Part shown: in pieces, positions 1 to 64,000 of the stretch
Layout: the number at the start of each line of letters is the position of its first letter
Position numbering within the stretch: the first letter of the stretch is position 1
Origin: an uncultured Candidatus Saccharibacteria bacterium
Lineage (GTDB): Bacteria; Patescibacteriota; Doudnabacteria; UBA920
NCBI GenBank assembly: GCA_964473815.1
Contig: CAYYQK010000001.1
Coordinates: forward strand, 93,523-157,522
DNA: 64,000 nt
Direction: 5' to 3'
Notes under the pieces: generated by a model
The model's input: the letters and a program-made list of their open reading frames with translations, nothing else
Database searches by the model: none
What the model was told of the DNA's origin: nothing
Position numbers and translations under genes: made by a program

Positions 1-1
1 A

Positions 2-445
2 AAAAACCAACGTTACTCAGGCGCTGTACCAAAACCAATCAGCAGCGCAGACTTAAATGAATTTCCTGAAGGATCATATGCAGAGCCGTTAGACGGCACA
101 CTTGTTAAAAGTCCAAACGAACCTTCTATCTACTACATGCAAAGTGGTTTACGTCGACCATTAACATACCAAGTATTTACAATGCGCGGTTTTAAATTCT
201 CAGACGTTGTAACTTTAACTAACATCGAAGTTAATTCTTGGATTGAAGGCAGCTTCTTAACACCTCCTGATGGTACTGTCATGAAAAGTACAATCAACCC
301 AACTATCTATTGGGTAGTAAATGGAATTTTGCGACCAGTAAATTATAATTTTTATATCCAACGTGGCTTAAATGCTTTTCCGATTGTTATCACTTCGGAA
401 AATGATATTTCAAAAATGCCACGCGGTGATGCATACGTGTTGTAA
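2..445 (+). CDS. Hypothetical secreted repeat-domain protein, 5'-truncated by the window edge (C-terminal part only)
   Basis: Open frame runs from the window edge with no stop. Sequence (GFKFSDVVTLTNIEVNSW...TIYWVVNGILRPVNYNFYIQRG) resembles the internal repeat modules of the following ORF 552..2351. Confidence 0.45.
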   Translation, partial: KNQRYSGAVPKPISSADLNEFPEGSYAEPLDGTLVKSPNEPSIYYMQSGLRRPLTYQVFTMRGFKFSDVVTLTNIEVNSWIEGSFLTPPDGTVMKSTINPTIYWVVNGILRPVNYNFYIQRGLNAFPIVITSENDISKMPRGDAYVL

Positions 446-551
446 ATTCTTGTAAGTCGCTGTAACATTTTCACTTCTAAAAACGATATAACTTTAAGGG
501 TTGATTTTCATCAACTTTTAAGATAAAGTAAAAAAGCAAAGAAATCTTGTT

Positions 552-2351
552 ATGAAGAAACAAACACTTTCCAAAAAATCAATTTTAATAAATGTCTTAG
601 TTGCAGGCGGTTTAATTTTTTCTGCCTTTTTTAAGCTGCCAACAGCATATGCCGCACTAAGTGTTGACTCTTCTTTTAACCCAGACAAAATTATCGACGA
701 CAAAATTTTTAGCGATAAGAATGCAATGTCTGCTGCTGATATCCAAAAGTTTTTAGAAGATAAGAAGAGTGTGCTAGCTAACACTAGCAATTCATTTTTG
801 ATGCAACTTAAAGAACCAGTTGATAATCAAAACACCAAACAAATTTTGGAAGACCCTCATGCGGCTTCAAATACACCACGAACAGCGGCTCAGTTGATCT
901 ATGATGCATCAAACTCTGCCGGATTAAATCCGCAAGTATTGTTAGTTTCGTTGAACAAAGAACAAAGTTTAATCACTGGTCGTCAAACTGCCACTCCAGA
1001 ACAGCTGCAGCGCGCCTTAGACTTTGCGTTAGGTTTTGGTTGCCCAGATAGCCAGCCTTGTGGCGCTGTTTATCAGGGTTTTTATTTCCAATTATTCGGA
1101 GGTGTGGATACAGAAAATAATCGCTACTTGGGCGCAGCCCGTTCTTTAATGAAATCTTTCAGCACACCGGGCGGCCGCGGGCCATACTACAACGGTGGAA
1201 TTTCTAAGGTAGGGGACACAATCGAATTAAACAATACTGTTGGTGATTACGACGGAGTACAGCCTACTCAGCGCGTGCGTTTGTCTAATAACGCCACAGC
1301 CGCACTTTACCGTTATACCCCACACGTCTTCAATGGCAACTATAACTTCTTTAAATTTTATAAAGCTTGGTTTGGTTCTCCAACCTCTGGCGGAAGTGAT
1401 TCACCTGCCACAAACGGATTAATAAAAGTTTCCGGTAATGCTGATTTGTATATCTTGGAAAATGGCGGCGTTTACAAAGTTTTGCCTTTCGTTGCTAAAG
1501 CGCGCAAAATCAGCACTACGAAATACAAGAAAGTATCGAAGAGTCAATTCGCAACATACAACAACTTCGGTTTGTATGCAGTACCAGATTTCACTTTAAT
1601 TAAAGTCGGCACGCAGTACTACTTGTTTGTTAATAACAAAAAAGTGGCTGTCACCACCGATGTTTTAAAAGCGAGAAATATTAGTGCGAACAAAGCAATT
1701 ATCGTTAAATCAACTGATGCAAATCAGTATGAAACTGGTACTAGTTTAGATCCAAGCCCAATTGTGTCTTCACCGCCACCGACACCAAGTACGCCAACCC
1801 CACCTTCTCAGGGCGGACAACTGATGACAGGCGCGATTATTAAATCCGCATCTTCTTCGACCGTGTACCTTTACGAAGATGGCAAGAAGAAACCAATGGA
1901 TGGCGAAATTTTCCGCAACCGCGGTTTCTCATTCAATAACTTAATGACTGTTCCGGATGATCAATTGAATGCGCTTCAACTTGGCTCAATGCCTTTGCCG
2001 GTTGATAACACATATTTCAAAGATAAAAAAACCGGGCAACTTTACGTTTACCGTGACGGAAAGAAGAGTTCAATTTCTGCGTTCGTAGCAAAGCAACGCA
2101 ACATTACACCTGATTTCACTTTCGGTGAAGACATTACGAACAATCTGCCAAATGGCAAACCGATTTTACCAAAAACCGGCACGATATTTAAAGGCGACAA
2201 AAAGGCTGATGTATTTTTGATGAACTTAAGTTCCGCTAGTCCAATGACTTTAACCGCTTTTCAAGCCCGCAACATCAAGCCTGCAGACTTAAACATTTTG
2301 CCACAGGCTGAAGTTGACAGCTATCCAAAGGGTGCGCTACTGTCTAAATAA
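552..2351 (+). CDS. Secreted protein with a signal peptide, tandem ~80-aa repeat modules and a Pro/Thr linker; function unknown
   Basis: N-terminal signal peptide MKKQ...FKLPTAYA. Repeated motifs include VYLYEDGKKKPMDG and LYVYRDGKKSSISAFVAKQRNITPD. PT-rich linker SSPPPTPSTPTPP. A-rich upstream region. Confidence 0.6.
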   Translation: MKKQTLSKKSILINVLVAGGLIFSAFFKLPTAYAALSVDSSFNPDKIIDDKIFSDKNAMSAADIQKFLEDKKSVLANTSNSFLMQLKEPVDNQNTKQILEDPHAASNTPRTAAQLIYDASNSAGLNPQVLLVSLNKEQSLITGRQTATPEQLQRALDFALGFGCPDSQPCGAVYQGFYFQLFGGVDTENNRYLGAARSLMKSFSTPGGRGPYYNGGISKVGDTIELNNTVGDYDGVQPTQRVRLSNNATAALYRYTPHVFNGNYNFFKFYKAWFGSPTSGGSDSPATNGLIKVSGNADLYILENGGVYKVLPFVAKARKISTTKYKKVSKSQFATYNNFGLYAVPDFTLIKVGTQYYLFVNNKKVAVTTDVLKARNISANKAIIVKSTDANQYETGTSLDPSPIVSSPPPTPSTPTPPSQGGQLMTGAIIKSASSSTVYLYEDGKKKPMDGEIFRNRGFSFNNLMTVPDDQLNALQLGSMPLPVDNTYFKDKKTGQLYVYRDGKKSSISAFVAKQRNITPDFTFGEDITNNLPNGKPILPKTGTIFKGDKKADVFLMNLSSASPMTLTAFQARNIKPADLNILPQAEVDSYPKGALLSK

Positions 2352-2354
2352 TAC

Positions 2355-3791
2355 ATGTCGAGCCCGTCCAAAAACATTTTCTGGTTATCGTTATCGAGGA
2401 TCATTTCCCTGATCCTCTTGTTTTTGGCATATTTATTTTTAACTTCCTATTTAGGGCCCTACCGCTATGGTCAATTTCAGTTTGTACTTTCTTACTCCAC
2501 GCTGTTTGGGGTGATGGTGGATTTTGGATTGCAGCAATACATCATCAAAAAAATTAGCGAAGATAAGTCACAAGCCAAAAAATATTTTCACAACTTTCTT
2601 GTTGTCGAAATAGTATTGGCGTCGTTGCTTTATGTTGTAATGGTGGCAGTGGCTTATTACAATAACTACGACCGTGAAGTTATACATGCCATTATTGTGT
2701 CTGGTTTAGGCATGACTTTGACCGGTCTGACCTACCCATTTCTGTCTGTTGTCACCGCCTTTTACGATTTAAAGAAAGCCGCGATCTTAAATTTTTTGTC
2801 ATCATTCATAAACTTCCTCATCATTTTGTTAACGATCTGGCTGCATGGTGGTATTGTGATGCTAGTAACACAGCAAGTAGTGTACGCCATAGTTGCTTTG
2901 ATAATTTACTACTTCCTAATCCAAAAGCATATTGGCAAACCGGAAATTTTGCGGGGACTATTTTCTTTAGACTCCAAGATAGTGAAGGGAATTATTAAGT
3001 ATGGACCGCCATTTGCATTGTTGGCTGGTTTTGCGACTTTGTACAATCGTATTGATGTAGTGTTAATCAAACATTTTTACGACTACAGCCAGGTGGGTTT
3101 GTATAGTGCAGCCTACAAAATTTTTGACTTGTTAGCGTTTTTTCCGGCCGTAGTAGCGTATGCATTGTATCCATTATTCGCTTCCTTAATGGCAGAAAAG
3201 AAGATTGGCGAAGTGAGGGATATAATTGAAAAATATTTACGCATGATGACTGCAATTGCGTTGCCAATGGCAGTCGGTGGAATGTTGCTCTCGAATCAGC
3301 TTATGGGCATTTTAGACGCGCGTTTTAGTAATGCAGCACCAGTGTTATCTATTGTAGTTTGGGCTCCGGCTGTTTTGTATATTTATGTTGTGGCCAATTC
3401 TTTAGTCATTTCACAATTAACTAAATGGGCAGTCGTAATAACCGCAACCAATGTTTTGATAAACATAATCGGAAATATTATTTTATTACCGCACTATGGA
3501 ATCAAAGGAGCTGCGGTGATGACGGTAGTTTCTGAAACCTTTCAAGCCATTTTCTATTTCTATTTTGTACGCACCAAAGTTACGAACTTCAAATTTTTCT
3601 CACTGGTTTGGCGGCCAGTATTGGGCGCAATCGTCATGGGGGTTGTGGTGTGGTACTTCCGCGCTTGGCCATTAGTACCAGCTGTAGTCTTGGGCGTTGT
3701 TGTCTATGGCGCCGCATTGCTTGCGCTTCGCTTTTTCCAAAAGGATGACATTGCATTCGTTAAGTCATTTTTAAAACGTGGCACAGCTTAA
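2355..3791 (+). CDS. Polysaccharide biosynthesis flippase (MOP/Wzx-like multi-TM transporter)
   Basis: 478 aa with about 12-14 predicted hydrophobic helices, the typical length and architecture of Wzx/MurJ-like oligosaccharide flippases. Lies in a glycan gene context. Confidence 0.65.
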   Translation: MSSPSKNIFWLSLSRIISLILLFLAYLFLTSYLGPYRYGQFQFVLSYSTLFGVMVDFGLQQYIIKKISEDKSQAKKYFHNFLVVEIVLASLLYVVMVAVAYYNNYDREVIHAIIVSGLGMTLTGLTYPFLSVVTAFYDLKKAAILNFLSSFINFLIILLTIWLHGGIVMLVTQQVVYAIVALIIYYFLIQKHIGKPEILRGLFSLDSKIVKGIIKYGPPFALLAGFATLYNRIDVVLIKHFYDYSQVGLYSAAYKIFDLLAFFPAVVAYALYPLFASLMAEKKIGEVRDIIEKYLRMMTAIALPMAVGGMLLSNQLMGILDARFSNAAPVLSIVVWAPAVLYIYVVANSLVISQLTKWAVVITATNVLINIIGNIILLPHYGIKGAAVMTVVSETFQAIFYFYFVRTKVTNFKFFSLVWRPVLGAIVMGVVVWYFRAWPLVPAVVLGVVVYGAALLALRFFQKDDIAFVKSFLKRGTA

Positions 3792-4239
3792 AACAAAAAT
3801 TAAAGTTACGAATCGAGCAACACGTATTTTAGTGTTTGGTACTTTTGATATGGTCCATCCAGGCCATAGACATTTTTTTGCGCAAGCTCGGAAGTTGGCA
3901 AAAAAGAGTACTGAACCTTTTTTAATTGTGTCCTTGGCGCGCGATAAAAATGTTCTGCGCATTAAAAAGCATTTACCAAAAAAATCTGAAAAGCAAAGAA
4001 AGGCACAAATGGAATCTGTGCCAGAAGTAGACAAAGTTGTGCTGGGTGCAATCGGCAACCACATCCCAGCAATTGTCCGCTTAAAGCCCGACATAATTGC
4101 TTTAGGCTACGACCAGAGCGCTTACGTTAAGGGGTTGCGTACTCAGCTTAAATATGCAGGACTGGCACCCAAAATTGTGCGTCTTAAATCCCACAAACCT
4201 CACATTTACAAAACTTCTCTCTTGAAGAAAACTAAGTAA
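3778..4239 (+). CDS. Cytidylyltransferase-like nucleotidyltransferase (HxGH family; TagD/RibL-like)
   Basis: Motif VFGTFDMVHPGHRHFF (the HxGH nucleotidyltransferase signature) followed by a Rossmann-like segment. Overlaps the upstream flippase gene by 14 nt. Confidence 0.6.
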   Translation: MAQLKTKIKVTNRATRILVFGTFDMVHPGHRHFFAQARKLAKKSTEPFLIVSLARDKNVLRIKKHLPKKSEKQRKAQMESVPEVDKVVLGAIGNHIPAIVRLKPDIIALGYDQSAYVKGLRTQLKYAGLAPKIVRLKSHKPHIYKTSLLKKTK

Positions 4240-4332
4240 AAACTTCAGATATTCTTTGGGGATAATCGAGATGGTTAATTAGCTTCTATTATTCTATAAT
4301 GCAAATAGAAGAGAAAATTTAGCATAACTATA

Positions 4333-5049
4333 ATGGAAACGGTTTCACCTTCAGAGAATAATTCAAGGCTTCCAGAGAGTTTAGATACCTTAACTTTTTT
4401 GTTAACTCTAGTTTTAATCTCTCTATCCATTGTCATCATGGTTGGAGAAATTCGCTATTTGATCATTTCCAAAGATATCAAGTCATCCACTAACATTAAT
4501 CAAAACGACACCTCAAATTCTCAAATCGTCGAGTGCAATACGGATTTAAATACTTGGAAACCTTTCACGTATATGGCCGGAAAAGTCAAAGTTTCATTTA
4601 AGTATCCATCTTGTTGGCAACAAAATACTGATGAACGTTTTGATGAGTATGCCCCCCTATGGCATTTTGTGAATTCTAGCATAGATTTGTCCTACTCCGA
4701 CCCAAACAAGTTATACAAAGGTCCAACTGCGGAAACAGAGGAAAAGAAATTTTCTAGTTTCACTTTGGGGTATGGTTATGGCACCTCTGTTTTGAGTCAA
4801 ACTGTTAGTAAAGTTGTAGAGCAATCTAAGATAGCCGGTTATCCCGCAACAAAAACTATTTACAAAGGAATTAAAAATGACGGTAGTATAGTTATGTATG
4901 CCAACACAGGCATAGTATATGAAATTCCTCATCAAATTGAACGCGGGAAGCTGGGCATAACGTTTACAATTCAATTTTACGATTCAGACAAAACCGATTA
5001 TTCAAAGATCGCAGATTTAATTGGCTCAACTTTTGAAATAAAGCAATGA
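4333..5049 (+). CDS. Hypothetical membrane-anchored protein
   Basis: N-terminal TM helix (LTFLLTLVLISLSIVIMVG). C-terminal region has an FKYPSCWQQ motif also seen in the 5633 ORF. Confidence 0.45.
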   Translation: METVSPSENNSRLPESLDTLTFLLTLVLISLSIVIMVGEIRYLIISKDIKSSTNINQNDTSNSQIVECNTDLNTWKPFTYMAGKVKVSFKYPSCWQQNTDERFDEYAPLWHFVNSSIDLSYSDPNKLYKGPTAETEEKKFSSFTLGYGYGTSVLSQTVSKVVEQSKIAGYPATKTIYKGIKNDGSIVMYANTGIVYEIPHQIERGKLGITFTIQFYDSDKTDYSKIADLIGSTFEIKQ

Positions 5050-5615
5050 CAAAACGGAATAAAATCACTATATTGATAGCCGTGGTTCTATTGATGATAG
5101 ATATTGCCTTGGGAGTATATATTGTCTATGGTACAAAAACCCACGAAGAGATTAAAAACAATCTTACGTCAAACGTTTTAGATAAATCTAAAAGTACTCA
5201 AACAGAACAGACGAACCAAGAATACAACATCATCAAGATCGACAGTGACGAAAAAATGCTTTCTGCAGCAAAGGAGTCGCTCAAATTTATTGACAATTTC
5301 CATACAGAGAAGGGTTATTTCCCATGTGAGGATGAGTTTTATATTAACTTTTGGAATAGGCATTATACGTATGAGCCAGATCTAGAAGGTCCTTTCTATA
5401 ACTCCCCATTAATTTATTATTATCCAGATTGTTCGAGCGATAGTGATAGACCTCAAAAATTTCTTTGGTTTTATTATAGTCTTAATAAAGCTAATCCTAA
5501 AGCTTTTGGTACACCTTCTCCTTCTAACGGGGGTGTAGGAACAGAATATCGTGTAACTTCAGAGCAGAATGATCCAGACCAGCAATATTATAAGGATGCC
5601 TTGAAACAATTTTAA
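5046..5615 (+). CDS. Hypothetical membrane-anchored protein
   Basis: Overlaps the previous stop (ATGA). N-terminal TM helix ILIAVVLLMIDIALGVYIVYG. Confidence 0.45.
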   Translation: MTKRNKITILIAVVLLMIDIALGVYIVYGTKTHEEIKNNLTSNVLDKSKSTQTEQTNQEYNIIKIDSDEKMLSAAKESLKFIDNFHTEKGYFPCEDEFYINFWNRHYTYEPDLEGPFYNSPLIYYYPDCSSDSDRPQKFLWFYYSLNKANPKAFGTPSPSNGGVGTEYRVTSEQNDPDQQYYKDALKQF

Positions 5616-5632
5616 TTAGTAACCACTTTTTT

Positions 5633-6382
5633 ATGGATCAAAATATAGATAATCAACAGCCAGAAGTCATAGCCCCTTTAGAACAACAACCAAACCCGGT
5701 TGCGCCGCAAGATGCAGCGGTGAAATCAAATCGGGCAAATATAATAATTGTCATCAGTTTGTTAATTTTGATTTTACTCGCGCTTGGGGGAATTGTTTGG
5801 ATTTATACAAAATCACCTTCTAAACAAACAATAAAAAACGACACTTCAACTCAATCGTCAAGTTCTGCAAACGAAACTGCGCCAATAGCAGAAATGAAAG
5901 GTTGGCAAACTTTTAACGATAAGCGTATCGATTTTACATTTCAATATCCCCAGGGTTGGACGGCGACTGTCGAGGGAACGGCTGATTTTCCAGATGTAAT
6001 AATAACACCACAAGGAGCGAATTATTATTCGAATATCGTGCAACAAGAGGGAAACTCCAATCAAGATTATAAGACACCAGATCCAAAGTACATACGTATT
6101 CAGCAAAGGAAGGGTGACTATTCTTCTAAAAGCTTTGCGAATTTTAAGGCCAATAATGATGCGGAATTTAACAGCCAGTTTTATAAGGATAGGAATATCA
6201 CAATATCCTATGAAGACACCACATTGGGTGGTAAGCAGGCTCTTATTCTTAGAACTACAGAGTTACCGGGTTATAGAGAAATCGTTGTATTCATTAATGG
6301 TGCAGAATATGACTTTGAGGTTGGTGTTGGCAACGAAGCAGAGTTAAATGGCATTCTAAAAACCGTAAAATTTTCTAACTGA
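5633..6382 (+). CDS. Hypothetical membrane-anchored protein (shares an F-x-YPxGW motif with ORF 4333)
   Basis: TM helix IIIVISLLILILLALGGIVWIY; motif FTFQYPQGW. Confidence 0.45.
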   Translation: MDQNIDNQQPEVIAPLEQQPNPVAPQDAAVKSNRANIIIVISLLILILLALGGIVWIYTKSPSKQTIKNDTSTQSSSSANETAPIAEMKGWQTFNDKRIDFTFQYPQGWTATVEGTADFPDVIITPQGANYYSNIVQQEGNSNQDYKTPDPKYIRIQQRKGDYSSKSFANFKANNDAEFNSQFYKDRNITISYEDTTLGGKQALILRTTELPGYREIVVFINGAEYDFEVGVGNEAELNGILKTVKFSN

Positions 6383-6492
6383 AATAATTAGATCTTTTTT
6401 AGCTTAAACACCCTTGCGGGTTTTTAGCTATTTTTTTGTTACTTTTCCTCAATTTCCACGTAATATAGCTAGAAACACATGATACAATAGAA

Positions 6493-7071
6493 TTGATGGA
6501 AATATCAGAACCAAAAATTATCGCGGACTGTCAGGCAGGTCAAATGGAGACATTTGTATATCTTTACGACAAATATGTCGAAAAAATCTACAAATTCCTC
6601 TATTTCCGGACTTTTGACCAAGAATTGGCCGAAGATATCACTAGCCAGACCTTTTTGAAGGCTATGGATAAAATTGGCTCCTTCAACGGAGAAAAGGGAA
6701 CTTTTCAGGCGTGGCTTTACCAAATTGCTCGCAACCTGCTCATTGATGAATATCGCAAGCAAAAGCCGACTGACAACATTGATGCTCACTTTGATTTAGC
6801 GAGTGACATTAATCTGGAATCGGAAACAGCTGGCAGTATTACCAATGAAAAGTTGCGCGAGTTATTACTTAGCTTGCCAGCGGAAGCGCAAGAACTTGTT
6901 AGTATGCGCTTATGGGATGAAATGTCTTACGCGGAAATCGCCATAATTACTGGCAAGAGCGAAGGCGCATTAAAAATGCAATTCTCCCGCATCGTTGATC
7001 AATTAAAAAAACATTCACACTTGTTGGTGCTATTCGTAGCCCTCCACTTATCATTAACGAAAATTATATGA
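6493..7071 (+). CDS. ECF-type RNA polymerase sigma factor (sigma-70 regions 2 and 4)
   Basis: Region 2: FLYFRTFDQELAEDITSQTFLKAMDKIGSF...WLYQIARNLLIDEYRK. Region 4 helix-turn-helix: SLPAEAQELVSMRLWDEMSYAEIAIITGKSEGALKMQFSR. Confidence 0.75.
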   Translation: MMEISEPKIIADCQAGQMETFVYLYDKYVEKIYKFLYFRTFDQELAEDITSQTFLKAMDKIGSFNGEKGTFQAWLYQIARNLLIDEYRKQKPTDNIDAHFDLASDINLESETAGSITNEKLRELLLSLPAEAQELVSMRLWDEMSYAEIAIITGKSEGALKMQFSRIVDQLKKHSHLLVLFVALHLSLTKII

Positions 7072-8744
7072 TAGAACATACTTCAAATAATGTAGACGAA
7101 CAAGTTTCCAGTATCATGGCAGAATTGGGATTGAATACAGATGATAGCAATGCGCGTAAAATAATCGCTCGTTTGCTTCAGTCAAAGCCAGACGTGGCAA
7201 TTGACTCGCAGTTTATGTCTCAACTCCGCAATGTACTTCAGGCGCACGGCAATGTGGCCGCAGCGCAAACAAAATCTAATCAATCATTTAAATTTACAGT
7301 AATGTTTGTAAACAGAATTCTTGCCTCAGCTTTAATTGTGATGGTGGTATTGGCGGGTGGTGGTTTTTGGTACATCCAAAACAAAACTGACAAACCTCTA
7401 TTTACTTCTCCTGCAGCAAAACAAGTAAACCAAGTTCTCTCTGGTAAGTATGGAGTATCAGAAAAGTCTCAAGAATCTTTCGGGGACTTAAGTAAAGTTT
7501 CTATCATCAATACAAAAAATGCGCCTAGTTTAGCGAACAATAGCACAGCTCCAAACAACAAAGCAGAGACCGCTACCATGAAGGCTTTTGGGGGTGGCGA
7601 TACTAAGTACATTGCCCCAGGCGAACCTTATCCAATTTACGACTACTCATTCCGTTACGACGGCAAGGACTTACCACAATTAGGTGCGAATCAGTTCGTT
7701 CTTCGACGCACATTGCCGCAACAGCAACCAAGTTTGTTTGACCGCATTGTTAGCACACTTAGCTTTGGTCTAATTGATTTAACTAAATTTAGAGATACCA
7801 AAGTACAGTCGCTCTCCTTTGTTGAAGACCATCAATATGGTTACAGTGTTGGTGTTGATATGGTAAATGGCAGTGTGAATTTAAGCCAAAACTGGGAAAA
7901 GTGGCCACAACCAGATTATTCTAAATGCGCGCAACCTGTTCCTGCAGGATCGGCAGAGCAAACTATGCCAGCTTGTGGTCCTCAACCTCTGAAGATTGGC
8001 GATATCCCTGCAGACGATGTGCTATTTAAATCTACCAATGCTTTTCTTGACCAGTACGGAATTTCTCGTGAAGCCTACGGCAATCCAAAAGTAGATAACT
8101 CTTGGCGCATCTATTACGACCAAGCTCCTGAATCTGAAAAGCAAAGCATATACATTCCGGAACAGTTGAATGTAATTTACCCTTTGATTTTGGATGGTCA
8201 ACAGGTGTTTGATGAATCCGGGAATCCATACGGCATGAATGTAACTTATGATGTTCGCAATCAAAAAGTTGCTAGCATTTATGAACTGACTACACATCAA
8301 TACGACCGTTCACAGTACACGGGCGTAACTAACAGCAAGATAATTACCGACTATGCTGAACGCGGTGGCTGGCGCAATCAGATTTATCCACTTGATCGCA
8401 GCATTCCAGAGAACCGTAACGCTAAAAGCGCTGTGTTGAAACTGGACACTCCAACAGTGAAGTTAGTAAAAATGTATTACACAGATCCGAATCAACCTTA
8501 TTCACCAAGCAATAGTGGCGAATTGTATGTACCAGCTTTGGTGTTCCCAATCAAAAACTATCAGGAAGTTAATTACTGGCGTTCTAGTATTATTGTACCG
8601 TTGGTTAAAGATATCTTTGATAGTGATCAAACTGGCCCGCAAACCTATTCTGAACCTGCACAGGGGATGGGTGGTTCAGCTGCGGGAGGTAGTGCTGAGA
8701 TTGAAATAGTATCTCCTTCAGACCTGCCAAAAAATCAAAACTAA
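7068..8744 (+). CDS. Putative anti-sigma factor / single-pass membrane protein with a large extracytoplasmic domain
   Basis: Start overlaps the sigma factor stop (ATGA coupling). Short N-terminal cytoplasmic segment, TM helix ILASALIVMVVLAGGGFWYI, then about 450 aa extracellular. Confidence 0.5.
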   Translation: MIEHTSNNVDEQVSSIMAELGLNTDDSNARKIIARLLQSKPDVAIDSQFMSQLRNVLQAHGNVAAAQTKSNQSFKFTVMFVNRILASALIVMVVLAGGGFWYIQNKTDKPLFTSPAAKQVNQVLSGKYGVSEKSQESFGDLSKVSIINTKNAPSLANNSTAPNNKAETATMKAFGGGDTKYIAPGEPYPIYDYSFRYDGKDLPQLGANQFVLRRTLPQQQPSLFDRIVSTLSFGLIDLTKFRDTKVQSLSFVEDHQYGYSVGVDMVNGSVNLSQNWEKWPQPDYSKCAQPVPAGSAEQTMPACGPQPLKIGDIPADDVLFKSTNAFLDQYGISREAYGNPKVDNSWRIYYDQAPESEKQSIYIPEQLNVIYPLILDGQQVFDESGNPYGMNVTYDVRNQKVASIYELTTHQYDRSQYTGVTNSKIITDYAERGGWRNQIYPLDRSIPENRNAKSAVLKLDTPTVKLVKMYYTDPNQPYSPSNSGELYVPALVFPIKNYQEVNYWRSSIIVPLVKDIFDSDQTGPQTYSEPAQGMGGSAAGGSAEIEIVSPSDLPKNQN

Positions 8745-8765
8745 TCTAGAGTTAGTTATTACAAA

Positions 8766-8795
8766 AAGCTCCTTAACTAATAGGGAGCTTTTTGA
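8766..8795 (+). terminator. Rho-independent terminator after the anti-sigma gene
   Basis: Hairpin agctcctta/actaa/tagggagct followed by TTTTT. Confidence 0.55.
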
Positions 8796-8802
8796 TTATT
8801 AT

Positions 8803-8830
8803 TGACAAAAACCCCAGAAATTGATATATT
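8803..8830 (+). promoter_or_regulatory. Sigma-70-like promoter for the GC-rich ORF 8889
   Basis: TTGACA (8803-8808), 16-nt spacer, TATATT (8825-8830). Strong SD AAGGAGGTG at 8872-8880, 8 nt before the GTG start. Confidence 0.5.
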
Positions 8831-8888
8831 CTGATATTGTCCGAGATGGACTATTGTACTTATTACATCAAAAGGAGGTGAAAAAAGT

Positions 8889-11003
8889 GTGAGCTACCGA
8901 ATACCTACTAGGCTCGAAGATCTAGATCTAAAAGCCATGAGCATAGCTCAGTTAGGTGAATATCTATTCGAGATCGATGCCATTCAGGCAAGACGGTTTC
9001 GTAAGCTGGCTGATGAGGTTCGGGAGATTGCTTTTGATCCCATTTTGAATCATCTCCTTGCTTGTCAAAAGATGGATGTTCTTCCGCAAAAAGATGCTGT
9101 CAGAGAAGTGATTGATGACGCACAAAACGGGCGCTCGTTTCACGATGGGCGTAAGTTACAATATCGACTAGATTCGTACGTAAGACCTGAAGAAATAGAG
9201 GAGAGCACAGAAGACGATATGAGAAGGAACGGAGCAGTATGGAAGAAGGTGTCTGGTATTGAAATTTCATCAAGTAACCAGCTCTTTCTTTTGGTGAAAC
9301 CTAAACATGAAGCAACGTTTGTGGAGTGGCTGGGCAAAACACCCAATGTGATCGTGAAGTCAACCGATTTCGTTAAGACTTGCGGTGGCTTCAAAAGTAC
9401 GGAACGCAACGTATGGTCACTTGCTCGGCGGGATGAGTTTTCAAAGGCCGTGCGAAACCAGCTTAATCCCAAAATTGGTCCCATCCAATTTAAATACTTT
9501 GATCACCCCATCGCCTTAGCGCGCGCTGTGGCGGATAAATTACTTAAGGAATTGCCCAGCGAAGTCCTGGCGAGACTCGAAGAAAGGCAGCAAGTATTTT
9601 CTGTCCCTGCGGTGAATAACGCCGTAGGTTTACCGCCGCATCCAGTGGCGCAACCAAAGGAGAAAGCAAAGATGATACGAACACACGAAGAAGTTTTAGA
9701 TCAGCTGCCGCGGTGGATCTTTGCGAAAGCAAAAGGTACCACTGGATGGCAGCTGGAGTTTGAGCGGTTGTGGAATTTCACCAGAGACCACGCTGACTTC
9801 GCTGGGGTGAATTTGGCGGAGTTTACTTCGGCCATGTTTCACGCCCTATGTCTTACGAGCAAAATGCCGAGCGATACAACCAAGCACCTAATATTCTATC
9901 TCATGGATGTTAATGGTTGGGGTCGGAAGGATAAGGACCTGGTGGTTAAAGCTCTTCATAACCGAGGTTTCCAGAGTGTCAATGAATCGATCCTCGAGCT
10001 CGCCATGAGTCAGTATGTTCCTTCGGAACTCGCCGTCGGGCGGGACTCGGAGAATTCAGAAAGGTCCGCTTCAGTTGAAGGTGATGCCGTATCGAACGAC
10101 TTTACTCGTCCGAAGGTGGAAGAATTTATGGTCGACCTCGATTCGATGGACTTCTCGTCGATGAAGCTTACCGAGATGGCGCGGGTATTTCTGACACCTA
10201 ACGGTGAACTGATCGAAAACTTCCACACCACCAAGGACTTGTTTGAGTACATCTCGGAGAAGCATCCGGGTATCAAACTTGGCAGCTTTACGTCCACCTT
10301 CTATGCTGTGGCTCGGAAGCAAAAGAGCCCGAACGGATCCAAACCCGAAACTGCGAAAGGGACTAAACCACAGACGCCGCGAGGGTCGAGATTTGATGAG
10401 GTGAAGTCTGACCAGGTGAAGGCTGGTGAAGGGTCGGTGCTGACCATCCACCAAATATTGCAGCAGTACATGAATCCGGATGGTTCTTATCCGGCATCGC
10501 ATCCGACTCGACTCGACTTCATAAAGCTGGTGAATCAGATCAATCCCGAGATCCAAAGAGTCACCATTCTAAATTCCTTGGCAGATTTTCGCAGAAAACT
10601 TCGGAATGGCCAGATTGTTATGGAGCAGAGATCGCCGGAGGTCGAGCCTGAATCGAGAATGGAGACCGGGGAGGAGTTGGAGCCTGGCGCCGAAACTCAG
10701 GAGGCATTCGATCCTTCGGAAGGGCTCGATAAAACTTTCGACGAAGAACCTGAACCGGATCAGTCTGCCAACGAAGAGGCCTCTGCAACGCCAGCAATCA
10801 TCGCTCCTGAGCGAGAAATCGTTCCTGAGCCGATCAAGGCGGTGGAAAGCAGTGATGGCGGATCTGAACTGGAGAGGCTTAAGGCCAAGATCGCTGCGGG
10901 ACGGGATGTGTACGACTTTCTCGGGAATCATCCGGAGTTCCTCGAGATGTACGTTCGGTTCAAAGCAACGCATCCAAATGTAAGTCTGTTCGAAGAGAAC
11001 TGA
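8889..11003 (+). CDS. Hypothetical 704-aa soluble protein with an acidic C-terminal region; GC-rich foreign-looking gene
   Basis: GTG start with a consensus SD. GC clearly higher (about 53%) than flanks, producing several long antisense ORFs. No TM helices. Acidic tract EPESRMETGEELEPGAETQEAFDPSEGLDKTFDEEPEPDQSANEE. No recognisable family. Confidence 0.6.
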   Translation: MSYRIPTRLEDLDLKAMSIAQLGEYLFEIDAIQARRFRKLADEVREIAFDPILNHLLACQKMDVLPQKDAVREVIDDAQNGRSFHDGRKLQYRLDSYVRPEEIEESTEDDMRRNGAVWKKVSGIEISSSNQLFLLVKPKHEATFVEWLGKTPNVIVKSTDFVKTCGGFKSTERNVWSLARRDEFSKAVRNQLNPKIGPIQFKYFDHPIALARAVADKLLKELPSEVLARLEERQQVFSVPAVNNAVGLPPHPVAQPKEKAKMIRTHEEVLDQLPRWIFAKAKGTTGWQLEFERLWNFTRDHADFAGVNLAEFTSAMFHALCLTSKMPSDTTKHLIFYLMDVNGWGRKDKDLVVKALHNRGFQSVNESILELAMSQYVPSELAVGRDSENSERSASVEGDAVSNDFTRPKVEEFMVDLDSMDFSSMKLTEMARVFLTPNGELIENFHTTKDLFEYISEKHPGIKLGSFTSTFYAVARKQKSPNGSKPETAKGTKPQTPRGSRFDEVKSDQVKAGEGSVLTIHQILQQYMNPDGSYPASHPTRLDFIKLVNQINPEIQRVTILNSLADFRRKLRNGQIVMEQRSPEVEPESRMETGEELEPGAETQEAFDPSEGLDKTFDEEPEPDQSANEEASATPAIIAPEREIVPEPIKAVESSDGGSELERLKAKIAAGRDVYDFLGNHPEFLEMYVRFKATHPNVSLFEEN

Positions 11004-11029
11004 CTGTAGTTCACGCACTTCACACGCTA

Positions 11030-11073
11030 AAACGGGTACAGGAGCAAACGCTCTTGTACCCGTTTATTTTTTT
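11030..11073. terminator. Bidirectional intrinsic terminator between convergent genes
   Basis: 16-bp stem aaacgggtacaggagc / gctcttgtacccgttt with one G-U pair, followed by a TTTTTTT run. Confidence 0.6.
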
Positions 11074-12889
11074 ATTTATCTAAGTCGCTTTTTTTGATGA
11101 AGTCCGTTGGCATTTCAATAGTTTTGACTGTGCCAATATTTTTGGATTCAGTTTCAATTTTGAGTTCCGCATCAAAATTTAGTTGCTTGATTACTTCCAT
11201 GGCGATTTTGTAAAAATCATCTTCGATTTTTGAGTCTTCCTGCTTGATAGTTGATTCACTTGTGCCAGGTTGATTCGCGAATTCTGCCGGGATTCCTTTT
11301 TCCGTAAGCGCAACTTCGCCTGATTTCATTCCGGCCGTGGCTTGACCAAGACAAAATTCAATTTTATAACTTTGCGGTGAGACCTGAGTGTACCAATAAG
11401 TGTTGTAATAATCAGTACAAGTTCCATCGGGTGGAGTAGGGGAAGCGGGATACTTTTGTATAAAGCCGGCCTCTATCACTCCTACAGGCTGTCCGTCTTT
11501 TGCTTCTGGATAATGACCATTTGCTTCATAGTATAACTCGACTGCGGACGAAATACTTCTGGCATCTGAGACGCGACGTGCGTCGCGAGCCTTGGCATCT
11601 GTATTTTTTATTTGGTCTTTTGGATTTAGAATTCCCGGTTTGTTAATTGCATCTTGAAATGCTTGTAAAGTTTTTGATACAGAAATAGCATTCAATGTTA
11701 GCTGGCTCTTATACATTTTATGGTTTGTCACACCAACCCAAATTTCATAATTTTTAAATTCAATTTTATCTACGATTGCGTTAGCAATATCTTTGGATTG
11801 CTGCTTAAATTTGCTGTCCGCTAAACTTCCTTCATCAATAGAGTCTTCAACATACTTATGAAATCTGTCTTTGTTAAGAGCTAAAGAATAATGCGCAACT
11901 ACATGACCGTCTATGTATGTGAGTCCATCCAATTGCTTTATATCAAACAAGCGATTTTCTTTGAGCAGTTTGACTGTACCAACATCGCGTGAATCGTAAA
12001 ACGCAGATTTAATATCACTACGGATAGTATCGATGTCTTTTTTGTCGGTAGATTTAATCCACTTCCCTTTGCCTGGAGCAACTTCATGGCTTCCTAAAAT
12101 GGCATCAACAGTTTTTTGGATATTGTCGTTATAGTCAAATTTTCCAAAAGCTTCACTGTCATTAAGCTTTATGTCAACATTGCCGGAATATTCTTTGGCA
12201 TCGTTTGTGAGAGAGAGATCTACGTGAGTATCGGTTTGTGGTGCATCTTCATCTTTTACATTCAAATAAGCATTCACATTCCCGGCGATAGTTAAATCGG
12301 AGATTTTAAATGAATACTGGCTATCGTATTGATTGAGCTCTTCGTCTGTAAAAATACCAAACGCTTTAGCAAAATTTGAAGGCTTAAACTGATAACTCCC
12401 AGAATCAGTGTATGTAATACTTAGCTTACTATCTTGAGTTTCCTTTAAACTGCTATCTACCATTTGCACCCAAACTTTGTTTTGGAAATCTTCACCCATC
12501 GAAGTCTTGCCCATTCCATAAACAACATAGGCCGAGGCTATAAGAGCAATTACTACCAAAATCAAAACACCAGGAATAATGAGAATTAGTTTTGAATGAA
12601 GAAAACGGCTAAAAAACGATCTGGCTGGTGGTGGGGGTGGTGTCGATGATGTAGGGGGAGCGGGCGGGGTTGGAGTTGGTGGAGCGGGTGGAGTTGGCGG
12701 TGGCGGTGTCGGAGGAGTGGAAGGCATGGGCTTCAACGGAGCCGGTGGCGGTGTCGGTGGCGGTGTCGGTGATTTAGATGCGGGCGCAGCGACACTCGCT
12801 GGTTTAAATGCAGAGCTTGGAATCGGTGGTGCGAGCGGCACCGATGGTTTTGGTTGCTGCATTTTAGGATCCAAGTTTTGATTTTCCAT
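11072..12889 (-). CDS. Membrane protein with a Pro-rich N-terminus, one TM helix and a C-terminal pseudopilin (GspG-like) motif
   Basis: Start set at internal ATG 12889 (MENQNLDPK) because the longer ORF overlaps msrA. PTPPP repeats; TM LILIIPGVLILVVIALIASAYVVY. C-terminal motif DARRVSDARSISSAVELYYEANGHYPEA resembles type II secretion pseudopilin cores. Confidence 0.55.
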   Translation of the reverse strand: MENQNLDPKMQQPKPSVPLAPPIPSSAFKPASVAAPASKSPTPPPTPPPAPLKPMPSTPPTPPPPTPPAPPTPTPPAPPTSSTPPPPPARSFFSRFLHSKLILIIPGVLILVVIALIASAYVVYGMGKTSMGEDFQNKVWVQMVDSSLKETQDSKLSITYTDSGSYQFKPSNFAKAFGIFTDEELNQYDSQYSFKISDLTIAGNVNAYLNVKDEDAPQTDTHVDLSLTNDAKEYSGNVDIKLNDSEAFGKFDYNDNIQKTVDAILGSHEVAPGKGKWIKSTDKKDIDTIRSDIKSAFYDSRDVGTVKLLKENRLFDIKQLDGLTYIDGHVVAHYSLALNKDRFHKYVEDSIDEGSLADSKFKQQSKDIANAIVDKIEFKNYEIWVGVTNHKMYKSQLTLNAISVSKTLQAFQDAINKPGILNPKDQIKNTDAKARDARRVSDARSISSAVELYYEANGHYPEAKDGQPVGVIEAGFIQKYPASPTPPDGTCTDYYNTYWYTQVSPQSYKIEFCLGQATAGMKSGEVALTEKGIPAEFANQPGTSESTIKQEDSKIEDDFYKIAMEVIKQLNFDAELKIETESKNIGTVKTIEMPTDFIKKSDLDK

Positions 12890-12940
12890 TTTTTGTTTCT
12901 TAGAAAGTCTTTTCTTAATTATATATGATATAATCGGTTC

Positions 12941-13492
12941 ATGGAAAGTTATCCACAGAAAAATGAAATTGCTGTTTTTGCGGGTGGATGTTTTTGGTGT
13001 ACCGAAGCAATCTTTCAAAAATTGCGTGGTGTTGCCAGTGTGGTGCCAGGGTATGCTGGTGGGACCGTTGAAACCGCTAATTACGAGCAAGTATCCTCTG
13101 GTCGAACCGGGCATGCGGAGAGTATTCGGTTTGAATTTGATCCACAAAAAATTTCCTACCGCGATTTACTCGAAGTCTTTTTTGCTACTCATGATCCGAC
13201 TACTTTAAATCGGCAGGGAAATGATATTGGGCCACAATACCGATCGACAATTTTTTATGCCAATGATCAACAAAAGGGCGAGGCGGAAAAAATTATTAAA
13301 GAACTCACGGATGAGCGGGCTTTTACTGATCCGGTCGTGACAACCTTAGAGCCATTAAATGAATTTTATGAGGCTGAGGACTATCACAAGAATTATTATG
13401 AAAGAAACCAAGGGCAACCGTATTGTCAGGTTGTAATTAATCCGAAGATAAAAAAGTTTAAAGAAAAGTTTGCATCATTAATACAAGAATAA
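12941..13492 (+). CDS. msrA: Peptide methionine-S-sulfoxide reductase MsrA
   Basis: Catalytic GCFWC motif ([15 protein letters not shown]) and conserved YHQ/NYY regions. Confidence 0.85.
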
Positions 13493-13493
13493 T

Positions 13494-13898
13494 ATGGACG
13501 ATCAAGAAAAAATTATAAAAACCGAAGAAGAGTGGAAAAAGGATTTAACCCCAGAGCAATATGCGGTGTTGCGCGAAAAGGGCACAGAGCCCGCTTTTAC
13601 GGGGACGTATGTAGATAATCACGGCCATGGCGTGTACCGATGTGCGGCTTGCGGTCAGCAATTGTTTAGCTCCGAAACAAAATTTGACTCGGGCAGTGGT
13701 TGGCCATCTTTTACTGATCCGATGAATTTGGAACACGTAGAATTAAAAGATGATAGTAGTTTTGGGATGCATCGAACCGAAGTTATTTGCAAGCGGTGTG
13801 GCTCACATTTAGGCCATGTGTTTGACGATGGACCCCAAGACAAAGGCGGTAAGCGCTATTGCATCAATTCTTGTGCATTAAATTTCGAGAAAAGATAA
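13494..13898 (+). CDS. msrB: Peptide methionine-R-sulfoxide reductase MsrB
   Basis: Zinc CxxC pairs (CAACGQ...[12 protein letters not shown]) and an RYCINS active-site motif. Immediately follows msrA. Confidence 0.85.
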
Positions 13899-13951
13899 TT
13901 TTCCAAAATGAAAAGGGCTGCAGCGGAGAGCGTATGATATAATAAATCTCT

Positions 13952-14302
13952 ATGAATGATTTACAAGAAGTTTTTAATCGTATTCGCGAAACGCGAAACA
14001 AAGCCAAAGAGATTCGTAAGATGTATAAAGATACTTTGATTGCGCATCAGGAGTATCAGGAGGTTGTAGAAAAATTAGACAATTTGAAGATTCGCAAAAA
14101 ACAAATTGAAACGGAAATTAAAGACGACCAGATGGCGGATTTCCAAAAACTCGATGCATACAAAATGCACGTCAAAAACGATACGGAAATGTTGTCTGAT
14201 TTGGCGCTAAATAAATTAGTTTCTGGCGAAACAGTTGAAGTAGTTGATGAAGCCGGGGATAAATACGAACCCTTGTTCACAGTGAAATTTAAAAAGGCTT
14301 AA
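13952..14302 (+). CDS. Hypothetical coiled-coil protein
   Basis: Charged heptad-like sequence with no recognisable motif. Its stop overlaps the next ORF. Confidence 0.4.
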   Translation: MNDLQEVFNRIRETRNKAKEIRKMYKDTLIAHQEYQEVVEKLDNLKIRKKQIETEIKDDQMADFQKLDAYKMHVKNDTEMLSDLALNKLVSGETVEVVDEAGDKYEPLFTVKFKKA

Positions 14303-14658
14303 TGGAATTAGTAAAACAGCGCAGTTTGCAACAACTGCGCTTATTAATTAGACGATGCGAAACGGAGAGCGCGGCAGTAGTTGGCAAAAAGCCAACGTCC
14401 TTACGATTGAAACCAATGAAGTCGCAGTGGGGAAGCTGTAATAGTCAGGGGATAATTGCGATTAACACACGATTGATGTATTTGCCAGAGCGCTTGGTGG
14501 GATACATTGTACATCACGAAGTGGTGCATTTAAAAATCCACCGCCACGATCGAAAGTTTCGTGAGGCGGTGGAAATATTGTTTCCTGATCGGTTGGAGCT
14601 AGATAAACAATTACATGCAGCAGCGGGAATTTTGCGTATTAAGTTAACTACTGACTAA
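14302..14658 (+). CDS. YgjP/DUF45-like zinc metallopeptidase-fold protein (short form)
   Basis: WGSC....HHEVVHLKIHRHDRKF matches the DUF45/YgjP signature (WGSC...HELxHL..xNHS). Confidence 0.5.
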   Translation: MELVKQRSLQQLRLLIRRCETESAAVVGKKPTSLRLKPMKSQWGSCNSQGIIAINTRLMYLPERLVGYIVHHEVVHLKIHRHDRKFREAVEILFPDRLELDKQLHAAAGILRIKLTTD

Positions 14659-15154
14659 CTGAGAACATCGTCATAATTGGAATGTTGTTGCTTTTAACTG
14701 GCATGTCTGTGGCGGCATTAAATTTTTTGTCGCCGTTATCTTCGTGCAGCATGGCAATATATTTACCGCCGGCTACAATAGGGACATTAATTTCCAAATC
14801 TTGTTTCGGCCCAACAGTTAAGTAACCACTTGCGCCAATTATTTTTCCAGGTTGGCCTTTGCTGTCTACTTCGTGAATTGCGATGAAGCCAGGTTTTTCG
14901 AGGAAGGCGTTGTCAATTGTGATGCTACTGCCAGGAGTTTGTTCACTGACGGCAACGGTAGCAGAAGTTGGTTGGCCAGAATTATCCGGTTTGTCATTAG
15001 GAACATCACCAGTGAATTCGTTGGTGTTCGAATTTGTGCTAGAAGTTTGGTTAGTATTTTCCGGGGCTGCTGCTTTGTGGTTCCTCATATATAGATAGAG
15101 TCCACCGAGAATAACAATGGCGGCCACAGCAATGATCAAATATTTTTGTTTCAT
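14648..15154 (-). CDS. Hypothetical secreted/membrane-anchored protein
   Basis: N-terminal TM/signal IIAVAAIVILGGLYLYM. Low-complexity S/T/N linker followed by a globular C-terminal domain. Confidence 0.5.
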   Translation of the reverse strand: MKQKYLIIAVAAIVILGGLYLYMRNHKAAAPENTNQTSSTNSNTNEFTGDVPNDKPDNSGQPTSATVAVSEQTPGSSITIDNAFLEKPGFIAIHEVDSKGQPGKIIGASGYLTVGPKQDLEINVPIVAGGKYIAMLHEDNGDKKFNAATDMPVKSNNIPIMTMFSVSQ

Positions 15155-15289
15155 CTTTGAAGCTTAATTACGTGATAATTATAACATGAAATATCAAAAT
15201 AATAGGGAATTTGAGCTATATTGACAAATAGCTCAGATTTTGGTATAATATGGAAAAGTTCTAAAATACATTTGGTAGGGGGTATTCTA

Positions 15290-15703
15290 ATGACAGTACT
15301 AAGCGTAGCTTATGAAGCGCCGTTTCGCCTAGAGGGTTTGCCCATCGACGACGAGGTTCGTCAAAGCGTTCAGGATGGCACGTTTATTTGTCCTCGTTGT
15401 TCATCCGAAAACATCAATTGTGGATGTTATTCCGCAATGGATATATTGGATGATCTCGGCGTTGATAAGTTTACGTTTAAACAGGCGTATACCTTTGGAC
15501 GGCGCGGCTTTAATCCGCTAACTAGCTCGGTGATGTTCAAGGGCAAGTTCGTTGCCTCGCGGAAGGATCCGAATGATCCCGAGAGCGATGTAATGTTCGC
15601 TGTTCTTGAACCATTCCGGGTGAGCGGCATAGGCTTCCGTGCTGTAGCTTTGCCTGAGGTTGAGCAGATCATTCTGCGCGGCCTCGCGACTAAGCTTTGC
15701 TGA
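15290..15703 (+). CDS. Hypothetical Cys-rich small protein; GC-rich singleton
   Basis: ATG at 15290 preceded by GGGGG. CPRCSSENINCGC motif. GC about 50%. Followed by a terminator hairpin. Confidence 0.45.
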   Translation: MTVLSVAYEAPFRLEGLPIDDEVRQSVQDGTFICPRCSSENINCGCYSAMDILDDLGVDKFTFKQAYTFGRRGFNPLTSSVMFKGKFVASRKDPNDPESDVMFAVLEPFRVSGIGFRAVALPEVEQIILRGLATKLC

Positions 15704-15726
15704 AATCAGCCAGCGCACTTAAAAAC

Positions 15727-15760
15727 AAAGGGCGGAGTCACAACAGACTTCGCCTTTTTT
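15727..15760 (+). terminator. Rho-independent terminator
   Basis: Stem ggcggagtc / gacttcgcc, loop acaaca, then TTTTTT. Confidence 0.6.
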
Positions 15761-15778
15761 CTATGCTAAAATACCTGT

Positions 15779-16879
15779 ATGTTAATAGGAATTGAGGCAG
15801 AACGGGCCAATAATACTCAGAAAACCGGAGTTGAGCATTATGCCAAAGAATTGATTTTACAGTTGGCCAAAATCGATTCGCAGAATGAATATACTTTATA
15901 TTTACGAACACAACCACAGGAGTGGTTTTTGAAATTGCCGCAAAATTTTCAAGTTAAAGTAATGCCATTCCCAATTTTTTGGACGCAATTGCGGTTAAGT
16001 TGGGAAATGTTGTGGCATAAGCCTGATGTATTGTTTGTGCCTGCATCGACGTTGCCATTGGTGCATCCACGAAGTGTTTACACAGAACATGATGTTGCCT
16101 GGATTTATTATCCGGAGATTTTTACTTTATGGATGCGTTGGTTCCACAAGGTATTTAGTTGGTTGGCGCGAACTGGTGCAACAAAAATTATTTCTATTTC
16201 AGAAGCCACAAAAAAAGATTTAATTTCAAATTATGGTGTACCGGCAGAAAAAATTGCCGTCGTGCCGCATGGCTACACAGTGACTGAAAACATGTCGAAT
16301 GAATTAAGTGCCGAGGTTGCTAGTAAGTTACCACAGAAATATGTGCTGTTTCTGTCGACCTTGCAGCCGCGTAAAAATATCGAGCGCCTAATAGACGCAT
16401 TCCGCCAGTTAAAAATCGAACATCTGGAATTGCCACATAAATTAGTAATAGTGGGAAAGCCGGGTTGGAAATTTCAGAATATTTTGAAAAAGATAGAGGA
16501 GAATAAGGATATTGTTGTTTTTCTGGGTCATGTATCTGACAATGACCGCTGGCCGATATTCCGCAAAGCGGATATGTATATCAACCCCAGTTTGTATGAA
16601 GGATTTGGCATGCCTCTTCTTGAAAGCTTTGAATGTGACTGTCCTGCAGCAGTTTCAAATAATTCCAGTTTGCCAGAAGTTGGCGGGGACGCAGCAGAGT
16701 ATTTTGACCCAACTTCAACTGATCAAATAAAAGAAGCAATGTGGAAAATTTTAAGTAATGAATCATTGCGTAAGGAAATGATTGCAAGGGGTCGCCAGCA
16801 ACTCGCAAATTATAGCTGGGACAAATGCGCACGCGAGACACTTAAAGTTTTAGAGGGAGCAGGAAAAACTAATGAATAA
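15779..16879 (+). CDS. Glycosyltransferase family 1 (GT4-like)
   Basis: C-terminal EGFGMPLLESFECDCPAAVSNNSSLPEVGGDAAEYFDP, the GT1 nucleotide-sugar binding signature. Confidence 0.8.
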   Translation: MLIGIEAERANNTQKTGVEHYAKELILQLAKIDSQNEYTLYLRTQPQEWFLKLPQNFQVKVMPFPIFWTQLRLSWEMLWHKPDVLFVPASTLPLVHPRSVYTEHDVAWIYYPEIFTLWMRWFHKVFSWLARTGATKIISISEATKKDLISNYGVPAEKIAVVPHGYTVTENMSNELSAEVASKLPQKYVLFLSTLQPRKNIERLIDAFRQLKIEHLELPHKLVIVGKPGWKFQNILKKIEENKDIVVFLGHVSDNDRWPIFRKADMYINPSLYEGFGMPLLESFECDCPAAVSNNSSLPEVGGDAAEYFDPTSTDQIKEAMWKILSNESLRKEMIARGRQQLANYSWDKCARETLKVLEGAGKTNE

Positions 16880-18536
16880 ATTTAAATTTAAAACTCAACA
16901 ATTAATTTGGCTAATTGTTTTCTGGCAGTTTATAAGCGTTGGCTTGATGGCAGTCGGTGTTTGGCCTGCGAATGTCGCCTTAGTAAACAGTGTTTTGTTG
17001 GGTTTGTTTATTTTGTTTGCCAAACCGTACCAAAGCGTATTGTTGTTAGTGTTATCAATTCCATTTTATATAATCCTTCCTAATACTGTTGTTGCCAATT
17101 TGCCAATGTGGCGTCCGCTGTTTGTAGAATTATTTGCGGTGTGGTTTGTTCATTTATTGATTGCCCAGCGCGCGTGGTTGCAAAGATTGTTTACAATTCA
17201 GCGGTGGACCAATGATGAACCACTGACCGGAACAAAACTCAAAGAAATCGTTATTAATTCCCTTAAACGAATAGACAGTCGGTTTATGCCGTGGGATAAA
17301 GTCGCAGTTCTATTTATTGTATTAGCGGCTTTGTCTTTGCTGATTGCCCGTTTCCCTGGTCATGGCGCGAAACAAATTCTGTTTTTGCTGAATGTTTATT
17401 TGTTATACATAGTTGTCATCAATGTTGTTACCGATCGTGACAAGCTAAAAGAGTTGATCCGCTACACCCTGGTTTCTCTGGGAATTATGGTAGCACTGGG
17501 GTATATCCAATACATTGGTACTATGTTTTCTCAGCCATATTACTTTTGGCAATATTGGGCCGTAATGGTTTCTAACTTGTATTACGGAACGCCGCTGGCG
17601 AATGTTTTGGTTTACTCGAATTCATGGTTTTCATATTCCGGTGGTTCACAGGCTTTGCGTATGTTCGGCATTTTGCCAGACACTCACGCCTTTGGAGTAG
17701 TCTGCATCTTTGCATTAGCATTTTTAGCACCGTATTTAAAAAGTTGGCGCAAAAATAAATGGTACTTGGTAGTGGCAATCGTACTGGTCGCTTTTGCGAT
17801 TATGGCAGATGGTACGCGCGGGGTGTGGATCGCGATGCTGGCGCCACTGCTTTTGACTTTGCTTTTCATTGGTAAAAAATTATTTGTTAATTTTTCTAAG
17901 GCGTTACTGGGTGTTTATTTTGTTGTGATCATCTTGTTTGCATTGTCTCCATTTATTTCGCAAGGACTAAACTTCATTCGGACATACGATGTGAATGATG
18001 ATTTTCTTTCTCGAGCAGGCAGCATTTATGATTTAAACGAAAGCTCTAATGCCGGACGCCTTGAAATTTGGAAAAGTAGTGTTAAATATGCTGCGCTCCA
18101 TCCATTTGGGGTTGGTTACGGAAACTTCATTGTCTCGTTTATTGATCGCATTCCAGAACGAATGACCTATGAACAATTAGCTGACCAAAAAAACTTGCGA
18201 TATAATTTGCCCGCTGGTTTTGTGACTGCTCACAGTTTGTATTTGCAACTTTTGGTTGAATTGGGCTTTGCTGGCTTGCTGGCATTCATCTTATTTTGGT
18301 GGGAATATTTTGAAAGACTATTCCAATTTTTAAGCTCACACTTAGCCGAAGACTCATATTACAGCAATTTAGTCATTAGTTTGGCGATGGCTTTCTTGTG
18401 GCTTTTGGCTTATGGCGTCTTTGACTTAACCATCCTTAATGATAGGGTATTGCAGTATTTATTCCTCTCATTAGCCATTAGTGGATTGCTTTTTGCAAAA
18501 TACGACAGTTTAAATGATATAATAGTAGAAGACTAA
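16872..18536 (+). CDS. O-antigen ligase/polymerase (Wzy_C)-like polytopic membrane protein
   Basis: At least 10 TM helices and a large loop with TAHSLYLQLLVELGFAGLLAF, which matches the O-antigen ligase motif. Overlaps the GT1 gene. Confidence 0.6.
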   Translation: MNKFKFKTQQLIWLIVFWQFISVGLMAVGVWPANVALVNSVLLGLFILFAKPYQSVLLLVLSIPFYIILPNTVVANLPMWRPLFVELFAVWFVHLLIAQRAWLQRLFTIQRWTNDEPLTGTKLKEIVINSLKRIDSRFMPWDKVAVLFIVLAALSLLIARFPGHGAKQILFLLNVYLLYIVVINVVTDRDKLKELIRYTLVSLGIMVALGYIQYIGTMFSQPYYFWQYWAVMVSNLYYGTPLANVLVYSNSWFSYSGGSQALRMFGILPDTHAFGVVCIFALAFLAPYLKSWRKNKWYLVVAIVLVAFAIMADGTRGVWIAMLAPLLLTLLFIGKKLFVNFSKALLGVYFVVIILFALSPFISQGLNFIRTYDVNDDFLSRAGSIYDLNESSNAGRLEIWKSSVKYAALHPFGVGYGNFIVSFIDRIPERMTYEQLADQKNLRYNLPAGFVTAHSLYLQLLVELGFAGLLAFILFWWEYFERLFQFLSSHLAEDSYYSNLVISLAMAFLWLLAYGVFDLTILNDRVLQYLFLSLAISGLLFAKYDSLNDIIVED

Positions 18537-18551
18537 ATTTAGAAAAACTTT

Positions 18552-19823
18552 ATGGATAACCCAGAAAATAACGATAATCAGTTAAATGGTTTTAAACCGG
18601 AAACAAACAAATTTAATTACAAAAAATGGATCCTAGGATTGCTGATTGCTTTTATAGTAATTGGCGGATCGTTTCGAGTTGGATATGTGAGCGGCTCTAA
18701 AGGTTACACCTTTGATTCCAAAACATTCCAAGTTGTAAACAAACAGAATGCCCCAACAAATGTTGATTACAATTTGTTATGGGAAGCTTTAAAAATTGTT
18801 CAAGATAAATATATAGATTCAGATAAAATTGATCAGCAGCAGGTTTTGTACGGAGCAATTCGTGGCGCGATTGCCGCAGCCGGCGACGATTACACCCAAT
18901 TTTTCGATCCAAAAAGTTTGAGTGAATTTAAAACTGAACTACAGGGAAGTTTTTCGGGAATCGGCGCAGAAATTGGCCGAAAGAATGAAAACATCACTGT
19001 TATTTCTCCGCTCAAAGATAGCCCTGCAGAAAAAGCTGGCCTGAAAGCAAAAGATATTATTGTAAAGATTAACGGCGAAGCTACCACCGACATGACCGTG
19101 GATGATGCAGTTGGTAAAATTCGCGGCCAAGAAGGTACTGAAGTAACCTTAACTATTTACCGCGAAGGTGATACCGGTACTAAAGATTTAACTATCAAAC
19201 GACAGAAGATCGAAATTAAGAGTGTTAAGTGGGAATATAAAAATGTAGGCAATAAAAAAGTTGCCGTAATTACCATTAGTAAGTTTGGTGACGATACTAA
19301 AGATTTGTTTAACCAGGCCGTTGCTGAAGTTCAGAAAAATAAACCAGACTCTATTATTATTGATTTGCGCAATGATCCGGGTGGTTACTTAGATACCGCC
19401 GTAGATGTAGCTTCGCACTGGTTAGAATCAGGAAAGTTAATTGTAAAAGAAGCAAAGAGTGATGCCAGTTCAAAAGATTATAATTCTAATGGCAGCAATG
19501 AACTCGGGGGCATTAAAACATTAGTATTGATTAACGGCGGGAGTGCATCAGCATCAGAAATCTTGGCCGGAGCTTTAAGGGATAACGGCAAAGCAAGTTT
19601 GATTGGAGAAAAAAGTTTTGGAAAGGGAAGCGTACAAGAATTAATTCAATTGAGCAAAGACACCGCTGTAAAGGTAACGGTTGCGAAATGGATCACTCCT
19701 GGCGGCAAGAATCTAAATAAAGATGGATTAGATCCAGACATAAAAGTTGAATTGTCCGATAGTGATGCACAGGCTGGCAAGGATCCGCAAATGGATCGCG
19801 CGCTGGAAGAAGCAGGAAAGTAA
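18552..19823 (+). CDS. ctpA: Carboxyl-terminal processing protease (S41, PDZ-containing)
   Basis: PDZ segment GIGAEIG...ISPLKDSPAEKAGLKAKDIIVKING. S41 catalytic motifs GGSASASEILAGAL and GEKSFGKGSVQ. Confidence 0.85.
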   Translation: MDNPENNDNQLNGFKPETNKFNYKKWILGLLIAFIVIGGSFRVGYVSGSKGYTFDSKTFQVVNKQNAPTNVDYNLLWEALKIVQDKYIDSDKIDQQQVLYGAIRGAIAAAGDDYTQFFDPKSLSEFKTELQGSFSGIGAEIGRKNENITVISPLKDSPAEKAGLKAKDIIVKINGEATTDMTVDDAVGKIRGQEGTEVTLTIYREGDTGTKDLTIKRQKIEIKSVKWEYKNVGNKKVAVITISKFGDDTKDLFNQAVAEVQKNKPDSIIIDLRNDPGGYLDTAVDVASHWLESGKLIVKEAKSDASSKDYNSNGSNELGGIKTLVLINGGSASASEILAGALRDNGKASLIGEKSFGKGSVQELIQLSKDTAVKVTVAKWITPGGKNLNKDGLDPDIKVELSDSDAQAGKDPQMDRALEEAGK

Positions 19824-19890
19824 AAAAATAAAAGCCGTCGTTCAGCGATAGATCGACGGTTTTTAAATTGGGAAAATTCAGTGGGAAAAT

Positions 19891-20475
19891 TTAAGGGATG
19901 TTGAATCGCGCGCCGGCTTTCAGGCCACGCCACCAGGACACTATCCTGCCTATAGAGGCGTTCCCGTGCGGGTTGCGTTTGTAGTAGCGGAGACGAATCT
20001 TGCGGCCGAGTCGCTTTGCCCAACCAATTTGGTAATCAGACTCGATAACCGCGCAGTCCATGCTGCAGATCCTTTTGAACAAAAGCTTAATCCCGACGCA
20101 GTGCCATTTTTCGCTGACCACGGTTAGGTCGTAATCGCAAATGTGGATCCCGCGGAGAGCGAAGCAAATTGCCAAATTGCTTATATTTTCTCGAGTTGTT
20201 TGCGACTCATTTTCGCAAATGAATTTAAATGATCGAACCCCGCCTTGTTCTAAGTAGCGATCAAAAATTTGCTCATACATGATTTGGGCAGCAGATCGAG
20301 TTTGGTTATGGGCGAAGATACCACCCACCGTTGCCACTACATCATAGTAGTTAATTGGCCGGTTTAGGAGCTCTTTCACAGCCGCTTCGATGTTTGCAGT
20401 TGTATCGGCGGCCGGACAGTCTCCGTTCATTCCCAAAGAAAAAACCACCAAAGCTCTTTTGTTTACATTTTCCAC
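19891..20475 (-). CDS. DUF218 (YdcF/SanA-like) domain protein; GC-rich singleton
   Basis: ALVVFSLGMNGDC and ENESQTTRENISN resemble the DUF218 signature (xxQSxxTxENA). GC about 50%. Confidence 0.5.
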   Translation of the reverse strand: MENVNKRALVVFSLGMNGDCPAADTTANIEAAVKELLNRPINYYDVVATVGGIFAHNQTRSAAQIMYEQIFDRYLEQGGVRSFKFICENESQTTRENISNLAICFALRGIHICDYDLTVVSEKWHCVGIKLLFKRICSMDCAVIESDYQIGWAKRLGRKIRLRYYKRNPHGNASIGRIVSWWRGLKAGARFNIP

Positions 20476-20577
20476 TGAATTTCCTCCTGAGAATAGTGAT
20501 AGGAACTAATTGGCATTACGGTATCACTCTGGCACCGGTTTGTCAAGGCTACTAATATTCGTTAAAATGTTTAATAT

Positions 20578-22359
20578 ATGACTAAAATTACTGCATCAGA
20601 ATTACGTACTAAATGGTTGGAATTTTTTAAAGAAAAAGGACACGAAATAATTCCATCTGCCTCGCTCGTGCCGGAGAATGATCCTTCGGTTTTGTTCACT
20701 ATGGCGGGAATGTTCCCACTAGTGCCTTACCTAATGGGTCAACCGCACCCTAAAGGAGTGCGTGTGGCAAATGTCCAAAAATGTATCCGCACCATAGATA
20801 TTGATGAAGTTGGTGATAACACTCACTTAACCTTTTTCGAAATGCTCGGCAACTGGAGCTTTGGTGATTACTTTAAAAAAGAAGCCATTGAATGGAGTTA
20901 TGAATTTTTAACTTCTCCAAAGTGGTTAGGGATTCCTGTGGAGCGTTTAGCGTTTTCTGTTTTTGCTGGCGACGACGACGCGCCATTCGATGAAGAAAGT
21001 TATGCTCTCTGGAAAAGTTTAGGTGTACCGGAAGCGCGCATTGCAAAACTTGGTAAAGAAGACAACTGGTGGATAGCAGGTTTAACCGGTCCGTGTGGTC
21101 CTGATACAGAAATGTTTTATTGGATCGATGACGGCACTCCGGCACCAGAGAACTTTCAAGAAACTGCGAGTGATCCGCGATGGGTGGAAATTTGGAATGA
21201 CGTGTTCATGGAATTCGAAAAGAAAGAAGATGGTTCGTTAATTCCACTTGAAAAGAAAAATGTAGATACCGGAATGGGCCTCGACCGCGTGGTGGCAGTT
21301 TTAAACGGCCACAAGTCTGTTTACGATACTGAATTCTTTGCCGGTATGTTCCAAGTGATTGGCGTGCAGAACGATGTTTTGTCGGGTGATGAAATTCGTA
21401 AGGCGCGTATTGTTGTTGATCACATCCGCGCGGCGGTGTTTATTGCGGCTGATGGAGTTGAACCGTCTAATAAAGAACGAGGGTACATTTTGCGTCGTTT
21501 GTTACGCCGCGCGATTGTTTATGCGCGCCAGTTGAGTCTAACGGACCACTGGCTCGAAGGTCTTGTGGGAAAAGTAGTAGCAGAGTATGGCGATGCTTAC
21601 CCGGAACTCAAAGAAAACGAAAACTACTTTAATAGTATTTTAAGCGAACAAAAGAAGTTTGGTAACACGATCGAAAAAGGCCTAAAAGAATTCGACAAAC
21701 TTTTCCAAAAGCAAAATGAAATTTCCGGTACTGATGCATTTAATTTGTATCAAAGTTTTGGTTTTCCGTTGGAGCTAACTCAAGAACTAGCAGAAAGTTA
21801 TGGCCAGAATGTTAATCGTGAAGTTTACGAAGCTGAATTTAAAAAACATCAAGATTTGTCTCGGACTGCCAGTGCCGGTACTTTTAAAGGTGGCCTTGCT
21901 GACCATAGCGAAAAAGTTGTGCGGTACCACACTGCAACGCACTTAATGCACAAAGCATTGCGCGATGTTCTTGGTCCCGATGTTTGGCAAAAGGGAAGCA
22001 ATATTACATCTGAACGCACCCGCTTTGACTTTACTTATCCGCAGAAAATGACTGATGAACAAAAACAACAAGTCGAAGAATTGGTGAATAAATGGATTCA
22101 ACTCGATGCAAAAATGGAGCAAGAAATGATGCCTCTGGAAAAGGCGCGAGAACTTGGCGCGATTGGTTTGTTTGGCGAAAAATATGCCGACACTGTATCT
22201 ATATATACCGCAACAGATAAAGATGGTAATGTAATCTCTCGCGAATTTTGCGGTGGCCCGCACGTTGAGCACACCGGTGTTATCGGAAAGTTTCGCATTG
22301 CCAAAGAAGAAGCCGTGTCCGCCGGTGTTCGCAGAATCAAAGCAGTAATTGAACCTTAA
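20578..22359 (+). CDS. alaS: Alanine--tRNA ligase, short form lacking the C-terminal C-Ala domain
   Basis: Class II AlaRS catalytic core (FTMAGMFPLVPY, CIRTIDIDEVGDNTHLTFFEMLGNWSFGDYFK). Editing-domain zinc motifs HTATHLMHKAL and CGGPHV. 593 aa against about 870 aa for typical bacterial AlaRS. Confidence 0.85.
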   Translation: MTKITASELRTKWLEFFKEKGHEIIPSASLVPENDPSVLFTMAGMFPLVPYLMGQPHPKGVRVANVQKCIRTIDIDEVGDNTHLTFFEMLGNWSFGDYFKKEAIEWSYEFLTSPKWLGIPVERLAFSVFAGDDDAPFDEESYALWKSLGVPEARIAKLGKEDNWWIAGLTGPCGPDTEMFYWIDDGTPAPENFQETASDPRWVEIWNDVFMEFEKKEDGSLIPLEKKNVDTGMGLDRVVAVLNGHKSVYDTEFFAGMFQVIGVQNDVLSGDEIRKARIVVDHIRAAVFIAADGVEPSNKERGYILRRLLRRAIVYARQLSLTDHWLEGLVGKVVAEYGDAYPELKENENYFNSILSEQKKFGNTIEKGLKEFDKLFQKQNEISGTDAFNLYQSFGFPLELTQELAESYGQNVNREVYEAEFKKHQDLSRTASAGTFKGGLADHSEKVVRYHTATHLMHKALRDVLGPDVWQKGSNITSERTRFDFTYPQKMTDEQKQQVEELVNKWIQLDAKMEQEMMPLEKARELGAIGLFGEKYADTVSIYTATDKDGNVISREFCGGPHVEHTGVIGKFRIAKEEAVSAGVRRIKAVIEP

Positions 22360-22751
22360 TGGAAGATCAATTATTTTTCGTAGGTCAGAAAGCATTTATA
22401 GAAAAAGATGGTCAAGTTTTGATTTTACATCACGAAAACGGATTGGACTTCCCAGGCGGTAAAATAAATCAGCACACTTTAGATTTTATTCCTGAGCTCC
22501 AAAGAGAAGTTAGAGAAGAAACAAATTTGGAAATTGAAGTTGGAGACCCGTTTGTTATTTGGCATACAGAATTCCAAATTGATGGATATTTTGTATTTCT
22601 TGTAGGATATAAATGTAAATACATTTCCGGAGATGTTAAAATAAGTGATGAACATACAGGGTATCAGTGGGTGAATGAAAACGATTACAATTCCCTTAAC
22701 GATGGTAAACAATATTTCGCAGCTTTAAGAAAATATTTTGAAACAAAATGA
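22359..22751 (+). CDS. NUDIX hydrolase
   Basis: Nudix box GGKINQHTLDFIPELQREVREETNLEI. Confidence 0.7.
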   Translation: MEDQLFFVGQKAFIEKDGQVLILHHENGLDFPGGKINQHTLDFIPELQREVREETNLEIEVGDPFVIWHTEFQIDGYFVFLVGYKCKYISGDVKISDEHTGYQWVNENDYNSLNDGKQYFAALRKYFETK

Positions 22752-23914
22752 AGTTAGAATTTTTTAATTGCCCGCAGCCTCAGGAATTTAATAGTGCGTT
22801 GGTGCAGCAACGACCAGCGTTTTTGTCGTATCAGCCAAAGTTTGGGGAGATAGAAACCCTCGCTGCTGAATACGCTAACTTTAAAAATATTGTACTAATT
22901 GGTCATGGCGGAAGCGTAACTAGTTTTTACGGAATGTTTTACGCGCTTCATCATGATTCTAATAAGCATTTGTATGTTGTTAGTACTGTTGATCCAGATT
23001 ATATTTCTGAACTGAAAGCGTCGCTTAGCACTGCAGACACACTTGTAATTGCAATTAGTAAGTCAGGAGAAACCGTAACCCAAATAGAAGCGCTGCTACA
23101 TTTTACGGAATTTCAAATGCTGGTAATCACTGGGGCAGTTGGACCGCTTGCAGATATTGCGCAAAAACTTTCTGCCCGCACAGTTATGCATCCGCCAATT
23201 GGTGGAAGGTACACAGCGTTTACAGAAGTTGCACTTTTGCCAGCAGCGATTTGCGGTTTAGATATACGCGCCATGTTTGCAGCCGCTCAAAAAGTTTACG
23301 CCGACTTTGCGAAAAATAACGAAGCCTACAAAGCCGCTTCTATTTTAGAACAGTTAGAAGACAAGGGTATTGTAGACGTGTTCATGCCGGTTTACGACTC
23401 GCATTTGTACCCAATGACAAATTTAATTGTGCAACTTTGTCATGAAAGTTTTGGTAAAGATGGGGAAGGGCAAACCTATTTCGCGCATCATGCACCAGAG
23501 TCACAGCATCATACGAACCAAAGATTTTTCGGGGGCCGTAAAAATATTGCCGGATGGTTTTTAGCAACAGAGAAACCCCTCACAGATTCAGCAACGGTTG
23601 TGCCAGATAATTTAAAATCAATCACTTTAAAAGATGCCACTCTAGACACCTTAGATCAAATTCCTCTATCTGTAGCATTGCAGGCCGAACTTCATGGAAC
23701 ATTGGAAGATGCAAAAGTAAAAAGTATTCCAACCGTATTACAAACTTTGCCTCAACGAACGCCCGCAGAAGTTGGAGCGCTAATTGCCTTCTGGCAACTT
23801 TTTGCAGTTTACTCGGCGCTACTTCGTAATGTAGATCCATTTGATCAACCCCAGGTTGAATCTAGTAAAAAAATTAGTTTTGCCAAACGCCAGCAATTTA
23901 AGGGTCAAATGTAG
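22748..23914 (+). CDS. SIS-domain sugar-phosphate isomerase (glucose-6-phosphate isomerase-like)
   Basis: LIGHGGSVTSFYG and ISKSGETVTQIE (SxSGxT) SIS motifs. Length is consistent with small bifunctional PGI/PMI-type enzymes. Confidence 0.5.
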   Translation: MKLEFFNCPQPQEFNSALVQQRPAFLSYQPKFGEIETLAAEYANFKNIVLIGHGGSVTSFYGMFYALHHDSNKHLYVVSTVDPDYISELKASLSTADTLVIAISKSGETVTQIEALLHFTEFQMLVITGAVGPLADIAQKLSARTVMHPPIGGRYTAFTEVALLPAAICGLDIRAMFAAAQKVYADFAKNNEAYKAASILEQLEDKGIVDVFMPVYDSHLYPMTNLIVQLCHESFGKDGEGQTYFAHHAPESQHHTNQRFFGGRKNIAGWFLATEKPLTDSATVVPDNLKSITLKDATLDTLDQIPLSVALQAELHGTLEDAKVKSIPTVLQTLPQRTPAEVGALIAFWQLFAVYSALLRNVDPFDQPQVESSKKISFAKRQQFKGQM

Positions 23915-24019
23915 CCAAATTTATAGGTTGCATAGACTTTAGAAAATCTTTAGAATAAATATAGAAGAAAAGAAAAACCCTTTAAATTAAGGGTTTTTAT
24001 ATACCAGAAATTCAAGATT

Positions 24020-25819
24020 ATGTCGAAAACTCTTTATTTAAATTTAGAAGATGATGTAGCCAAAGTGGCCGCTAAACTCCAGCGCGAACGCGCTGAAGAT
24101 ATAGTTTTGGTTTTTCCTAAAGGGAGCTATCTGTTTTCGGATCGTATTAATATGCGACTGCTCAAGAAGCAGCTCGACATGCTTGGGAAAAATATTTCCA
24201 TTTTAACGATGGATGAGCGCGGTAAGGCTTACGCTGAGGAAGCAGGTTTTGTGATTAAGAGCATGCCCCGCTCACTACGCTCCAGCTCTTTGTCCGACAT
24301 TCGCCCGCGCCGCACAGAATCTCGTCTCACAGAATCCCGCAGCGCAGAACCACGCAACGTGGCACCCCGCCGCACAGAAACTCAACCAACAAAACCTCAG
24401 ATAACATCACCAAAGAAAACTTTGGCAACTTTAGCTGCAGCCGCAGCTGCAATCCCTGTTGCAAAGAAACTGAAGAAGAGACCAGTCGCATCAGCTGCAA
24501 CTGCCCAAACAACAGCTGCCGCATCAAATGCAATGCGCATTAATACAAATGCCAATCCAACCCCGCATAGCGGCAGAACGGTTTCTGCAAAAAGAGCAGA
24601 TGAACTTTTCGAACCTGTTCAAAAGCAAGACAATGTCTTTATGCCCCCAAATTCGCGCAATGCAAATTTACCGCGCCGTCGTCGTTCTTACCGTGCATGG
24701 GTAGTTGGATTTATTGCTCTAGCCTTAGTAATAATTTTAGTGCTTGTTCTGGTCGTGCTTCCAAGTGCTAACATCACAGTTTATGCGAAATCAGAAACTA
24801 TCGCTCGCGACATGGACATTGTTGCTAATATCCAAACGCAAACTCCGCAGTCACAAACTCTTACCATCCCAGCAGTAGCAGTAAATGAACAACGAGACCA
24901 ATCCGACTCTTTCACGGTTAATGGTAAAAAAGAAATGGGCAGCAAAGCCGAAGGTCGCGTGGCGATTTATAATTTATCTGGCCAACCAATCACACTAAAA
25001 GCATCAACCACCACACTTACGGTTGGTACAAAATCTTACAGTTTCAAATCTGATCAGACTGGAGTCCATGCCTTAACCAGCGCAGCGAACGACAACAATG
25101 CTTCTGTTGCAGACATTATTGCTAGCGATGGGGGAGAGTCATTCAACTTGCCTGCTGGGACGCGCATGGAAATTACCAACCAGGCCTTTGGTAGTCAGCC
25201 ACAAAAATTATATGCAAAGACTGTAACCCAAGTGGTGGGCGGTTCATCCCGATTTATCTCAGTGATCACAAAAGAAGATACTGACAATGCCCAAAAACAG
25301 CTTATTCAAAAAATGGTCGACAATATTAACGCCGGCCTTTCCGACCGTAACGTAAAATTGGTTGATGGCGCATACACTATTAATGTGCAATCTTTCACAA
25401 CTGATAAACCTGAAAATACTGAAACCACCACTTTCAACGCCGAACTGAAAGTCACTATAACTGGTCTCGCCTTTGATGAAACAGGGTTAAAAAATTTGGT
25501 GCGTACTCGATTGCTCTCCTCTCTTGATGGCAATAAAACTTTACAACCTCTTGATCAAGATACAATCATTTATAAAATTTCAAATCTGGATGTGCAAAAT
25601 GGCATCATGCAACTCTCCATTCACTACGAAACCACCGACAAGCCAACTATTGACCCAGTTGATATTAAAAATAAGATCACTGGTAAGTCCAAACAGGAAG
25701 CTTCTGATTTAATTCTTGCCAACAGTGATATTGATCATGTGGAAATTACAGTACAACCTGCTTGGCAGTCGGGGATACCACGCATCTCTGGGAAAATCCA
25801 CATTGAAGTAAAAGAATAA
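24020..25819 (+). CDS. Hypothetical single-pass membrane protein
   Basis: N-terminal globular domain, then a low-complexity R/S/T/E repeat tract (RPRRTESRLTESRSAEPRNVAPRRTETQP), TM helix WVVGFIALALVIILVLVLVVL and a large C-terminal domain. Confidence 0.5.
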   Translation: MSKTLYLNLEDDVAKVAAKLQRERAEDIVLVFPKGSYLFSDRINMRLLKKQLDMLGKNISILTMDERGKAYAEEAGFVIKSMPRSLRSSSLSDIRPRRTESRLTESRSAEPRNVAPRRTETQPTKPQITSPKKTLATLAAAAAAIPVAKKLKKRPVASAATAQTTAAASNAMRINTNANPTPHSGRTVSAKRADELFEPVQKQDNVFMPPNSRNANLPRRRRSYRAWVVGFIALALVIILVLVLVVLPSANITVYAKSETIARDMDIVANIQTQTPQSQTLTIPAVAVNEQRDQSDSFTVNGKKEMGSKAEGRVAIYNLSGQPITLKASTTTLTVGTKSYSFKSDQTGVHALTSAANDNNASVADIIASDGGESFNLPAGTRMEITNQAFGSQPQKLYAKTVTQVVGGSSRFISVITKEDTDNAQKQLIQKMVDNINAGLSDRNVKLVDGAYTINVQSFTTDKPENTETTTFNAELKVTITGLAFDETGLKNLVRTRLLSSLDGNKTLQPLDQDTIIYKISNLDVQNGIMQLSIHYETTDKPTIDPVDIKNKITGKSKQEASDLILANSDIDHVEITVQPAWQSGIPRISGKIHIEVKE

Positions 25820-25836
25820 ATAGCAGATAAATGAAA

Positions 25837-25868
25837 AAGCCTTGCTCACTGTCGTGGGTAAGGCTTTT
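25837..25868. terminator. Possible bidirectional terminator hairpin between convergent genes
   Basis: Stem aagcctt / aaggctt with a 16-nt loop and a short T-run. Weak. Confidence 0.35.
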
Positions 25869-25896
25869 ACGTAGTTGCAGTTTGAGTTTTATTACT

Positions 25897-26364
25897 CTAG
25901 GCGATCCATCTCGCCAAGTTCACGGGCTCGACCTCGGCACCGGGGGTCAGAAACTCGACTTTAGGGAAGAGTTCTTTGAGCCGATCGACGTCATGGCCGT
26001 TTTCGACCACTTCTTTTACGAAACTGGCCATTTCTCCGCATCCTCCCATAATCACAGGGACTACGCGGCCATTGATGTGGTACCGGCTGGTAGGCGAGGT
26101 CGTAAAAGTGTATACATAGACGTTCGGATTGATCTCCCTGGCCGCCTTTGCGATGGAGTCTGCGTTGGGCATGTCGGGATCATACGTATAGTCGCTGGAG
26201 ATTACCAGTAACTCTTCATTAGGGTTTTCCTGAACGAAATCGATCACTTCCTCAGCCCAGCCGGTTACAGTGACACTCTTGTTTTGAATTAATCCCAGAT
26301 CCTCAAGCGCTTGCTGTGATGGTGTGCGGCCCGACGATGATGACTGAAATACTACTGCTTTCAT
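25897..26364 (-). CDS. Hypothetical protein (possible flavodoxin-like fold); GC-rich singleton
   Basis: SD AAGGAGA 7 nt before the ATG. Starts MKAVVFQSSSSGRTP, reminiscent of flavodoxin-like NAD(P)H-dependent reductases. GC about 50%. The overlapping antisense ORF 25831..26211 is judged spurious. Confidence 0.45.
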   Translation of the reverse strand: MKAVVFQSSSSGRTPSQQALEDLGLIQNKSVTVTGWAEEVIDFVQENPNEELLVISSDYTYDPDMPNADSIAKAAREINPNVYVYTFTTSPTSRYHINGRVVPVIMGGCGEMASFVKEVVENGHDVDRLKELFPKVEFLTPGAEVEPVNLARWIA

Positions 26365-26499
26365 TGTATTTTCTCCTTCTAGCTGAAATTTGTGCCTTTT
26401 TTGGCGGCTAACCAGTTTTTATTTGTGATTAAATTATAGCACAAAATGGTATAAATGTCAATAGTTGTAATAAAATCGATTGTTTTCACCTAAAATTCC

Positions 26500-26527
26500 T
26501 TGACATTCCAGGGATATGTGTTAAAAT
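26500..26527 (+). promoter_or_regulatory. Sigma-70 promoter upstream of infA and the ribosomal block
   Basis: TTGACA (26500-26505), 16-nt spacer, then TGt-TAAAAT extended -10 (26519-26527). Confidence 0.5.
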
Positions 26528-26574
26528 TAGTCCAATAAGTCAAACAGTAAGATTTCCTAAGGAAAAGCAAGAAT

Positions 26575-26805
26575 TTGGGTAGTTCCGACACAAATAAAGA
26601 GACAATTGAACTAGAAGGTAAAGTCATTGAGAGTTTACCTAATGCTGTTTTTCGCGTTCAATTGGATTCCGGACAAGTCCTTCTTGGTCACTTAGCCGGC
26701 AAAATGCGCATTCACCGAATCCGCGTACTGCCTGGCGACAAAGTGCTAATGGAAGTAACTCCGTACGACTTATCAAAAGGGCGAATTACTCGCCGCCTGC
26801 GCTAA
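26575..26805 (+). CDS. infA: Translation initiation factor IF-1
   Basis: S1-like fold sequence [50 protein letters not shown]. Confidence 0.85.
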
Positions 26806-26910
26806 ACAGGAATTTAAATATTTATTAGCGGCCTCTAAGCTGCGGGAACAGATTCGTGAAATCATTTTTGTTCCCTGAATTGTAGCCTTATAGGCTTGCA
26901 AGGATTATCA

Positions 26911-27024
26911 ATGAAAGTTCGAGCAAGTGTAAAACCAATGTGTAAGAAGTGCAAAATCGTAAAGCGATTCGGTCGTGTTTACGTTATTTGCGATGTCCCT
27001 AAACATAAGCAACGCCAAGGTTAA
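26911..27024 (+). CDS. rpmJ: 50S ribosomal protein L36
   Basis: Not in the ORF track because it is under 60 aa. [37 protein letters not shown], the classic L36 zinc ribbon. Confidence 0.85.
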
Positions 27025-27070
27025 TTGGCGCTGTGCCTTTTGTATTTATTAACTAATTAAGAGAAACAGT

Positions 27071-27460
27071 ATGGCTCGTATTGCCGGAGTAAATATTCCG
27101 AACGAAAAAAGAATCGAAGCATCACTTCAGTACATCTATGGTGTTGGCCCAACCTTGGCGAAGCGCGCGTTAAGCGAAACCAAGATTAGCGCTGACATTC
27201 GTACCAAAGATTTAACTGAAGCTGATCTAAATAAATTACGTGAATTTATTGATAAGAACTTCAAGACCGAAGGTAACCTTCGCCAGGAAGTATTGCTGAA
27301 CATTAAGCGCCTTAAGGAAATTGGATCTTATCGCGGAATGCGTCACAGCCGCTCTTTGCCGGTTCGTGGACAACGCACCAAGACTAATTCCCGTACCCGT
27401 CACGGCAACGTTCGCCGCACTGCAGGTTCAGGACGTAAGAAGGCAGCAGAAAAGACCTAA
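27071..27460 (+). CDS. rpsM: 30S ribosomal protein S13
   Basis: [34 protein letters not shown]... with a C-terminal basic tail. Confidence 0.9.
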
Positions 27461-27552
27461 TCATTAGGGGTCCTGTCAGCAGATAATTTTTTTCTTCGCG
27501 ACATAAGTCGACTCAGAAAAAAATTACCCTGCTGCCACCCCACCAAATTATT

Positions 27553-28074
27553 ATGAAATTACTAGAAGAAGATATTATAACTCAAAACGCTTCTGATGCT
27601 GCTGATACAGCTATGGAAAGCGATGTTGCTGCACAGGTTTCTGCTGAATTAGCAGCTGCTGACAGCTCTAAAGACGGCGCTGCTGCTCCAAAGATCAAAG
27701 GTAGCAAAAAGAAGAAGTCGAAAATCAAAATTCCTAAAGGAAAGATTTTCATCAACTCTACTTATAACAACACTATCATTGCTGCAACTGACCCATCTGG
27801 GAATGTATTTGCTTGGGGTAGTGCTGGTAAAGCTGGTTTTAAGGGAAGCAAGAAATCAACACCTTATGCTGGTGGTAAGACTATGGAAGATTTGTTGGCG
27901 CGTATTAAAGATCGCGGTTTACAGGAAGTGGAAATTTTTATCAAAGGAATTGGAACTGGACGCGAAAGCGCTATTCGTGCTTTGCAAAGCTCTGGTTTAA
28001 CAGTTTTGACCATTAAGGACCGCACGCCTTCACCTCACGGTGGCGTTCGCCAGAAGAAGGTGCGCCGCGTTTAG
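27553..28074 (+). CDS. rpsK: 30S ribosomal protein S11 with an N-terminal low-complexity extension of about 45 aa
   Basis: The S11 core starts at KGKIFINSTYNNTIIAATDPSGNVFAWGSAG... and is preceded by an acidic/Ala-rich extension. Confidence 0.85.
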   Translation: MKLLEEDIITQNASDAADTAMESDVAAQVSAELAAADSSKDGAAAPKIKGSKKKKSKIKIPKGKIFINSTYNNTIIAATDPSGNVFAWGSAGKAGFKGSKKSTPYAGGKTMEDLLARIKDRGLQEVEIFIKGIGTGRESAIRALQSSGLTVLTIKDRTPSPHGGVRQKKVRRV

Positions 28075-28094
28075 TTTAACGGCAAAATAAATTT

Positions 28095-28703
28095 ATGAGA
28101 TATACAGGACCAAAAGTTAAAAGAGCCCGCCGTCTCGGCATGGCCTTTACCGATAAAGATGTTCGCATTTTGCAGCGCCGCCCAACCCCTCCGGGTCAAC
28201 ACGGTGCTAGCCGCGCCCGCGTTTCTGAATACGGTTTGCAGCTTCGCGAAAAGCAAAAAGCGAAAATCAATTACGGTGTACAAGAAAAACAATTCTTGCG
28301 TTACTTCGATAAAGCTTTGAACAAGCCAGGTGTAACCGGTGATTTGTTGCTAGAATTCTTAGAACTTCGCCTTGATAACATTGTTTATCGTTTAGGTTTT
28401 GCTGAAACCCGCGCGCAAGCTCGTCAGTTAGTCAGCCATGGATTCTTTGAAGTTAATGGTAAGAAAGTAGATATTCCTTCTTACGCAACCAAGCCCGGTG
28501 ATGTTGTCAGCGTTCGTGAAAACAAGCGCACCAGCAAGTACATGGAAGCTCGCAAAGAAAAGCTGAAGGGCGTACAGCCTCAGGAATGGGTATCACTAGA
28601 AGCCCAAAATTGGTCTGGAAAAGTGTTATCAACACCAACCCCAGAACAAATTGGTAATCAGATCAACACCCAGTTGATCGTTGAACACTACAGTCGTATT
28701 TAA
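28095..28703 (+). CDS. rpsD: 30S ribosomal protein S4
   Basis: MRYTGPKVKRARRLG..., an S4 domain. Confidence 0.9.
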   Translation: MRYTGPKVKRARRLGMAFTDKDVRILQRRPTPPGQHGASRARVSEYGLQLREKQKAKINYGVQEKQFLRYFDKALNKPGVTGDLLLEFLELRLDNIVYRLGFAETRAQARQLVSHGFFEVNGKKVDIPSYATKPGDVVSVRENKRTSKYMEARKEKLKGVQPQEWVSLEAQNWSGKVLSTPTPEQIGNQINTQLIVEHYSRI

Positions 28704-28799
28704 TTAATTTTTAATCAATTAATTGCTTTAAGGGGATCGAAACCACAAGACTATTGGACGTTTGAGAATAACGAGTCCCGCAAAGCAAAGAAGGTTTAT

Positions 28800-29777
28800 A
28801 TGGAACAAATTCCATTACCCAATCAAGCCCAAGCCGTACATTTGGGTGGCAACTCATACGAAGTGACTCTTGAGCCACTTTATCCAGGATATGGTGTTAC
28901 CATTGGTAACGCTATGCGCCGCGTATTGTTGTCTTCCATGCCAGGAGCAGCGGTAACCGCTGTAAAGATCAAGTATGTTGATCACGAATTCTCTACTGTA
29001 CCGAATGTAAAAGAAGATGTGATTCAAATCATTTTGAATCTAAAGCAATTGCGTTTGCGCAGTTTTTCTCGCGAACCAGTGCGCCTTACTTTGCAAGCCA
29101 AAGGTGAAGGTGTAATTACTGCAGAAAATATTTCTGGTAATGACCAGGTAGAAGTAGTAAACAAAGATTTGTACATTTGTACTTTAGATAACAAGAACGC
29201 AGACTTTGACATGGAACTTATTGTTGAACAAGGTCGTGGTTACGTTCCTGTAGAAGCTCGTGATGGCAGCGCCAAGCTCGAAGCTGGCATGTTGGCAATC
29301 GATGCTATCTACACCCCAGTACGCAGTGTTTACTTTGATGTTTCAAACGTTCGTGTTGGTCAAATGACTAACTTCGACAAACTTGTGTTGCGCATGGAGA
29401 CTGACGGTACTATTACTGGTGCTGAAGCAGTAGATATTGCATCACACATTTTAGTGGATCACTTTAGCATGTTGTTTAACAACGAAGGTGCAGCTCGCAT
29501 CGAAATGATGGCTACCCCTTTGGTTGAAGAAGCTCCATCTAGCGAAGTTGAAGATATGGCAGACATGCCAACTTCATTTGATGCTCCAACTGAAAACAGT
29601 GGCACCAGTTTGGATGAATTGAATCTTTCAAACCGCGCTAAAAATGCTTTAACCAAAGCTGGTATTAGCTCTGTAGAAGCTTTGCAAGGTTTGACCAACG
29701 ATGAAATTACTAACACTGCTGGTTTGGGTGAAAAGACTATTTCCGAAATTTTAGAAGTATTAGGACGCAATCAATAA
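28800..29777 (+). CDS. rpoA: DNA-directed RNA polymerase alpha subunit
   Basis: N-terminal dimerisation domain and C-terminal domain (LSNRAKNALTKAGISSVEALQ) in the conserved position between rpsD and rplQ. Confidence 0.9.
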   Translation: MEQIPLPNQAQAVHLGGNSYEVTLEPLYPGYGVTIGNAMRRVLLSSMPGAAVTAVKIKYVDHEFSTVPNVKEDVIQIILNLKQLRLRSFSREPVRLTLQAKGEGVITAENISGNDQVEVVNKDLYICTLDNKNADFDMELIVEQGRGYVPVEARDGSAKLEAGMLAIDAIYTPVRSVYFDVSNVRVGQMTNFDKLVLRMETDGTITGAEAVDIASHILVDHFSMLFNNEGAARIEMMATPLVEEAPSSEVEDMADMPTSFDAPTENSGTSLDELNLSNRAKNALTKAGISSVEALQGLTNDEITNTAGLGEKTISEILEVLGRNQ

Positions 29778-29780
29778 TTT

Positions 29781-30125
29781 ATGAGACACCTTAAGAAGAA
29801 AAAATTTGGTCGGGGAATGGATTCACGTCGCAAATTGTTGCGCTCTTTGGCGAGCTCCGCAATTTTGTACGAACGCATCGAAACCTCTTATTCCAATGCC
29901 CGCGCTGTAAAGCCTTACATTGAACGCCTAATTACTCGGGCTAAAGTAGACTCTTTGCACAATCGTCGTCACTTGTTGTCGAAATTGACCCGCAATGCCG
30001 CTGCTAAAGCCTTGGAAGTTTACGGTCCAAAGTATGCGACACGCAACGGTGGTTATGTACGCATGATGAAATTAAATGATCCGAAAGCCGGCAACTCGAA
30101 AGCGCTGTTGGAATTCGTAGAATAG
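29781..30125 (+). CDS. rplQ: 50S ribosomal protein L17
   Basis: LRSLASSAILYERIETSYSNARAVKPYIERLITRAK. Confidence 0.9.
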   Translation: MRHLKKKKFGRGMDSRRKLLRSLASSAILYERIETSYSNARAVKPYIERLITRAKVDSLHNRRHLLSKLTRNAAAKALEVYGPKYATRNGGYVRMMKLNDPKAGNSKALLEFVE

Positions 30126-30144
30126 GCTGAAAGGATATAAAGAA

Positions 30145-30573
30145 ATGTTAAAGACTCAGAAGATTACATTACCGAAAACTGTGACCCGCACTTGGCACGA
30201 AATTGATGCCTCCGGCGATACCATGGGCCGCGTGGCAACTAAGATTGCTAACTTGCTTCGTGGTAAGCACAAGCGCGATTTTACCCCACACATGGATATG
30301 GGTGATTTTGTTGTGGCTGTAAATGTCGACAAGATGAAATTCACTGGCCGCAAGATTGAACAGAAAAAGTATTATCACCACAGTGGTTACTTGGGTGGCT
30401 TGAAGACTAAGACTTTGAAAGATGAAATTGTCCGCAGTCCAGAGACTGTATTGCGTAAAGCCGTTTTCTCGATGATTGATGATATTAAATTCCGCAAGAA
30501 ATTGTTATCCCGCTTAAAGGTCGTAAAGGGTACAACTCACTCTTACAAGATTGATAAGAAAGGAAGCAAATAA
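30145..30573 (+). CDS. rplM: 50S ribosomal protein L13
   Basis: TWHEIDASGDTMGRVATKIANLLRGKHKRDFTPHMDMGDFVV. Confidence 0.9.
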   Translation: MLKTQKITLPKTVTRTWHEIDASGDTMGRVATKIANLLRGKHKRDFTPHMDMGDFVVAVNVDKMKFTGRKIEQKKYYHHSGYLGGLKTKTLKDEIVRSPETVLRKAVFSMIDDIKFRKKLLSRLKVVKGTTHSYKIDKKGSK

Positions 30574-30575
30574 TT

Positions 30576-31139
30576 ATGGCTGAAAAAGATACAAAAGAAG
30601 TGAAGAAGCCGGTTGCTAAGAAGGCTGTTGCAAAAAAGGTAACTGCACCGCGTAAGCCTGCTCCTAAGCCACAGGCTGAGAAGGTTGAAGCTCCTGTTGT
30701 TGCAGAAACTACAACTGCCGAAGTTGCATTTGCAAAACCAACTATTGCTAAAGGCAAATACGTATTCGCTACTGGTCGCCGTAAAACAGCTGTTGCAAAT
30801 GTGCGTTTGTTTGCTGGAACGAGCGACAGTTTGATTAACAAGAAGAAAATGGATGATTACTTTGGTCAGCCAAATTTGCGCGATGCAGCAATGCGTCCGC
30901 TTGCTTTGACTGGTTTGATGGGTGACTTCCATATTGTTGCTAGCGTAAACGGTGGCGGTATCGCTGCCCAGTCTGAAGCAGTTCGTCATGGAATTGCTCA
31001 AGCCTTGGCTTCGATGAACGCAGACATGAAGACTGTTTTGAAGAAGAATGGTTTTCTAACTCGTGATGACCGCGAAAAAGAACGCAAGAAACCAGGTTTG
31101 CGCCGTGCGCGCCGCGCTCCACAGTGGGCTAAGCGTTAA
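30576..31139 (+). CDS. rpsI: 30S ribosomal protein S9 with a Lys/Ala-rich N-terminal extension of about 55 aa
   Basis: S9 core YVFATGRRKTAVANVRLF...RRARRAPQWAKR preceded by AKKAVAKK repeats. Confidence 0.85.
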   Translation: MAEKDTKEVKKPVAKKAVAKKVTAPRKPAPKPQAEKVEAPVVAETTTAEVAFAKPTIAKGKYVFATGRRKTAVANVRLFAGTSDSLINKKKMDDYFGQPNLRDAAMRPLALTGLMGDFHIVASVNGGGIAAQSEAVRHGIAQALASMNADMKTVLKKNGFLTRDDREKERKKPGLRRARRAPQWAKR

Positions 31140-31168
31140 TCGAAAAAGCGAAAATTTTGTAAAATTTT

Positions 31169-31194
31169 AAACTCCCCGAAAGGGGAGTTTTTAT
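31169..31194 (+). terminator. Strong rho-independent terminator after rpsI
   Basis: aactcccc-gaaa-ggggagtt followed by TTTT. Confidence 0.7.
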
Positions 31195-31360
31195 TTATAC
31201 AGCGCTTATTTCAAGGGCATTTTTTAAAAACTCCTTTTTTATTGACAGATTTTCAACTCAATGCCATATTAGTTATATATAACTAAATTTTTAATAAACT
31301 CCTCATAAAAAGGAGTTATTATCAGTTTGAGAACTAAAGTATAATTAATCTTTTAAATAT

Positions 31361-34300
31361 ATGGCCACTCGACCACCTACGCCGGCACAAGCTCGGTATA
31401 GAATGCGCTTTACCGTGCATCAAATTCCTGACCCCGCTCCAAAGCAATTTTTTCACCTTAACCGCATAATGCTTGGGAAGGCGCTAGCTTTTGTGGCGGT
31501 TTTTTCTTTATTACTAAATAGTATCGGAGCTGCGCAAGCTAAGACAGATAAAGTATCAGTCTGTCATAAGACCGGCAATGGATTTCAATTACTGGAAGAT
31601 ATAGCTGATAACGCTTTACCTGGTCACTTAGGCCACGGGGATATTTACCCAGTACCGGCGAATGGCTGTCCTGAGACTCTGCCCGAAAGTACCGCAACCG
31701 TTACAATTGTAAAATATATTGACGGAGTCCCTGCTACAGCTGAACTGGCCCACAGCGCAGAATTTCCTATGACCGCAACCTGGAATGCAACGAATATTGG
31801 TCCTGGCAGTGGTAATTATACCTTAGGTCCGACTGGTTATAACAATAACAACCCCTATCAAGCCACCACATCAGCAATGACAACTGGGGCTAGTTATACA
31901 ACTTCTGAATTAACAAATACCGCTGTAGTCGGTACTAATTGCGAAGGGAATAATGCCTTTGCTTTAAGTGGATATTCATTGGGCAATACTTTGTCGGATG
32001 CAGAATCAGCTTTGGTATCAGTTGATGCTCCTGCTCTAACTAATTTAAGTTCAGATAAATACATTATTGTTTGGAATAAGGATTGTAGTAAAGTTGTACC
32101 GCCGGTGAATGTTGATTTTGAAATTAATAAAGTTTGGGAAGACGCCCAAGGTGCTCCAATTGATGCTCCTAATAACAAGGATGACATTAGTATTACGGTA
32201 AGCCACGATAGCGATTCATTAAATTGTAAATATACGGACGGAAATTTCGGTTGCGATGGAGATGGGGTTTTGAGCGGGCTTTCAACCGATACATTCAATA
32301 TCACTGAGACAGGTGTGCCAGCAGGTTGGTCTGCAGATCCTCAGACTGTGGGGGAAAACATCGCCGCGAATTGTCCGGCAGACGTTGAGGATGGAGATAC
32401 ATGTACTATAACAATCGTCAATAAGCTCAGTTCAATCTCACCATGTAATACAGAGCTGATAATTAATGGCGGCTTTGAAGCGCCGTTGGTAACTGATTCT
32501 AATAATTGGCAATTATTCCCATCAGGTACTGAAAATCTGGGGTGGTCTGCCGATGCCGCCGGTACAACTACTAACGGTAATTTAGAAATACAAGCCGGAG
32601 TCTTTGGCTGGAATGCGCATAGCGGCAACCAATTTGCAGAAGTTGATTCAGATAAATCAATGAGTTATTCACAGGACTTAATCACAGTTCCCGGTGGAAT
32701 TTATACGGTTACTTTGTGGTCATCTCCTCGTCCTGGTCAATCAGCCAGTGAAAATAAAACTGAAGTGAAAGCCGGGGCAACAGTGTTAGATATAATTTCG
32801 GAAGATGGTACTAGCCTAAGCCAAACCAATTGGACAGAGCATACGTATACATTTACGGCAGCAACGCCGATCACTCATTTTAGCCTGACGGATGTAGGGC
32901 CAAGCAATGGTTTGGGTGGCTTATTTGACGATGTAAGCGTTAAGCAGCAATGTGTTTCTCAAGTGACGTTATGTAAAAAGGATAACCACGACAATCCACT
33001 TTCTGGGTGGGAGCTGTATTTGAAAGGTCCAAAAATTGAGACAGTGAATGTGCCTTCAACCAACGGATTGGATGTTTCAACAAGCACATTGCCTGCCGGC
33101 GACTATGCTTTAGAAGCTAGTGGTACCTATGTTTATCGCCCAAACGATCCGAGTGCTTCAATTTCCGATGCGGCGTTTTCTAAAAGACTGCCATCAGATT
33201 CCGTTTATTCCATTGGAACGTCTCAGCCGTGGGTTCGCGTCAATGATTTCCCAAGTCCTTATCAAGGTTACTTAGGAATTCAAGTGGATGATACTAACAA
33301 TTTTGATTGGGGGTCTACCTTTAGCGCCACTCATAATTACACAGGAAATAAAACTTTAGCAGTTGACGGACAAATTAAATTCCGCATATTGGACGATAAC
33401 TATTCTGATAATAGTGGTGATTTGAGCGTTGATATATATCCGATTATCAAAGGCACTACAGGTGATAATGGTTGTGTGACTTTGCCGAATATACAATTTG
33501 ATACCTATACCGTAGGGGAAGTGATGCAGGATGGCTGGAGTAATGTCAGTGGTAATGGAGTGACTGCAGTTATTAATGAAAGCACGGAAAATTATACTGT
33601 AGTTAATCGTTGTGATAGCAATTGTAAATCCACAGTGACGGTTTGTAAGAAGGATAGTAGCGGAAATCCTCTTGCAGGGTGGGATGTGTTCTTGAAGGGC
33701 TCATTGCTTGAAACTGTTTCTGTAAATTCTAATAATGTTGCTGGCGCAGATTCAACGAATAGTCTTGTTGCCGGTCAAAAGTATGCTGTGGATGTCTCGG
33801 GAACCTGGCAAAACCGGGGTTTTGAGACCGTAGATGCCAGTTATACATCCCCCGATGGTTGGACCACCGTACTGGCAGCTCCGCAAGGTGGGTTTCCTGA
33901 CAATTTGCTGGAAATGCAAATTGACCACAACTTTATCGATTGGGGAGCGTATGCCAATGATCATAAATATCACACTGTGATAACTGGAACCGGAGCACCA
34001 GTAAACTTCGGAGTGTTTGATATTAATGACGATACTTATACTCCAGACCCTAGCTGGTACGGAGACAATATCGGTAATCTGACAATAAAAATTTATCCTA
34101 TTTACGAAGGCGTAACTACAGCCCAAAATGGCTGTGCGACTTTGGAAAATGTACCTTTTGGTAATTATGCTTTGGGGGAAGTGATGCAAGATGGTTGGGT
34201 AAACGAAAGCGGTGATGGTACATCGGTTCATGTCGTTAAACCAATCGAGCCGGGCCCAAACACCGAAATAAACCCATTCACTCTTGTAAATTCCTGTCAG

Positions 34301-36037
34301 TCTGAATCTTGCAGGACAGTTCCTCAGCTGCATCTAGTTAAAGTGGTCTGTTCTAGTTTTGGCGACATCAAAGGAAATGCAAATGCTGATACATACGACG
34401 CCACTGGCGGCAAATATAATTTGTTTAGCAACTATCCAAACTTTGACGGCGTGGTTGAACCTATTAGCCCCGCTGAAATTCCGGAAAATTGTAATACTCA
34501 GTCAGGCTGGAACTTTAAGCTTTCTACCGATATCGAACAAAATGATAATTCCCAAACAGTTACTACTGGAAACTCAGGAGAATATGTTACCCCGATTTCC
34601 GGCAATGACTCTGGATTAAATCCTGTATTGCAAACAGCTATTGCAAACGGTTCGTTATACGTAAGTGAAGTCACTCAAGACGGGTATGATTTTGGTGCTT
34701 TGCGCTGTTATAACGACGCTCTCAATGGCGATAATAAAGAATTAATTAATTTGGGCGAAAGCCAACCGGCAAATATTTATTGTATTGCATACAATGTCAG
34801 CCAGGTAAAACCTTGTGTGGTGGAGCCGATCACAAATGTATTAAGCAGTACTGATACACAATTCTTGGGACTTAAAGAAGGTGGGTCAGCACCGGCTGAT
34901 CTTTCCGATCCAACTGATTATCCATCTGGCACAGCTGGACCAGCTCAAACAGCAGGTCCAACAGGGTATCCTGGGGCATGGGATGGCTCAGCGAACGATT
35001 CTAGCGTCTCTGGTGCAGTTTATATCAGCAATGACTCTACTCAACCAACCAACAGCGGCGGACTCGGCTACGACGGTTCGGTGGATTCGTGGCGATTATT
35101 TAGTCAGACGTTCACAATCCCGGCGGGGGCAGTGAGTATTTCCACTCCTTCATTGCATTTTGCTGCTGACAACGAAGTCACTGTATTCTTAGATGATGCC
35201 CAAATTGGTACCAGTAATAGTTTTAGTTCTATCACAACAGTTGGACCGATCACTCTAACCGCCGGAACTCACACTTTGAAATTTGCAGTTAAGAATTATG
35301 CATTTGATCAAACTAATAATCCGACAGGAGTAATTTATAAGTTGGATAATATCTCCTACCAATGTAGTAATGGTGGTGGAGATTCAGACAAACACACCAT
35401 TTCCGGAATTGTTTACAATGACAACAACACCCAAAATGGCACATATAACGACGGTGAAGCAGGATTGCCGGGTTGGACTGTGTATATTGATGCAAACGAC
35501 AATGGAACTTTGGATTCTGGAGAAGAAACTACTACTTCCGGTGCAGACGGGCATTATAGCTTTACAAACTTACCATCAGATTGTTATGTAATACGAGAGG
35601 TCGTGAATGACGGTTGGAATCAAACCGGTCCGGTTGGTCCACCTGCCAATAAATATCAATTTGGTATTGGTTCGGGAAATTGTGATGAGTCCCTGACTAT
35701 TGTAGGAAAAGTTTTAGGGTCGGTTATTCATACGGCAAATGCCTTAACGATCAACCCTGACCCAACCGATGCTAATTTTGGGAACATAATCACCACTAAT
35801 AATACTGGTGGAAGTAGTGGAAGTAGCAGAACAAACATCCCACAGGGACGAGTATTGGGAGATACCACAAATATTCCTTACATTGACCCTGGTACCAATG
35901 GCCAAGTTTTGGGTGCATCCACAACCTTGCCTGTAACTGGGAACACTATGAATATACTTTGGGCTTTATTGGCATTAACTGCTGTTATTGTCTTACCAGC
36001 AAAAATCGTTCTCAAAATGAAGAAAGAAAATTCTTAA
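31361..36037 (+). CDS. Giant (about 1558 aa) LPXTG-anchored surface protein / adhesin with Cna-B/SdrD-B-like repeat domains
   Basis: Signal peptide MLGKALAFVAVFSLLLNSIGAAQA (an alternative start at ATG 31469 is possible). Repeated modules include TxCKKDxxxNPLxGW and GCxTLxNxxFxxYxxGEVMQDGW. An SdrD-B-like segment YNDNNTQNGTYNDGEAGLPGWTVYIDANDNGTLDSGEETTTSGADGHYSF. C-terminal sorting signal LPVTG, hydrophobic stretch, then KMKKENS. Confidence 0.75.
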   Translation: MATRPPTPAQARYRMRFTVHQIPDPAPKQFFHLNRIMLGKALAFVAVFSLLLNSIGAAQAKTDKVSVCHKTGNGFQLLEDIADNALPGHLGHGDIYPVPANGCPETLPESTATVTIVKYIDGVPATAELAHSAEFPMTATWNATNIGPGSGNYTLGPTGYNNNNPYQATTSAMTTGASYTTSELTNTAVVGTNCEGNNAFALSGYSLGNTLSDAESALVSVDAPALTNLSSDKYIIVWNKDCSKVVPPVNVDFEINKVWEDAQGAPIDAPNNKDDISITVSHDSDSLNCKYTDGNFGCDGDGVLSGLSTDTFNITETGVPAGWSADPQTVGENIAANCPADVEDGDTCTITIVNKLSSISPCNTELIINGGFEAPLVTDSNNWQLFPSGTENLGWSADAAGTTTNGNLEIQAGVFGWNAHSGNQFAEVDSDKSMSYSQDLITVPGGIYTVTLWSSPRPGQSASENKTEVKAGATVLDIISEDGTSLSQTNWTEHTYTFTAATPITHFSLTDVGPSNGLGGLFDDVSVKQQCVSQVTLCKKDNHDNPLSGWELYLKGPKIETVNVPSTNGLDVSTSTLPAGDYALEASGTYVYRPNDPSASISDAAFSKRLPSDSVYSIGTSQPWVRVNDFPSPYQGYLGIQVDDTNNFDWGSTFSATHNYTGNKTLAVDGQIKFRILDDNYSDNSGDLSVDIYPIIKGTTGDNGCVTLPNIQFDTYTVGEVMQDGWSNVSGNGVTAVINESTENYTVVNRCDSNCKSTVTVCKKDSSGNPLAGWDVFLKGSLLETVSVNSNNVAGADSTNSLVAGQKYAVDVSGTWQNRGFETVDASYTSPDGWTTVLAAPQGGFPDNLLEMQIDHNFIDWGAYANDHKYHTVITGTGAPVNFGVFDINDDTYTPDPSWYGDNIGNLTIKIYPIYEGVTTAQNGCATLENVPFGNYALGEVMQDGWVNESGDGTSVHVVKPIEPGPNTEINPFTLVNSCQSESCRTVPQLHLVKVVCSSFGDIKGNANADTYDATGGKYNLFSNYPNFDGVVEPISPAEIPENCNTQSGWNFKLSTDIEQNDNSQTVTTGNSGEYVTPISGNDSGLNPVLQTAIANGSLYVSEVTQDGYDFGALRCYNDALNGDNKELINLGESQPANIYCIAYNVSQVKPCVVEPITNVLSSTDTQFLGLKEGGSAPADLSDPTDYPSGTAGPAQTAGPTGYPGAWDGSANDSSVSGAVYISNDSTQPTNSGGLGYDGSVDSWRLFSQTFTIPAGAVSISTPSLHFAADNEVTVFLDDAQIGTSNSFSSITTVGPITLTAGTHTLKFAVKNYAFDQTNNPTGVIYKLDNISYQCSNGGGDSDKHTISGIVYNDNNTQNGTYNDGEAGLPGWTVYIDANDNGTLDSGEETTTSGADGHYSFTNLPSDCYVIREVVNDGWNQTGPVGPPANKYQFGIGSGNCDESLTIVGKVLGSVIHTANALTINPDPTDANFGNIITTNNTGGSSGSSRTNIPQGRVLGDTTNIPYIDPGTNGQVLGASTTLPVTGNTMNILWALLALTAVIVLPAKIVLKMKKENS

Positions 36038-36051
36038 CTTTAAGTAAACAT

Positions 36052-36087
36052 ACAACTACCCCGGGGAGGGGTAGTTGTATGTTTTTT
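36052..36087 (+). terminator. Rho-independent terminator after the LPXTG protein gene
   Basis: 11-bp perfect stem acaactacccc / ggggtagttgt, loop gggga, then TGTTTTTT. Confidence 0.7.
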
Positions 36088-36151
36088 GTGGATAATTATT
36101 TTATAAAAGTGGGTCGCGTGGCGTTGGTTTACACGCCGGTGAAGTTTAATT

Positions 36152-36748
36152 ATGCCTAAGATATTAATTAAAATATTATCGGGTTTCTTAATTTTATTGC
36201 TGTTGGCAATAATTGCTTATGTTGTTTTAAACGCAACGTATTTTTCAAAGCAATTTGAATTTAAATTTAATCCACCAGTCCCAGCTCCGCCAGTAAATCA
36301 AAATAATATCAAAGGCGACCCTAATCAAGTAGAAATTCCCAGCTTGGGAATCAAAGCGCCAATTGTAGAACCTATATCAAACAAAGAGACAGATTTTCAA
36401 GAAGCATTAAAAACAGGCGTGGTTCATTTCCCCGGCTCTGCAAAAGTAGGGGAAGAAGGTAATATGTATATCTTTGGACACTCGTCGGACTTTGCGTTCA
36501 AAGCAGGTTCGTATAAAACCGTGTTCGCATTATTACCTAACATCAAAAATAATGCTGAGATTATCGTTACAAACAATGAGGGTACAAAATTTACTTATAT
36601 TGTAACAGGTCAGAAGATAGTTCGTTCGAATGATACGTCAGTGTTAGATCAAAATACTCACGGAAAAAAAATATTAACCCTGCAAACATCGTACCCGATT
36701 GGAACTGCGCTAAAAAGATATATTGTAATTGCAGAGTTCAAAGAATAG
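36152..36748 (+). CDS. Sortase-family protein with Ser in place of the catalytic Cys (TLQTS instead of TLxTC)
   Basis: N-terminal TM anchor. Sortase His motif NMYIFGHSSDF. Beta-strand region LTLQTSYPIGTALKRYIV aligns to the LTLITCTPYG....R motif of class C/E sortases with a conserved Arg. The codon is TCG (Ser). Confidence 0.6.
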   Translation: MPKILIKILSGFLILLLLAIIAYVVLNATYFSKQFEFKFNPPVPAPPVNQNNIKGDPNQVEIPSLGIKAPIVEPISNKETDFQEALKTGVVHFPGSAKVGEEGNMYIFGHSSDFAFKAGSYKTVFALLPNIKNNAEIIVTNNEGTKFTYIVTGQKIVRSNDTSVLDQNTHGKKILTLQTSYPIGTALKRYIVIAEFKE

Positions 36749-36842
36749 CGCTTAGATAAGAGGAATTTTTCTTAGATTATCAAGAAAATATCAAATTTCC
36801 TAGGAAAACCCTTGACATATCCCAGAAAATCCTTGATTTTAC

Positions 36843-36870
36843 AGGGGAATTTGCTAATATGAATTCGTAA
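36843..36870 (+). promoter_or_regulatory. Sigma-70-like promoter upstream of hup
   Basis: TTGATT (36843-36848), 16-nt spacer, TAATAT (36865-36870). A second TTGACA lies 25 nt upstream. Confidence 0.45.
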
Positions 36871-36929
36871 TCATTTTAACCAATCCAGCTCTTCCCGTAA
36901 GGTAGTGCCATGGATTTAAGGATACAAAC

Positions 36930-37202
36930 ATGACTAAGTCAGAGACTTTGCAAACCTTGGCGGAAACAACTGGCCGTACCAAGAAAGAAGTAAGCGAAAT
37001 GTTGGATGCTATGGTAGCTCTAGCTTACAAAGAAACTAAGAAGAGTGGTGAATTCACTATTCCTGGTCTAGGTAAACTAAAGAAGAAGCACCGCGCTGCA
37101 CGCGAAGGTCGCAATCCAGCAACTGGCGCTACTATCCAAATTCCAGCTAAGACTGTTGTAAAGTTTACAGTTGCAAAAGCTGCAAAGGACTCTATCCTTT
37201 AA
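36930..37202 (+). CDS. hup: DNA-binding protein HU
   Basis: MTKSETLQTLAETTGRTKKEVSEMLDAMVALAYKE...GRNPATGATIQIPAKTVVKFTVAKAAKDSI. Confidence 0.85.
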   Translation: MTKSETLQTLAETTGRTKKEVSEMLDAMVALAYKETKKSGEFTIPGLGKLKKKHRAAREGRNPATGATIQIPAKTVVKFTVAKAAKDSIL

Positions 37203-37258
37203 TTGAAATTGATAAAACCCTGGTCGAAAGGCTGGGGTTTTTGTTATATAATTTTGCT

Positions 37259-38257
37259 ATGGATAAAATGGAAGAACATGTACGCGCTGTTATGTTCGAC
37301 AGCAATAACAATTTAGTACTGATTCATCGTGTAAAACCAGATCGAGAGTACTGGGTTTTTCCAGGTGGAACAGTTGAAGCTGGGGAGAGTCATGAAGCTG
37401 CCCTGAAACGTGAGATTTTGGAGGAGGTGGGTGTAGAAATTGAAGTGGGGGAATTGTTTACCAGAATTGTTTTTGAAGGTTATGAGAGACCCCAGTTAAA
37501 TTTTTACTATTTGGCCAAGATTACTGGTGGGCAAATCGGTAGTGGTATGGGGCCGGAATTTCAGCGTGATCCTAAAATTCATGGAACTTATGGGGTTGAG
37601 GCTTTGTCTTTAAATGATGTGGTACTGCGGGATGTGGCCTCGCCTGAAGTGAAAAAGTTGGTGTGCGAAAAATTCCAAAAGACAGGCTGGGATCAGCATT
37701 ACAAAGATACCAAAGATAAACCACCTTCTGAATTATTAGTACAGGCTTTGGGGTACGTTATCAACAAGAATAATGCAATTGATATCGGTGCTGGTGCGAC
37801 TCTTCGGGATGCAAAGTATTTGTTAGATCAAGGATTTGAAAATGTAACTGTTGTGGATCAGGAAGAATCTGTTGCTGCGGCTGCAGAAAAAATCGGATCG
37901 AAAAAATTGCATTGTTATATCTCAAAATTCGCTGAGTTTGAATTCCCAGAAAATGAATATGATTTAGCTAATGCTAATTATTCTTTGCCGTTTAATCCGC
38001 CAGAAGATTTTGATAAGGTTTTCAGTAGAATTAAAAACTCGTTGGTTAAAGGTGGAATTTTTTGCGGGCAGTTTTTTGGGGTGAATGATGATTGGAATAA
38101 AAGTCCGCACCTAAGTTTTCATACAAAAGAGCAGGTTTTAGGTTTGCTTCAGGGGATGGAAGTTTTACATTTGGAAGAAAAAGAATTTGATGGAAAATTG
38201 GCCAGCGGAGCCCCAAAGCATCGTCATGTTTTTGATGTAATCGCTAGGAAAATTTAG
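37259..38257 (+). CDS. NUDIX hydrolase fused to a class I SAM-dependent methyltransferase domain
   Basis: Nudix box GGTVEAGESHEAALKREILEEVGV in the N-terminal half. C-terminal half has motif I IDIGAGAT and a DLANANYSL post-I region. Start placed at the first ATG (MDKMEEH); the ORF track uses upstream TTG 37241. Confidence 0.55.
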   Translation: MDKMEEHVRAVMFDSNNNLVLIHRVKPDREYWVFPGGTVEAGESHEAALKREILEEVGVEIEVGELFTRIVFEGYERPQLNFYYLAKITGGQIGSGMGPEFQRDPKIHGTYGVEALSLNDVVLRDVASPEVKKLVCEKFQKTGWDQHYKDTKDKPPSELLVQALGYVINKNNAIDIGAGATLRDAKYLLDQGFENVTVVDQEESVAAAAEKIGSKKLHCYISKFAEFEFPENEYDLANANYSLPFNPPEDFDKVFSRIKNSLVKGGIFCGQFFGVNDDWNKSPHLSFHTKEQVLGLLQGMEVLHLEEKEFDGKLASGAPKHRHVFDVIARKI

Positions 38258-38306
38258 ATACAAAAAAACACTCATCAGAGCGCTAGAAAAAGACAATAAA
38301 AAATGT

Positions 38307-38816
38307 TTAGTAGGTTGGGGGAGGAATTGTGGCGCTGTCAGGGGCAGGAGCAGCTGCTGGGGCGCTTGTAGACGCACCAGGACCGCTGTTAGGGGCACCG
38401 GAATCTTCACTGACCACATTTGGATTAGCTAAGACGTCATTGACCTTCTTGAGGATCTCCTCGGTAGTAAAGTAGGCCTTTACGAGGTAGGCTTGGACTT
38501 TTAATGCTTTGGTTTTGAGGATGTCTTTGTTGCTCCAAAGGTTGGAAAGGACAATTATTGGCGTGTCAGCCAATTTTTTGTCTTCATTTTTGCGGACGGT
38601 TTCTAGAACCTGGAAGCCATCGACTTCAGGAAGCATCAGGTCGAGCAAAACTATGTCCGGTTTTTCGGAAAGGATGAGGTTGATGCCCTCCTTGCCATCA
38701 CCGGCTTCTTTGACTTCGAAACCGTTCGTGGACAATTTATGTACCACGATTTCTCGCATGGCGATATTATCTTCTACAATGACGACTTTTTTGAGGTTTG
38801 TTTCAGGGGCGGACAT
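38307..38816 (-). CDS. Stand-alone receiver (REC/CheY-like) response regulator with a Pro/Ala-rich C-terminal tail
   Basis: KKVVIVEDNIAMREIV...DIVLLDLMLPEVDGFQVLETVR....IIVLSNL with phospho-acceptor Asp in LLDLMLP. No output domain. Confidence 0.7.
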   Translation of the reverse strand: MSAPETNLKKVVIVEDNIAMREIVVHKLSTNGFEVKEAGDGKEGINLILSEKPDIVLLDLMLPEVDGFQVLETVRKNEDKKLADTPIIVLSNLWSNKDILKTKALKVQAYLVKAYFTTEEILKKVNDVLANPNVVSEDSGAPNSGPGASTSAPAAAPAPDSATIPPPTY

Positions 38817-38999
38817 GGCTTTTATTTAACCTAAAGCACTGTATAAATCCTGAGAGTATTATAGCACACGTTTGCTTTGTGGTATAATAAATAAAATTAA
38901 CAATATGGCTGAGCACTTTTCCGCTCTATCAGAGAGTGTGAAACTAATTTTATAGAGCTGACAGAAATATCCTGACTACAACATTTACCAAGAAAAATT

Positions 39000-39917
39000 A
39001 TGAATTGGTTTTTGATCGCATTGATAAGTCCGCTGGCTCACTCAATTGCCAATCATTTTGATAAGTATTTGCTATCGAAGCATATTAAAGGTGGTACAGT
39101 AGGAGCTTTAATAGTTTTTACCTGCCTTTTTTCTTTTTTTGCTTTGCCAATATTGTTATTAATTCACCCACAGATTCTTTCTTCTGTAGGCTTCACCGAT
39201 TCCATAATTTTAATAGTCAACGGAATCTTTGTAAGCTTTGCCGTGGCTTTGTACTTGTTTGCTCTGAATTTAGACGAAGCGTCTTACGTCGCTCCGTTTT
39301 TTCAATTTTGCCCAGTATTTGGTTTCATTTTGGGGTATTTATTTTTGGGTGAGGTTTTAGCTAGCAATCAGTTATTCGCTGCACTGTTTATTATTTTAGG
39401 GAGTCTCTTGCTGTCAATAGAATTTTCTAAGAGTAAGAGAAGATTTAAGGGTAAAATGATCACCTTGATGATCGGTTCTAGTTTCTTTTACGCTTTGAAC
39501 GCGGTTATATTCAAATCTATTGCAATTGACCAAGGTTTTATAAATTCTTTATTTTGGGATATGGCGGGTAAATTTTTATTTGGGGCTTTTCTTTTTGTAG
39601 CTATAAAGAAATACCGACAGCAGTTTTTGAATCTGGTAAGATTGAGTGGCACGAAAATTTTCATTTATAATATTTTTAGCGAAATAATTGAATTTGTGGG
39701 CCAAGCAGCAATAATTTTAGCTGTGTTGTACGCACCCGTAGCTTTGGTGGAATCTGTTTCAGGTGTACAACCTATGTTTGTTTTAATTATTGGGATACTG
39801 ATTACTTTATATTTCCCTAAATATGGAAAAGAAGAAATGGGTCATAGACACATGGCCCAGAAAATAGTTGGTGTTTTGATAGTTACTGTAGGTGTATTAT
39901 TTTTAACCTTGGCTTAA
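39000..39917 (+). CDS. DMT/EamA-like family transporter (10 TM)
   Basis: 305 aa with two 5-TM halves, typical EamA topology. Confidence 0.55.
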   Translation: MNWFLIALISPLAHSIANHFDKYLLSKHIKGGTVGALIVFTCLFSFFALPILLLIHPQILSSVGFTDSIILIVNGIFVSFAVALYLFALNLDEASYVAPFFQFCPVFGFILGYLFLGEVLASNQLFAALFIILGSLLLSIEFSKSKRRFKGKMITLMIGSSFFYALNAVIFKSIAIDQGFINSLFWDMAGKFLFGAFLFVAIKKYRQQFLNLVRLSGTKIFIYNIFSEIIEFVGQAAIILAVLYAPVALVESVSGVQPMFVLIIGILITLYFPKYGKEEMGHRHMAQKIVGVLIVTVGVLFLTLA

Positions 39918-39939
39918 ATGTAATAACTAAAGAATATAA

Positions 39940-39978
39940 ACGGCCATTATTGACAAAGTGGCCGTTTTTTGTTATAAT
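39940..39978 (+). promoter_or_regulatory. Terminator hairpin with an embedded consensus sigma-70 promoter (TTGACA-17-TATAAT)
   Basis: Stem acggcca/tggccgt plus T-run 39965-39970. TTGACA at 39950-39955 inside the loop, 17-nt spacer, TATAAT at 39973-39978. SD GGGAGGGG before ATG 40039. Confidence 0.5.
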
Positions 39979-40038
39979 TTTGCAAATTCAGTTCGGGCTA
40001 TTAACGCCAAATTTTTGGACTGAAATAAGGGAGGGGAA

Positions 40039-40485
40039 ATGAATACAAGCTTGAGAGTACTCATATCCGTAGTTTTTTATGCTGTAGCCAACTTGATTCT
40101 TGATAGAAAGCTTTCAAACTTCTCGCTCCCGTCCTTAATGGTCATGTGGGAGCCGGTGATGTTGGTATGCGGCTGGGCGTTTTGGGGATACTATCGATAC
40201 ACCGATCAACCTCTGGTAACTCCTGAGTTTGGTTGGCCATTTGTATTTTTAGTTATCATGGCTGTTACTTATTTTATCGCTGACTCGTTCTATGTTAGCG
40301 CGTACACTTCCGGTGGGAGTCTATTCACAATCACCACTGTGTTTCTGGCTTTCCCGCCGGTTACAGGTTTGTTGAAGGTTATAACCGATAACCAGTATCC
40401 TAGCCGGGCTCAGGTTCTTGGGTACTTACTCATAGCTGGTGGGGTTCTCATGTGTGTTTGGAACGATAAGTCGCAAGCGCAGTAA
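40039..40485 (+). CDS. Small 4-TM membrane protein
   Basis: Strong SD. Four hydrophobic helices. Confidence 0.45.
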   Translation: MNTSLRVLISVVFYAVANLILDRKLSNFSLPSLMVMWEPVMLVCGWAFWGYYRYTDQPLVTPEFGWPFVFLVIMAVTYFIADSFYVSAYTSGGSLFTITTVFLAFPPVTGLLKVITDNQYPSRAQVLGYLLIAGGVLMCVWNDKSQAQ

Positions 40486-40638
40486 CGACAATAAACTGAG
40501 AATTTGGGTCTCGCTTTGTATGAAGCGAGGCCTATTTATTTTCCCCTTGATTTAAGGCGACCACCTTAGAAGTGTTCGTCTTTTTTTTGATACATCATCT
40601 ATTTATGGTATAAATAGATAGATATTCAAAAACTTAGT

Positions 40639-41547
40639 GTGATACCAAAGTTCCCAAAATTTAAAGATTTAGAGTTATCTGACCAGAAAGATATAGAAAA
40701 GGTTACTAAGCAATACCTCCCATATTGTGATTTTAATTTTGAGATCATGTGGGCGTGGGATTATAACAACAGTGCTAAAATTTCAATTTTGAATGAAAAT
40801 TTAGTCTTAATTCAAAAAAATGTTTTCACTGAGGAAATTAGCACTTCTTTCCTTGGAAATAATAATTTAGAGAGTACATTGGAAGAAATTTTTGATTTTC
40901 TTGATTCGACTAAAGTTAAAGATTCTAAACTAAGTTTAGTGCCGGAAGATTCTTTGAAAGGACTTAATTTTAAAAAATATTTTATAGAAATAGACCTAGG
41001 AGCCTGTGATTATATTTATTCATTAAAGGACCTAGCTGATTTTTTGGGACATAAATATTCAAAAAAAAGAGGGAAGTATAACTTATTTTTTAGAAATTAT
41101 CCCGAAGTAACAATTAAAGAACTTGATCTAAATTCGGATATTATTAAAAAGGAAGTTGTCGGATTGAATAGCTTTTGGGCTCAAAATAAAACTATTATTG
41201 ATTTAGAGAATTTCAACGAAAATGAATTATTGGCAATCGACCGTTTCATCGAGGCAAAATTTAAAAACACCATCTGTATAGGGGTTTTTGATAAAAATAA
41301 GTTGATTGGTTATTCAATTTTTTCCACATCAAGCGATAAGTTTTGCATTGCGCACTTCACCAAAGCCGATGTGAGTTACAAAGGAATTTATGAATTCCTT
41401 ATGAATAACTCAGCGAAGATTTTAATCAATAAAGGGTATGAATTTATGAATTTTCAAGAGGACATGAATATCGAAAGCCTGAGAGAAGCAAAGATATCAT
41501 ACAGACCCACTAGGTTTTTAAGAAAATATTTCCTTAGAAGGTTATAA
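40639..41547 (+). CDS. Hypothetical protein, possibly DUF2156-like (MprF C-terminal-domain-like acyltransferase fold); AT-rich
   Basis: GTG start. N-terminal pattern resembles DUF2156 family starts. GC about 30%. Confidence 0.35.
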   Translation: MIPKFPKFKDLELSDQKDIEKVTKQYLPYCDFNFEIMWAWDYNNSAKISILNENLVLIQKNVFTEEISTSFLGNNNLESTLEEIFDFLDSTKVKDSKLSLVPEDSLKGLNFKKYFIEIDLGACDYIYSLKDLADFLGHKYSKKRGKYNLFFRNYPEVTIKELDLNSDIIKKEVVGLNSFWAQNKTIIDLENFNENELLAIDRFIEAKFKNTICIGVFDKNKLIGYSIFSTSSDKFCIAHFTKADVSYKGIYEFLMNNSAKILINKGYEFMNFQEDMNIESLREAKISYRPTRFLRKYFLRRL

Positions 41548-41593
41548 ACAGTGATTACTTTACCATTAAAAAAACTGGGTATATAATAAAAAT

Positions 41594-42427
41594 ATGTTAG
41601 TTTTCATTTGGGAACAATTCAAAGCAAATAAGATTTTGAGAGTTTTGGGTCTTCTTTTTGCTCTCTTAACCATTTGGTGGATATACATGTTCGCCAGAGG
41701 GATAACCAGCGGTACTGGAAATAATTTATACATTTTAGTCTATCCAACTTTGCCATTAGTAGGTGGTTTTTATGGTTTTATATTCGCTAAGAAATGGGGA
41801 GGATTTAGAAGCACCTTTGGTAGTGCAATTTCATTTTTTGCCTTAGGCTTTTTCTTTCAATTTTTGGGACAATATTTATATGTTTACTACCAACTTTATT
41901 TAAATATAGATGTTCCATACCCTTCCGTGGGAGATATATTTTATTTAGGAAGTGTATTTTTATATATTTTTGGAGCTTACCAACTATCAAAAGTTTCCGG
42001 AATACGCTTTACTTTAAATACACTTCAGGGAAAATTAAAGGCAATTCTCATACCTTTTGTTGTTTTGTTGTTATCGTATCTTATTTTATTGAAGGGTTAC
42101 GAGGCCGATTGGTCCAATAAAATAATTATTTTCCTTGATTTTGGATACCCAATTGGACAGGCCATTTATTTGTCAATCGCATTATTAGCGTTACTTATTT
42201 CTAAAGATATTTTAGGTGGTTTGATGAGAAAGCCTATTATGCTACTCATCGCAGCTTTATTAGCACAATTTATCTCTGATTTCGTATTTTCTTATCAAGT
42301 AAGTAGAGAAGTAACCACATTTTATGCTGGAGGTTCAAATGACTTTATGTTTACTTGCGCATATTTCCTAATGGCTTTGGCTTTATTCTCAATCGGTAAC
42401 ATGTTCTATAAAGTACAAAAATCGTAA
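41594..42427 (+). CDS. Hypothetical polytopic membrane protein (about 8 TM); AT-rich
   Basis: Multiple hydrophobic helices. Confidence 0.45.
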   Translation: MLVFIWEQFKANKILRVLGLLFALLTIWWIYMFARGITSGTGNNLYILVYPTLPLVGGFYGFIFAKKWGGFRSTFGSAISFFALGFFFQFLGQYLYVYYQLYLNIDVPYPSVGDIFYLGSVFLYIFGAYQLSKVSGIRFTLNTLQGKLKAILIPFVVLLLSYLILLKGYEADWSNKIIIFLDFGYPIGQAIYLSIALLALLISKDILGGLMRKPIMLLIAALLAQFISDFVFSYQVSREVTTFYAGGSNDFMFTCAYFLMALALFSIGNMFYKVQKS

Positions 42428-42432
42428 AAATT

Positions 42433-42726
42433 ATGGCAGACACAGCAACAATTTTTGATCAGATTTCACTCCGAATAATCAAAGAACAAGTTTTGATTAT
42501 CGGCCCTGTGGCATGGGAAGAAGCTCGCAAGGTTTCTGGTTTAACTGTGGTTAATCAAGATCCAGGAGAAGTAAAATTATCAGGTGACCCAAAAGACATC
42601 TTGAATCGACTAGTAGCTCAGTACTCTCGTTTGTTTGGAAAAGTATCATCTGAAGTTTGTAAGGAAGCAGCTCAGGATCTTTTGGTAGAACTCCCAGCCG
42701 GCGATATACCCACCGCCCTCCAATAA
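42433..42726 (+). CDS. Hypothetical small protein
   Basis: ORF of 97 aa immediately upstream of the histidine kinase. Confidence 0.35.
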   Translation: MADTATIFDQISLRIIKEQVLIIGPVAWEEARKVSGLTVVNQDPGEVKLSGDPKDILNRLVAQYSRLFGKVSSEVCKEAAQDLLVELPAGDIPTALQ

Positions 42727-42745
42727 AATCTGAACAAAAACAAAA

Positions 42746-44155
42746 ATGCCAACCACCCCTGCAGCAACACCTGCGAATAGCAGTGACTTGCAGGAGCTGA
42801 ATGAACAAATCTATCGACACAGCCTTGAGTTGGCAGTAGTCAATAAAACTCTTTCGCTCCTCAGGAAACTGTATCAAATCAGTCTGCTTTCTCTTGACCC
42901 TGCTTCTATTTCGGAAAAAGTTTCCGAAACAGTTAGGGTTGATTTAAATATGGAATTAGTTGGGGTGTACCTGTACCGCAAAGAGGCCGATACCCTTATT
43001 CCTTACAAATTTTCTGAATCCGAGCGACTGATGAAAACTTTGTCAGAACAAAATTTAAAATTAGAGAATCTGATAATTGCAGATCCGTCCAAAAACGACT
43101 TTTTTAAAAAGATTCTAATAGATAAAACTTCAGTTCAAAGCACTAACCTAAAAGAAGTTTGGCCAGCTTCTACTTATTCGAAAAAATTGCAGGTTGTGAA
43201 CGATGCCTCGCATATCAAAACACTTTTGTTGTATCCGTTAGAAACACAAAACGAAGTCATGGGTATGTTAATGCTAGGCTTGAATCGCAGCTACGACATC
43301 CTTAGTGACTTTGAACAAGATGCAATCAAGAGTTTAATCAATGTTGTTGCCGTTGCATTGGACAAAGCATTGGTTTATGAAGCTTTGCAAATTGCCAATG
43401 AACAATTGAAAGCTTTGGATAAAGCCCGCGCAGAGTTCATCTCCATTGCTAGTCATCAACTTCGAACACCACCGGCGACAATCAAGTGGTATGTAGCGGC
43501 TATTTTAGCAGGGGATTTTGGGCCTTTAAGCGAAGATTTGAAGGCTGCTCTTGAAAGAACAAAAGTAACCAATGACGCTCAAATTGCCACAATCGACGAT
43601 TTGCTTAACGCATCGCGTATTGAGCGCGGTAAGTTAGAATTTTTCTTTGAAGAGGCACCACTTGAGCCTCTGGTATCTGAATTAGCTGAACAATTACGAC
43701 CGTTGGCTAAAATGAAAGGACTTGAACTTGAATATCGTAAGCCAACTTTGAGTTTCCAGACCATTTTAATGGACAGAGAAAAAGTCCGACAAGTTCTGAA
43801 TAATATGGTCGACAATGCCATAAAATATTCCAAAACAGGCACTATAAAAATTGATTTGAAAGAAGTTGGGACAGACGCTGTGGTTAGTGTTACAGATAAC
43901 GGCAAAGGGATTGCGCCAGAAGATGTTAATAAATTATTTGAAAAGTATCAACGAGGGCACGACTCAGTTACTCATGCTGAAGGCCTTGGTTTAGGTATGT
44001 ACGTTGCTAAAGTCATTGTGGATCAGCACAATGGCAAAATTTGGGCAGAAAGCCCTGGGGTAGGGAAGGGTTCCACGTTTAGTTTTAGTCTTCCCATTCA
44101 CAATACATTGCAGCCAACAACAGTGGACTTGGCTAAAGAGATTGAACACAAATAA
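42746..44155 (+). CDS. Cytoplasmic sensor histidine kinase (GAF-like N-domain, HisKA, HATPase_c)
   Basis: H box FISIASHQLRTPPATI. N box NMVDNAIKYS. G1 DNGKGIAPED. G2 GLGLGMYVAKVIV. No TM helices. Confidence 0.8.
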   Translation: MPTTPAATPANSSDLQELNEQIYRHSLELAVVNKTLSLLRKLYQISLLSLDPASISEKVSETVRVDLNMELVGVYLYRKEADTLIPYKFSESERLMKTLSEQNLKLENLIIADPSKNDFFKKILIDKTSVQSTNLKEVWPASTYSKKLQVVNDASHIKTLLLYPLETQNEVMGMLMLGLNRSYDILSDFEQDAIKSLINVVAVALDKALVYEALQIANEQLKALDKARAEFISIASHQLRTPPATIKWYVAAILAGDFGPLSEDLKAALERTKVTNDAQIATIDDLLNASRIERGKLEFFFEEAPLEPLVSELAEQLRPLAKMKGLELEYRKPTLSFQTILMDREKVRQVLNNMVDNAIKYSKTGTIKIDLKEVGTDAVVSVTDNGKGIAPEDVNKLFEKYQRGHDSVTHAEGLGLGMYVAKVIVDQHNGKIWAESPGVGKGSTFSFSLPIHNTLQPTTVDLAKEIEHK

Positions 44156-44194
44156 TTTCCAGTCAGCTATCTTTATATTTGATATACTTAACCT

Positions 44195-45043
44195 ATGATT
44201 AGAAGAATCTTTGTTTTTGGGTTTCTGGTGGTCCTTATAGCCGCGATTACTGGCACATATTTGCTGTATAGAGGCATCGAAAACCGCCGCGCAGAACGCT
44301 TAGCCAGACTGCAAGCTCAGGCTGCCGAAACATCTATTACACTCATTGAAGGGTGGAACAAGAATCAAATTTCTGACTACTTAGAAAAGCAAAACCTGTT
44401 TTCTAAATCCGACTTCTTAGCTGGTCTAAACAAATTTGATGAATCACAATTCCCACTCCTAAAAAGACCAACCGGCCAATCACTTGAAGGCTATTTATTC
44501 CCAGACACCTATCGTGTTCCAAAACAAACCACCCCAGACGAAGTTATCAAAAAAATGGTAACCAATTTTTCGTCTCGGCTTTCCAGTGTTGGAGTCACAG
44601 ATCCAGACGCAAAATATAACGGCCTGAGTTTGTATCAAATAATTACACTTGCTTCTATCATCGAAAAAGAAAGCGGGGGACACGGCTCAACTGGCAACAC
44701 CAATCTTTCACTCCAAGACGAGCGTAATTTAGTCGCAAGCGTGTTTTACAATCGATTGAATCAAGGAATCGCCTTGCAAAGTGATGCCACTGTAAACTAT
44801 GTCACCGGTAAAGAGACTCCTGCAGCTTCCGCCGAAGACTTGCAAGTTAATTCACCTTACAATACTTATAAATATCCGGGATTACCACCGGGACCGATAT
44901 GCAATCCTTCACTTGGCAGCATTAAGGCTGCACTCCATCCTGCCGAAAGCGACTATTTATATTTCTTGCACAAGCAGCCTTCTGGGGAAGTGGAATTTAG
45001 TAAAACTCTAGAAGAGCATAATCGACAGAAAGCCGCCAAATAA
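44195..45043 (+). CDS. mltG: Endolytic murein transglycosylase MltG (YceG-like)
   Basis: N-terminal TM helix. YceG motifs SLYQIITLASIIEKESG and NSPYNTYKYPGLPPGPICNPS. Confidence 0.8.
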   Translation: MIRRIFVFGFLVVLIAAITGTYLLYRGIENRRAERLARLQAQAAETSITLIEGWNKNQISDYLEKQNLFSKSDFLAGLNKFDESQFPLLKRPTGQSLEGYLFPDTYRVPKQTTPDEVIKKMVTNFSSRLSSVGVTDPDAKYNGLSLYQIITLASIIEKESGGHGSTGNTNLSLQDERNLVASVFYNRLNQGIALQSDATVNYVTGKETPAASAEDLQVNSPYNTYKYPGLPPGPICNPSLGSIKAALHPAESDYLYFLHKQPSGEVEFSKTLEEHNRQKAAK

Positions 45044-45199
45044 CACTAAAAAATTTCAGTTATCCACACGGCAAATTGGAAATTTCATAATCTTTTCATA
45101 ACTAACCTTCAGTATGTAGAGTGTGAGCCTTCATTTAAATTTTATTTCTTTGAAGTATTGCACAAATAAGCTGATTTGCTTTTGAAATCAGTATATCAA

Positions 45200-45363
45200 G
45201 GGGGACCTATATGCAGCATTACAACGATCCTGGCCGTAGCAAGGCCGGAGTAATGTCGGAGCCCGGCAGGCGCAATTAATGTCAGCTTGGCATCACTTAA
45301 CCTCCAGTGACCCGCACTGGTTGCCGCTAGCGATAATACCCCCCTTTTGTCGCTAGTTTTTTT
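45200..45363 (+). ncRNA. Candidate structured small RNA or cis-regulatory leader of unknown class, ending in an intrinsic terminator
   Basis: GC-rich segment in an AT-rich 455-nt intergenic region. 5' GGGGG (45200-45204) can pair with CCCCCC (45339-45344). Internal GGCC/GGCCGG helices. Terminator stem ctagcga/tcgctag plus TTTTTTT (45357-45363). Confidence 0.3.
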
Positions 45364-45498
45364 CTTGCCCAGATTTCCCAGCTCGTGCTACAATAAAAAC
45401 CCTTTAACAAAGCCGAAAATTCCATCATTTTATCATCATAACTACTTCATATCATAAATATGAAAGTTTAAGATAAAATTAATATAAAGGAGCAAGCT

Positions 45499-46170
45499 AT
45501 GGTTATTCTTTTAATCGAAGATGAGCGCAAGCAGGCCGAATTCATCCAAAAAGCCCTTGAACAGGATTATTATAAAGTTGATGTTGCCTACGATGGCAAA
45601 GAAGGTGTGGATCGCGTGGAAGTTCGCGATTACGATTTAATTATTGTTGATCTAAATTTGCCATTGGTAAACGGCAGCGATATCGTTAAGCACATTCGTG
45701 AACTTAAGTTAAAAACCCCGGTAATGGTTCTAACCGCCAATGACGAAGTTGGTATGAAGGTTGCTAACCTCGACAATGGAGCCGACGACTACTTAACAAA
45801 GCCATTTGCATTAGATGAGTTACTTGCTCGTGTTCGCGCATTGCTGCGCCGCGAAGCTACTCCTATTCCCCAAACCTTTAAACAGGGTAATCTGGAATTG
45901 ATGTACTCTACGCACGAAGTGAAAATTGATGGTACGCAAGTTAAGCTGACCAAAAATGAATTTCGATTGCTTGATTTCCTTAGCCGCAAACCCGACCGTG
46001 TTTGCACCCGCGCGATGATCGAAGAACATGTTTGGGGATACAATTCGGAAAATAATAGTAATGTTATTGAAGCTTCGATATATAATCTCCGCCGTAAACT
46101 TGGTCAGAAAAACAAGAACTTAATTCAGACAGTTCAGAATATTGGTTACCGCTTTAAACCGTCCGCTTAG
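45499..46170 (+). CDS. OmpR-family response regulator (REC plus winged-helix)
   Basis: SD AAAGGAG. REC with DLIIVDLNLP. C-terminal wHTH LTKNEFRLLDFL...GYRF. Confidence 0.85.
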   Translation: MVILLIEDERKQAEFIQKALEQDYYKVDVAYDGKEGVDRVEVRDYDLIIVDLNLPLVNGSDIVKHIRELKLKTPVMVLTANDEVGMKVANLDNGADDYLTKPFALDELLARVRALLRREATPIPQTFKQGNLELMYSTHEVKIDGTQVKLTKNEFRLLDFLSRKPDRVCTRAMIEEHVWGYNSENNSNVIEASIYNLRRKLGQKNKNLIQTVQNIGYRFKPSA

Positions 46171-46195
46171 TCCGCTTAATTGATAAATTAATTTT

Positions 46196-47308
46196 ATGCC
46201 AGCACACTCTGATTTCCCACCGCATTTTACAGGACACTTGTTAGAAAAAATCGGAGGCAATTCCGCTACCATTGTTTTAGATAGTAGCGGAATTTGTATT
46301 TTCGCCAGCAACGCAGTTGACCAGGTTTTAAATCTGCAAACCGATGAACTGCTTGGTCAGAATTTTATCTCCATTGTCCCGCTGCATACTTTAGATGGTC
46401 AATTACCCAGAGAAGGAAGTCATCCCATTGGCAAAGCTTTAGATCATGTTGGATTTGTGCAAACCACTCCTTTTTTTGGTCGACTTGGCCCGGAGGAAAG
46501 TTTACCAACTTTAGCAGTCCGTACTATTCAGATTGTTAACAACGGAAAAATTGATTTTGTAATCGTTCAAATTCGCCAAGCTAAACGTGAGGTGGAAGTA
46601 GGGGAGATGAAATCTCTGTTTTTGTCGTTCGCTGCACATCAATTAAAAACTCCTAGTTCAGTTGTAAAAGGATTTTTGGAATTGATGATGCGCCAGGGTG
46701 AAGCGGCGTATTCTGCGGATCAATGGCACTATATTACTTCAGCGTTTGAGTCTAATGAACAACTGATCGAAGTTTCTAAGTCATTACTGAATATGGCCCG
46801 CCTTGAAGGTGGCTTAATTGAGCCAAGTATTAAGGAGTTTGACCCAGAGCGCGCGTTGCAAAGTAAGATCGCTAGCTTCGCGCCGCTGTATCAGGCCAAA
46901 CGTGTGAGTGTGAATTTATCAGGTTCACAAGAAGGTGATGAACCTTTAAATTTGCTTAGTGATGAAACTTTTTTCTTGGAAATATTTGGAATCATTTTGG
47001 GTAATGCTATTAAGCATTCTCCAATTGGATCAGAAATTACTGTTTTGTGTACTCTTACGCATTCGCAATGCGAAGTCCATGTAATAGACAATGGGCCGGG
47101 AATAGCTGAAGAAATTCGTAAAAAACTTTTTCAACAAGCACAAGAAGCCAGTAAAGACGAAAACAGCCATGGACTTGGATTGTACATGGCTAAGAAGTAT
47201 ATTGCTTTGCTAAATGGCAGCATTGGGATAAATGAAGTTGTCAGCAATACCAGCGATGAGCCAAAAGGAAGCGATTTTTATTTTATTGTGCCGAACCAAG
47301 TTGGCTAG
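46196..47308 (+). CDS. Cytoplasmic PAS-domain sensor histidine kinase
   Basis: H box FAAHQLKTPSSVVKGF. HATPase_c motifs (GNAIKHS, DNGPGIAEE, GLGLYMAKKY). No TM. Confidence 0.8.
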   Translation: MPAHSDFPPHFTGHLLEKIGGNSATIVLDSSGICIFASNAVDQVLNLQTDELLGQNFISIVPLHTLDGQLPREGSHPIGKALDHVGFVQTTPFFGRLGPEESLPTLAVRTIQIVNNGKIDFVIVQIRQAKREVEVGEMKSLFLSFAAHQLKTPSSVVKGFLELMMRQGEAAYSADQWHYITSAFESNEQLIEVSKSLLNMARLEGGLIEPSIKEFDPERALQSKIASFAPLYQAKRVSVNLSGSQEGDEPLNLLSDETFFLEIFGIILGNAIKHSPIGSEITVLCTLTHSQCEVHVIDNGPGIAEEIRKKLFQQAQEASKDENSHGLGLYMAKKYIALLNGSIGINEVVSNTSDEPKGSDFYFIVPNQVG

Positions 47309-48209
47309 GCTGAAAATCCGGATAGCCGTTAAGAAAATCTTTCATACTCATAGTATTTTTTCCAGCAGGTTGCACGGTAATTAATTTCAGAAATGTGTTT
47401 TGGCCGCAGGTAATTGTGTCGCGGTCGTTTTTGCCTGAGTTATTTTCTTCGTGTTCAGTTGCAACCGAGCATTCTAATATTTTAAAGTTTTCACCGCGCC
47501 AAGTTGTATAGATCCCTGGCCACGCAATGTAGGCTCGCCATGAGTTATAAATTTCTTGCGCGCTTTTATTCCAATCAACCAGACCATCTTCTTTTTTTAT
47601 AATTTTGGTTGGTGTGGCCTGGGAGTGATCTTGTTCTTGCGGTTGAATCTGTCCTGACTGATATTTCGGCAATAACTCAATCAATAGTTTTGCAGAAAGG
47701 TCAGCAAGTTTTGGCACAAGTGTTAAGAAAGTATCACTAGGCGCAACATCAATTTCTTGCTGAACTAAAATGGGACCGTGATCTACAAGTTCATCAAGTA
47801 TAAAAATTGTTGTGCCTGTTTTAGCTTCTCCATTTAGTAATGAAAATTGAATTGGCGCTGCCCCGCGGTATTTGGGCAACAAAGAAAAATGCACATTAAT
47901 AGTTTTTAATGGCGGAATCTCTAAAAGTTCAGCTGGTAGAATTTTGCCATAAGAGACAACTATAAAAATATCAGCACCTAACCCGCGCAGAAAATCCATA
48001 AATTCCGAATTGTTTTTAACTTTTTGTGGCTTGTTTACAGGCAATTTTAATTCATCTGCTAAGGCAGAAATAGCTGATTGGGTTAGGATTTGTTTGCGGC
48101 CAACTGGAGCATCTGGACTGGTCACAACCTGCACTATTTCGTGCTGCTCGTTTAAACTGCGCAAAATAGGCAGGCCAACATCTGATGTGCCAAAGAAAAC
48201 AACTTTCAT
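47283..48209 (-). CDS. fmt: Methionyl-tRNA formyltransferase
   Basis: MKVVFFGTSDVGLPILRSL....INVHFSLLPKYRGAAPIQFSLLNGE. Confidence 0.85.
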   Translation of the reverse strand: MKVVFFGTSDVGLPILRSLNEQHEIVQVVTSPDAPVGRKQILTQSAISALADELKLPVNKPQKVKNNSEFMDFLRGLGADIFIVVSYGKILPAELLEIPPLKTINVHFSLLPKYRGAAPIQFSLLNGEAKTGTTIFILDELVDHGPILVQQEIDVAPSDTFLTLVPKLADLSAKLLIELLPKYQSGQIQPQEQDHSQATPTKIIKKEDGLVDWNKSAQEIYNSWRAYIAWPGIYTTWRGENFKILECSVATEHEENNSGKNDRDTITCGQNTFLKLITVQPAGKNTMSMKDFLNGYPDFQPSQLGSAQ

Positions 48210-48775
48210 TATTTTAAATTTGTGCGTTTAAGAATTTGGCGTAATACTTCGGCTTCAATTTCGCAGTCCACCAAAGCTGTGTGGCGACCTTCTGAAACAT
48301 TAATTTTAAAATGTTTCGCTGCTTCATCAAGTCGAAATCCTGAAAAACGTTTTTTGTTTTTCAAAAGTTTTTTCTTAGCCATGTATGTGTAAACCAAAGG
48401 CCAAATGTCGAAGACATGATAGTCAAAAGGATAGCGCATTTTGTTCTCGCGGTATGCCAAGCGCAGCATCAACGTATCTAAAATAGTTCCGTAAGGAGCG
48501 AGAATGACATTATGACCAAAAGTTTTTTCAAACTTTTTTATTGCAGTCTTTAGATCTGGCGCATTTTTTAGCTGATCCCAAGTGATATTATTAACCTTCA
48601 TTGCTTCCGGTTCGCGCAGTTTCCAGCGCTTGGGCTTTATAAAAGTCTCAAAGCGCTTCTTTTCTTTCAAAGTTTTTTTATCGAGCTGAATTGCAGCGAT
48701 TTGAATGAGTTCGTGCTTAAAATAATCTAGGCCAGTGCACTCAACATCGAGCACTAATAAATCTTTGTTAAACAT
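48209..48775 (-). CDS. DEDD-family 3'-5' exonuclease (DnaQ-like)
   Basis: Exo I motif LVLDVECTGLD. Conserved HTALVD near the C-terminus (Exo III YxxxD/H). Confidence 0.65.
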   Translation of the reverse strand: MFNKDLLVLDVECTGLDYFKHELIQIAAIQLDKKTLKEKKRFETFIKPKRWKLREPEAMKVNNITWDQLKNAPDLKTAIKKFEKTFGHNVILAPYGTILDTLMLRLAYRENKMRYPFDYHVFDIWPLVYTYMAKKKLLKNKKRFSGFRLDEAAKHFKINVSEGRHTALVDCEIEAEVLRQILKRTNLK

Positions 48776-48790
48776 AAAATAAATTAATTG

Positions 48791-49324
48791 TTATCCGTTA
48801 ATGATCTTACGAAAAACTTCCGCAGCCAGTCGCGCCTTTTCTAAAGCGTTACTGCGATTTTTAATCTTCAAATGAAAATGCGTAAACAAAGTTTCCAAAG
48901 TCGGCATTTTCTTAACACCGTAATGGAGAGTATATACATAACCAAGCGACCATAAATCTAAAACATGTGAATCATATTCGTAAGGGACAAAAGTTTTTTT
49001 AAACGCTTGCCTTAAAAATTGCACGTTGCTAACAGTGTGTGTTGCGAGGAGGGGGCTGGAGCCAAATTTTGTGGCAAATTGTTTGATGACTTCGTTTAAT
49101 TTCGGACTTTTTTGGAGGGTTTCAAATGGCACTTGCAGTTGAGTGGAATGTTGCGCAATAGTATTGTCCAGGAAGCTGACTTTCACATACGAATTGAAAA
49201 AATCCTTTTCCAGTTGGTTGTCTTTATCTAACAAAACAGCAGACAACTGAATAATGCTATCTCTGTCTAAATTTGGTCCTGATGTTTCAATCTGGAATAA
49301 TAGAATGTCTTTGATGAATTTCAT
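48791..49324 (-). CDS. DEDD-family 3'-5' exonuclease paralog
   Basis: Exo I-like ILLFQIETSGPN. Similar length and arrangement to the adjacent paralog. Confidence 0.6.
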   Translation of the reverse strand: MKFIKDILLFQIETSGPNLDRDSIIQLSAVLLDKDNQLEKDFFNSYVKVSFLDNTIAQHSTQLQVPFETLQKSPKLNEVIKQFATKFGSSPLLATHTVSNVQFLRQAFKKTFVPYEYDSHVLDLWSLGYVYTLHYGVKKMPTLETLFTHFHLKIKNRSNALEKARLAAEVFRKIING

Positions 49325-49431
49325 AATGGTATTTCAAAGTGGAAAAAGTTTGACTCGTCAACTAGCGTTGCTACGAATTGCTTCGCAATTCTGGGCAGTC
49401 GATAGTTTCCTCCGCCAATACTTTTTCTACT

Positions 49432-49926
49432 TTAACTCTCTTTATAATTATCCAAAAGTTCTTCGCCGTTAGTGATTTTTTCAAATTTGTCTACGATTAA
49501 AATATTATTTAAGTGATCAATTTCGTGCTGCAGTACCCGAGCCAAAAAAGTGTCATCAGTGATAGAGAACTTTTCGCCATTTACATCGTAGGCCTCCATG
49601 GTAATTTTCTTTGGGCGCTTAACAACACCAAACACACCTGGCAAAGATAAACAACCTTCTTCCATCTCCGACAATTCTTTAGAAGAATTTGTAATCTTTG
49701 GATTGATAATTGGGAAGGGTGGCACTCCGACATCATCCAAATAAATTAGAGCCATGTTCAAACTTTTAGATATTTGCGGGCAAGCTAAACCAACGCCATT
49801 GGCAGCAATGACGGTTTGCAACATATTGTGAATTAAACGCACATCATCTTTTTTGAGTGGGAATTTCACATCGGAAACAGGGGAGCGCAATACGCGCGCC
49901 GGTAATTTGGCTATCGGTAAAATCAT
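49432..49926 (-). CDS. def: Peptide deformylase
   Basis: Motifs GVGLACPQI, EGCLSLPG and QHEIDHLNN. Confidence 0.85.
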   Translation of the reverse strand: MILPIAKLPARVLRSPVSDVKFPLKKDDVRLIHNMLQTVIAANGVGLACPQISKSLNMALIYLDDVGVPPFPIINPKITNSSKELSEMEEGCLSLPGVFGVVKRPKKITMEAYDVNGEKFSITDDTFLARVLQHEIDHLNNILIVDKFEKITNGEELLDNYKES

Positions 49927-49932
49927 TTCTTG

Positions 49933-50208
49933 TTATTTCGACTTGTGTTCGTCGTTATATTTCTTAATCAGATAAGAAAATAAGCGACCGCGATTTTGCA
50001 CTTTTGGATTTTCTAAAACTTCACCGGCAATCTTACGCAGGATGTCAGGGGGGTGAGTAACTGCCATTTTTAGATACAATCCAAAATGAGCGCGGTCATT
50101 CATTTGGTCGGCTAATTCATCGGCTAAAACATGCGCAGCCGAGTGTAATTTAGGGTCGCGTTTACGACTAAATTTGTGCCCTGCGGCCACATCTTTTAAC
50201 GAATCCAT
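49933..50208 (-). CDS. Hypothetical small protein
   Basis: ORF of 91 aa co-directional with def/fmt. Confidence 0.35.
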   Translation of the reverse strand: MDSLKDVAAGHKFSRKRDPKLHSAAHVLADELADQMNDRAHFGLYLKMAVTHPPDILRKIAGEVLENPKVQNRGRLFSYLIKKYNDEHKSK

Positions 50209-50254
50209 GGGGTAATTATAAGCTATTTGGAACTAAAATGGAATGAAAATCTGT

Positions 50255-50282
50255 TTGACTCTTTTATCCCCAAGAGTATAAT
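50255..50282 (+). promoter_or_regulatory. Consensus sigma-70 promoter driving the AT-rich six-gene operon
   Basis: TTGACT (50255-50260), 16-nt spacer, TATAAT (50277-50282). Confidence 0.55.
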
Positions 50283-50316
50283 GCTTTTAAAAGCACTATT
50301 TTATTTTTGGTTTAAA

Positions 50317-50898
50317 ATGAGCCTAACTTTCATCGGCGGAATCAACGGAGTGGGCAAGACCAGCGTTGCTGAGTTAATTTGTAATTTAGAGCCCACCTGC
50401 GAGGTTGTGAAAGGTTCTGATGTTATGATGGAGCGTCTCGGAATCAAAGGTGATTACGATGCTTTCCGTTCAATGAATGAAAATATAAAAAATACAGAGT
50501 TTATTAAACTCCTTTCTGAGCTGAAAAACAAACCCTCAAAAACGATAGTAACAGGTCATTTTGTAAAAATTTTGGACGGTACTTTATCACCGAGTTTAGG
50601 GCCTTGGTACGATATTTGTGATAACATAGTCCTTCTAATAAGTAATCCTAAAATGGTTTTAAAGCGCATCCAATCAGATGACATGCTTAATAAACGGACA
50701 AATCGTAGACTATTTTCGGAATACATGAAAGGTCATAATCTACAAGTTGCCTTTCTTAATAATGCACAAGACCTATCAAGGTCCATATTTGAGCATGTCT
50801 CTGAAAACCAAAGTCTGAAAACAGCATCTTTTTATAACCGACAAGGGAACCTGTATGATTGCTCGGCTCAGATAATAAGTTTTATGAATAGTCTATAA
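50317..50898 (+). CDS. P-loop nucleoside/nucleotide kinase-like protein (deoxynucleoside-kinase-like)
   Basis: Walker A IGGINGVGKTSVAELI near the N-terminus. Possible ERS-like MERLG and Arg-rich lid NKRTNRRLF. Start placed at ATG 50317 downstream of the promoter; the ORF track's TTG 50227 would lie upstream of the -35. Confidence 0.5.
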   Translation: MSLTFIGGINGVGKTSVAELICNLEPTCEVVKGSDVMMERLGIKGDYDAFRSMNENIKNTEFIKLLSELKNKPSKTIVTGHFVKILDGTLSPSLGPWYDICDNIVLLISNPKMVLKRIQSDDMLNKRTNRRLFSEYMKGHNLQVAFLNNAQDLSRSIFEHVSENQSLKTASFYNRQGNLYDCSAQIISFMNSL

Positions 50899-50903
50899 AA
50901 CAT

Positions 50904-51380
50904 ATGCGAATTATCAAATTTAAAAACTTGTCACCAAAAGACATTCTTAATATTAAGAATGTCAAATTAGAGTCAAAAAAGTCAAAAACCAATGGCGGCC
51001 ATATGGTAGGTTGTTTAATTGTAAGGGATAATAAAAAAGTTTTTGGTGTGACTTTGGGAAGGAGTAGAGCGATTGGTTCAACATGCGCAGAGCGAATGGC
51101 TTTAGACCAATGGGTTTACAAATACAAGGATTCATTACCAGAGAAAATTTATGTTATAGGAAACTTTAACAGGGAATCATGGAGTGAAGACTATATCACG
51201 ACACCATGTGGTGTGTGTTTGGAAATGTTTTTGGAGTTTATTTTATCGATGAAAGTTGCAAACCTTTCTTTCATTTTTGCAAATTGGAAATTAACCAAAG
51301 CGATGCTAATAAAGTTAGACGAATTGTTCCCCCAATATGGCAAGGGCGGATGGCCATATAAAAAAGGAATAAAGAGATGA
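50904..51380 (+). CDS. Cytidine/deoxycytidylate deaminase-fold zinc enzyme
   Basis: CAERMAL (the H/CAE zinc ligand plus catalytic Glu) and PCGVCLE (PCxxC). Confidence 0.55.
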   Translation: MRIIKFKNLSPKDILNIKNVKLESKKSKTNGGHMVGCLIVRDNKKVFGVTLGRSRAIGSTCAERMALDQWVYKYKDSLPEKIYVIGNFNRESWSEDYITTPCGVCLEMFLEFILSMKVANLSFIFANWKLTKAMLIKLDELFPQYGKGGWPYKKGIKR

Positions 51381-52735
51381 TAGATAATTTTGAATTGTGG
51401 TCTTCTGCCCATGTAAATTTTGCCACGAGTAAAAGAATGTTGGACTTTACAGAATATGGTGAAGATTCTGACACTGACTGGCTTAAATATCAAGTAGATA
51501 AGACTCCTAATGGTAGTTTGCTGATTAATAATGCAATGTTCGATTGTCTTTCTGAAGAGAAAGTTTATTTAGCTCATATAACCAGTCAGTTTAATAAAAT
51601 TAAGGAAACAAAAAAATTACTTTCAAGTAGCGGTTGTCTCATCGGTAGTCTGTATTGCGTACCTGTTATAAAAGATAAAAGTGGTCTAAGATTGCATAAT
51701 TTGGGGCGTTACATATACAAAAATGAACTGCCGGCTTTCAAGAATAACGAAGATGATTCTGATATTCTGTTAATCGAAATTAATAATCCACTTTCTGAGC
51801 GATCTTTATACGGAATAGACTATCTGAAATTGGGTTTAGTTCATTATTCAACTTTTAGACAACTTAATTATCTACTCTCATTGTCAGAGCTGGACTCAAT
51901 AAAAAACAATACAGTTAAAGCAATACAAAAATCTTATGAACTCTTTCTATTATTAGAAAAGAAGCCTATTGTTGACCTTGTTGTCGATTTTGAAAAAATA
52001 TACAGCTATTATCTTGATTGTATTGAGACTTTGCCAATACTGGGTTATTTATTATTTGAGGTTTTATCGGAATATATTGCTTTATATCAGCAAGGGCCAG
52101 AAGTAGATAGATACAAACTTTTCAATGAATTGTATTGTAATAATTTTAAGAATTTAATTTTAGAGATATCTCCTCACTTGACCAAATCATTTAACTTAGG
52201 TTATTTTAATCCGACTTTGTCTGGCATTAAGGCATATCTAGAAAAACTTAATTTATTACAACCCAATGATGAGGTCAGTTTTGAATCTTACTTTTTAAAA
52301 AGAATTAAATATTTAATACGAAATCGTTTTTATAATATTGAATCAAATTATTTCTTTGAAGGATTGCCCTCGAGATTCGAAAATGATTTTGATAAATTAA
52401 GTGTGAGTATGAGACCGTTGGTTGGCCACACTATCCACCGATTAATGCGAAATATGCATCGTTACCCAAATTTCTATTTTTATTTTGATCAGTATAAAGC
52501 TCTGCAAGCCTGGAATCATTGGAATCAGTCCCGTATCCCCATTGTATATAATGCTTTGCTTCCAAAAGGGGAGATAGGAATAAATGCCGCTTACCCCGAT
52601 TTAGAATACAAAATATACAAGACAAAACCTGTGGAACAAAATGGGGATTCATATCTAACTGATTTAGAAGAACTTGATTTAAAACTTCAACCACGCTTGG
52701 CGGAAATAGAAACTTTAATTATGAGAAAAAGATAA
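51377..52735 (+). CDS. Hypothetical 452-aa protein (no recognisable domain)
   Basis: 4-nt overlaps with both neighbours (ATGA). Very AT-rich coding. Confidence 0.45.
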   Translation: MIDNFELWSSAHVNFATSKRMLDFTEYGEDSDTDWLKYQVDKTPNGSLLINNAMFDCLSEEKVYLAHITSQFNKIKETKKLLSSSGCLIGSLYCVPVIKDKSGLRLHNLGRYIYKNELPAFKNNEDDSDILLIEINNPLSERSLYGIDYLKLGLVHYSTFRQLNYLLSLSELDSIKNNTVKAIQKSYELFLLLEKKPIVDLVVDFEKIYSYYLDCIETLPILGYLLFEVLSEYIALYQQGPEVDRYKLFNELYCNNFKNLILEISPHLTKSFNLGYFNPTLSGIKAYLEKLNLLQPNDEVSFESYFLKRIKYLIRNRFYNIESNYFFEGLPSRFENDFDKLSVSMRPLVGHTIHRLMRNMHRYPNFYFYFDQYKALQAWNHWNQSRIPIVYNALLPKGEIGINAAYPDLEYKIYKTKPVEQNGDSYLTDLEELDLKLQPRLAEIETLIMRKR

Positions 52736-52739
52736 AAAT

Positions 52740-53477
52740 ATGGCAATTGAGAATGAATTGGAGATTTTGAAAAATATTTCTGACAGGATACTCCGATCCG
52801 AAGAAGTAAATAGTGGATTCCGCAATTGCTTAGTGCAGCTGGAAAAAGAAATAAAAGCTATTGAGTCCCATATAAAAAATTCCAATAATTTTGAAAAAGA
52901 CTTTTTAAAAGTAAAAGATTTGCGGAAGCTTCAAATTGGCGGAGGTAAAAGAACTTTGGAAGGGTTTATAAATGTTGATATATTCCAGCCAGCTGATATT
53001 GTTTGGGATTGTAGAAGCGGCCTTCCATTCAAAGAAGATGCTTTTGACTTTATTTTTACAGAACACTTTTTAGAGCATGTAGACTACCCTGTTTCAGCTT
53101 TGAAAATCGTAAATGAATGCTATAGAGTATTATCCAAGAGCGGAGAGCTTTATATTTCGTTACCTGATGCAGGTAAAGTCATTGATGCCTATAATAGAGA
53201 TGACAAAAAGTATCTTACAGAACTAAATAATGAATGTTATGTAAAAAGAAATCCACCAGTAGTCATTAACGGGAATATAGACTATGTCAATTATCTTTTC
53301 AGGGATCAAATTGAAAATACCAAATATACCATACATCACTGGGCCTATGATTTTGAATCCTTGAGAAACATTTTGCAAAGGGCTGGGTTTTCTAATGTAC
53401 AGAGAACAACATTGATTCCAGAATATTGCAACCCCGCTCGAGAGTTTTATAGTTTATATATAAAAGCAATTAAATAA
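52740..53477 (+). CDS. Class I SAM-dependent methyltransferase
   Basis: Motif I LQIGGGKRTLEGFINVD. Post-I acidic residue and FDFIFTEHFLEHV (motif II/III). Confidence 0.6.
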   Translation: MAIENELEILKNISDRILRSEEVNSGFRNCLVQLEKEIKAIESHIKNSNNFEKDFLKVKDLRKLQIGGGKRTLEGFINVDIFQPADIVWDCRSGLPFKEDAFDFIFTEHFLEHVDYPVSALKIVNECYRVLSKSGELYISLPDAGKVIDAYNRDDKKYLTELNNECYVKRNPPVVINGNIDYVNYLFRDQIENTKYTIHHWAYDFESLRNILQRAGFSNVQRTTLIPEYCNPAREFYSLYIKAIK

Positions 53478-53484
53478 TATTTAT

Positions 53485-54018
53485 ATGTACGAAATAGAAT
53501 TTAGAGGTAAAATCTCTGAAGAAAAGTATAAGTCCACTATAGATTTTTTGAATATTAATGGGAAAAATCTTGGGGAAGATGACAAAGAGGTTTACTATTA
53601 CATCTTTAAAGATAAATTGTTAAAGCTAGTTAATAATATTTCAAAAGGGAATGCAAAAGTATCTCTTAAGCTGAACCGTATAGGAGATGGTGCTGTTTTT
53701 GAAGAAATGGAATTCTTTTTTGATCAAAATGATTTTGAGAAGGCAGCTAGTCTGTTTAATAAACTTGATCTTAACGCAAAGGTTATGACTGGCCCACAAA
53801 AAAGAGTTAATTATGAATATAAGGGTTGCGAAATTGCGATGAAGTTTAGTGATGTTTGGGAATACCATTTTGAAATCGAAAAAGTAGTAGACTCGACAGA
53901 AAATCAAGAAAAAGTGGAGTCAGAGATCCGCAGTGTGGCACAAGAATTAGGCCTAGAAATAATGTCCGAAGAAGATTTGAAGAATTTTGTCGAAAATGTT
54001 GAAAGCAAAATCAAATGA
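53485..54018 (+). CDS. CYTH-like (triphosphate tunnel metalloenzyme / CyaB-like) protein
   Basis: N-terminal YEIEFRGKI resembles the ExExK signature. C-terminal WEYHFEIEKV resembles the terminal ExE strand. About 177 aa, the typical CYTH size. Confidence 0.4.
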   Translation: MYEIEFRGKISEEKYKSTIDFLNINGKNLGEDDKEVYYYIFKDKLLKLVNNISKGNAKVSLKLNRIGDGAVFEEMEFFFDQNDFEKAASLFNKLDLNAKVMTGPQKRVNYEYKGCEIAMKFSDVWEYHFEIEKVVDSTENQEKVESEIRSVAQELGLEIMSEEDLKNFVENVESKIK

Positions 54019-54752
54019 GTTTGCAAACTGACTTAGCGAATAAAATTCATCCAAAGTACCAAAATTTGGACAGGGAATCTCTTGATTTCATTTGCTCCAA
54101 CATGGACATTTCAATATTGAAAATTCAGAACTGGAATGACAATTTATTTGAATTTATTTTTAATAATTCATCCTGGCAGGATATAGAGCTAAGTTGGTAT
54201 GATGATAAACAAATTGCCGAAGGTATACATGGGCTAAGGCATGCAATGAGGGTGGCAATTAACATTGGCTTCCTAACTTTTGGAAATGATAAGTACAAAG
54301 AGATTACGAAACCCTTAATATGGGCCGCTTTAAAACATGATTGTTCAAGAAAGAATGATAACGAAGATCTGGAGCATGGTCTAAATTCCGCGAGGTCAAT
54401 CATGTCGAATTCTCATAACGTTCCGAAGGATATCTTACCTTATTTGGATATGATTGCTTTTTCTGTTGAAAACCATAATGTACCTTACGCAGAGGTGGAA
54501 AAAAATAAAAGATACTTGAAAAATAAAGAAGTGACAGATCTGTTAAAGACTGCCGATGCCTTAGATAGATATAGGTTGCCCAAAATTAAATGGTGGCCTA
54601 ACACAGATTATTTAAAAATTATTCCAAATAAAGCTCAGTTATCTTTTGCTTATTATTTGATGGATTATAGCGAGAGAGAATATTTAAATTTAAAGAATGA
54701 TAAACAATCTATAATATTTGCTTTAAAAAAAATGCGGGACTCTATGAAATAG
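54015..54752 (+). CDS. HD-domain phosphohydrolase
   Basis: H...HxxRV (IHGLRHAMRVAINIGF), the HD dyad in ALKHDCSR, and a downstream Asp in KTADALDRYR. Confidence 0.5.
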   Translation: MSLQTDLANKIHPKYQNLDRESLDFICSNMDISILKIQNWNDNLFEFIFNNSSWQDIELSWYDDKQIAEGIHGLRHAMRVAINIGFLTFGNDKYKEITKPLIWAALKHDCSRKNDNEDLEHGLNSARSIMSNSHNVPKDILPYLDMIAFSVENHNVPYAEVEKNKRYLKNKEVTDLLKTADALDRYRLPKIKWWPNTDYLKIIPNKAQLSFAYYLMDYSEREYLNLKNDKQSIIFALKKMRDSMK

Positions 54753-54790
54753 AGCCCCGGCGTATCTTATGGTTTACGAGATCTTACGAA

Positions 54791-55261
54791 CTAACTGATT
54801 TTGTCTATGGTCAAGTCCTCTCCCTTAAAAGAAAATTCATCACCTTCTTCCAGGCCCATTATTAATTTGGCAAGCCCGGAGTCGTAGGAGATGGTTTGTA
54901 TGGGATGCTCAGCGAATATTTGGTAACTGCCTATGCGGAAGGACTTACCATTACTCAATTTTACTGTAGCACCTAATACTACTTTATCAAAAGGACCTTT
55001 CCCGTGGACAACAGAGGAATGCATTAGGATGTCACGCAAGTTACGCAATCTTCCTAGTGCAACGTTTCTTTCAATCGTGATCGTCTCCTGCACGGCGTCA
55101 TCATGGCCAAAGTTTTCAGTGCTTTGGGCATTTGCTATGCCTTGCTGGCGCCCTAGTTCGAATATACTCTCGCGTAATTGCTCCACTTCATGCTGGAGGA
55201 TTTTAAAGTCCTCTGGTAAAAAGTAGTATTTTTTCAAAGCATTACCTCCTTGGAATACCAT
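54791..55261 (-). CDS. greA: GreA/GreB-family transcription elongation factor
   Basis: N-terminal coiled coil YFLPEDFKILQHEVEQLRE. C-terminal FKBP-like domain ending ...SYDSGLAKLIMGLEEGDEFSF. Start chosen at MVFQ (156 aa); the ORF track extends to TTG 55321. Confidence 0.55.
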   Translation of the reverse strand: MVFQGGNALKKYYFLPEDFKILQHEVEQLRESIFELGRQQGIANAQSTENFGHDDAVQETITIERNVALGRLRNLRDILMHSSVVHGKGPFDKVVLGATVKLSNGKSFRIGSYQIFAEHPIQTISYDSGLAKLIMGLEEGDEFSFKGEDLTIDKIS

Positions 55262-55352
55262 CCACACTTGGAATGTGGTAAATATTTTACCATAAAACAA
55301 AGATTTTGGCAAGTTAAACAATTTCTCCTAAATTGCGCTATAATTCTTAGGT

Positions 55353-56207
55353 ATGAACAAGAAAATTGCCGCTGCAACCTTAATTTTAATCGGCCTGATC
55401 GTTGGCTTATTTTTAGGTTGGCCCGAGAAAATTCAAAAATGGTTAGGTAGCACGGATTTCGGCTCGCGGGTAATTTCGTATACATCAGAAGAGAATTTTC
55501 CCGCACCGCTGCGCGGCTTGCTCGACTCGAGTGCAAAAAGTTATCTAACCAAACAAGGTGTCATTGATGAAACCAATAAACAACGAGCTAACAATGGCAA
55601 CACACCGTTACACGAAAATGCTCGCTTAGACAAAGCCGCTGAAGCAAAAGTTGATGATATGTTTGCCCAACAATATTTTGAACATAAGTCGCCGGATGGA
55701 AAAATGCCAGCTGACTTGGCTCACGCCCAAGGTTATGATTTTGTTGTTGTTGGAGAAAATCTTGCTTTAGGAAATTTTGAGAATGATAAAGCTCTTGTCG
55801 AAGCCTGGATGAACAGCCCTGGTCATCGCGCGAATATTTTACATTCCTCCTATCAGGAAATTGGAGTAGCGGTAAAGAAAGGTCAATTCGAAGGGAAGAC
55901 AGTTTGGTTGGCTGTACAGGAATTTGGTACGCCACTTTCAAATTGTCCTGGCGCTGATTTAAGTTTGAAGGCGCAGATAGATACTAACCGTGCTAATATT
56001 GCTGCGCTTCAAAGTTCATTGTCACAAGAAAAGGCTGATCTCAATTCAAACCGCTACTCTAACCGTGAAGAATACAATGCGGCAGTTGCGGTGTATAACA
56101 ACAATGTTAATAAAGTTAACGCGTTAATAAACGAAACGCAAAAGTTAGTGACACAATACAACAGCAGCGTCAATCAATTTAATTCTTGTTTGGAGACTAA
56201 TTCTTAG
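55353..56207 (+). CDS. CAP (SCP/PR1, YkwD-like) domain secreted protein with a C-terminal coiled coil
   Basis: N-terminal TM/signal. CAP motifs HENARLDKAAEAKVDDM...GENLA....AWMNSPGHRANIL. Confidence 0.65.
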   Translation: MNKKIAAATLILIGLIVGLFLGWPEKIQKWLGSTDFGSRVISYTSEENFPAPLRGLLDSSAKSYLTKQGVIDETNKQRANNGNTPLHENARLDKAAEAKVDDMFAQQYFEHKSPDGKMPADLAHAQGYDFVVVGENLALGNFENDKALVEAWMNSPGHRANILHSSYQEIGVAVKKGQFEGKTVWLAVQEFGTPLSNCPGADLSLKAQIDTNRANIAALQSSLSQEKADLNSNRYSNREEYNAAVAVYNNNVNKVNALINETQKLVTQYNSSVNQFNSCLETNS

Positions 56208-56208
56208 T

Positions 56209-57048
56209 ATGAGAAAAATTGATGTTGCTGGTTTAAAAATTGATGCGATTACAAAATCTGAACTACTGTCAGAAATTTCTGAGCGAATAGAACGCAAACA
56301 AAAAACTTTTGTTTCAACCCCTTACTCGGAATTTTTATACGCCAGCATTAAAGACGAACAACTCCGTACTGAGTTTAACAAAGCAGATTTTGCAATTCCA
56401 GATGGAGTTGGGGTAATTTGGGCGCATGCATTTTTGGCTGAGCCAGTAACTTGGCCTGGGTTTTTAAGTAAACTACAAATTTGGTGGCAAATGGTTTGGA
56501 CTGGCGCCTCTATTTTATTGAACCCAAAATACATTTACCGCGACATCCCAGAAAAAATTGTAGGTGCAGACTTTATTTGGGATTTAGCAAAGTTGGCTGA
56601 ACAAAAAAACTTTACGATTTTTTTGTGGGGCTCAAAAGATAACGAAGCTAAAATCACCGCCCAAAAATTAATTGCAAAGTTTCCAAATTTAAAAATTGTT
56701 GGCACTTCAAACAAAAATTTAGACGACAATACAATTTTCCAAGATTTAGACTCTGCTAAACCTGACATGTTGTTAGTAGCTTTGGCTGCTCAAGAAACAG
56801 AAAAATGGTTGGCGCAAAACCTGCAAAAAACTCCAGCTATGTTTGCAATTGGTTTGGGCGGCACATTCGATTACATTGCCGGAACAAAAAAACAACCGCC
56901 GCAGTTCGTCAGAAAAATTGGTTTGGAGTGGCTTTACCGACTCTTCACCCAACCATCGCGAGTTTTCAGAATTTATAGAGGCTTTGTTGGTTTAATTTTC
57001 CTGGTGATCAAGACCAAAACCAAGCTTGCCCGAGACAAGCAAAATTAG
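56209..57048 (+). CDS. WecB/TagA/CpsF-family glycosyltransferase (N-acetylmannosaminyltransferase-like)
   Basis: DGVGVIWA, FLWGSKDNEAKI, FAIGLGGTFDYIAG and LEWLYRLFTQPSR motifs. Confidence 0.8.
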   Translation: MRKIDVAGLKIDAITKSELLSEISERIERKQKTFVSTPYSEFLYASIKDEQLRTEFNKADFAIPDGVGVIWAHAFLAEPVTWPGFLSKLQIWWQMVWTGASILLNPKYIYRDIPEKIVGADFIWDLAKLAEQKNFTIFLWGSKDNEAKITAQKLIAKFPNLKIVGTSNKNLDDNTIFQDLDSAKPDMLLVALAAQETEKWLAQNLQKTPAMFAIGLGGTFDYIAGTKKQPPQFVRKIGLEWLYRLFTQPSRVFRIYRGFVGLIFLVIKTKTKLARDKQN

Positions 57049-57074
57049 CTATAATTAGCTAGAAATAAACTATT

Positions 57075-58556
57075 ATGGCTAATATTCGTACCCGTTTTGC
57101 CCCTAGTCCGACTGGGGAAATTCATATTGGAAATTTTCGAACCGCACTGTTCGCGTATTTATTTGCGCGCCACAACAACGGTACTTTTATTTTGCGCGTA
57201 GAAGATACTGACCAAAATCGCAAAGTCGAAGGCGCCATGGAGAACATGATTGCTGTTCTTGAAAAAATGGGTTTGCAAATTGATGAAGGTCCAGGCAAAG
57301 GCGAGCATGGTCCGTACATCCAATCGGAACGTTTAGACATTTATAAAAAATATATTGATGAATTAATTGCTAAAGGCGGTGCATATTATTGTTTTTGTAG
57401 TGCAGAACGTTTGGAAGAATTGCGCGCCGAACAAACTGCGTTAAAACAACCACCAATGTACGATCGTCATTGCCGCAACTTAAGTGACGAAGAGCTTGCT
57501 ACCAAGCAAGCTGAGTTTAAAGCGGCCGGTAAAAATCCGGTTGTTCGTCAAGCTAATCCAAGCGATGGACAAACTATTGTGCACGACATTGTCTATGGTG
57601 ACATTACTTATGACAATGCCACTTTGGATGATCAAGTTTTAATAAAATCCGATGGCTTTCCAACTTACCACTTCGCAGTTGTAATTGACGATCATTTGAT
57701 GGAAGTATCGCACATTATTCGTGGTGAGGAATGGATGCCTTCTACTCCAAAACATATAATTTTGTTCAATCATTTTGGTTGGGATATTCCGAAGTTTGCC
57801 CATTTCCCATTAATACTAAATCCTGATAAATCAAAACTTTCTAAACGCCAAGGTGATGTATCTGTGGAAGATTTTTTGAGTAGTGGCTATTTAGAAAAAA
57901 CTTTGGTGAACTTTGTGGCTTTGTTAGGGTGGAATCCAAAAACCGAGCAAGAAATTTTTTCATTGCAAGAATTAATAGAGCAATTTGATTTAGCCAAGGG
58001 CAATAAGTCTGGTGCTGTGTTTGATCGTGTAAAACTCGACTGGATGAACTCACATTACATCCGCGAAATGTCAGATGAAGAATTGTTGGGAAAATGTTTA
58101 CCGTTCTTAGAACAACAAAGCATTAATCTTGAAACTTTCGATAAAAATTATTTGCTCGCAGTTGTAAATTTAGAAAAGGAACGCTTAAAGAAATTATCCG
58201 AGATAGGGGATGAGCATGCAAAGTTTTATTTTGGAGCGCCCAACTACGACGGACAGATTTTAGTTTGGAAAAAATCTGACGCAGCAACAACAAAGCAAAA
58301 TTTAAAATTGTTGCAAGACCTATTCAATATTTCTGGTGACGACGTATTAGGGGATAGTGCCAAACTTGAAGAAACTATCAAAGCGTTTATTGCAGAACAT
58401 GGTCTGGATAATGGAAGTGTGTTGTGGCCGCTGCGCGTAGCCATGACTGGACTAGAAAAAAGCCCGGGACCATTCCAAGTCACAGCAACTTTGTTCAAAG
58501 GGTGGGGGAGAGCAGGTCTCAATGAGCGTTTAGAAAAAGCGATTTCATTGCTATAG
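57075..58556 (+). CDS. gltX: Glutamate--tRNA ligase
   Basis: RFAPSPTGEIHIGN (HIGH motif) and KLSKRQG (KMSKS motif). Confidence 0.9.
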   Translation: MANIRTRFAPSPTGEIHIGNFRTALFAYLFARHNNGTFILRVEDTDQNRKVEGAMENMIAVLEKMGLQIDEGPGKGEHGPYIQSERLDIYKKYIDELIAKGGAYYCFCSAERLEELRAEQTALKQPPMYDRHCRNLSDEELATKQAEFKAAGKNPVVRQANPSDGQTIVHDIVYGDITYDNATLDDQVLIKSDGFPTYHFAVVIDDHLMEVSHIIRGEEWMPSTPKHIILFNHFGWDIPKFAHFPLILNPDKSKLSKRQGDVSVEDFLSSGYLEKTLVNFVALLGWNPKTEQEIFSLQELIEQFDLAKGNKSGAVFDRVKLDWMNSHYIREMSDEELLGKCLPFLEQQSINLETFDKNYLLAVVNLEKERLKKLSEIGDEHAKFYFGAPNYDGQILVWKKSDAATTKQNLKLLQDLFNISGDDVLGDSAKLEETIKAFIAEHGLDNGSVLWPLRVAMTGLEKSPGPFQVTATLFKGWGRAGLNERLEKAISLL

Positions 58557-58600
58557 ACATTATCTAGCTTTTTTAGCCAAAATGTGCCATAATAAAGTTA

Positions 58601-59905
58601 ATGTTGGCACATTTAAAAGAAACTAAAACCAACATCAAACTCATTCTTATAGCCGCGGCATTACTGATGCTTGCCGTTGGTGTTTTTGTGTTTGCCTGGA
58701 AATATCAGATAAATATGGCAAATGCTGCGACCGCCAATCGTAGCGAGTTAAATAGCAAAATCCAGCAGTTGCAGACGAAAATTAATTCGTATCAACAATC
58801 GATTATAGAAACACAAAAACTTAGCGCCACTTTGCAGAATGAAATAACCATTTACGATAGTCAGATTGCCTCTCTCGAATTGCAAATTGAAGCAACGAAA
58901 ACTCAAACTGAAGACATGACTTTGCAAGTTAATGAATTGCAAACTCAAATCGACCGCCGTAAAGCCGAAATCGAAGATAACAAAGTAGTGCTTGGTGAAC
59001 TCGTTCGGCAAATTGCTCTTCTCGACAACGACTCATTCATTCAAATCGGCTTGGGCACAGACAACTTCTCTGCTTTTTTAGACCAAGTGCAATACAACAG
59101 AAGTATTTCACAGCAAGTCTATAACCTTGTGGCAAAAATAAAAGACATCAAGCAGAAACTGGAAACTCAGCAAAACGATTTAAAAAAATCTTTAGATAAG
59201 CTGAATGAACTTTCTCAGCAACTTCAAATATCCCAAGAAACTCTAAACGAACAAAAAACATCTAAGCAGCAATTGCTAGCGCAAACGAAAGGTAACGAAA
59301 AGAATTACCAGAAACTATTAGCAGCAACAACCAGCCAGCAGGGCAAAGTTGAAAAGGAATTGTATGACTTAGATGTTGCAGCTGGTCGAAGGGTTGGCGC
59401 GCCAAATATTTCGGCGAAAAAAGGCGTCTTGGCTTGGCCGATGGAAGGCGTAGTCACGCAAGGTTATGGCAACACTGGTTTTACGGACCTTGGCTATTCG
59501 TTCCACAACGGTATCGATATTGCTGCACCAGCAGGACAGCCAATTTACGCGGCTGCAGATGGAATAGTGGACACCTGCAATTCGAGTAATTATGCCTATG
59601 GAAATTGGTGTTCAATTCTGCACACTGTTGATTCAAATAGCGGCCCGGCGCAAATCGTTACTTTGTACGGTCATATGCGTTCTTATGTTGTTTCGGCTGG
59701 GCAGGTTGTGAAGCAGGGCGATTTAATTGGCTTTGAAGGAAATACTGGTAACACCACACGATTGCTATACGGCGCGGCCAGTGGTTTTCATGTCCACTTC
59801 ACAATCTTTGCCCGTACCGGTTATACTGTAACTAAAGGTTCGTATGGGGATTACTTAATTCCATCCGGTGTTACATTGAATCCATTTAGCTTCTTAGGTT
59901 CATAA
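58601..59905 (+). CDS. M23-family peptidoglycan metalloendopeptidase with an N-terminal coiled coil (EnvC-like)
   Basis: TM anchor and a long coiled coil. M23 motifs HNGIDIAAPAGQPIYAAADG and TLYGHM. Confidence 0.8.
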   Translation: MLAHLKETKTNIKLILIAAALLMLAVGVFVFAWKYQINMANAATANRSELNSKIQQLQTKINSYQQSIIETQKLSATLQNEITIYDSQIASLELQIEATKTQTEDMTLQVNELQTQIDRRKAEIEDNKVVLGELVRQIALLDNDSFIQIGLGTDNFSAFLDQVQYNRSISQQVYNLVAKIKDIKQKLETQQNDLKKSLDKLNELSQQLQISQETLNEQKTSKQQLLAQTKGNEKNYQKLLAATTSQQGKVEKELYDLDVAAGRRVGAPNISAKKGVLAWPMEGVVTQGYGNTGFTDLGYSFHNGIDIAAPAGQPIYAAADGIVDTCNSSNYAYGNWCSILHTVDSNSGPAQIVTLYGHMRSYVVSAGQVVKQGDLIGFEGNTGNTTRLLYGAASGFHVHFTIFARTGYTVTKGSYGDYLIPSGVTLNPFSFLGS

Positions 59906-59928
59906 AATAAATTGATGAGGAGAGATAG

Positions 59929-60945
59929 TTGAAAAGAGTTGCTTTAATTTTGATGACTGCAATACTGCCAGTAGAAATGCTACTGGGGTACTTGGCATTC
60001 GCACAACCGGTGCAAGCGCAATTGAATCCTCCCACCACAACGCAAACCGCTGCGCCGGAATATAAAAATGTTGATTCAAGTATTGAAAAATATTTGTGTA
60101 CCCCGAACGATAGTAATTTAGGCGGTGCGTTATTTAACTGTATTAGTAAGGTATATCGGTTTGGCGTGGCCTTTGGCGCCATTGCCGTAGTGTTCTTTAT
60201 AGTTCTTGCCGGATACATGTATATTACCGGCGGCGAGGCAGCTAAGGGCAAAGCTAAAACCATGATCCAGAATTCGATTATTGGAATTGCCTTGATGCTT
60301 GGAAGTTACTTGTTGTTGAGTTTTATTAATCCTGATTTAGTTAAAATTAAGCCCATTCAAGCGCCAATTTTTAGCGCTAGTGATTTGCCTAAGTGTGCGG
60401 ATGTGGGGCTGGGAGTTAATTGTGTTCTTCCTGATGGACAAGTGAACGTTCCTAATCCTGCTCCAGGCGGAGCAAGCGGTTGTGCTAACAGAGAAAGTGG
60501 AAGTTGTACAAAACAGGTAATTTCGGCCTGTCCAGCATTTGCCTCGCAAATGGAAAATTCGTTGAGAGCTTGTAACCAAGAAAGTATGGGTGGTCGCGCC
60601 GATATTGCAAGTACTGTGGACCGCTGTGACGAAACAACAACTGGAAAGGTGGTCGCATTCAGTTGGGGGTTATGGCAATTGAATGTTGCAGCTGGTAGTT
60701 ATGGCGCAGAGTTTCCTGAGTGTAAGGGGGTTTTGTCTCAAGCAGGTGGACCATGGAGTACTTTATGTATTACCGGAGGAACGTGTGGTCGTAAATGTAC
60801 TTTTGGAAAAGGTGCTGATGCGTTTTATGCTTGTACCAAAGCCCTTGCTGACCCAGTTCGTAACACAAAACAAGCCTGCAATTTATATGCAAAAAGTGGC
60901 TGGGGACCATGGCCTTATACGAAAAAAGTTTGTAACTTACCATAA
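59929..60945 (+). CDS. Secreted Cys-rich protein: VirB2/TrbC-like two-helix core fused to a lytic-transglycosylase-like C-terminal domain
   Basis: Signal peptide. Two-helix hairpin FGVAFGAIAVVFFIVLAGYMYITGG-EAAKGKAKTM-IQNSIIGIALMLGSYLLLSFI. C-terminal NQESMGG....FSWGLWQLN resembles the GH23 SLT motif (ES...GLMQ). 16 Cys residues. Confidence 0.5.
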   Translation: MKRVALILMTAILPVEMLLGYLAFAQPVQAQLNPPTTTQTAAPEYKNVDSSIEKYLCTPNDSNLGGALFNCISKVYRFGVAFGAIAVVFFIVLAGYMYITGGEAAKGKAKTMIQNSIIGIALMLGSYLLLSFINPDLVKIKPIQAPIFSASDLPKCADVGLGVNCVLPDGQVNVPNPAPGGASGCANRESGSCTKQVISACPAFASQMENSLRACNQESMGGRADIASTVDRCDETTTGKVVAFSWGLWQLNVAAGSYGAEFPECKGVLSQAGGPWSTLCITGGTCGRKCTFGKGADAFYACTKALADPVRNTKQACNLYAKSGWGPWPYTKKVCNLP

Positions 60946-60947
60946 AA

Positions 60948-61397
60948 ATGGATAAAAAATATATTTACATTATTGCAGGTATTCTCGCCTTATTGATCAT
61001 TCTAGGTATGGTTTTCATTTTGCTTAAACCTAAGAATAACAATTCAAATTCCATTTCAATAACGGGACTTAATAATCAACCGGTCAAAACTAAAGACTTT
61101 ATTTCAGCGTCCAAAACTTACGATAAAGAGACTGTAATTTTTTCTGATTCAGATTTAAATATTGAGTATGACGCTGCTTCTCAGTTTTTCCAAATCACCT
61201 TTACAAATGTTGACCCGCAAATACTTTTAGTTAATAGAGATAAGGCCGAAAAGCTCTTGCTGGATCAGTTAGGGGTATCGCAAAAGGATGCTTGTAATTT
61301 AAATGTTCGCGAAGTGTTGCCTCCTATTGATCCCACTGCCTCACAGGCAAAGTTTTACGTAATGAGTTTTTGTCCTGGCGGGGATAAATTTCCTTAA
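60948..61397 (+). CDS. Hypothetical membrane-anchored protein
   Basis: TM helix YIIAGILALLIILGMVFILL. Contains a CPGG motif. Confidence 0.4.
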   Translation: MDKKYIYIIAGILALLIILGMVFILLKPKNNNSNSISITGLNNQPVKTKDFISASKTYDKETVIFSDSDLNIEYDAASQFFQITFTNVDPQILLVNRDKAEKLLLDQLGVSQKDACNLNVREVLPPIDPTASQAKFYVMSFCPGGDKFP

Positions 61398-61405
61398 TAA
61401 TACTT

Positions 61406-62128
61406 ATGGATGAATTAGAGGATCAACAGAAAGAGGTTGTTATTAATAATAGTCGGTGGCCAGTCGCCATTGCGATTTTTTTTGGCACTTGGATAATCGG
61501 TATGTGTATTATTGTTGCCGGTTTAATGATTTCCAAAGAATTAGCGAAAAATAATGCACCGCAAAATATATCGAATATTCCTCCTCAAAAAACTGATATA
61601 GCAGTACCGGCCGGTATTCCGGTCTTGGGGAATAATAATGCCCCTGTAACTATTATTGAATTCGCAGACTTCCAATGTCCTTTTTGCGAAGAATGGCAAA
61701 AAAGTGTTTTCCCTGATTTAAAAAAGAATTACATTGATACAGGAAAGGCTCGCTTTGTATTTATGAATTACGCTTTCTTGGGTGAAGAGTCAGTTAAAGC
61801 GGCGGAGGCGGCAAGGTGCGCACAAGACCAAAATAAATTCTGGGAGTATCATGATAAATTGTATGAATTACAGAAAGGGGAGAATCAAGGAACCTTTTCT
61901 GATGCGAACCTAAAGAATTTTGCCAATCTGACTGGTTTGGAGTCCGGGAGTTTTAACAAATGTTTTGATTCAAGAACTTATCAGAAAGAAATTGAAGCAA
62001 ATGTTACCCAAGCGTCTCAGTATGGAGTGCAATCTACGCCAACTGTGTTTATTAATGGTTTAAAGTACGAAGGAGTTTATCCATACCAAACATATGCGGA
62101 TACCATTGAAATGTTGTTAAAAAAATAA
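61406..62128 (+). CDS. Membrane-anchored DsbA-family thiol:disulfide oxidoreductase
   Basis: TM anchor. Thioredoxin-fold CxxC active site FADFQCPFCEEW. DsbA-like helical insertion and a second Cys pair ARCAQD. Confidence 0.75.
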   Translation: MDELEDQQKEVVINNSRWPVAIAIFFGTWIIGMCIIVAGLMISKELAKNNAPQNISNIPPQKTDIAVPAGIPVLGNNNAPVTIIEFADFQCPFCEEWQKSVFPDLKKNYIDTGKARFVFMNYAFLGEESVKAAEAARCAQDQNKFWEYHDKLYELQKGENQGTFSDANLKNFANLTGLESGSFNKCFDSRTYQKEIEANVTQASQYGVQSTPTVFINGLKYEGVYPYQTYADTIEMLLKK

Positions 62129-63099
62129 TGATGAAACTAAAACAAAAATTAATTCGTGGCATTTTATTATTTGCATTCGCATTGGTTATTGCAAACCCTA
62201 CTTTTGTTTTTGCGCAGTCAAATAATAATTCGACGGGTGGAATCGGTTTAACCAATTATAGCGGAGTCGATAGTAGCATCAGTAAATATTTATGCACTCC
62301 ATCCGACCCATCTACCCCAGACAATAGTCAAGACCTACCTCGGTGTATAAATAAAGTCTACCGATTTGGCGTGGCCTTTGGCGCCATTGCGGTAGTGTTT
62401 TTTATAGTCTTGGCGGGTTACATGTATATTACCGGCGGTGAGGCAGCAAAAGGCAAAGCTAAAACCATGATTCAGAATGCTGTGATTGGCATTGGGTTGA
62501 TGCTGGGCAGTTATGTCATTTTGAGCTTTATCAATCCTACATTAGTTATTTATAAACCCATCCAGCCTCCAATTTTTATTGCATCTGATCTGGCTGATTG
62601 TGCGCAACTTGGTTTAGGTGAAGAATGTGTTTTGCCGGATGGAAGCACGGGCTTGTCAAATGGTAGTGGAGGAGGTACAAAATATGCGCCTTGCCCTGGC
62701 GGTCAGTTAGTTTCGGTGACCGGCGTTTCTACAGATGGAGGTGTTGGTCAAATTTGCAAAGCGCTCCTAGAAAAAATAGTCCAGTTAAAAGCGAATACAA
62801 AAGATATCCCTTGGTTAGCAACTTCTGCTGTTGATGGTACACACATTAGTCAGTGTCATAAATCAGGAAATGCCTACTCGGGTACTTGTGTAGACCTTGC
62901 TTTAAATGGTGGTCGCTCACCATCTTACACAAAAGAATCAGGATCTACCAATCCGAAGTGGGGGGACTTATGCAAAGCGATTTATAGTTTAGGTGGAGTA
63001 GCTATCGCAAATGAAGCATCTAAAAATTCTTCCTGTTCGCCTTACAAGGTTTATGACACAACAACAGGACCAAACTTACATATCTATTTATCTCAGTAA
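62128..63099 (+). CDS. Paralog of 59929: secreted VirB2/TrbC-like core with a divergent Cys-rich C-terminal domain
   Basis: Signal peptide. Core KVYRFGVAFGAIAVVFFIVLAGYMYITGGEAAKGKAKTMIQN is almost identical to the paralog, with about 90% nucleotide identity over roughly 130 nt. C-terminal domain differs (CHKSGNAYSGTC...). Confidence 0.5.
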   Translation: MMKLKQKLIRGILLFAFALVIANPTFVFAQSNNNSTGGIGLTNYSGVDSSISKYLCTPSDPSTPDNSQDLPRCINKVYRFGVAFGAIAVVFFIVLAGYMYITGGEAAKGKAKTMIQNAVIGIGLMLGSYVILSFINPTLVIYKPIQPPIFIASDLADCAQLGLGEECVLPDGSTGLSNGSGGGTKYAPCPGGQLVSVTGVSTDGGVGQICKALLEKIVQLKANTKDIPWLATSAVDGTHISQCHKSGNAYSGTCVDLALNGGRSPSYTKESGSTNPKWGDLCKAIYSLGGVAIANEASKNSSCSPYKVYDTTTGPNLHIYLSQ

Positions 63100-63161
63100 A
63101 TGTTAGGGCAGGGGAGTATACCCTACTTTCGTCAGTAGTAAAAAGTAACATAAAAATTTAG

Positions 63162-63185
63162 CCACCTAGAAGTAGGTGGTTTAAG
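63162..63185 (+). terminator. Rho-independent terminator
   Basis: ccaccta-gaag-taggtgg followed by TTT. Confidence 0.5.
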
Positions 63186-63545
63186 TTTGAAAAAATATTT
63201 ATGCGCAAAATAAATAATAGATATAAAAGTGCAAAGCATTGAAAACATATTTTGAATTAGCCTAACCGGTTCAAACCCAGTTTTATCACTATAAAGGATA
63301 TTATATATTATACATGTCGTAGAAGATACATTGTGCGACGTGAAAAATATGTTGTTTTGGTTGTCCCCTGTAGGACCTTCCTGTTTGGTACTATATTCCC
63401 TAATTTAAAATGCATCGCTATTAGTAGCGATGCATTCTCTGTTAGTTTGCTTATTATGTTCTTTTTAATTCTCTTCTGTATATTTATGAGCCTCAGTTTG
63501 ACGAACGACAGAATAAAAAGTATAACCTATTTTTCGTTTATGATA

Positions 63546-64000
63546 TTAGTTGTTTAGCTGCTTAACTTTCGACAACATGGGGATTAGCTCCCCTAATGCC
63601 TTTAAGACGTAATCTAAGTCAGCCTTGCCGGTATTATGACCCATGGTGAGCCTTATAGCTCCAAAGGCATCTTGCTTGTCGCGACCAATAGCAACTAGTA
63701 CATGTGATGGATCTAAACTTTGCGTTGCGCACGCGCTGCCTGTTGCCACTGCTACGTTTAAATTGTCCAAGTACAACATCAAGGTTTCGCCCTCAACATT
63801 TTTAAAACTTACATTGATATTATTTGCCAACCGATTTGATCCAGGCTTTGGGCCATTCAATGTAAATCCCTTTACTTTTTTCGACAGACGATCGTCAAAG
63901 TACTTCTGAAGCCCAAGCAAGCGTGTACTTTCTTTGTGAGCATCTTTTTGTGCAAGAGTTAGCGCGGTGGCGAGTCCAATAATTCCTGGAACGTTTTCAG
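63546..64000 (-). CDS. Cysteine desulfurase (class V aminotransferase; C-terminal part, N-terminus beyond the window)
   Basis: ATGSACAT...PSHVLVAIG...AIRLTMGHNT, the C-terminal active-site Cys loop region of NifS/IscS/SufS. The ORF continues past position 64000. Confidence 0.65.
   Translation of the reverse strand, partial: ENVPGIIGLATALTLAQKDAHKESTRLLGLQKYFDDRLSKKVKGFTLNGPKPGSNRLANNINVSFKNVEGETLMLYLDNLNVAVATGSACATQSLDPSHVLVAIGRDKQDAFGAIRLTMGHNTGKADLDYVLKALGELIPMLSKVKQLNN

Follow-up and report, generated by a model that had tools for sequence, protein, structure and literature searches.

The gene at positions 8889-11003 of the forward strand, within the 64,000-nucleotide stretch of DNA analysed here (the window), is probably a resident, fast-evolving occupant of an ancestral gene slot and not a recently inserted foreign single-gene module. 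We assign this reading a probability of roughly 60%, and it follows from synteny, family-wide expression signals and sequence divergence taken together. Its 704-aa product is a member of a rare, previously undescribed family of modular cytoplasmic proteins. This outcome corrects a tempting misreading, as a GC-rich gene with self-contained signals looked like a fresh import, whereas synteny points to a resident gene.

Gene structure and expression signals

The CDS is a genuine gene, monocistronic and equipped with strong expression signals (Table 1). It shows the coding-type order GC1>GC3>GC2, and the N-terminus common to the family, MSYxxPxRLEDLDL, starts exactly at its GTG codon. The terminator upstream implies that an independent transcription unit begins after the 558-aa gene. 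The promoter matches the consensus at 11 of 12 positions and is the top site in a scan of 6-14 kb, and the same TTGACA-17-TGnTAT(A/T)TT layout precedes the homologues in L002, L003, L005 and L088. The preliminary description had named the two promoter hexamers correctly but placed them 16 nt apart, one fewer than we count, and its statement that the Shine-Dalgarno is the strongest in the window agrees with the uniqueness of this sequence. The downstream hairpin, which it had called a 16-bp bidirectional terminator, does have a stem of that length (-27.9 kcal/mol, z = -8.1), and its minus-strand fold reaches -23.4 kcal/mol but is followed by only 4 U. The 5'UTR showed no significant RNA structure (z = 0.05), and the Rfam search gave no match.

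Table 1. Features of the 704-aa gene and its surroundings, in window coordinates.
Feature	Coordinates	Strand	Details
Upstream terminator	8762..8794	+	end of 558-aa gene; 14-bp stem, then T-rich tail
Promoter	8802..8830	+	TTGACA 8802-8807, 17-nt spacer, TATATT 8825-8830, extended -10 TG 8822-8823
5'UTR motif	8854..8866	+	TTGTACTTATTAC; aligns with (T)AGTACTTA(A/T)TA in L002, L003, L005, L006
Shine-Dalgarno	8872..8880	+	AAGGAGGTG; 8 nt ahead of GTG; sole exact copy in 64 kb
D1, helical head	8916..9227	+	residues 10-113; pLDDT 90-98; GC3 0.39
D2, alpha/beta	9255..9584	+	residues 123-232; pLDDT >90; motifs (F)GG(C/F) and RxVWS
D3, helical	9672..10034	+	residues 262-382; pLDDT 84-97; motifs LPxWIF and EFTxAMFxAL; family-conserved
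R1, first ~60-aa three-helix repeat	10131..10328	+	residues 415-480; pLDDT 92-95; GC3 0.71
R2, second repeat copy	10431..10622	+	residues 515-578; ends in basic helix (…FRRKLRNG)
Acidic Pro/Glu-rich disordered linker	10623..10859	+	residues 579-657; pLDDT 31-37
C-terminal helical hairpin	10860..11000	+	residues 658-704; pLDDT 86-89; motif PE(F/V)L
Terminator common to gene and downstream gene	11030..11075	.	16-bp stem (11030-11065), 4-nt loop, T-run

The gene is thus, as described earlier, a self-contained single-gene transcription unit with its own promoter, Shine-Dalgarno and terminator. This layout of promoter, 5'UTR, Shine-Dalgarno and terminator around a monocistronic gene is common to all homologues, found in five other genomes; each homologue has its own terminator, and in L087 the terminator is conserved together with the downstream gene. 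The strong signals are therefore a family trait and not a sign of import.

Four antisense ORFs overlap the CDS (114, 95, 161 and 149 aa), three of which reach the 100 aa previously reported for several of them. They owe their length to the scarcity of TTA, TCA and CTA codons in the gene (20 observed vs ~32 expected), and we rejected them as real genes, regarding them as a by-product of codon usage. The product was also expected to be soluble, with an acidic C-terminal third, and both hold: the maximum KD(19) hydropathy is 1.24 vs 3.13 in the adjoining membrane protein, indicating no TM segment, the N-terminus is polar, so that neither hydropathy nor N-terminus marks a secreted or membrane protein, and the net charge is -14 overall and -20 over residues 581-660.

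Family, locus and composition

Exhaustive phmmer searches returned 75 matches at E<=1e-3, including four at E<=1e-30, so the label of ORFan, which the preliminary description itself had proposed to check by a protein homology search, is rejected. The relatives comprise four full-length proteins (27-32% identity), a 324-aa short form, a closer fragment and ~65 small D1-like proteins; P0003-P0007 and P0074 are the homologues of the 704-aa protein. A word-index homology search, including alignments without the low-complexity region, recovered only the protein itself or nothing, and scans of metagenome and viral contigs, for which the mid-domain, the full-length protein and D1 served as queries, found no relatives. 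The absence of any assignable motif was confirmed by sequence and by fold: the protein, its homologues and the D1 profiles had no match in Pfam, NCBIfam, PHROG, PADLOC or the PDB sequences, and no domain matches a solved fold in the PDB. The family has a D1 head, at least one R repeat, a C-terminal PExL hairpin and a monocistronic TTGACA-17-TGnTATxTT unit, all of which the 704-aa gene displays, and its definition draws on 6-7 sequences only. Curated families and solved folds gave no match for any of its six modules, and "new" here means unclassified, as distinct from a demonstrated new mechanism.

A family gene lies upstream of msrA-msrB, in the same position, in two related genomes (L003 and L088), where the flanking proteins are 59-90% identical to those of the window and the 704-aa protein is only ~28% identical. 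Consequently, the gene slot upstream of msrA-msrB is ancestral in this low-GC lineage, and the protein diverges far faster than its surroundings, one relative having lost domains. Judged by the flanking genes, L088 is the nearest genome, but its family member is the most divergent. A fragment from another sample, from JGI (L087), preserves the same gene-terminator-neighbour junction at 75% nucleotide identity. The comparison for an empty site thus covered three related loci (L003, L088 and L087), and the presence/absence polymorphism suggested earlier gave way to a family gene at the same locus in each. The flanking genes, previously taken to be core genes, are both without Pfam domains and are poorly conserved or missing in syntenic relatives, and no partner gene is conserved across the family loci. 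One neighbour in the window is a pilin-like membrane protein. The lineage itself is low in GC; it has surface proteins of the sortase type, and many of its genes match no Pfam family.

The gene has a GC content of 49.5%, vs 40.2% for the window, and only its last 1 kb attains 52%; the background of about 40% given in the preliminary description was accurate, while its figure of about 53% for the gene was too high. Against the 62 other ORFs, the gene has a GC z of 2.0 and a GC3 z of 2.35, and three short ORFs are equally GC-rich. The excess is a G-ending codon bias confined to codons ~136-704, and one deeply divergent orthologue at least shows it too. GC3 is native in codons 1-135 (0.38-0.40), whereas codons ~136-704 have a GC3 of ~0.56 (range 0.5-0.7) against 0.38, and a G3 of 0.33 vs 0.18. 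This GC3 step is sharp and follows D1, and GC falls abruptly to 36% directly after the stop codon. The comparison with core genes that had been recommended found a codon usage atypical for the genome: its codon choice runs counter to that of the ribosomal-protein genes, where the codons it uses are rare, and for this reason we rejected high-expression codon adaptation as the cause of the high GC3. The deeply divergent orthologue in L002 makes the same codon choices, with the step at the same position (GC3 z = 4.0, G3 z = 3.5). The excess is absent from the syntenic L003 and L088, whose orthologues are native in composition, and from L006; the trait is thus not uniform within the family, and transfer at the level of the allele is possible. 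The closer relative L087 shares the GC-rich state. A parallel G-ending codon bias in distant orthologues within AT-rich genomes poses a concrete puzzle on gene-specific composition.

The composition shifts within the contig might also suggest an artefact, in that the assembly is chimeric here or that a non-coding GC-rich stretch contains an ORF by chance. The probability of an artefact is negligible, and it is already refuted by the occurrence of the identical 704-aa protein on four contigs of 20 kb to >200 kb, by the 3' junction kept in the independent JGI sample, by the domain order common to the full-length homologues and by AF2 pLDDT values above 90 for 356 residues. The preliminary description, which had itself named a chimeric contig as grounds for withdrawal, instead read the whole gene, with its promoter and terminator, as recently acquired from a high-GC donor such as the bacterial host of an epibiont, or from a phage, and retained as a single-gene module between residents. 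The codon usage and composition are indeed atypical for the host, as in an islet (GC3 z = 2.35), the expression signals are self-contained, and the best D1 matches lie in Acidobacteriota, at loci averaging 52% GC. Synteny nevertheless largely refutes this history, which we consider very improbable: orthologues occupy the same locus in relatives, the expression signals are family-wide, and no flanking repeats, tRNA, integrase or transposase were found at the gene. Phage, plasmid and viral-contig searches, including phage and plasmid tblastn, gave no match, nor did PADLOC for the 704-aa ORF, both neighbours and five homologues, or PHROG. As for the high-GC donor, D1 alone resembles a higher-GC lineage, and this part has native GC3 and is no closer to the acidobacterial proteins than the D1 of other long members.

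A narrower exchange is possible but unlikely, namely a xenologous replacement in which a divergent allele from a GC-richer relative overwrote the gene from codon ~136 to the stop, with D1 serving as what would be the single homologous anchor (homology-facilitated illegitimate recombination). It would account for the GC3 step after D1 and the return of GC to 36% after the stop, for codon usage foreign to the genome, for syntenic orthologues native in composition in L003 and L088, and for L088 being nearest by its flanks but carrying the most divergent member. However, L002 shows the same step at the same place, so that a second event with the same breakpoint would be needed; no sampled subfamily is nearer to the 3' part than to D1, and no donor lineage was found. 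Any such event could not be recent, since L087 is already GC-rich. A resident, fast-evolving gene thus remains our preferred reading.

Domain architecture and the D1 head

The AF2 model predicts, with confidence, a beads-on-a-string arrangement of domains with disordered acidic linkers. D2 is conserved in the four long homologues and is mildly basic (net charge +4). We rejected D2 as a CheY-like receiver (weak Foldseek matches at E 0.6-3.6, probability <=0.41; no Response_reg Pfam match); in the family alignment, strands 1 and 3 do not end in a conserved Asp, and D2, D3 and R lack conserved residues of catalytic appearance. The two R repeats align locally with z = 5, and homologues have 2-3 copies. 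The net charge of the acidic linker, -20 in the 704-aa protein, lies between -12 and -26 in homologues. In the C-terminal hairpin, which is 74% identical to the fragment P0007, P682, E683 and L685 are invariant.

The core of D1 (residues 19-85) is common to small stand-alone proteins, and through it a low-GC lineage about which little is known is linked to a small protein that is highly conserved and occurs in hundreds of genomes of Acidobacteriota. Phmmer found ~65 small D1 homologues at 40-58% identity, and a contig scan found at least 384 D1 loci in Acidobacteriota. C59 and E73 are invariant, and D30, Q33, R36, H55, R72, D76, D77 and G81 are near-invariant. The closest counterparts are ~82-aa "hypothetical proteins" of Blastocatellia (Pyrinomonadaceae, Chloracidobacterium), which are 50-61% identical to D1 residues ~20-85, share all ten of these residues and, like the 704-aa ORF, have a GTG start and a strong Shine-Dalgarno. 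In contrast, these are single-domain proteins, whereas the 704-aa protein adds five domains and the acidic linker, and its D1 departs from them at two near-invariant positions (P51 and N54). In Acidobacteriota, the D1 gene adjoins HU in 36 of 39 loci, usually lying directly downstream of it, and the stand-alone proteins mostly end in ..LLAA or ..AA, often as an ssrA-like ..LAA. The HU gene of the window (36930-37196) is not adjacent to the 704-aa gene. No homology was found between the 605-aa gene downstream in the window and the ~610-aa gene downstream of the acidobacterial D1 genes, and a GTAC operator is not enriched upstream of the latter (8/79 loci vs ~21 expected). One protein combining a Zn-ribbon with D1 sits in a ParB-containing, mobile-element-like block.

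Several known families were considered for D1 and rejected. The likeness to sigma-70 region 2 (ECF core-binding, PF04542) is one of motifs, with EIAtEGIIrHLrAC.rMD in D1 against AEDLvQEtFlra...fd in sigma, and D1 is not a member: hhalign gave a probability of 1% (P = 0.05), weak PF04542 matches occurred in 3 of 67 D1 proteins, all below the cut-off (best E 0.007), and Foldseek, for which a D1-only model of pLDDT 80 was used, returned sigma chains only at E 7-9 and rmsd 15-18 Å. The best PDB match from the same model (E 3.1) was among generic helical bundles, with no histones, and a histone-fold, HU or other nucleoid-associated protein was therefore dismissed. The H-x3-C motif had suggested CsoR/RcnR; D1 has only one conserved Cys, PF02583 was not detected among the 67 members at E<=10, and no CsoR chain appeared in Foldseek. 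An ACP-like domain had no Foldseek or Pfam support, and a match to the tail of an HD-domain protein (PgpH; E 0.29) was judged to be chance.

Proposed function

We tentatively suggest, with low confidence, that the 704-aa protein is an abundant, non-enzymatic cytoplasmic adaptor or scaffold, a proposal that draws on architecture and weak context. The D1 head would dock on a cellular partner that is itself conserved; nucleic acid or protein would be bound as cargo by D2, which is mildly basic, and by the three-helix R repeats; and the acidic disordered segment with the C-terminal hairpin would provide spacing, self-association or autoinhibition. The stand-alone D1 of Acidobacteriota, adjoining HU and often ending in ..LAA, suggests a proteolytically controlled factor linked to the nucleoid or to transcription. 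The codons of the gene, rare in ribosomal-protein genes, are at odds with an abundant product.

Two known types of protein offer a partial analogy. The RNA polymerase delta subunit of Firmicutes consists of a HARE-HTH N-domain and a polyanionic tail; similarly, the 704-aa protein begins with a small helical module and also has a long acidic disordered region, and its signals suggest an abundant cytoplasmic protein. The ORF, however, is larger by a factor of ~4, carries additional domains, has a structured C-terminus and gave no HARE-HTH or other Pfam match. PopZ and HubP are acidic hub scaffolds, which the 704-aa protein may resemble in its acidic Pro/Glu-rich disordered linker and, after it, a short helical module that is conserved at the C-terminus and could oligomerise; no Pfam family matches the protein by sequence or profile, however, and its N-terminal domains are unrelated.

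The extreme divergence and the gain and loss of domains against conserved flanks could instead mark a conflict-driven protein, that is, a fast-evolving anti-phage or host-interaction factor, such as an effector delivered to its host by an epibiont. The disordered acidic regions, the ParB-containing, mobile-element-like block around the Zn-ribbon+D1 protein and the pilin-like membrane protein next door would fit such a role, which we nonetheless regard as quite unlikely, given that PADLOC and PHROG gave no match, that the protein has no TM segment or secretion signal, that the gene is monocistronic and its loci share no conserved partner genes, and that D1 is highly conserved and chromosomal in Acidobacteriota. 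A further possibility, rather doubtful at present, is that D1 is an undescribed, strongly conserved small regulatory domain, with a degron-like tail in its stand-alone form, docking on a core machine such as the nucleoid, RNA polymerase or a protease, that the 704-aa protein is an abundant lineage-specific scaffold built on it, and that the codon bias reflects a real mechanism. The G-ending rare-codon bias, kept in deeply divergent orthologues, could then act in translation throttling or stem from a hot spot of recombination or gene conversion that has its anchor in D1.

An undescribed protein family with a modular architecture

An exhaustive phmmer search of 1.84 billion representative sequences with the 704-aa product of the studied gene matched 75 proteins, and the classification of the gene as an ORFan in the preliminary description is thus withdrawn. 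Among these relatives are four full-length proteins (P0003–P0006; 667–808 aa, 27–32% identity), a 68-aa fragment (P0007) that shares 74% identity with the C-terminus of the 704-aa protein, a short form of 324 aa (P0074), and about 65 proteins of 70–135 aa that match residues ~20–85 with 40–58% identity. Neither curated libraries nor word-index homology searching yielded relatives of the 704-aa protein; the latter returned the query alone or nothing, even with alignments that included the homologues, so that this fast method by itself would produce wrong ORFan calls here. The family is undescribed.

Alignment of the long members revealed one common architecture, and AlphaFold2 modelled it confidently as beads on a string (pLDDT >90 at 356 residues; see table). 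The protein has no transmembrane segment, and the acidic C-terminal third described earlier carries a net charge of -20 over residues 581–660. The linker is strongly acidic, and a mild positive charge marks D2 and the R repeats. No conserved catalytic-looking constellation was found in any domain of the family alignment. Our best guess, to which we assign a probability of about 0.2–0.25, is that the protein, abundant in the cytoplasm, serves as an adaptor or scaffold with D1 as its docking head. A rival to this scaffold function is a role in conflict or as an effector, which the rapid evolution of the family protein would favor.

Coordinates of the gene, its expression signals (window positions) and the modules of its product (residues)
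Feature	Position	Strand	Remarks
ORF	8889–11003	+	GTG start; product 704 aa
Promoter	TTGACA 8802–8807; TATATT 8825–8830	+	17-nt spacer ending TGA; 11/12 positions matched
5'UTR motif	8854–8866		(T)AGTACTTA(A/T)TA; ~20 nt 5' of Shine-Dalgarno; also in upstream regions of L002, L003, L005, L006
Shine-Dalgarno	8872–8880	+	AAGGAGGTG; sole exact copy in 64 kb
Terminator hairpin	11030–11065		16-bp stem, then T-run; -27.9 kcal/mol, z = -8.1
D1	residues 10–113		helical head domain
D2	residues 123–232		alpha/beta domain
D3	residues 262–382		helical domain
R1	residues 415–480		three-helix repeat, copy 1
R2	residues 515–578		three-helix repeat, copy 2; R1/R2 alignment z = 5
Acidic linker	residues 579–657		Pro/Glu-rich, disordered
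C	residues 658–697 (construct to 704)		helical hairpin

A resident gene with family-wide expression signals

The window is syntenic with the loci of P0004 (L003) and P0074 (L088). The latter, the nearest genome judged by its flanks (116-aa gene 90% and YgjP 81% identical), has the order family gene, one short convergent gene, msrA, msrB, the 116-aa gene, YgjP-like, DUF7282, GT4, Wzy_C and S41 peptidase; L003 keeps this order through DUF7282 until its contig breaks off at the beginning of GT4, and holds Polysacc_synt and CTP_transf on its upstream side. Flanking proteins are 59–90% identical to those of the window, versus ~28% for the family protein. Because the immediate neighbors vary among genomes, the family gene is the stable element at the site, and the short form at this fixed locus in L088 (10001–10975), in which D2, D3 and the acidic linker are missing, shows that domains have been lost or gained. 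A chimeric junction is excluded by L087, a 950-bp contig from another sample that aligns with 75% nucleotide identity from the gene end through the terminator into the convergent gene.

The preliminary observation is confirmed in part. The promoter, Shine-Dalgarno and terminator reported previously were all recovered (see table); the promoter is the top-scoring site within the 8 kb scanned, and the terminator stem folds at -23.4 kcal/mol on the opposite strand. Each homologue is monocistronic, with its own terminator and a GGAGG Shine-Dalgarno, and has a TTGACA-17-TGnTAT(A/T)TT promoter and a ~50-nt 5'UTR. The 5'UTR motif is frequent among the homologues, being kept despite a protein identity of only ~28%, and may be a regulatory site. 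No flanking repeats or tRNA were found beside the ORF, nor phage, plasmid, viral or defence matches to it. Horizontal insertion, as first proposed, is therefore largely unsupported: the gene occupies the same site in both relatives, its signals are family-wide, and signs of mobile elements are lacking.

Composition and codon usage

The GC content of the gene is 49.5% (window 40.2%), below the ~53% first given. Relative to 62 other ORFs its z-scores are 2.0 for GC and 2.35 for GC3, and three short ORFs are as GC-rich. GC3 is native in D1 (0.38–0.40) and rises from about codon 136 onward to 0.5–0.71, where G3 is 0.33 versus a background of 0.18. The antisense ORFs noted earlier are present; the two longest occupy the mirrored frame, in which a stop can come only from a sense TTA/CTA/TCA codon (20 observed versus ~32 expected from background codon usage).

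The ORF favors CGG, TCG, CCG, GCG, GGG, GAG, CTG/CTC, GTG and ATC; expression-linked codon adaptation was dropped as the source of the GC3 excess, since the window's ribosomal-protein genes avoid these same codons. The L002 orthologue, in non-syntenic surroundings of 37% GC, shows a matching GC3 step behind D1 and favors the same codons (GC3 z = 4.0); L005 and L087 are GC-rich too, and L003, L006 and L088 are no outliers. This makes the anomaly a real and old one that is specific to the gene or allele, but not universal in the family. Either a maintained bias or an old replacement of part of the allele, with D1 as its anchor, may account for these data.

The D1 domain and neighboring genes

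Scanning GTDB with D1 gave 384 loci, and almost all of the best 80 carry an Acidobacteriota label (Blastocatellia, Pyrinomonadaceae, Chloracidobacterium). The acidobacterial genes (e.g., L008 9350–10225) start with GTG, and their products are ~82 aa long with an ssrA-like ..LLAA or ..AA C-terminus; HU lies 350–600 bp upstream in 36/39 loci, itself following Ham1/RdgB, and no enrichment of GTAC was seen in front of the D1 genes. This conserved, unannotated family deserves its own study. Each long member's D1 resembles the small proteins (~45%) about as closely as it does the other long members, a comparison with no indication that the domain was recently acquired from Acidobacteriota. Profile and fold searches with D1 found no match; leads pointing to sigma region 2, histone, CsoR, ACP and HD folds were rejected after testing or inspection. 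Fusions of D1 to GNAT and to Zn-ribbon domains exist as well; a 194-aa Zn-ribbon+D1 protein (L089 482–1066) is encoded alongside KTSC and ParB_N/HTH_ParB genes in a dense block, all on one strand, that looks phage- or plasmid-like.

An ECF sigma factor gene (6493–7071) overlaps by ATGA a 558-aa gene (7068–8744) without Pfam match, and the two look like a sigma/anti-sigma pair; in L003, the gene for a relative of the 558-aa protein with 32% identity has no sigma gene in front. The 605-aa convergent neighbor (11072–12889, minus strand), which the ORF listing stretches to 13147 and hence into overlap with msrA, is Pro-rich at the N-terminus and has a single TM helix; its C-terminal segment (DARRVSDARSISSAVELYYEANGHYP) is pilin-like. 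Some 100 of its residues match parts of RDD-annotated genes in L088 and in L002, where the gene concerned immediately precedes the P0003 family gene.

Elsewhere, the ribosomal block S13-S11-S4-RpoA-L17, followed directly by L13-S9 (27071–31139), lacks the usual upstream infA, rpmJ and secY, in whose place are a 599-aa and a 126-aa ORF (the latter 25831–26211, 51% GC), both without Pfam match. At 31361–36748 a sortase comes after a 1558-aa SpaA/SdrD-like surface protein, which indicates Gram-positive-type surface anchoring. This gene content, with the ECF sigma factor and many genes without Pfam match, and the GC of homologue-bearing contigs (~37–41% in L002, L003 and L006; ~43% in L088) would fit a lineage that has a small genome and an envelope of the Gram-positive type. 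Two low-GC stretches (40639–42427 and 50227–54752; 30–35%) deviate downward from the window mean more than the ORF does upward; they contain LPG_synthase_C-like, AAA_17, dCMP deaminase-like and methyltransferase genes and several ORFs without Pfam match, which may be acquired or accessory.

Follow-up and report, generated by a model that had tools for sequence, protein, structure and literature searches.

To our knowledge, all characterised sortases rely on a Cys-His-Arg catalytic arrangement, and these enzymes are defined as cysteine transpeptidases. In other protein families, Ser and Cys nucleophiles that work with a His partner are known to be interchangeable, as in the PA clan, where chymotrypsin-like proteases use Ser and picornaviral 3C proteases use Cys, and in the Ntn hydrolases. 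As far as the literature was searched, no report of a similar interchange was found within the sortase (MEROPS C60) superfamily. A sortase family has been noted in more than half of the genomes of the candidate phyla radiation (CPR) (PMC6744442). The nearest experimental counterpart is an engineered variant of Staphylococcus aureus SrtA, C184S, the activity of which is reported to be dramatically reduced (PMC4827206, citing its ref. 26), and which has also served as a 'cys-less' scaffold (PMC5578623). Given the weakness of this variant, a bare Cys-to-Ser swap would be expected to inactivate a sortase.

The gene described here is located in a 64-kb window, by which is meant the whole stretch of DNA that was analysed, and occupies 36152..36748 on the + strand, encoding 198 aa from an ATG start. 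The initial annotation had proposed that it encodes a sortase homologue with Ser at the position of the catalytic Cys and that the reading frame is intact around the TCG codon; both proposals held, as the ORF is unbroken over its whole length, the sortase motifs are present, an alignment to PDB sequences agrees, and the substitution proved to be true clade-wide. The protein consists of a hydrophobic N-terminal transmembrane (TM) helix (residues 3-26; 36158-36229, +), which is also helical in the AF2 model, a linker, and a sortase beta-barrel (residues ~59-196), an arrangement that fits the N-terminal anchor and extracellular catalytic domain of sortases. The His at the catalytic position, His110 (CAC, 36479-36481), begins the segment His110-Ser111-Ser112-Asp113 (36479..36490, +), which forms the GHSSD motif within IFGHSSDF. 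Further downstream, Gln178-Thr179-Ser180 (CAA ACA TCG; 36683..36691, +) lies within LTLQTSYPIG and has Ser180 (TCG, 36689-36691) at the nucleophile position of TLxTC, and the conserved sortase Arg, Arg189 (AGA; 36716..36718, +), is found within ALKRYIV and is invariant.

Assignment to the family is supported at both the sequence and the structure level. The ORF matches the Pfam Sortase model PF04203 (E=1.3e-26; 93.2 bits, cutoff 26.6) and passes the generic NCBIfam model TIGR01076 sortase_fam (46.7 bits, cutoff 39.35). With the NCBIfam models of individual sortase classes, the protein reaches no cutoff, the best scores being those of class D (NF033746, 59.9 vs 165 bits; NF058671, 63.2 vs 140 bits), with class E (NF033747, 43.1 vs 160 bits) and class C (NF033745, 40 vs 160 bits) also below threshold. 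When the protein was compared with the PDB by phmmer, the query segment 'gkkiltlqtsypigtalkryivi' was paired with 'GKDLLTLVTCTPLGINTHRILLT' of the class C sortase 8t28, and over a longer span of the same match LTLQTSYPIGTALKR was aligned against LTLVTCTPLGINTHR of 8t28, so that Ser180 coincides with the catalytic Cys and Arg189 with the catalytic Arg. In an AF2 model based on 64 homologues (pLDDT 93.8, pTM 0.86), beta4 ends in His110 and beta8 carries Arg189, both as expected for a sortase, and beta7 ends in Ser180. The best 50 Foldseek matches of the model in the PDB were all sortases (classes C, A, D, and E; E 1e-11 to 1e-9), in agreement with the eight-stranded sortase beta-barrel. The catalytic Cys of TLxTC at the end of beta7 is absent from the protein, with Ser180 in its place. 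By sequence and fold, the gene is thus a member of the sortase superfamily (PF04203 / MEROPS C60) that lacks the defining Cys. The possibility that the true TLxTC lies elsewhere can be set aside, because neither this ORF nor any other real ORF of the window contains a further TLxT[CS] motif and most members of the clade contain no Cys; no other sortase was found in the 64-kb window.

An extensive comparison of homologues revealed that this Ser is a fixed feature of a whole group of proteins. A search of 5.8 billion proteins gave 638 matches, and among the matches listed (120 sequences, 48-100% identity) the catalytic column was Ser in 120/120, within the near-invariant context LQTSYP[IVL]GTA..R, which confirmed that the residue is conserved rather than sporadic. 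An exhaustive search with HMMER through 1.84 billion representatives at 50% identity yielded 4303 matches; in the best 150 of 4303, 121 had Ser, 27 had Cys and 3 were truncated, and Cys representatives started only at an E-value of about 1e-26. In none of the homologues compared was Ser at this position replaced by Ala, Gly or Thr. Since 99 of the 121 Ser-type members are devoid of any Cys and no Cys position is conserved, no alternative nucleophile is apparent.

At the nucleotide level, all six Ser codons are used in a sample of 81 genes (80 loci of species-representative genomes plus the window): TCT 29, TCG 23, TCC 14, TCA 13, AGT 1, and AGC 1. The two genes with AGY codons share only 48% identity, implying that each represents a separate two-step codon switch that again ended on Ser; the use of both TCN and AGY codons recalls an argument of Brenner, reportedly known as the 'tale of two serines'. 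Judging from these comparisons, the Ser at the catalytic position is under purifying selection across the clade. The identical window protein, including its TCG codon, was also found on four contigs from ENA, Logan, and NCBI assemblies. The organisms that carry these genes are Patescibacteria, and those with names are mostly Candidatus Doudnabacteria. The clade is a large and apparently undescribed one from ultra-small Patescibacteria, mainly Doudnabacteria. No description of a Ser-type sortase was found in the full-text literature searched, which did not cover most subscription journals, so that this absence is no proof.

Residues that accompany the switch were examined by comparing the 121 Ser with the 27 Cys representatives. 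His110, Ser111, Ser112, Thr179, Pro182, Gly184, and Arg189 are common to both types. The residue two positions before the nucleophile, Gln178, is specific to the Ser clade: 117 sequences have Q-x-S, one has V-x-S (P0242) and none has Q-x-C, whereas Cys relatives have M/I/V in place of Gln. Likewise, Pro129 is characteristic of the Ser clade, whereas D/N is usual there in Cys relatives, and Asp113 is enriched in the Ser type (113/121 vs 8/27 in the Cys type). GHSS is found in Cys relatives too, as in part is Asp113, so these features are not adaptations specific to Ser. In a crude neighbor-joining (NJ) tree, 26 of the 27 Cys sequences fell into one clade and the Cys-containing P0245 was placed near the base of the Ser group; the Ser sequences thus form essentially one group, and their strict monophyly is not shown.

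The gene upstream of the sortase (31361..36037, +) encodes a secreted, adhesin-like surface protein of 1558 aa. It is predicted to contain a choice-of-anchor C domain and a SpaA/SdrD-B prealbumin-like domain, together with two internal repeats, each about 230 aa long, and its true start is probably Met37 (31469), which would give a Sec signal peptide ending in AAQA|K. The cell-wall sorting signal (35927..36037, +) starts with LPVTG (35927-35941), continues with a hydrophobic segment and ends in a basic tail, KMKKENS, so that the C-terminus reads ...TTLPVTGNTMNILWALLALTAVIVLPAKIVLKMKKENS, in agreement with what the initial annotation had reported for this protein. The clade-typical sequence QVLGASTT precedes LPVTG. 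Besides this 1558-aa protein, no further LPxTG-type protein was found in the 64-kb window. Neither YPK nor xPKN, the pilin motifs looked for, is present in the substrate, and a pilus-polymerising (class C) role was ruled out on the basis of this absence and the low class score. In the stretch that separates the stop codon of the substrate gene from the start codon of the sortase gene, a strong hairpin followed by a U-run (36041..36091, +) was identified, with a 17-bp perfect stem plus 4 further pairs (dG -29.6 kcal/mol, z = -6.3; 0/200 shuffles fold as well). In form, it resembles an intrinsic terminator or attenuator; the consensus terminator scan did not flag it.

Linkage of a Ser-type sortase to an LPxTG gene is the rule throughout the clade. 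An LPxTG gene on the same strand lies no more than 600 bp upstream of 64 of the 81 Ser-sortase genes and no more than 1.2 kb upstream of 70 (about 85%). In these 70 neighbours, which range from 99 to 1965 aa, the L, P, T, and G of the motif are invariant (70/70) and the X position holds R (57 cases), V (11), K (1) or T (1); their consensus is (Q)VLGAxT[E/T]LP[R/V]TGxP, after which come 20-30 residues, most of them hydrophobic, and a basic tail. With the exception of a tandem Ser-type pair in one locus (L019), no second sortase of any type was found within ±8 kb at the 80 loci. In three 50%-identity clusters (P0126, found in L068 and L093; P0132, in L092; and P0152), substrate and sortase are fused in frame in the order surface domain, LPRTG, TM, basic loop, TM, Ser-sortase, a predicted topology that is consistent with action in cis. 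A different placement was detected in four species-level genomes (L027, L034, L041, and L072), where the gene lies between murG and murC in the order murD-ftsW-murG-[sortase]-murC, with overlapping gene ends and no adjoining substrate; this placement is limited to a single lineage. In the window, genes for MltG/YceG, an M23 peptidase and TagA/WecG are present, from which the organism is concluded to have a peptidoglycan wall, making a peptidoglycan acceptor plausible.

A further link between enzyme and substrate was found at residue 117 of the sortase (Lys117, AAA; 36500..36502, + in the window), seven residues past the catalytic His (GHSSDxxx-117), which co-varies with the X residue of the neighbour's LPxTG. 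Lys117 is present in 9 of 12 pairs with an LP[V/T]TG substrate and in none of 57 pairs with LP[R/K]TG, which have S/A/T/N there instead, mainly Ser or Ala. On the NJ tree, the state of the substrate X changes 7 times and that of Lys117 6 times, and the two changes coincide in six lineages, including that of the window (LPVTG with Lys117), with one lineage excepted. Such covariation indicates direct and position-specific recognition of the motif beside the active site. By inference, a simple model would have Asp113 pair with the substrate Arg or, when this Arg is missing, with Lys117 (i+4). A role of Asp113 as a Ser-specific third member of the triad had also been considered and is weakened by the occurrence of GHSS, sometimes followed by D, in Cys relatives; the covariation suggests that Asp113 and residue 117 may handle the substrate X rather than act in a triad. 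Together, the cassette synteny (about 85% of 81 genes), the 117/X covariation and the fusions lead us to infer that each pair is dedicated, as had initially been supposed for the window from the adjacency of the two genes.

Whether these proteins are catalysts is a separate question. We give even chances to the window gene encoding a membrane-anchored, catalytically active Ser-nucleophile sortase dedicated to its neighbour; catalysis is inferred without biochemical evidence, and a Cys sortase elsewhere in the genome is not excluded. According to this proposal, the sorting signal of the protein encoded upstream (TTLPVTG here, mostly ELPRTG elsewhere) would be bound in a groove beside His110, and the loop GHSSDxxx-117 would read its X residue. 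Ser180, activated by His110, would then attack between Thr and Gly, and the resulting acyl-(ester)-enzyme would be resolved by an amine, most likely that of the peptidoglycan precursor lipid II, which would fix the adhesin to the cell wall. Arg189 would play its usual role, and Gln178 might be a compensating change. The more specific form of the proposal, a natural thiol-free serine sortase in which Ser180/His110, Arg189, Gln178, and a positive charge (from the substrate Arg, or from Lys117 beside Asp113) catalyse LPxTG transpeptidation, is put forward only tentatively, with confidence just short of even. Inference alone supports Ser catalysis, cleavage at T|G, the nature of the acceptor, and the functions given to Gln178, Asp113, and Lys117.

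The most serious alternative is that the protein is a pseudo-sortase, which would have kept the fold and the LPxTG groove, would perform no catalysis, and would serve as an escort, retention factor or membrane organiser for the adhesin. Pseudo-enzymes with a Cys-to-Ser change that bind their substrates comparably are known, e.g., the MK-STYX pseudophosphatase. The synteny, the covariation at residue 117, the fusions and the conservation of the groove could all be explained by binding alone, without any chemistry, and the C-terminal TM segment of the substrate could anchor it uncleaved; in addition, SrtA C184S is nearly inactive (PMC4827206). Such a loss of function is nevertheless difficult to reconcile with the pattern of conservation, since pseudo-enzymes usually lose several catalytic residues, whereas His110, Thr179, and Arg189 are invariant in more than 120 clusters at ~50% identity or less, Ser itself never becomes Ala, Gly or Thr, and all 70 of the 70 substrates keep the T and G of the scissile bond. 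A binding-only domain fused in cis would have no obvious purpose, and placement within a lipid II operon, although seen in one lineage only, suggests wall chemistry. A re-tuned active site, with His110, Thr179, and Arg189 intact and a new, coupled Gln178, fits these data better than a dead one. Computation does not settle the choice between Ser transpeptidase and pseudo-sortase; the evidence leans to activity, because even deeply diverged members have strictly kept His, Thr, Ser, and Arg, and also because of the constancy of Ser and of the scissile residues, the cis fusions and the lipid II operon. On balance, a pseudo-sortase seems unlikely, if still a reading to be reckoned with.

Activity need not mean transpeptidation, and the protein might instead be a serine hydrolase, in which Ser180/His110 would cut LPxTG and water would resolve the ester, releasing the adhesin to the S-layer, the medium or a host cell. 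This explanation draws on the same evidence for activity as the serine transpeptidase; oxy-esters undergo aminolysis less readily than thio-esters do, and the fused forms would then act as self-releasing proteins. However, the ester intermediates of serine DD-transpeptidases (PBPs) are efficiently aminolysed, the murG-[sortase]-murC order argues for a peptidoglycan-linked acceptor, and a peptidoglycan wall is present, which leaves hydrolysis with rather poor prospects. Lastly, an artefact, either the sequencing error that the initial annotation had allowed for (or an assembly error) or a decaying pseudogene of a Cys sortase, has nothing in its favour except that a single position separates TCY from TGY, while TCG would have to change at two positions to give TGY, and it is ruled out with near certainty by the intact ORF, the four agreeing contigs from three independent assembly sources, the clade-wide Ser (120/120 among the matches listed and 121 of the best 150) and the six Ser codons.

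With these alternatives weighed, the observation of Ser is robust and the mechanism remains unresolved. The clade probably represents a natural serine-based sortase, each member being paired and, as inferred from the comparisons above, co-evolving with an adjacent LPxTG protein. If the Ser enzyme is active, the sortase superfamily would have its first case of a nucleophile switch; the clade would either extend sortase chemistry to a Ser nucleophile or reveal widespread pseudo-sortases that bind substrates. A serine-based sortase might also be useful as an oxidation-insensitive ligation tool without an oxidisable thiol and with orthogonal LPRTG specificity, and the fused forms of some species would be self-processing units that carry their own substrate. 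Patescibacteria are believed to live on the surface of host cells to which they attach, and the cassette flags the large adhesin-like display proteins of each species and shows the probable way in which these are joined to the wall.

Among known systems, the nearest relatives are Cys sortases of Peregrinibacteria and Gracilibacteria (e.g., P0236, P0283, and P0309; 35-45% identity, E about 1e-24 to 1e-26). NCBI labels these proteins 'sortase' or 'class D sortase'. They resemble the Ser clade in architecture, the N-terminal anchor, GHSS, the T-[C/S]-x-P-x-G-T...R core and the spacing of Arg, whereas they have kept Cys, have M/I/V at -2 and D/N at 129, and are variable at Asp113. Their genomic setting also differs: in two genomes with large contigs, the gene stands alone amid housekeeping genes (mnmA ... 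ligA) with no adjoining LPxTG gene. The context survey is uninformed by P0235, P0239, and P0242, i.e., the closest Cys relatives and the V-T-S 'intermediate', the contigs of which are too short.

More distantly, the class C, D, and E sortases of Firmicutes and Actinobacteria (2xwg, 6ixz, 8t28, 4d70, and 5go5) share the beta-barrel (Foldseek E about 1e-11), the positions of His, Thr-nucleophile and Arg, the membrane anchor and LPxTG-type substrates. Unlike the Ser clade, all of them use Cys; the window sortase is also without the lid of class C, and class E acts on LAxTG, whereas the substrates of the Ser clade are LP[R/V]TG with P invariant in 70/70. The PA clan and Ntn hydrolases have folds unrelated to sortase, and the likeness consists in one fold being served by either Ser or Cys as nucleophile. 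The engineered SrtA C184S has the identical swap at the identical structural position; it is, however, a lone laboratory substitution, whereas the natural clade carries the accompanying changes Gln178, Pro129 and an enriched Asp113, and has been maintained by selection.

The organization of the Ser-type sortase gene, in which Ser replaces the catalytic Cys, differs among related genomes. In several cases the substrate and the enzyme are joined in a single ORF, in which a surface domain with CLIPPER/DUF11 repeats is followed by an LPRTG sorting signal, two TM segments, and, at the C-terminus, the domain of a Ser-type sortase (locus L093, 3001-4554, which is the same as L068 and cluster representative P0126; L092, 3001-5760, or P0132; and P0152), which represents a substrate-enzyme "Rosetta stone" fusion. 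A different location was observed in four related species-level genomes, where the Ser-type sortase gene lies within a cell-wall synthesis cluster, murD-ftsW-murG-[sortase]-murC (L027, 7938-8546; L034, 3110-3724; L041, 7947-8558; L072, 7965-8594), with overlapping gene ends and without an adjacent LPxTG gene. Tandem duplication of the cassette, i.e., an LPxTG-protein gene followed by a Ser-type sortase gene, was found in L019 (6594-9977), which encodes an LPRTG protein of 454 aa, a Ser-sortase, an LPRTG protein of 112 aa, and a second Ser-sortase.

In the window itself, a perfect 17-bp hairpin with four further pairs, followed by a U-run, is located between the stop codon of the adhesin-like substrate gene and the sortase start (36041-36091). 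This hairpin, which a consensus terminator scan did not detect, has the appearance of an intrinsic terminator; therefore, expression of the sortase probably depends on read-through or on a promoter of its own and is lower than that of the adhesin. Translation from the annotated ATG gives the substrate a 36-residue N-terminal extension (31361-31469) before a classical signal peptide (MLGKALAFVAVFSLLLNSIGAAQA), and Met37 is probably the true start.

Five large window ORFs of 558-704 aa (552-2351, 7068-8744, 8889-11003, 11072-13147 on the minus strand, and 24020-25819) lacked a Pfam match at E<=1e-3. These ORFs are surrounded by polysaccharide and cell-envelope genes, including a Wzx/MurJ-like flippase, GT4, a Wzy_C O-antigen ligase-like protein, and an S41 peptidase. 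Besides, in an ORF with a TTG start (37241-38257), a NUDIX hydrolase domain at the N-terminus is fused to a class I SAM-methyltransferase domain at the C-terminus, and a minus-strand gene (38307-38816) encodes a lone response-regulator receiver domain followed by a C-terminal tail rich in Pro, Ala, and Ser, without a recognisable output domain.

The records of many contigs carrying the Patescibacteria-type cassette (L018, L054, L059, L061, L067, L074, L076, L079, and many others) bear the title "uncultured Gammaproteobacteria" or "Candidatus Saccharibacteria", and such automatic MAG labels look unreliable for this group.

Variation was also observed among the Ser-type sequences. In two distant members (48% identity), the codon for the active-site Ser is AGY instead of TCN (AGT in L048, 8478-8480; AGC in L074, 2645-2647), a switch that needs two substitutions in each case, via Thr or Cys. 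P0242 (L090, 621-1337) is the only sequence that has Ser at the nucleophile position with Val instead of Gln two residues before it (LTLVTSYP) and may represent an intermediate step in evolution from one form, Cys or Ser, to the other. Its contigs do not extend far enough to reveal the gene context. A sub-group of Ser-type sortases of 311-369 aa (P0175, P0176, P0178, P0188, P0189, and P0190) has an N-terminal extension containing Asp-rich DTDxDG(L/Y)xDxxE repeats, which, judged from sequence, resemble calcium-binding motifs of the thrombospondin type 3-like kind.

Follow-up and report, generated by a model that had tools for sequence, protein, structure and literature searches.

A six-gene operon of nucleotide-processing enzymes in a Saccharibacteria genome and its occurrence in ultra-small bacteria and archaea and in Streptomyces

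Introduction

How should a block of six closely packed genes for nucleotide-processing enzymes, built around a large protein of no recognisable family, be understood? The block occupies positions 50255-54752 of a 64,000-nucleotide stretch of DNA from an uncultured Candidatus Saccharibacteria bacterium (GCA_964473815.1, CAYYQK010000001.1:93523-157522), which was analysed as a whole and is called the window below. A sequence-only reading had listed four roles for such a gene set (production of a modified nucleotide, antiphage defence, RNA-end repair, nucleoside salvage) and regarded the combination as a system that could not be named. No published description of this system was found in the literature, in keeping with the latter view, and among the four roles the modified-nucleotide pathway fits best, whereas RNA repair of the Pnkp/Hen1 type is weakened and plain salvage is a poor fit. 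The block is conserved as a unit, being found again in ultra-small bacteria and archaea as well as in Streptomyces. We further propose, with a confidence that stays a little short of even, that it is a self-contained pathway, spread horizontally, which converts free cytidine-type nucleotides to a modified nucleotide.

Organization of the locus

The six open reading frames (O1 to O6) all lie on the plus strand and are spaced 5, -4 (ATGA overlap), 4, 7 and -4 nt, so that ORF calling bore out the gaps of 4-7 nt and ATGA overlaps reported earlier. The G+C content of 50255-54752 is 0.330, as compared to 0.407 elsewhere in the window, and no other 4.5-kb segment of the window is as low (mean of the segments 0.402, sd 0.027). 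The compositional contrast noted before thus holds, although the value is 33% rather than about 30%.

The promoter TTGACT-16-TATAAT that had been read ahead of the operon (50255..50282, plus strand) was recovered as the top promoter-like match of the region, agreeing with the sigma-70-like consensus at 11 of 12 positions; its function is putative. A scan for such promoters gave 34 sites, where shuffled sequences would yield 22 +/- 4.6, and therefore the consensus match by itself is weak evidence. At the other end of the block, a terminator-like hairpin followed by a T run (54735..54759, minus strand; 11-pair stem with 6 G-C pairs) overlaps the 3' end of O6 and, as a consensus match, may serve a GreA-like gene that lies beyond it. 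Marks of an insertion, such as a tRNA, an Rfam family or repeats on the flanks, were not found at the block.

Distribution and conservation

The protein at the centre of the operon, O3 (51377..52735, plus strand; 452 aa), belongs to an unnamed enzyme family, which falls into some 300 clusters when grouped at 50% identity, and is further called X. It occurs in 160 of the 185,579 species of the genome collection and in 73 metagenome loci. Gene neighbourhoods were compared in a low-G+C set of 29 non-redundant loci with full flanks and in an actinobacterial (high-G+C) set of 58 loci. The low-G+C carriers are for the most part CPR bacteria or DPANN archaea, and the same core is shared by Streptomyces and Kitasatospora. 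More than 130 non-redundant loci, drawn from three lineages, hold the same gene families around X, arranged in several orders, and this shuffling of gene order between lineages points to selection on co-occurrence rather than to inherited synteny. The suggestion that the six genes form one functional unit of nucleotide-processing enzymes is thereby strengthened, the block being co-conserved in three unrelated lineages, and horizontal acquisition, which had been inferred from composition and packing, is still judged probable.

The fixed core consists of X together with an HD enzyme (28/29 low-G+C and 57/58 actinobacterial loci), a CYTH protein (29/29 and 56/58) and an enzyme of one-carbon transfer, namely a methyltransferase of the O4 type (24/29 and 56/58) or a thymidylate synthase (TS)-like protein (9/29 low-G+C loci). 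The low-G+C loci carry O4 only in 20 cases, the TS-like gene only in 5, and both in 4; none has neither. Around this core there is a variable shell that is made up of nucleotide-interconverting enzymes only: NMP kinase, cytidine deaminase (CDA), NDK, NUDIX and dCTP-deaminase-like proteins. The variable partners, the TS-like proteins included, all work on free nucleotides, for the most part those of cytosine. The kinase is present in 20/29 low-G+C loci and in 0/58 actinobacterial loci, which makes O1 an accessory component, and the CDA is found in 13/29 low-G+C loci. In the actinobacterial set, an NDK paralogue and a 99-aa protein each occur in 56 loci, and two NUDIX genes in 51 and 48. The TS-like partners (n = 23) score above the cut-off of PF00303 and have retained the catalytic Cys (22/23) and Arg166 (23/23), and all 23 carry Asp at the position of ThyA Asn177, the numbering being that of the E. 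coli ThyA reference sequence. Asp at this site is the cytosine-specific signature in the thymidylate synthase/dCMP hydroxymethylase family, Asn being that for uracil. TS-like, NDK and NUDIX genes are all missing from the window itself, and thus part of the argument for a pathway rests on the relatives. Sugar-directed partners that occur in relatives are a TylF-type O-methyltransferase, a NodU-type carbamoyltransferase, a Gfo/Idh/MocA oxidoreductase, an epimerase/dehydratase, GT4, HAD and an APH-type kinase.

The block was earlier taken as a unit of six genes. These are real and co-conserved, but the unit should be extended with a seventh gene beyond 54752, which encodes a divergent GreA/Rnk-like factor (54791..55267, minus strand, convergent with the operon). 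Its best GreA model gives 32 bits against a cut-off of 145, and a relative, L016, scores highest on the Rnk model. The gene follows the block in all loci with the order kinase-CDA-X-methyltransferase-CYTH-HD, with conservation of the tip motif QSTENFGHDDACQE, and is found in 11/29 low-G+C loci; the actinobacterial loci lack it, as do most of the other low-G+C arrangements. Probably it belongs to the transferred unit. The remaining flanking genes are absent at all other X loci compared. In the window these are housekeeping genes (def, fmt, gltX), as one would expect of a chance neighbourhood of unrelated housekeeping functions in which X would be one of the common conserved hypotheticals, but the recurrence in more than 130 loci, the fusions of HD and X described below and the flanks that do not recur refute this explanation, to which we attach hardly any probability.

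The kinase, deaminase, methyltransferase and CYTH protein

O1 (50317..50898, plus strand; 193 aa) is a P-loop protein that resembles NMP kinases. The mechanical ORF opens at TTG 50227 and another longer one at 50281; since both overlap the promoter hexamers, ATG 50317 is the likely start, and from there the P-loop covers residues 8-15, as in NMP kinases. The protein matches AAA_17 (E 7e-6), and its family profile (A5), with G8, N10, G13, K14, H81, D121 and R130 invariant, matches archaeal-type adenylate kinases (1nks, E 6e-9), so the call of a P-loop kinase was right, but not the likeness to deoxynucleoside kinases. O2 (50904..51380, plus strand; 158 aa) had been recognised as a CDA-fold zinc enzyme, with which both PF00383 (32.3 bits, cut-off 25) and the match of profile A6 to tetrameric cytidine deaminases (1r5t, E 3e-11) agree; the profile also matches blasticidin-S deaminase weakly. 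The CAE and PCGVC motifs, R53 and R55 are invariant. Had these been scattered housekeeping salvage genes, the earlier interpretation would fall; what was found is a co-conserved block with scores far under the NCBIfam equivalog cut-offs, for example 27.5 bits against 113.65 for the housekeeping cytidine deaminase, and 14-18 bits against 152-155 for the adenylate kinase and putative kinase equivalogs.

The class I SAM methyltransferase predicted as the fourth gene product, O4 (52740..53477, plus strand; 245 aa), indeed scores above the cut-off of PF08241 (32.5 against 21.2 bits). Its profile (A4) finds generic class I methyltransferases only, and many of its 37 invariant columns fall within a family-specific C-terminal half. 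O5 (53485..54018, plus strand; 177 aa) by itself gives a weak CYTH match (E 0.012) and a match to cyaB TIGR00318 that is under the cut-off (E 4.8e-5). The family profile (A3) matches the CYTH structures 2een, 1yem and 2dc4 (3e-7 to 5e-6), and the invariant residues E3, E5, R7, K34, K47, K62, E74, R107, K120, E130 and E132 include the ExExK-type N-terminus (with R7 replacing Lys), the basic residues and the C-terminal acidic pair of a triphosphate-tunnel enzyme.

Protein X and its HD partner

The 452-aa protein had been described as lacking any recognisable motif, and it has no match in Pfam, NCBIfam, PHROG or PADLOC; nor was a solved structural counterpart found. The ART, RES, PARP, DarT and Tpt1 families were not among the matches of 41 X members at E values up to 5, and X shows neither a match to any mART model nor an R-S-E motif. 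Structurally there is a weak resemblance to ADP-ribosyltransferase-fold enzymes, the closest of which are toxins of the RES and MbcT types. Of 201 X sequences, 100% keep H67 and 99% keep Y93 and E399, and the three residues are located in or beside predicted beta strands (62-69, 91-100 and 400-403); E134, the first candidate for a catalytic Glu, is not conserved. An Arg-rich helix would be suited to polyphosphate binding. The H67-Y93-E399 set, a candidate counterpart of the H-Y-E (or R-S-E) triad that lines the NAD+ pocket in the ART superfamily, this helix and the weak ART likeness are the reasons for proposing ribosyl transfer by X.

O6 (54015..54752, plus strand; 245 aa) is the obligate partner of X. 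It has the H...HD...D metal-binding motif and the all-helical fold of an HD-superfamily phosphohydrolase or phosphodiesterase, and like the CYTH assignment of O5 the HD assignment made from motifs held in profile and structure comparison. The fold of O6 is closest to that of the phosphodiesterases (PDEs) of the Legionella effectors SdeA/SidE, but only 2/36 homologues touch PF12252 (SidE_PDE), at E ~0.03, and a ubiquitin-related partner was not found. Since the metal-binding HD residues are retained, the likeness to SidE may reflect only shared extra helices. In 86 of 115 HD-bearing loci the HD gene immediately precedes X, and fusions exist in both orders (HD-X in P0259 and P0282, X-HD in P0319). 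This adjacency and these fusions indicate that HD and X work together.

Proposed pathway

We propose that X catalyzes the committed, family-specific step, in which the N-glycosidic bond of NAD+ or another nucleotide would be broken and an (ADP-)ribosyl group would be moved onto an acceptor nucleotide. The HD enzyme could next trim a phosphodiester or pyrophosphate link, in the way that SidE phosphodiesterases cut ADP-ribose down to phosphoribose, while the CYTH protein would handle the triphosphate end and O4 may methylate the product, possibly at a sugar hydroxyl. In the window version, the CDA would supply or convert the cytosine moiety and the kinase would re-phosphorylate the product. Because a GreA-like factor accompanies the block, an action of the product on transcription is suggested; the product could be a nucleotide analogue, with the factor relieving or mediating its effect on the RNA polymerase of the cell itself. 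The system shows no evident gene for a sensor, an effector or resistance, and thus any purpose assigned to the product is a guess.

Another role would be salvage in reduced genomes, by phosphoribosylation of cytosine or uracil from NAD+ independent of PRPP, followed by pyrophosphate cleavage and the kinase reaction. An ART-like enzyme and a PDE could in principle make an NMP from a base and NAD+; kinase, CDA, NDK and NUDIX are salvage-type activities, and the CPR bacteria and DPANN archaea that make up most of the low-G+C carriers are generally without de novo nucleotide synthesis. However, Streptomyces and Kitasatospora have a full nucleotide metabolism and carry the same core, the occurrence of X in so few species does not suit a general salvage solution, and the obligatory methyltransferase or TS-like enzyme is not needed for salvage. 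With X left unexplained and all components scoring far below housekeeping equivalogs, this role is improbable.

Comparison with known systems

The conversion of free cytidine-type nucleotides that we favour shares its enzyme logic with phage pathways to replaced or hypermodified pyrimidines, as in T4 (dCTPase, dCMP hydroxymethylase, dNMP kinase and host NDK) and in the related clusters for thymidine hypermodification. Relatives of the window operon provide an NTP hydrolase (CYTH, HD, NUDIX), NMP kinase, NDK, a deaminase and a C5 one-carbon transferase with the cytosine-type Asp. In contrast to the phage pathways, the core lacks a polymerase or DNA glycosyltransferase, X is absent from phage records, a SAM methyltransferase takes the place of the TS-like enzyme in the window, and the HD-X pair has no counterpart among those pathways. 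Cytidine-centred chemistry is likewise found in producers of nucleoside analogues, such as the prokaryotic viperins with CMP kinases, which form ddhCTP. Partners in relatives correspond in type to the oxidoreductase, HD phosphohydrolase and kinase of cordycepin synthesis (Cns1-3), O-methyl- and carbamoyltransferases fit the same comparison, and the weak similarity of O2 to blasticidin-S deaminase recalls clusters for cytosine-type nucleoside antibiotics (MilA CMP hydroxymethylase, blasticidin-S deaminase). The core differs from such producers by lacking a radical-SAM enzyme, a CMP N-glycosidase of known type and peptide or sugar assembly genes, and CPR bacteria and DPANN archaea, in which the system occurs, are not noted for secondary metabolism.

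The SidE effectors (mART + PDE), in which ADP-ribosylation is followed by trimming to a phosphoribosyl link, are different in that X lacks the R-S-E motif and mART match and is weakly ART-like, O6 keeps canonical HD metal ligands, ubiquitin-related or DUB domains are absent, nucleotide enzymes are encoded by the partner genes and none of the carriers is an intracellular pathogen. SidE phosphodiesterases process an ADP-ribosylated macromolecule, and it is conceivable, if unlikely, that X puts an (ADP-)ribosyl group on a protein or on the end or a base of a nucleic acid, with the HD enzyme removing the adduct or trimming it to a phosphoribosyl mark. The CYTH protein would then be an RNA 5'-triphosphatase, an activity known in this superfamily, and the methyltransferase would cap or protect the end, on the model of Pnkp/Hen1, Tpt1 or mRNA capping. 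The ART-like signal of X would suit this reading, since ART-fold enzymes that act on nucleic acids include Tpt1 and DarT; the linked GreA-like gene could tie the system to nascent transcripts, NUDIX partners could be decapping enzymes, and an RNase_T exonuclease gene adjoins X on a Nonomuraea plasmid. Yet a ligase or nucleotidyltransferase is absent, including the covalent nucleotidyltransferase of mRNA capping (ligase/capping-enzyme fold, KxDG motif), none of the components showed a nucleic-acid-binding domain, and the variable partners (CDA, TS-like, NDK, NMP kinase, dCTP-deaminase-like and sugar-nucleotide enzymes) act on free nucleotides, not on a polymer. Pnkp/Hen1 systems also combine a kinase, phosphohydrolase and methyltransferase in one operon, but membership was rejected: the obligatory ligase is missing from every locus, the kinase is accessory (absent from 58/58 actinobacterial and 9/29 low-G+C loci), the phosphoesterase is of the HD instead of the calcineurin type, and the methyltransferase is generic.

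The closest ART-fold matches of X, being toxins, together with the low G+C content of the window block and the sporadic, horizontal-looking spread over CPR bacteria, DPANN archaea and Actinobacteria, could also fit a conflict module. On infection by a phage, X would then modify an essential target or deplete NAD+ or nucleotides; the HD enzyme would reverse or restrain it, and the other enzymes, among them the dCTP-deaminase-like proteins, would deplete or reshape the pyrimidine nucleotide pool. Paralogues on plasmids and a relaxase-like gene (see below) point the same way. The antiphage role proposed earlier was checked against PADLOC-DB 2.0.0 (2023 models), in which the six proteins gave unrelated partial matches only (best E 2e-4 to 1e-2), and a known antiphage system is rejected for these models. 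X occurs in 0 of 50,697 phage records and on just 2 IMG/VR contigs, the neighbours in the window and in most CPR loci are housekeeping genes, and it would be unusual for a toxin and its antidote to be fused both ways round. The set of genes, which is constant in 56-57 of 58 actinobacterial loci, looks like that of a metabolic operon, which argues against a conflict module; we consider such a module doubtful, and the pathway to a modified nucleotide remains our preferred explanation.

Distant paralogues of X are present on actinobacterial linear plasmids, among transposases and beside a GT4 gene that also matches the 'GT4-conflict' family; a Pycsar effector is encoded some 5 kb away. A plasmid paralogue cluster contains two dCTP-deaminase-like genes and a CDA-like gene. 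On the side of Streptomyces, a gene that was named relaxase-like by eye from its sequence lies near the cluster in 16 loci.

Organization of the operon

Six genes lie between 50317 and 54752 in the ORF listing of the window, all on the plus strand, and encode in this order a kinase (O1), a protein of the cytidine-deaminase fold (CDA, O2), a central protein of 452 aa, here called X (O3, 51377-52735), a methyltransferase (O4), a CYTH protein (O5) and an HD protein (O6). They are spaced by 5, −4, 4, 7 and −4 nt, both negative values being ATGA overlaps, and the tight packing noticed in the sequence-only reading is thus borne out. The strongest promoter-like site of the region, TTGACT-16-TATAAT at 50255-50282, agrees with the consensus at 11 of 12 positions; it is the textbook promoter of the earlier proposal, but such sites are frequent in this A+T-rich DNA (34 seen versus 22 expected). 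If the promoter is real, the start of O1 is the ATG at 50317, because longer ORFs beginning at 50227 or 50281 overlap the promoter hexamers; from this start, the P-loop is found at residues 8-15. The G+C content of the block is 33.0%, not the approximately 30% claimed earlier, but the block does have the lowest value among all 4.5-kb windows (mean 40.2%, sd 2.7), the remaining window having 40.7%. A search for mobile-element marks at the block borders yielded no tRNA, Rfam family, or direct or inverted flanking repeats.

Conservation and distribution of the unit

X has 234 homologues at 90% clustering and 301 representatives at 50%. It was found in 160 of 185,579 species genomes and on 73 metagenome contigs. 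The CPR carriers include Portnoy-, Staskawicz-, Woese-, Shapiro-, Sung-, Nomura- and Saccharibacteria as well as Paceibacterota, and the DPANN carriers are one Parvarchaeota MAG and one Nanoarchaeota MAG. Many Streptomyces and Kitasatospora strains possess the gene, as do Catellatospora, Allorhizocola, Carbonactinospora and Peterkaempfera, and a few carriers fall outside these three groups. A phage origin of X is rejected, with no matches among 50,697 phage records and just two IMG/VR contigs, of which the X proteins show about 35% identity to that of the window, comparable with the Streptomyces copies.

Partner genes were counted with HMMs built from the window proteins and iterated across all fetched loci, dropping identical loci and requiring at least 3.5 kb on either side of X, which left 29 low-G+C loci (mainly CPR and DPANN) and 58 high-G+C loci (actinobacterial). 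The CYTH gene was near X in 29/29 and 56/58 of these, respectively, the HD gene in 28/29 and 57/58, and the O4 methyltransferase in 24/29 and 56/58. Other partners occur with one set of loci: the kinase (20/29), CDA (13/29), a GreA-like gene (11/29) and a thymidylate-synthase-like (TS-like) gene (9/29) were present at low-G+C loci and at none of the 58 high-G+C loci. A nucleoside diphosphate kinase (NDK) paralogue (3/29 versus 56/58), a 99-aa protein (2/29 versus 56/58) and two divergent NUDIX genes (one type in 3/29, versus 51/58 and 48/58) are characteristic of the high-G+C loci. In the 56 actinobacterial loci that have it, the 99-aa gene is always situated between the 169-aa NDK paralogue and the CYTH gene; its product (e.g. 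L001, 6155-6454; also L010 and L012) has a weak TPR_12 match only.

Gene order varies between lineages. With K for kinase, C for CDA, M for the O4 methyltransferase, Y for CYTH, H for HD, T for TS-like, g for the convergent GreA-like gene and m for a second small methyltransferase, the arrangements KCXMYH-g (the window type), YHXKM, KYCHXM, YHXTYK and XMHmY occur, and Actinobacteria have CYTH-HD-X-MTase. That content remains constant while order shuffles argues for functional coupling, and a chance neighbourhood of genes is refuted. The genes form a conserved, horizontally distributed unit with an HD-X pair at its centre, in which CYTH and a one-carbon transferase are obligatory: among the 29 low-G+C loci, 20 have only O4, five only the TS-like gene, four both and none neither. 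The proposal of a single, probably horizontally acquired functional unit is upheld by the recurrence of these partners around X in shuffled orders in CPR, DPANN and Actinobacteria. In 16 Streptomyces loci (e.g. L070, 1384-3099), a gene about 5.7 kb upstream of X encodes a protein of about 570 aa that, judged by eye, resembles a relaxase or mobilisation protein, which suggests that some actinobacterial copies reside on integrative elements.

The GreA-like gene and other neighbours

A convergent GreA-like gene (54791-55267, minus strand) comes after the block at all window-type loci, whose host organisms range from 33 to 56% G+C. Since it tracks the block in these loci, unlike the other flanking genes, it is counted as the seventh member of the unit. 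It is unlikely to be an orthodox GreA housekeeping gene, in view of its co-transfer with the block and a GreA model score of 32 bits versus a cut-off of 145; a relative scores best with the Rnk model, and an acidic tip motif, QSTENFGHDDACQE, is conserved.

The genes def and fmt, two RNase_T genes, a 91-aa ORF, CAP and WecG were found at no other X locus. Because none of them recurs, a functional link of the block to the RNase_T genes, def, fmt and the 91-aa ORF is rejected. The two RNase_T-family genes (48209-49324, minus strand) encode tandem DnaQ-like 3'-5' exonuclease paralogues of 188 and 177 aa and are placed between def and fmt, in an operon divergent from the block. The 91-aa ORF (49933-50208, minus strand), which has no Pfam or NCBIfam match, is immediately upstream of def and divergent from the operon promoter. 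Further away, a histidine-kinase gene (46196-47308, plus strand) and fmt (47283-48209, minus strand) have convergent 3' ends that overlap by 26 nt.

The HD-X pair

No Pfam domain or informative name was found among the X homologues, and X itself had no match in Pfam, NCBIfam, PADLOC or PHROGs. Searching Pfam with 41 aligned members at E values up to 5 produced no consistent family match, a profile search of the PDB returned noise only, and Foldseek found nothing in the PDB; the earlier impression of a protein with no recognisable motif thus holds for all these collections. An AlphaFold model of X is confident (pLDDT 88.7, pTM 0.91) and predicts an N-terminal alpha/beta part (residues ~60-150), a helical part (150-385) and a C-terminal beta part (389-441). 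In 201 diverse members, residues conserved to at least 96% are H67 (100%), S84, G86, Y93 (99%), H107-N108, Y149, E228, E251, K258, K397 and E399 (99%). In the model, H67 and Y93 of the N-terminal and E399 of the C-terminal beta part are in or beside predicted strands, which is the arrangement expected of the H-Y-E core of an ADP-ribosyltransferase (ART) split by a large insert. An ART-like reading of X is plausible but unproven. For the catalytic glutamate, E134 was dropped because about 20% of the 201 sequences have Lys, Arg or His there, and E399 was taken as the candidate.

O6 gave no domain match by itself, but an HD domain was matched by 25 of 36 homologues, its profile matches the HD hydrolase 2pq7, and H72, H108-D109, H154 and D184 are invariant. 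Judged by these sequence features, O6 can be assigned to the HD superfamily, in agreement with the phosphohydrolase call made from motifs. Its predicted structure (pLDDT 94.8) comes closest to the phosphodiesterase (PDE) domains found in SidE-family proteins of Legionella. These effectors use an ART domain to ADP-ribosylate ubiquitin, after which the PDE domain cuts the pyrophosphate so that a phosphoribosyl link remains. The strongest functional link of the system is that between HD and X: of the 115 loci with an HD gene, 86 have it immediately upstream of X, and an O6-type HD domain and X are fused in one protein in either order (HD-X in P0259 and P0282, X-HD in P0319). The fusions occur in the contexts NUDIX-[HD-X]-APH-type kinase and dTMP-kinase-like-NUDIX-Gfo/Idh/MocA-[X-HD]-methyltransferase.

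Accompanying enzymes

O1 is a P-loop kinase (AAA_17, E 7e-6), as was supposed, but not one resembling deoxynucleoside kinases: its family profile matches structures of archaeal-type adenylate kinases (1nks, E 6e-9), and it is therefore regarded as an NMP-kinase-like enzyme. The other motif-based calls were correct. O2 scores above the threshold that Pfam sets for the cytidine/dCMP deaminase zinc region, and the structures matched by its profile are tetrameric cytidine deaminases (1r5t, E 3e-11) and, with a weak score, blasticidin-S deaminase; the CAE and PCGVC motifs and the arginines R53 and R55 are invariant. O4 exceeds the Methyltransf_11 cut-off and resembles generic class I enzymes only, its C-terminal half being well conserved and family-specific. 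O5 scores weakly by itself (CYTH, E 0.012; cyaB, E 4.8e-5), and its profile matches the CYTH structures 2een, 1yem and 2dc4, with an invariant starting E-x-E-x-R, basic residues and C-terminal E-x-E. One rival explanation is that the block serves nucleotide salvage; its proteins score far under the housekeeping equivalog cut-offs.

The variable partners in relatives are all enzymes of free nucleotides or sugar moieties, and they constitute a nucleotide-interconverting shell around the HD-X core that is biased to cytosine. TS-family genes follow X in many CPR loci and nearly exclude CDA (in the low-G+C loci, CDA only 12, TS-like only 8, both 1). As compared to a ThyA reference sequence, the TS-like proteins have the catalytic Cys in 22/23, Arg166 in 23/23 and Asp at the position of E. 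coli ThyA Asn177 in 23/23. Asp at this position is a signature of a cytosine rather than uracil substrate, as in dCMP hydroxymethylase. By these residues, the TS-like proteins may represent a new cytosine-nucleotide C5-modifying subfamily. They are short (~211-216 aa in L029, L066, L088, L012 and about 19 more low-G+C loci) and carry an aromatic residue in place of ThyA Glu58. Further partners include NDK, NUDIX hydrolases, a TylF-type O-methyltransferase, a NodU-type carbamoyltransferase and a second small methyltransferase.

Distant X paralogues (~30% identity) occur on actinobacterial linear plasmids. On that of Nonomuraea sp. NBC_00507 (NZ_CP107854.1, 107837-125111), the HD-X pair is inside one same-strand run with two dCTP-deaminase-like genes, a CDA-like gene, and genes for a methyltransferase, an epimerase/dehydratase, a Gfo/Idh/MocA oxidoreductase, a GT4 protein also matching 'GT4-conflict', a HAD protein and an RNase_T exonuclease. 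The exonuclease gene follows X, and a gene annotated as Pycsar effector is present about 5 kb downstream. A single ORF of 4266 aa (P0352; L168, 237-13037, Logan SRR22388275) has an X-like domain at residues 3591-3926, next to epimerase, ROK kinase, dehydroquinate-synthase-like sugar-phosphate cyclase, HAD and PRTase domains; it represents a giant multi-enzyme protein or else an anomaly of assembly or gene calling.

Possible function and significance

We infer that the unit turns a cytidine-type nucleotide into a modified nucleotide. X would carry out a glycosidic transfer, ribosyl or ADP-ribosyl, after which HD could trim a phosphodiester or pyrophosphate link, CYTH would handle the triphosphate end and O4 would methylate the product; in the window version, CDA may adjust the base and the kinase restore phosphates. 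SidE-type ART-PDE chemistry, on which the analogy draws, modifies a protein, and a rival to the nucleotide pathway is that the unit modifies or repairs nucleic acids or proteins; the variable partners act on free nucleotides or sugars. That a GreA-like factor travels with the block is a hint that the product may act on RNA polymerase. In a far-reaching version, which we consider improbable, X would found a new family of ART-derived ribosyl transferases with a large helical insert that, with a SidE-like HD protein, CYTH and an O-methyltransferase, makes an unprecedented (phospho)ribosylated, methylated cytidine nucleotide. This product would act on RNA polymerase in concert with the GreA-like protein as a dedicated secondary-channel factor. 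It would be a new alarmone, or else a transcription poison, antiviral or antagonistic, against which the producer has protection built in, and the pathway would have spread between CPR, DPANN and Actinobacteria.

A toxin/antidote or defence module is a further rival; no component of the unit matched a PADLOC 2023 defence model, which argues against a known defence system. In full-text literature searches, neither the gene combination nor the X family turned up in any published description, in line with the original view that it is not a system that can be named, and CYTH goes unmentioned in a review of NAD-ADPr systems. The system shares its logic with SidE mART-PDE chemistry, with phage pathways for replaced pyrimidines and with nucleoside-analogue producers, but is a member of none of these. 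On the grounds of these searches, the lack of phage records and analogies that stop short of membership, it is rated as without a described counterpart, with the caveats that its chemistry is inferred and that more recent libraries may include it.

If the proposed pathway is correct, it would constitute a new branch of nucleotide chemistry around a central family that lacks a known relative or solved fold, common to ultra-small symbiotic CPR bacteria, ultra-small DPANN archaea and antibiotic-producing Streptomyces. It would provide a new route to modified nucleotides, possibly one in which a ribosyl group is transferred to a nucleotide in an NAD+-dependent step and the adduct is then trimmed as by SidE enzymes, and a new candidate source of natural nucleoside analogues, which are of interest as antivirals and antibiotics, as well as a rare clue to the genes in which genome-reduced symbionts invest. 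The question is directly testable, since some carriers can be cultured, among them Peterkaempfera bronchialis, Streptomyces zinciresistens K42 and Kitasatospora cystarginea.
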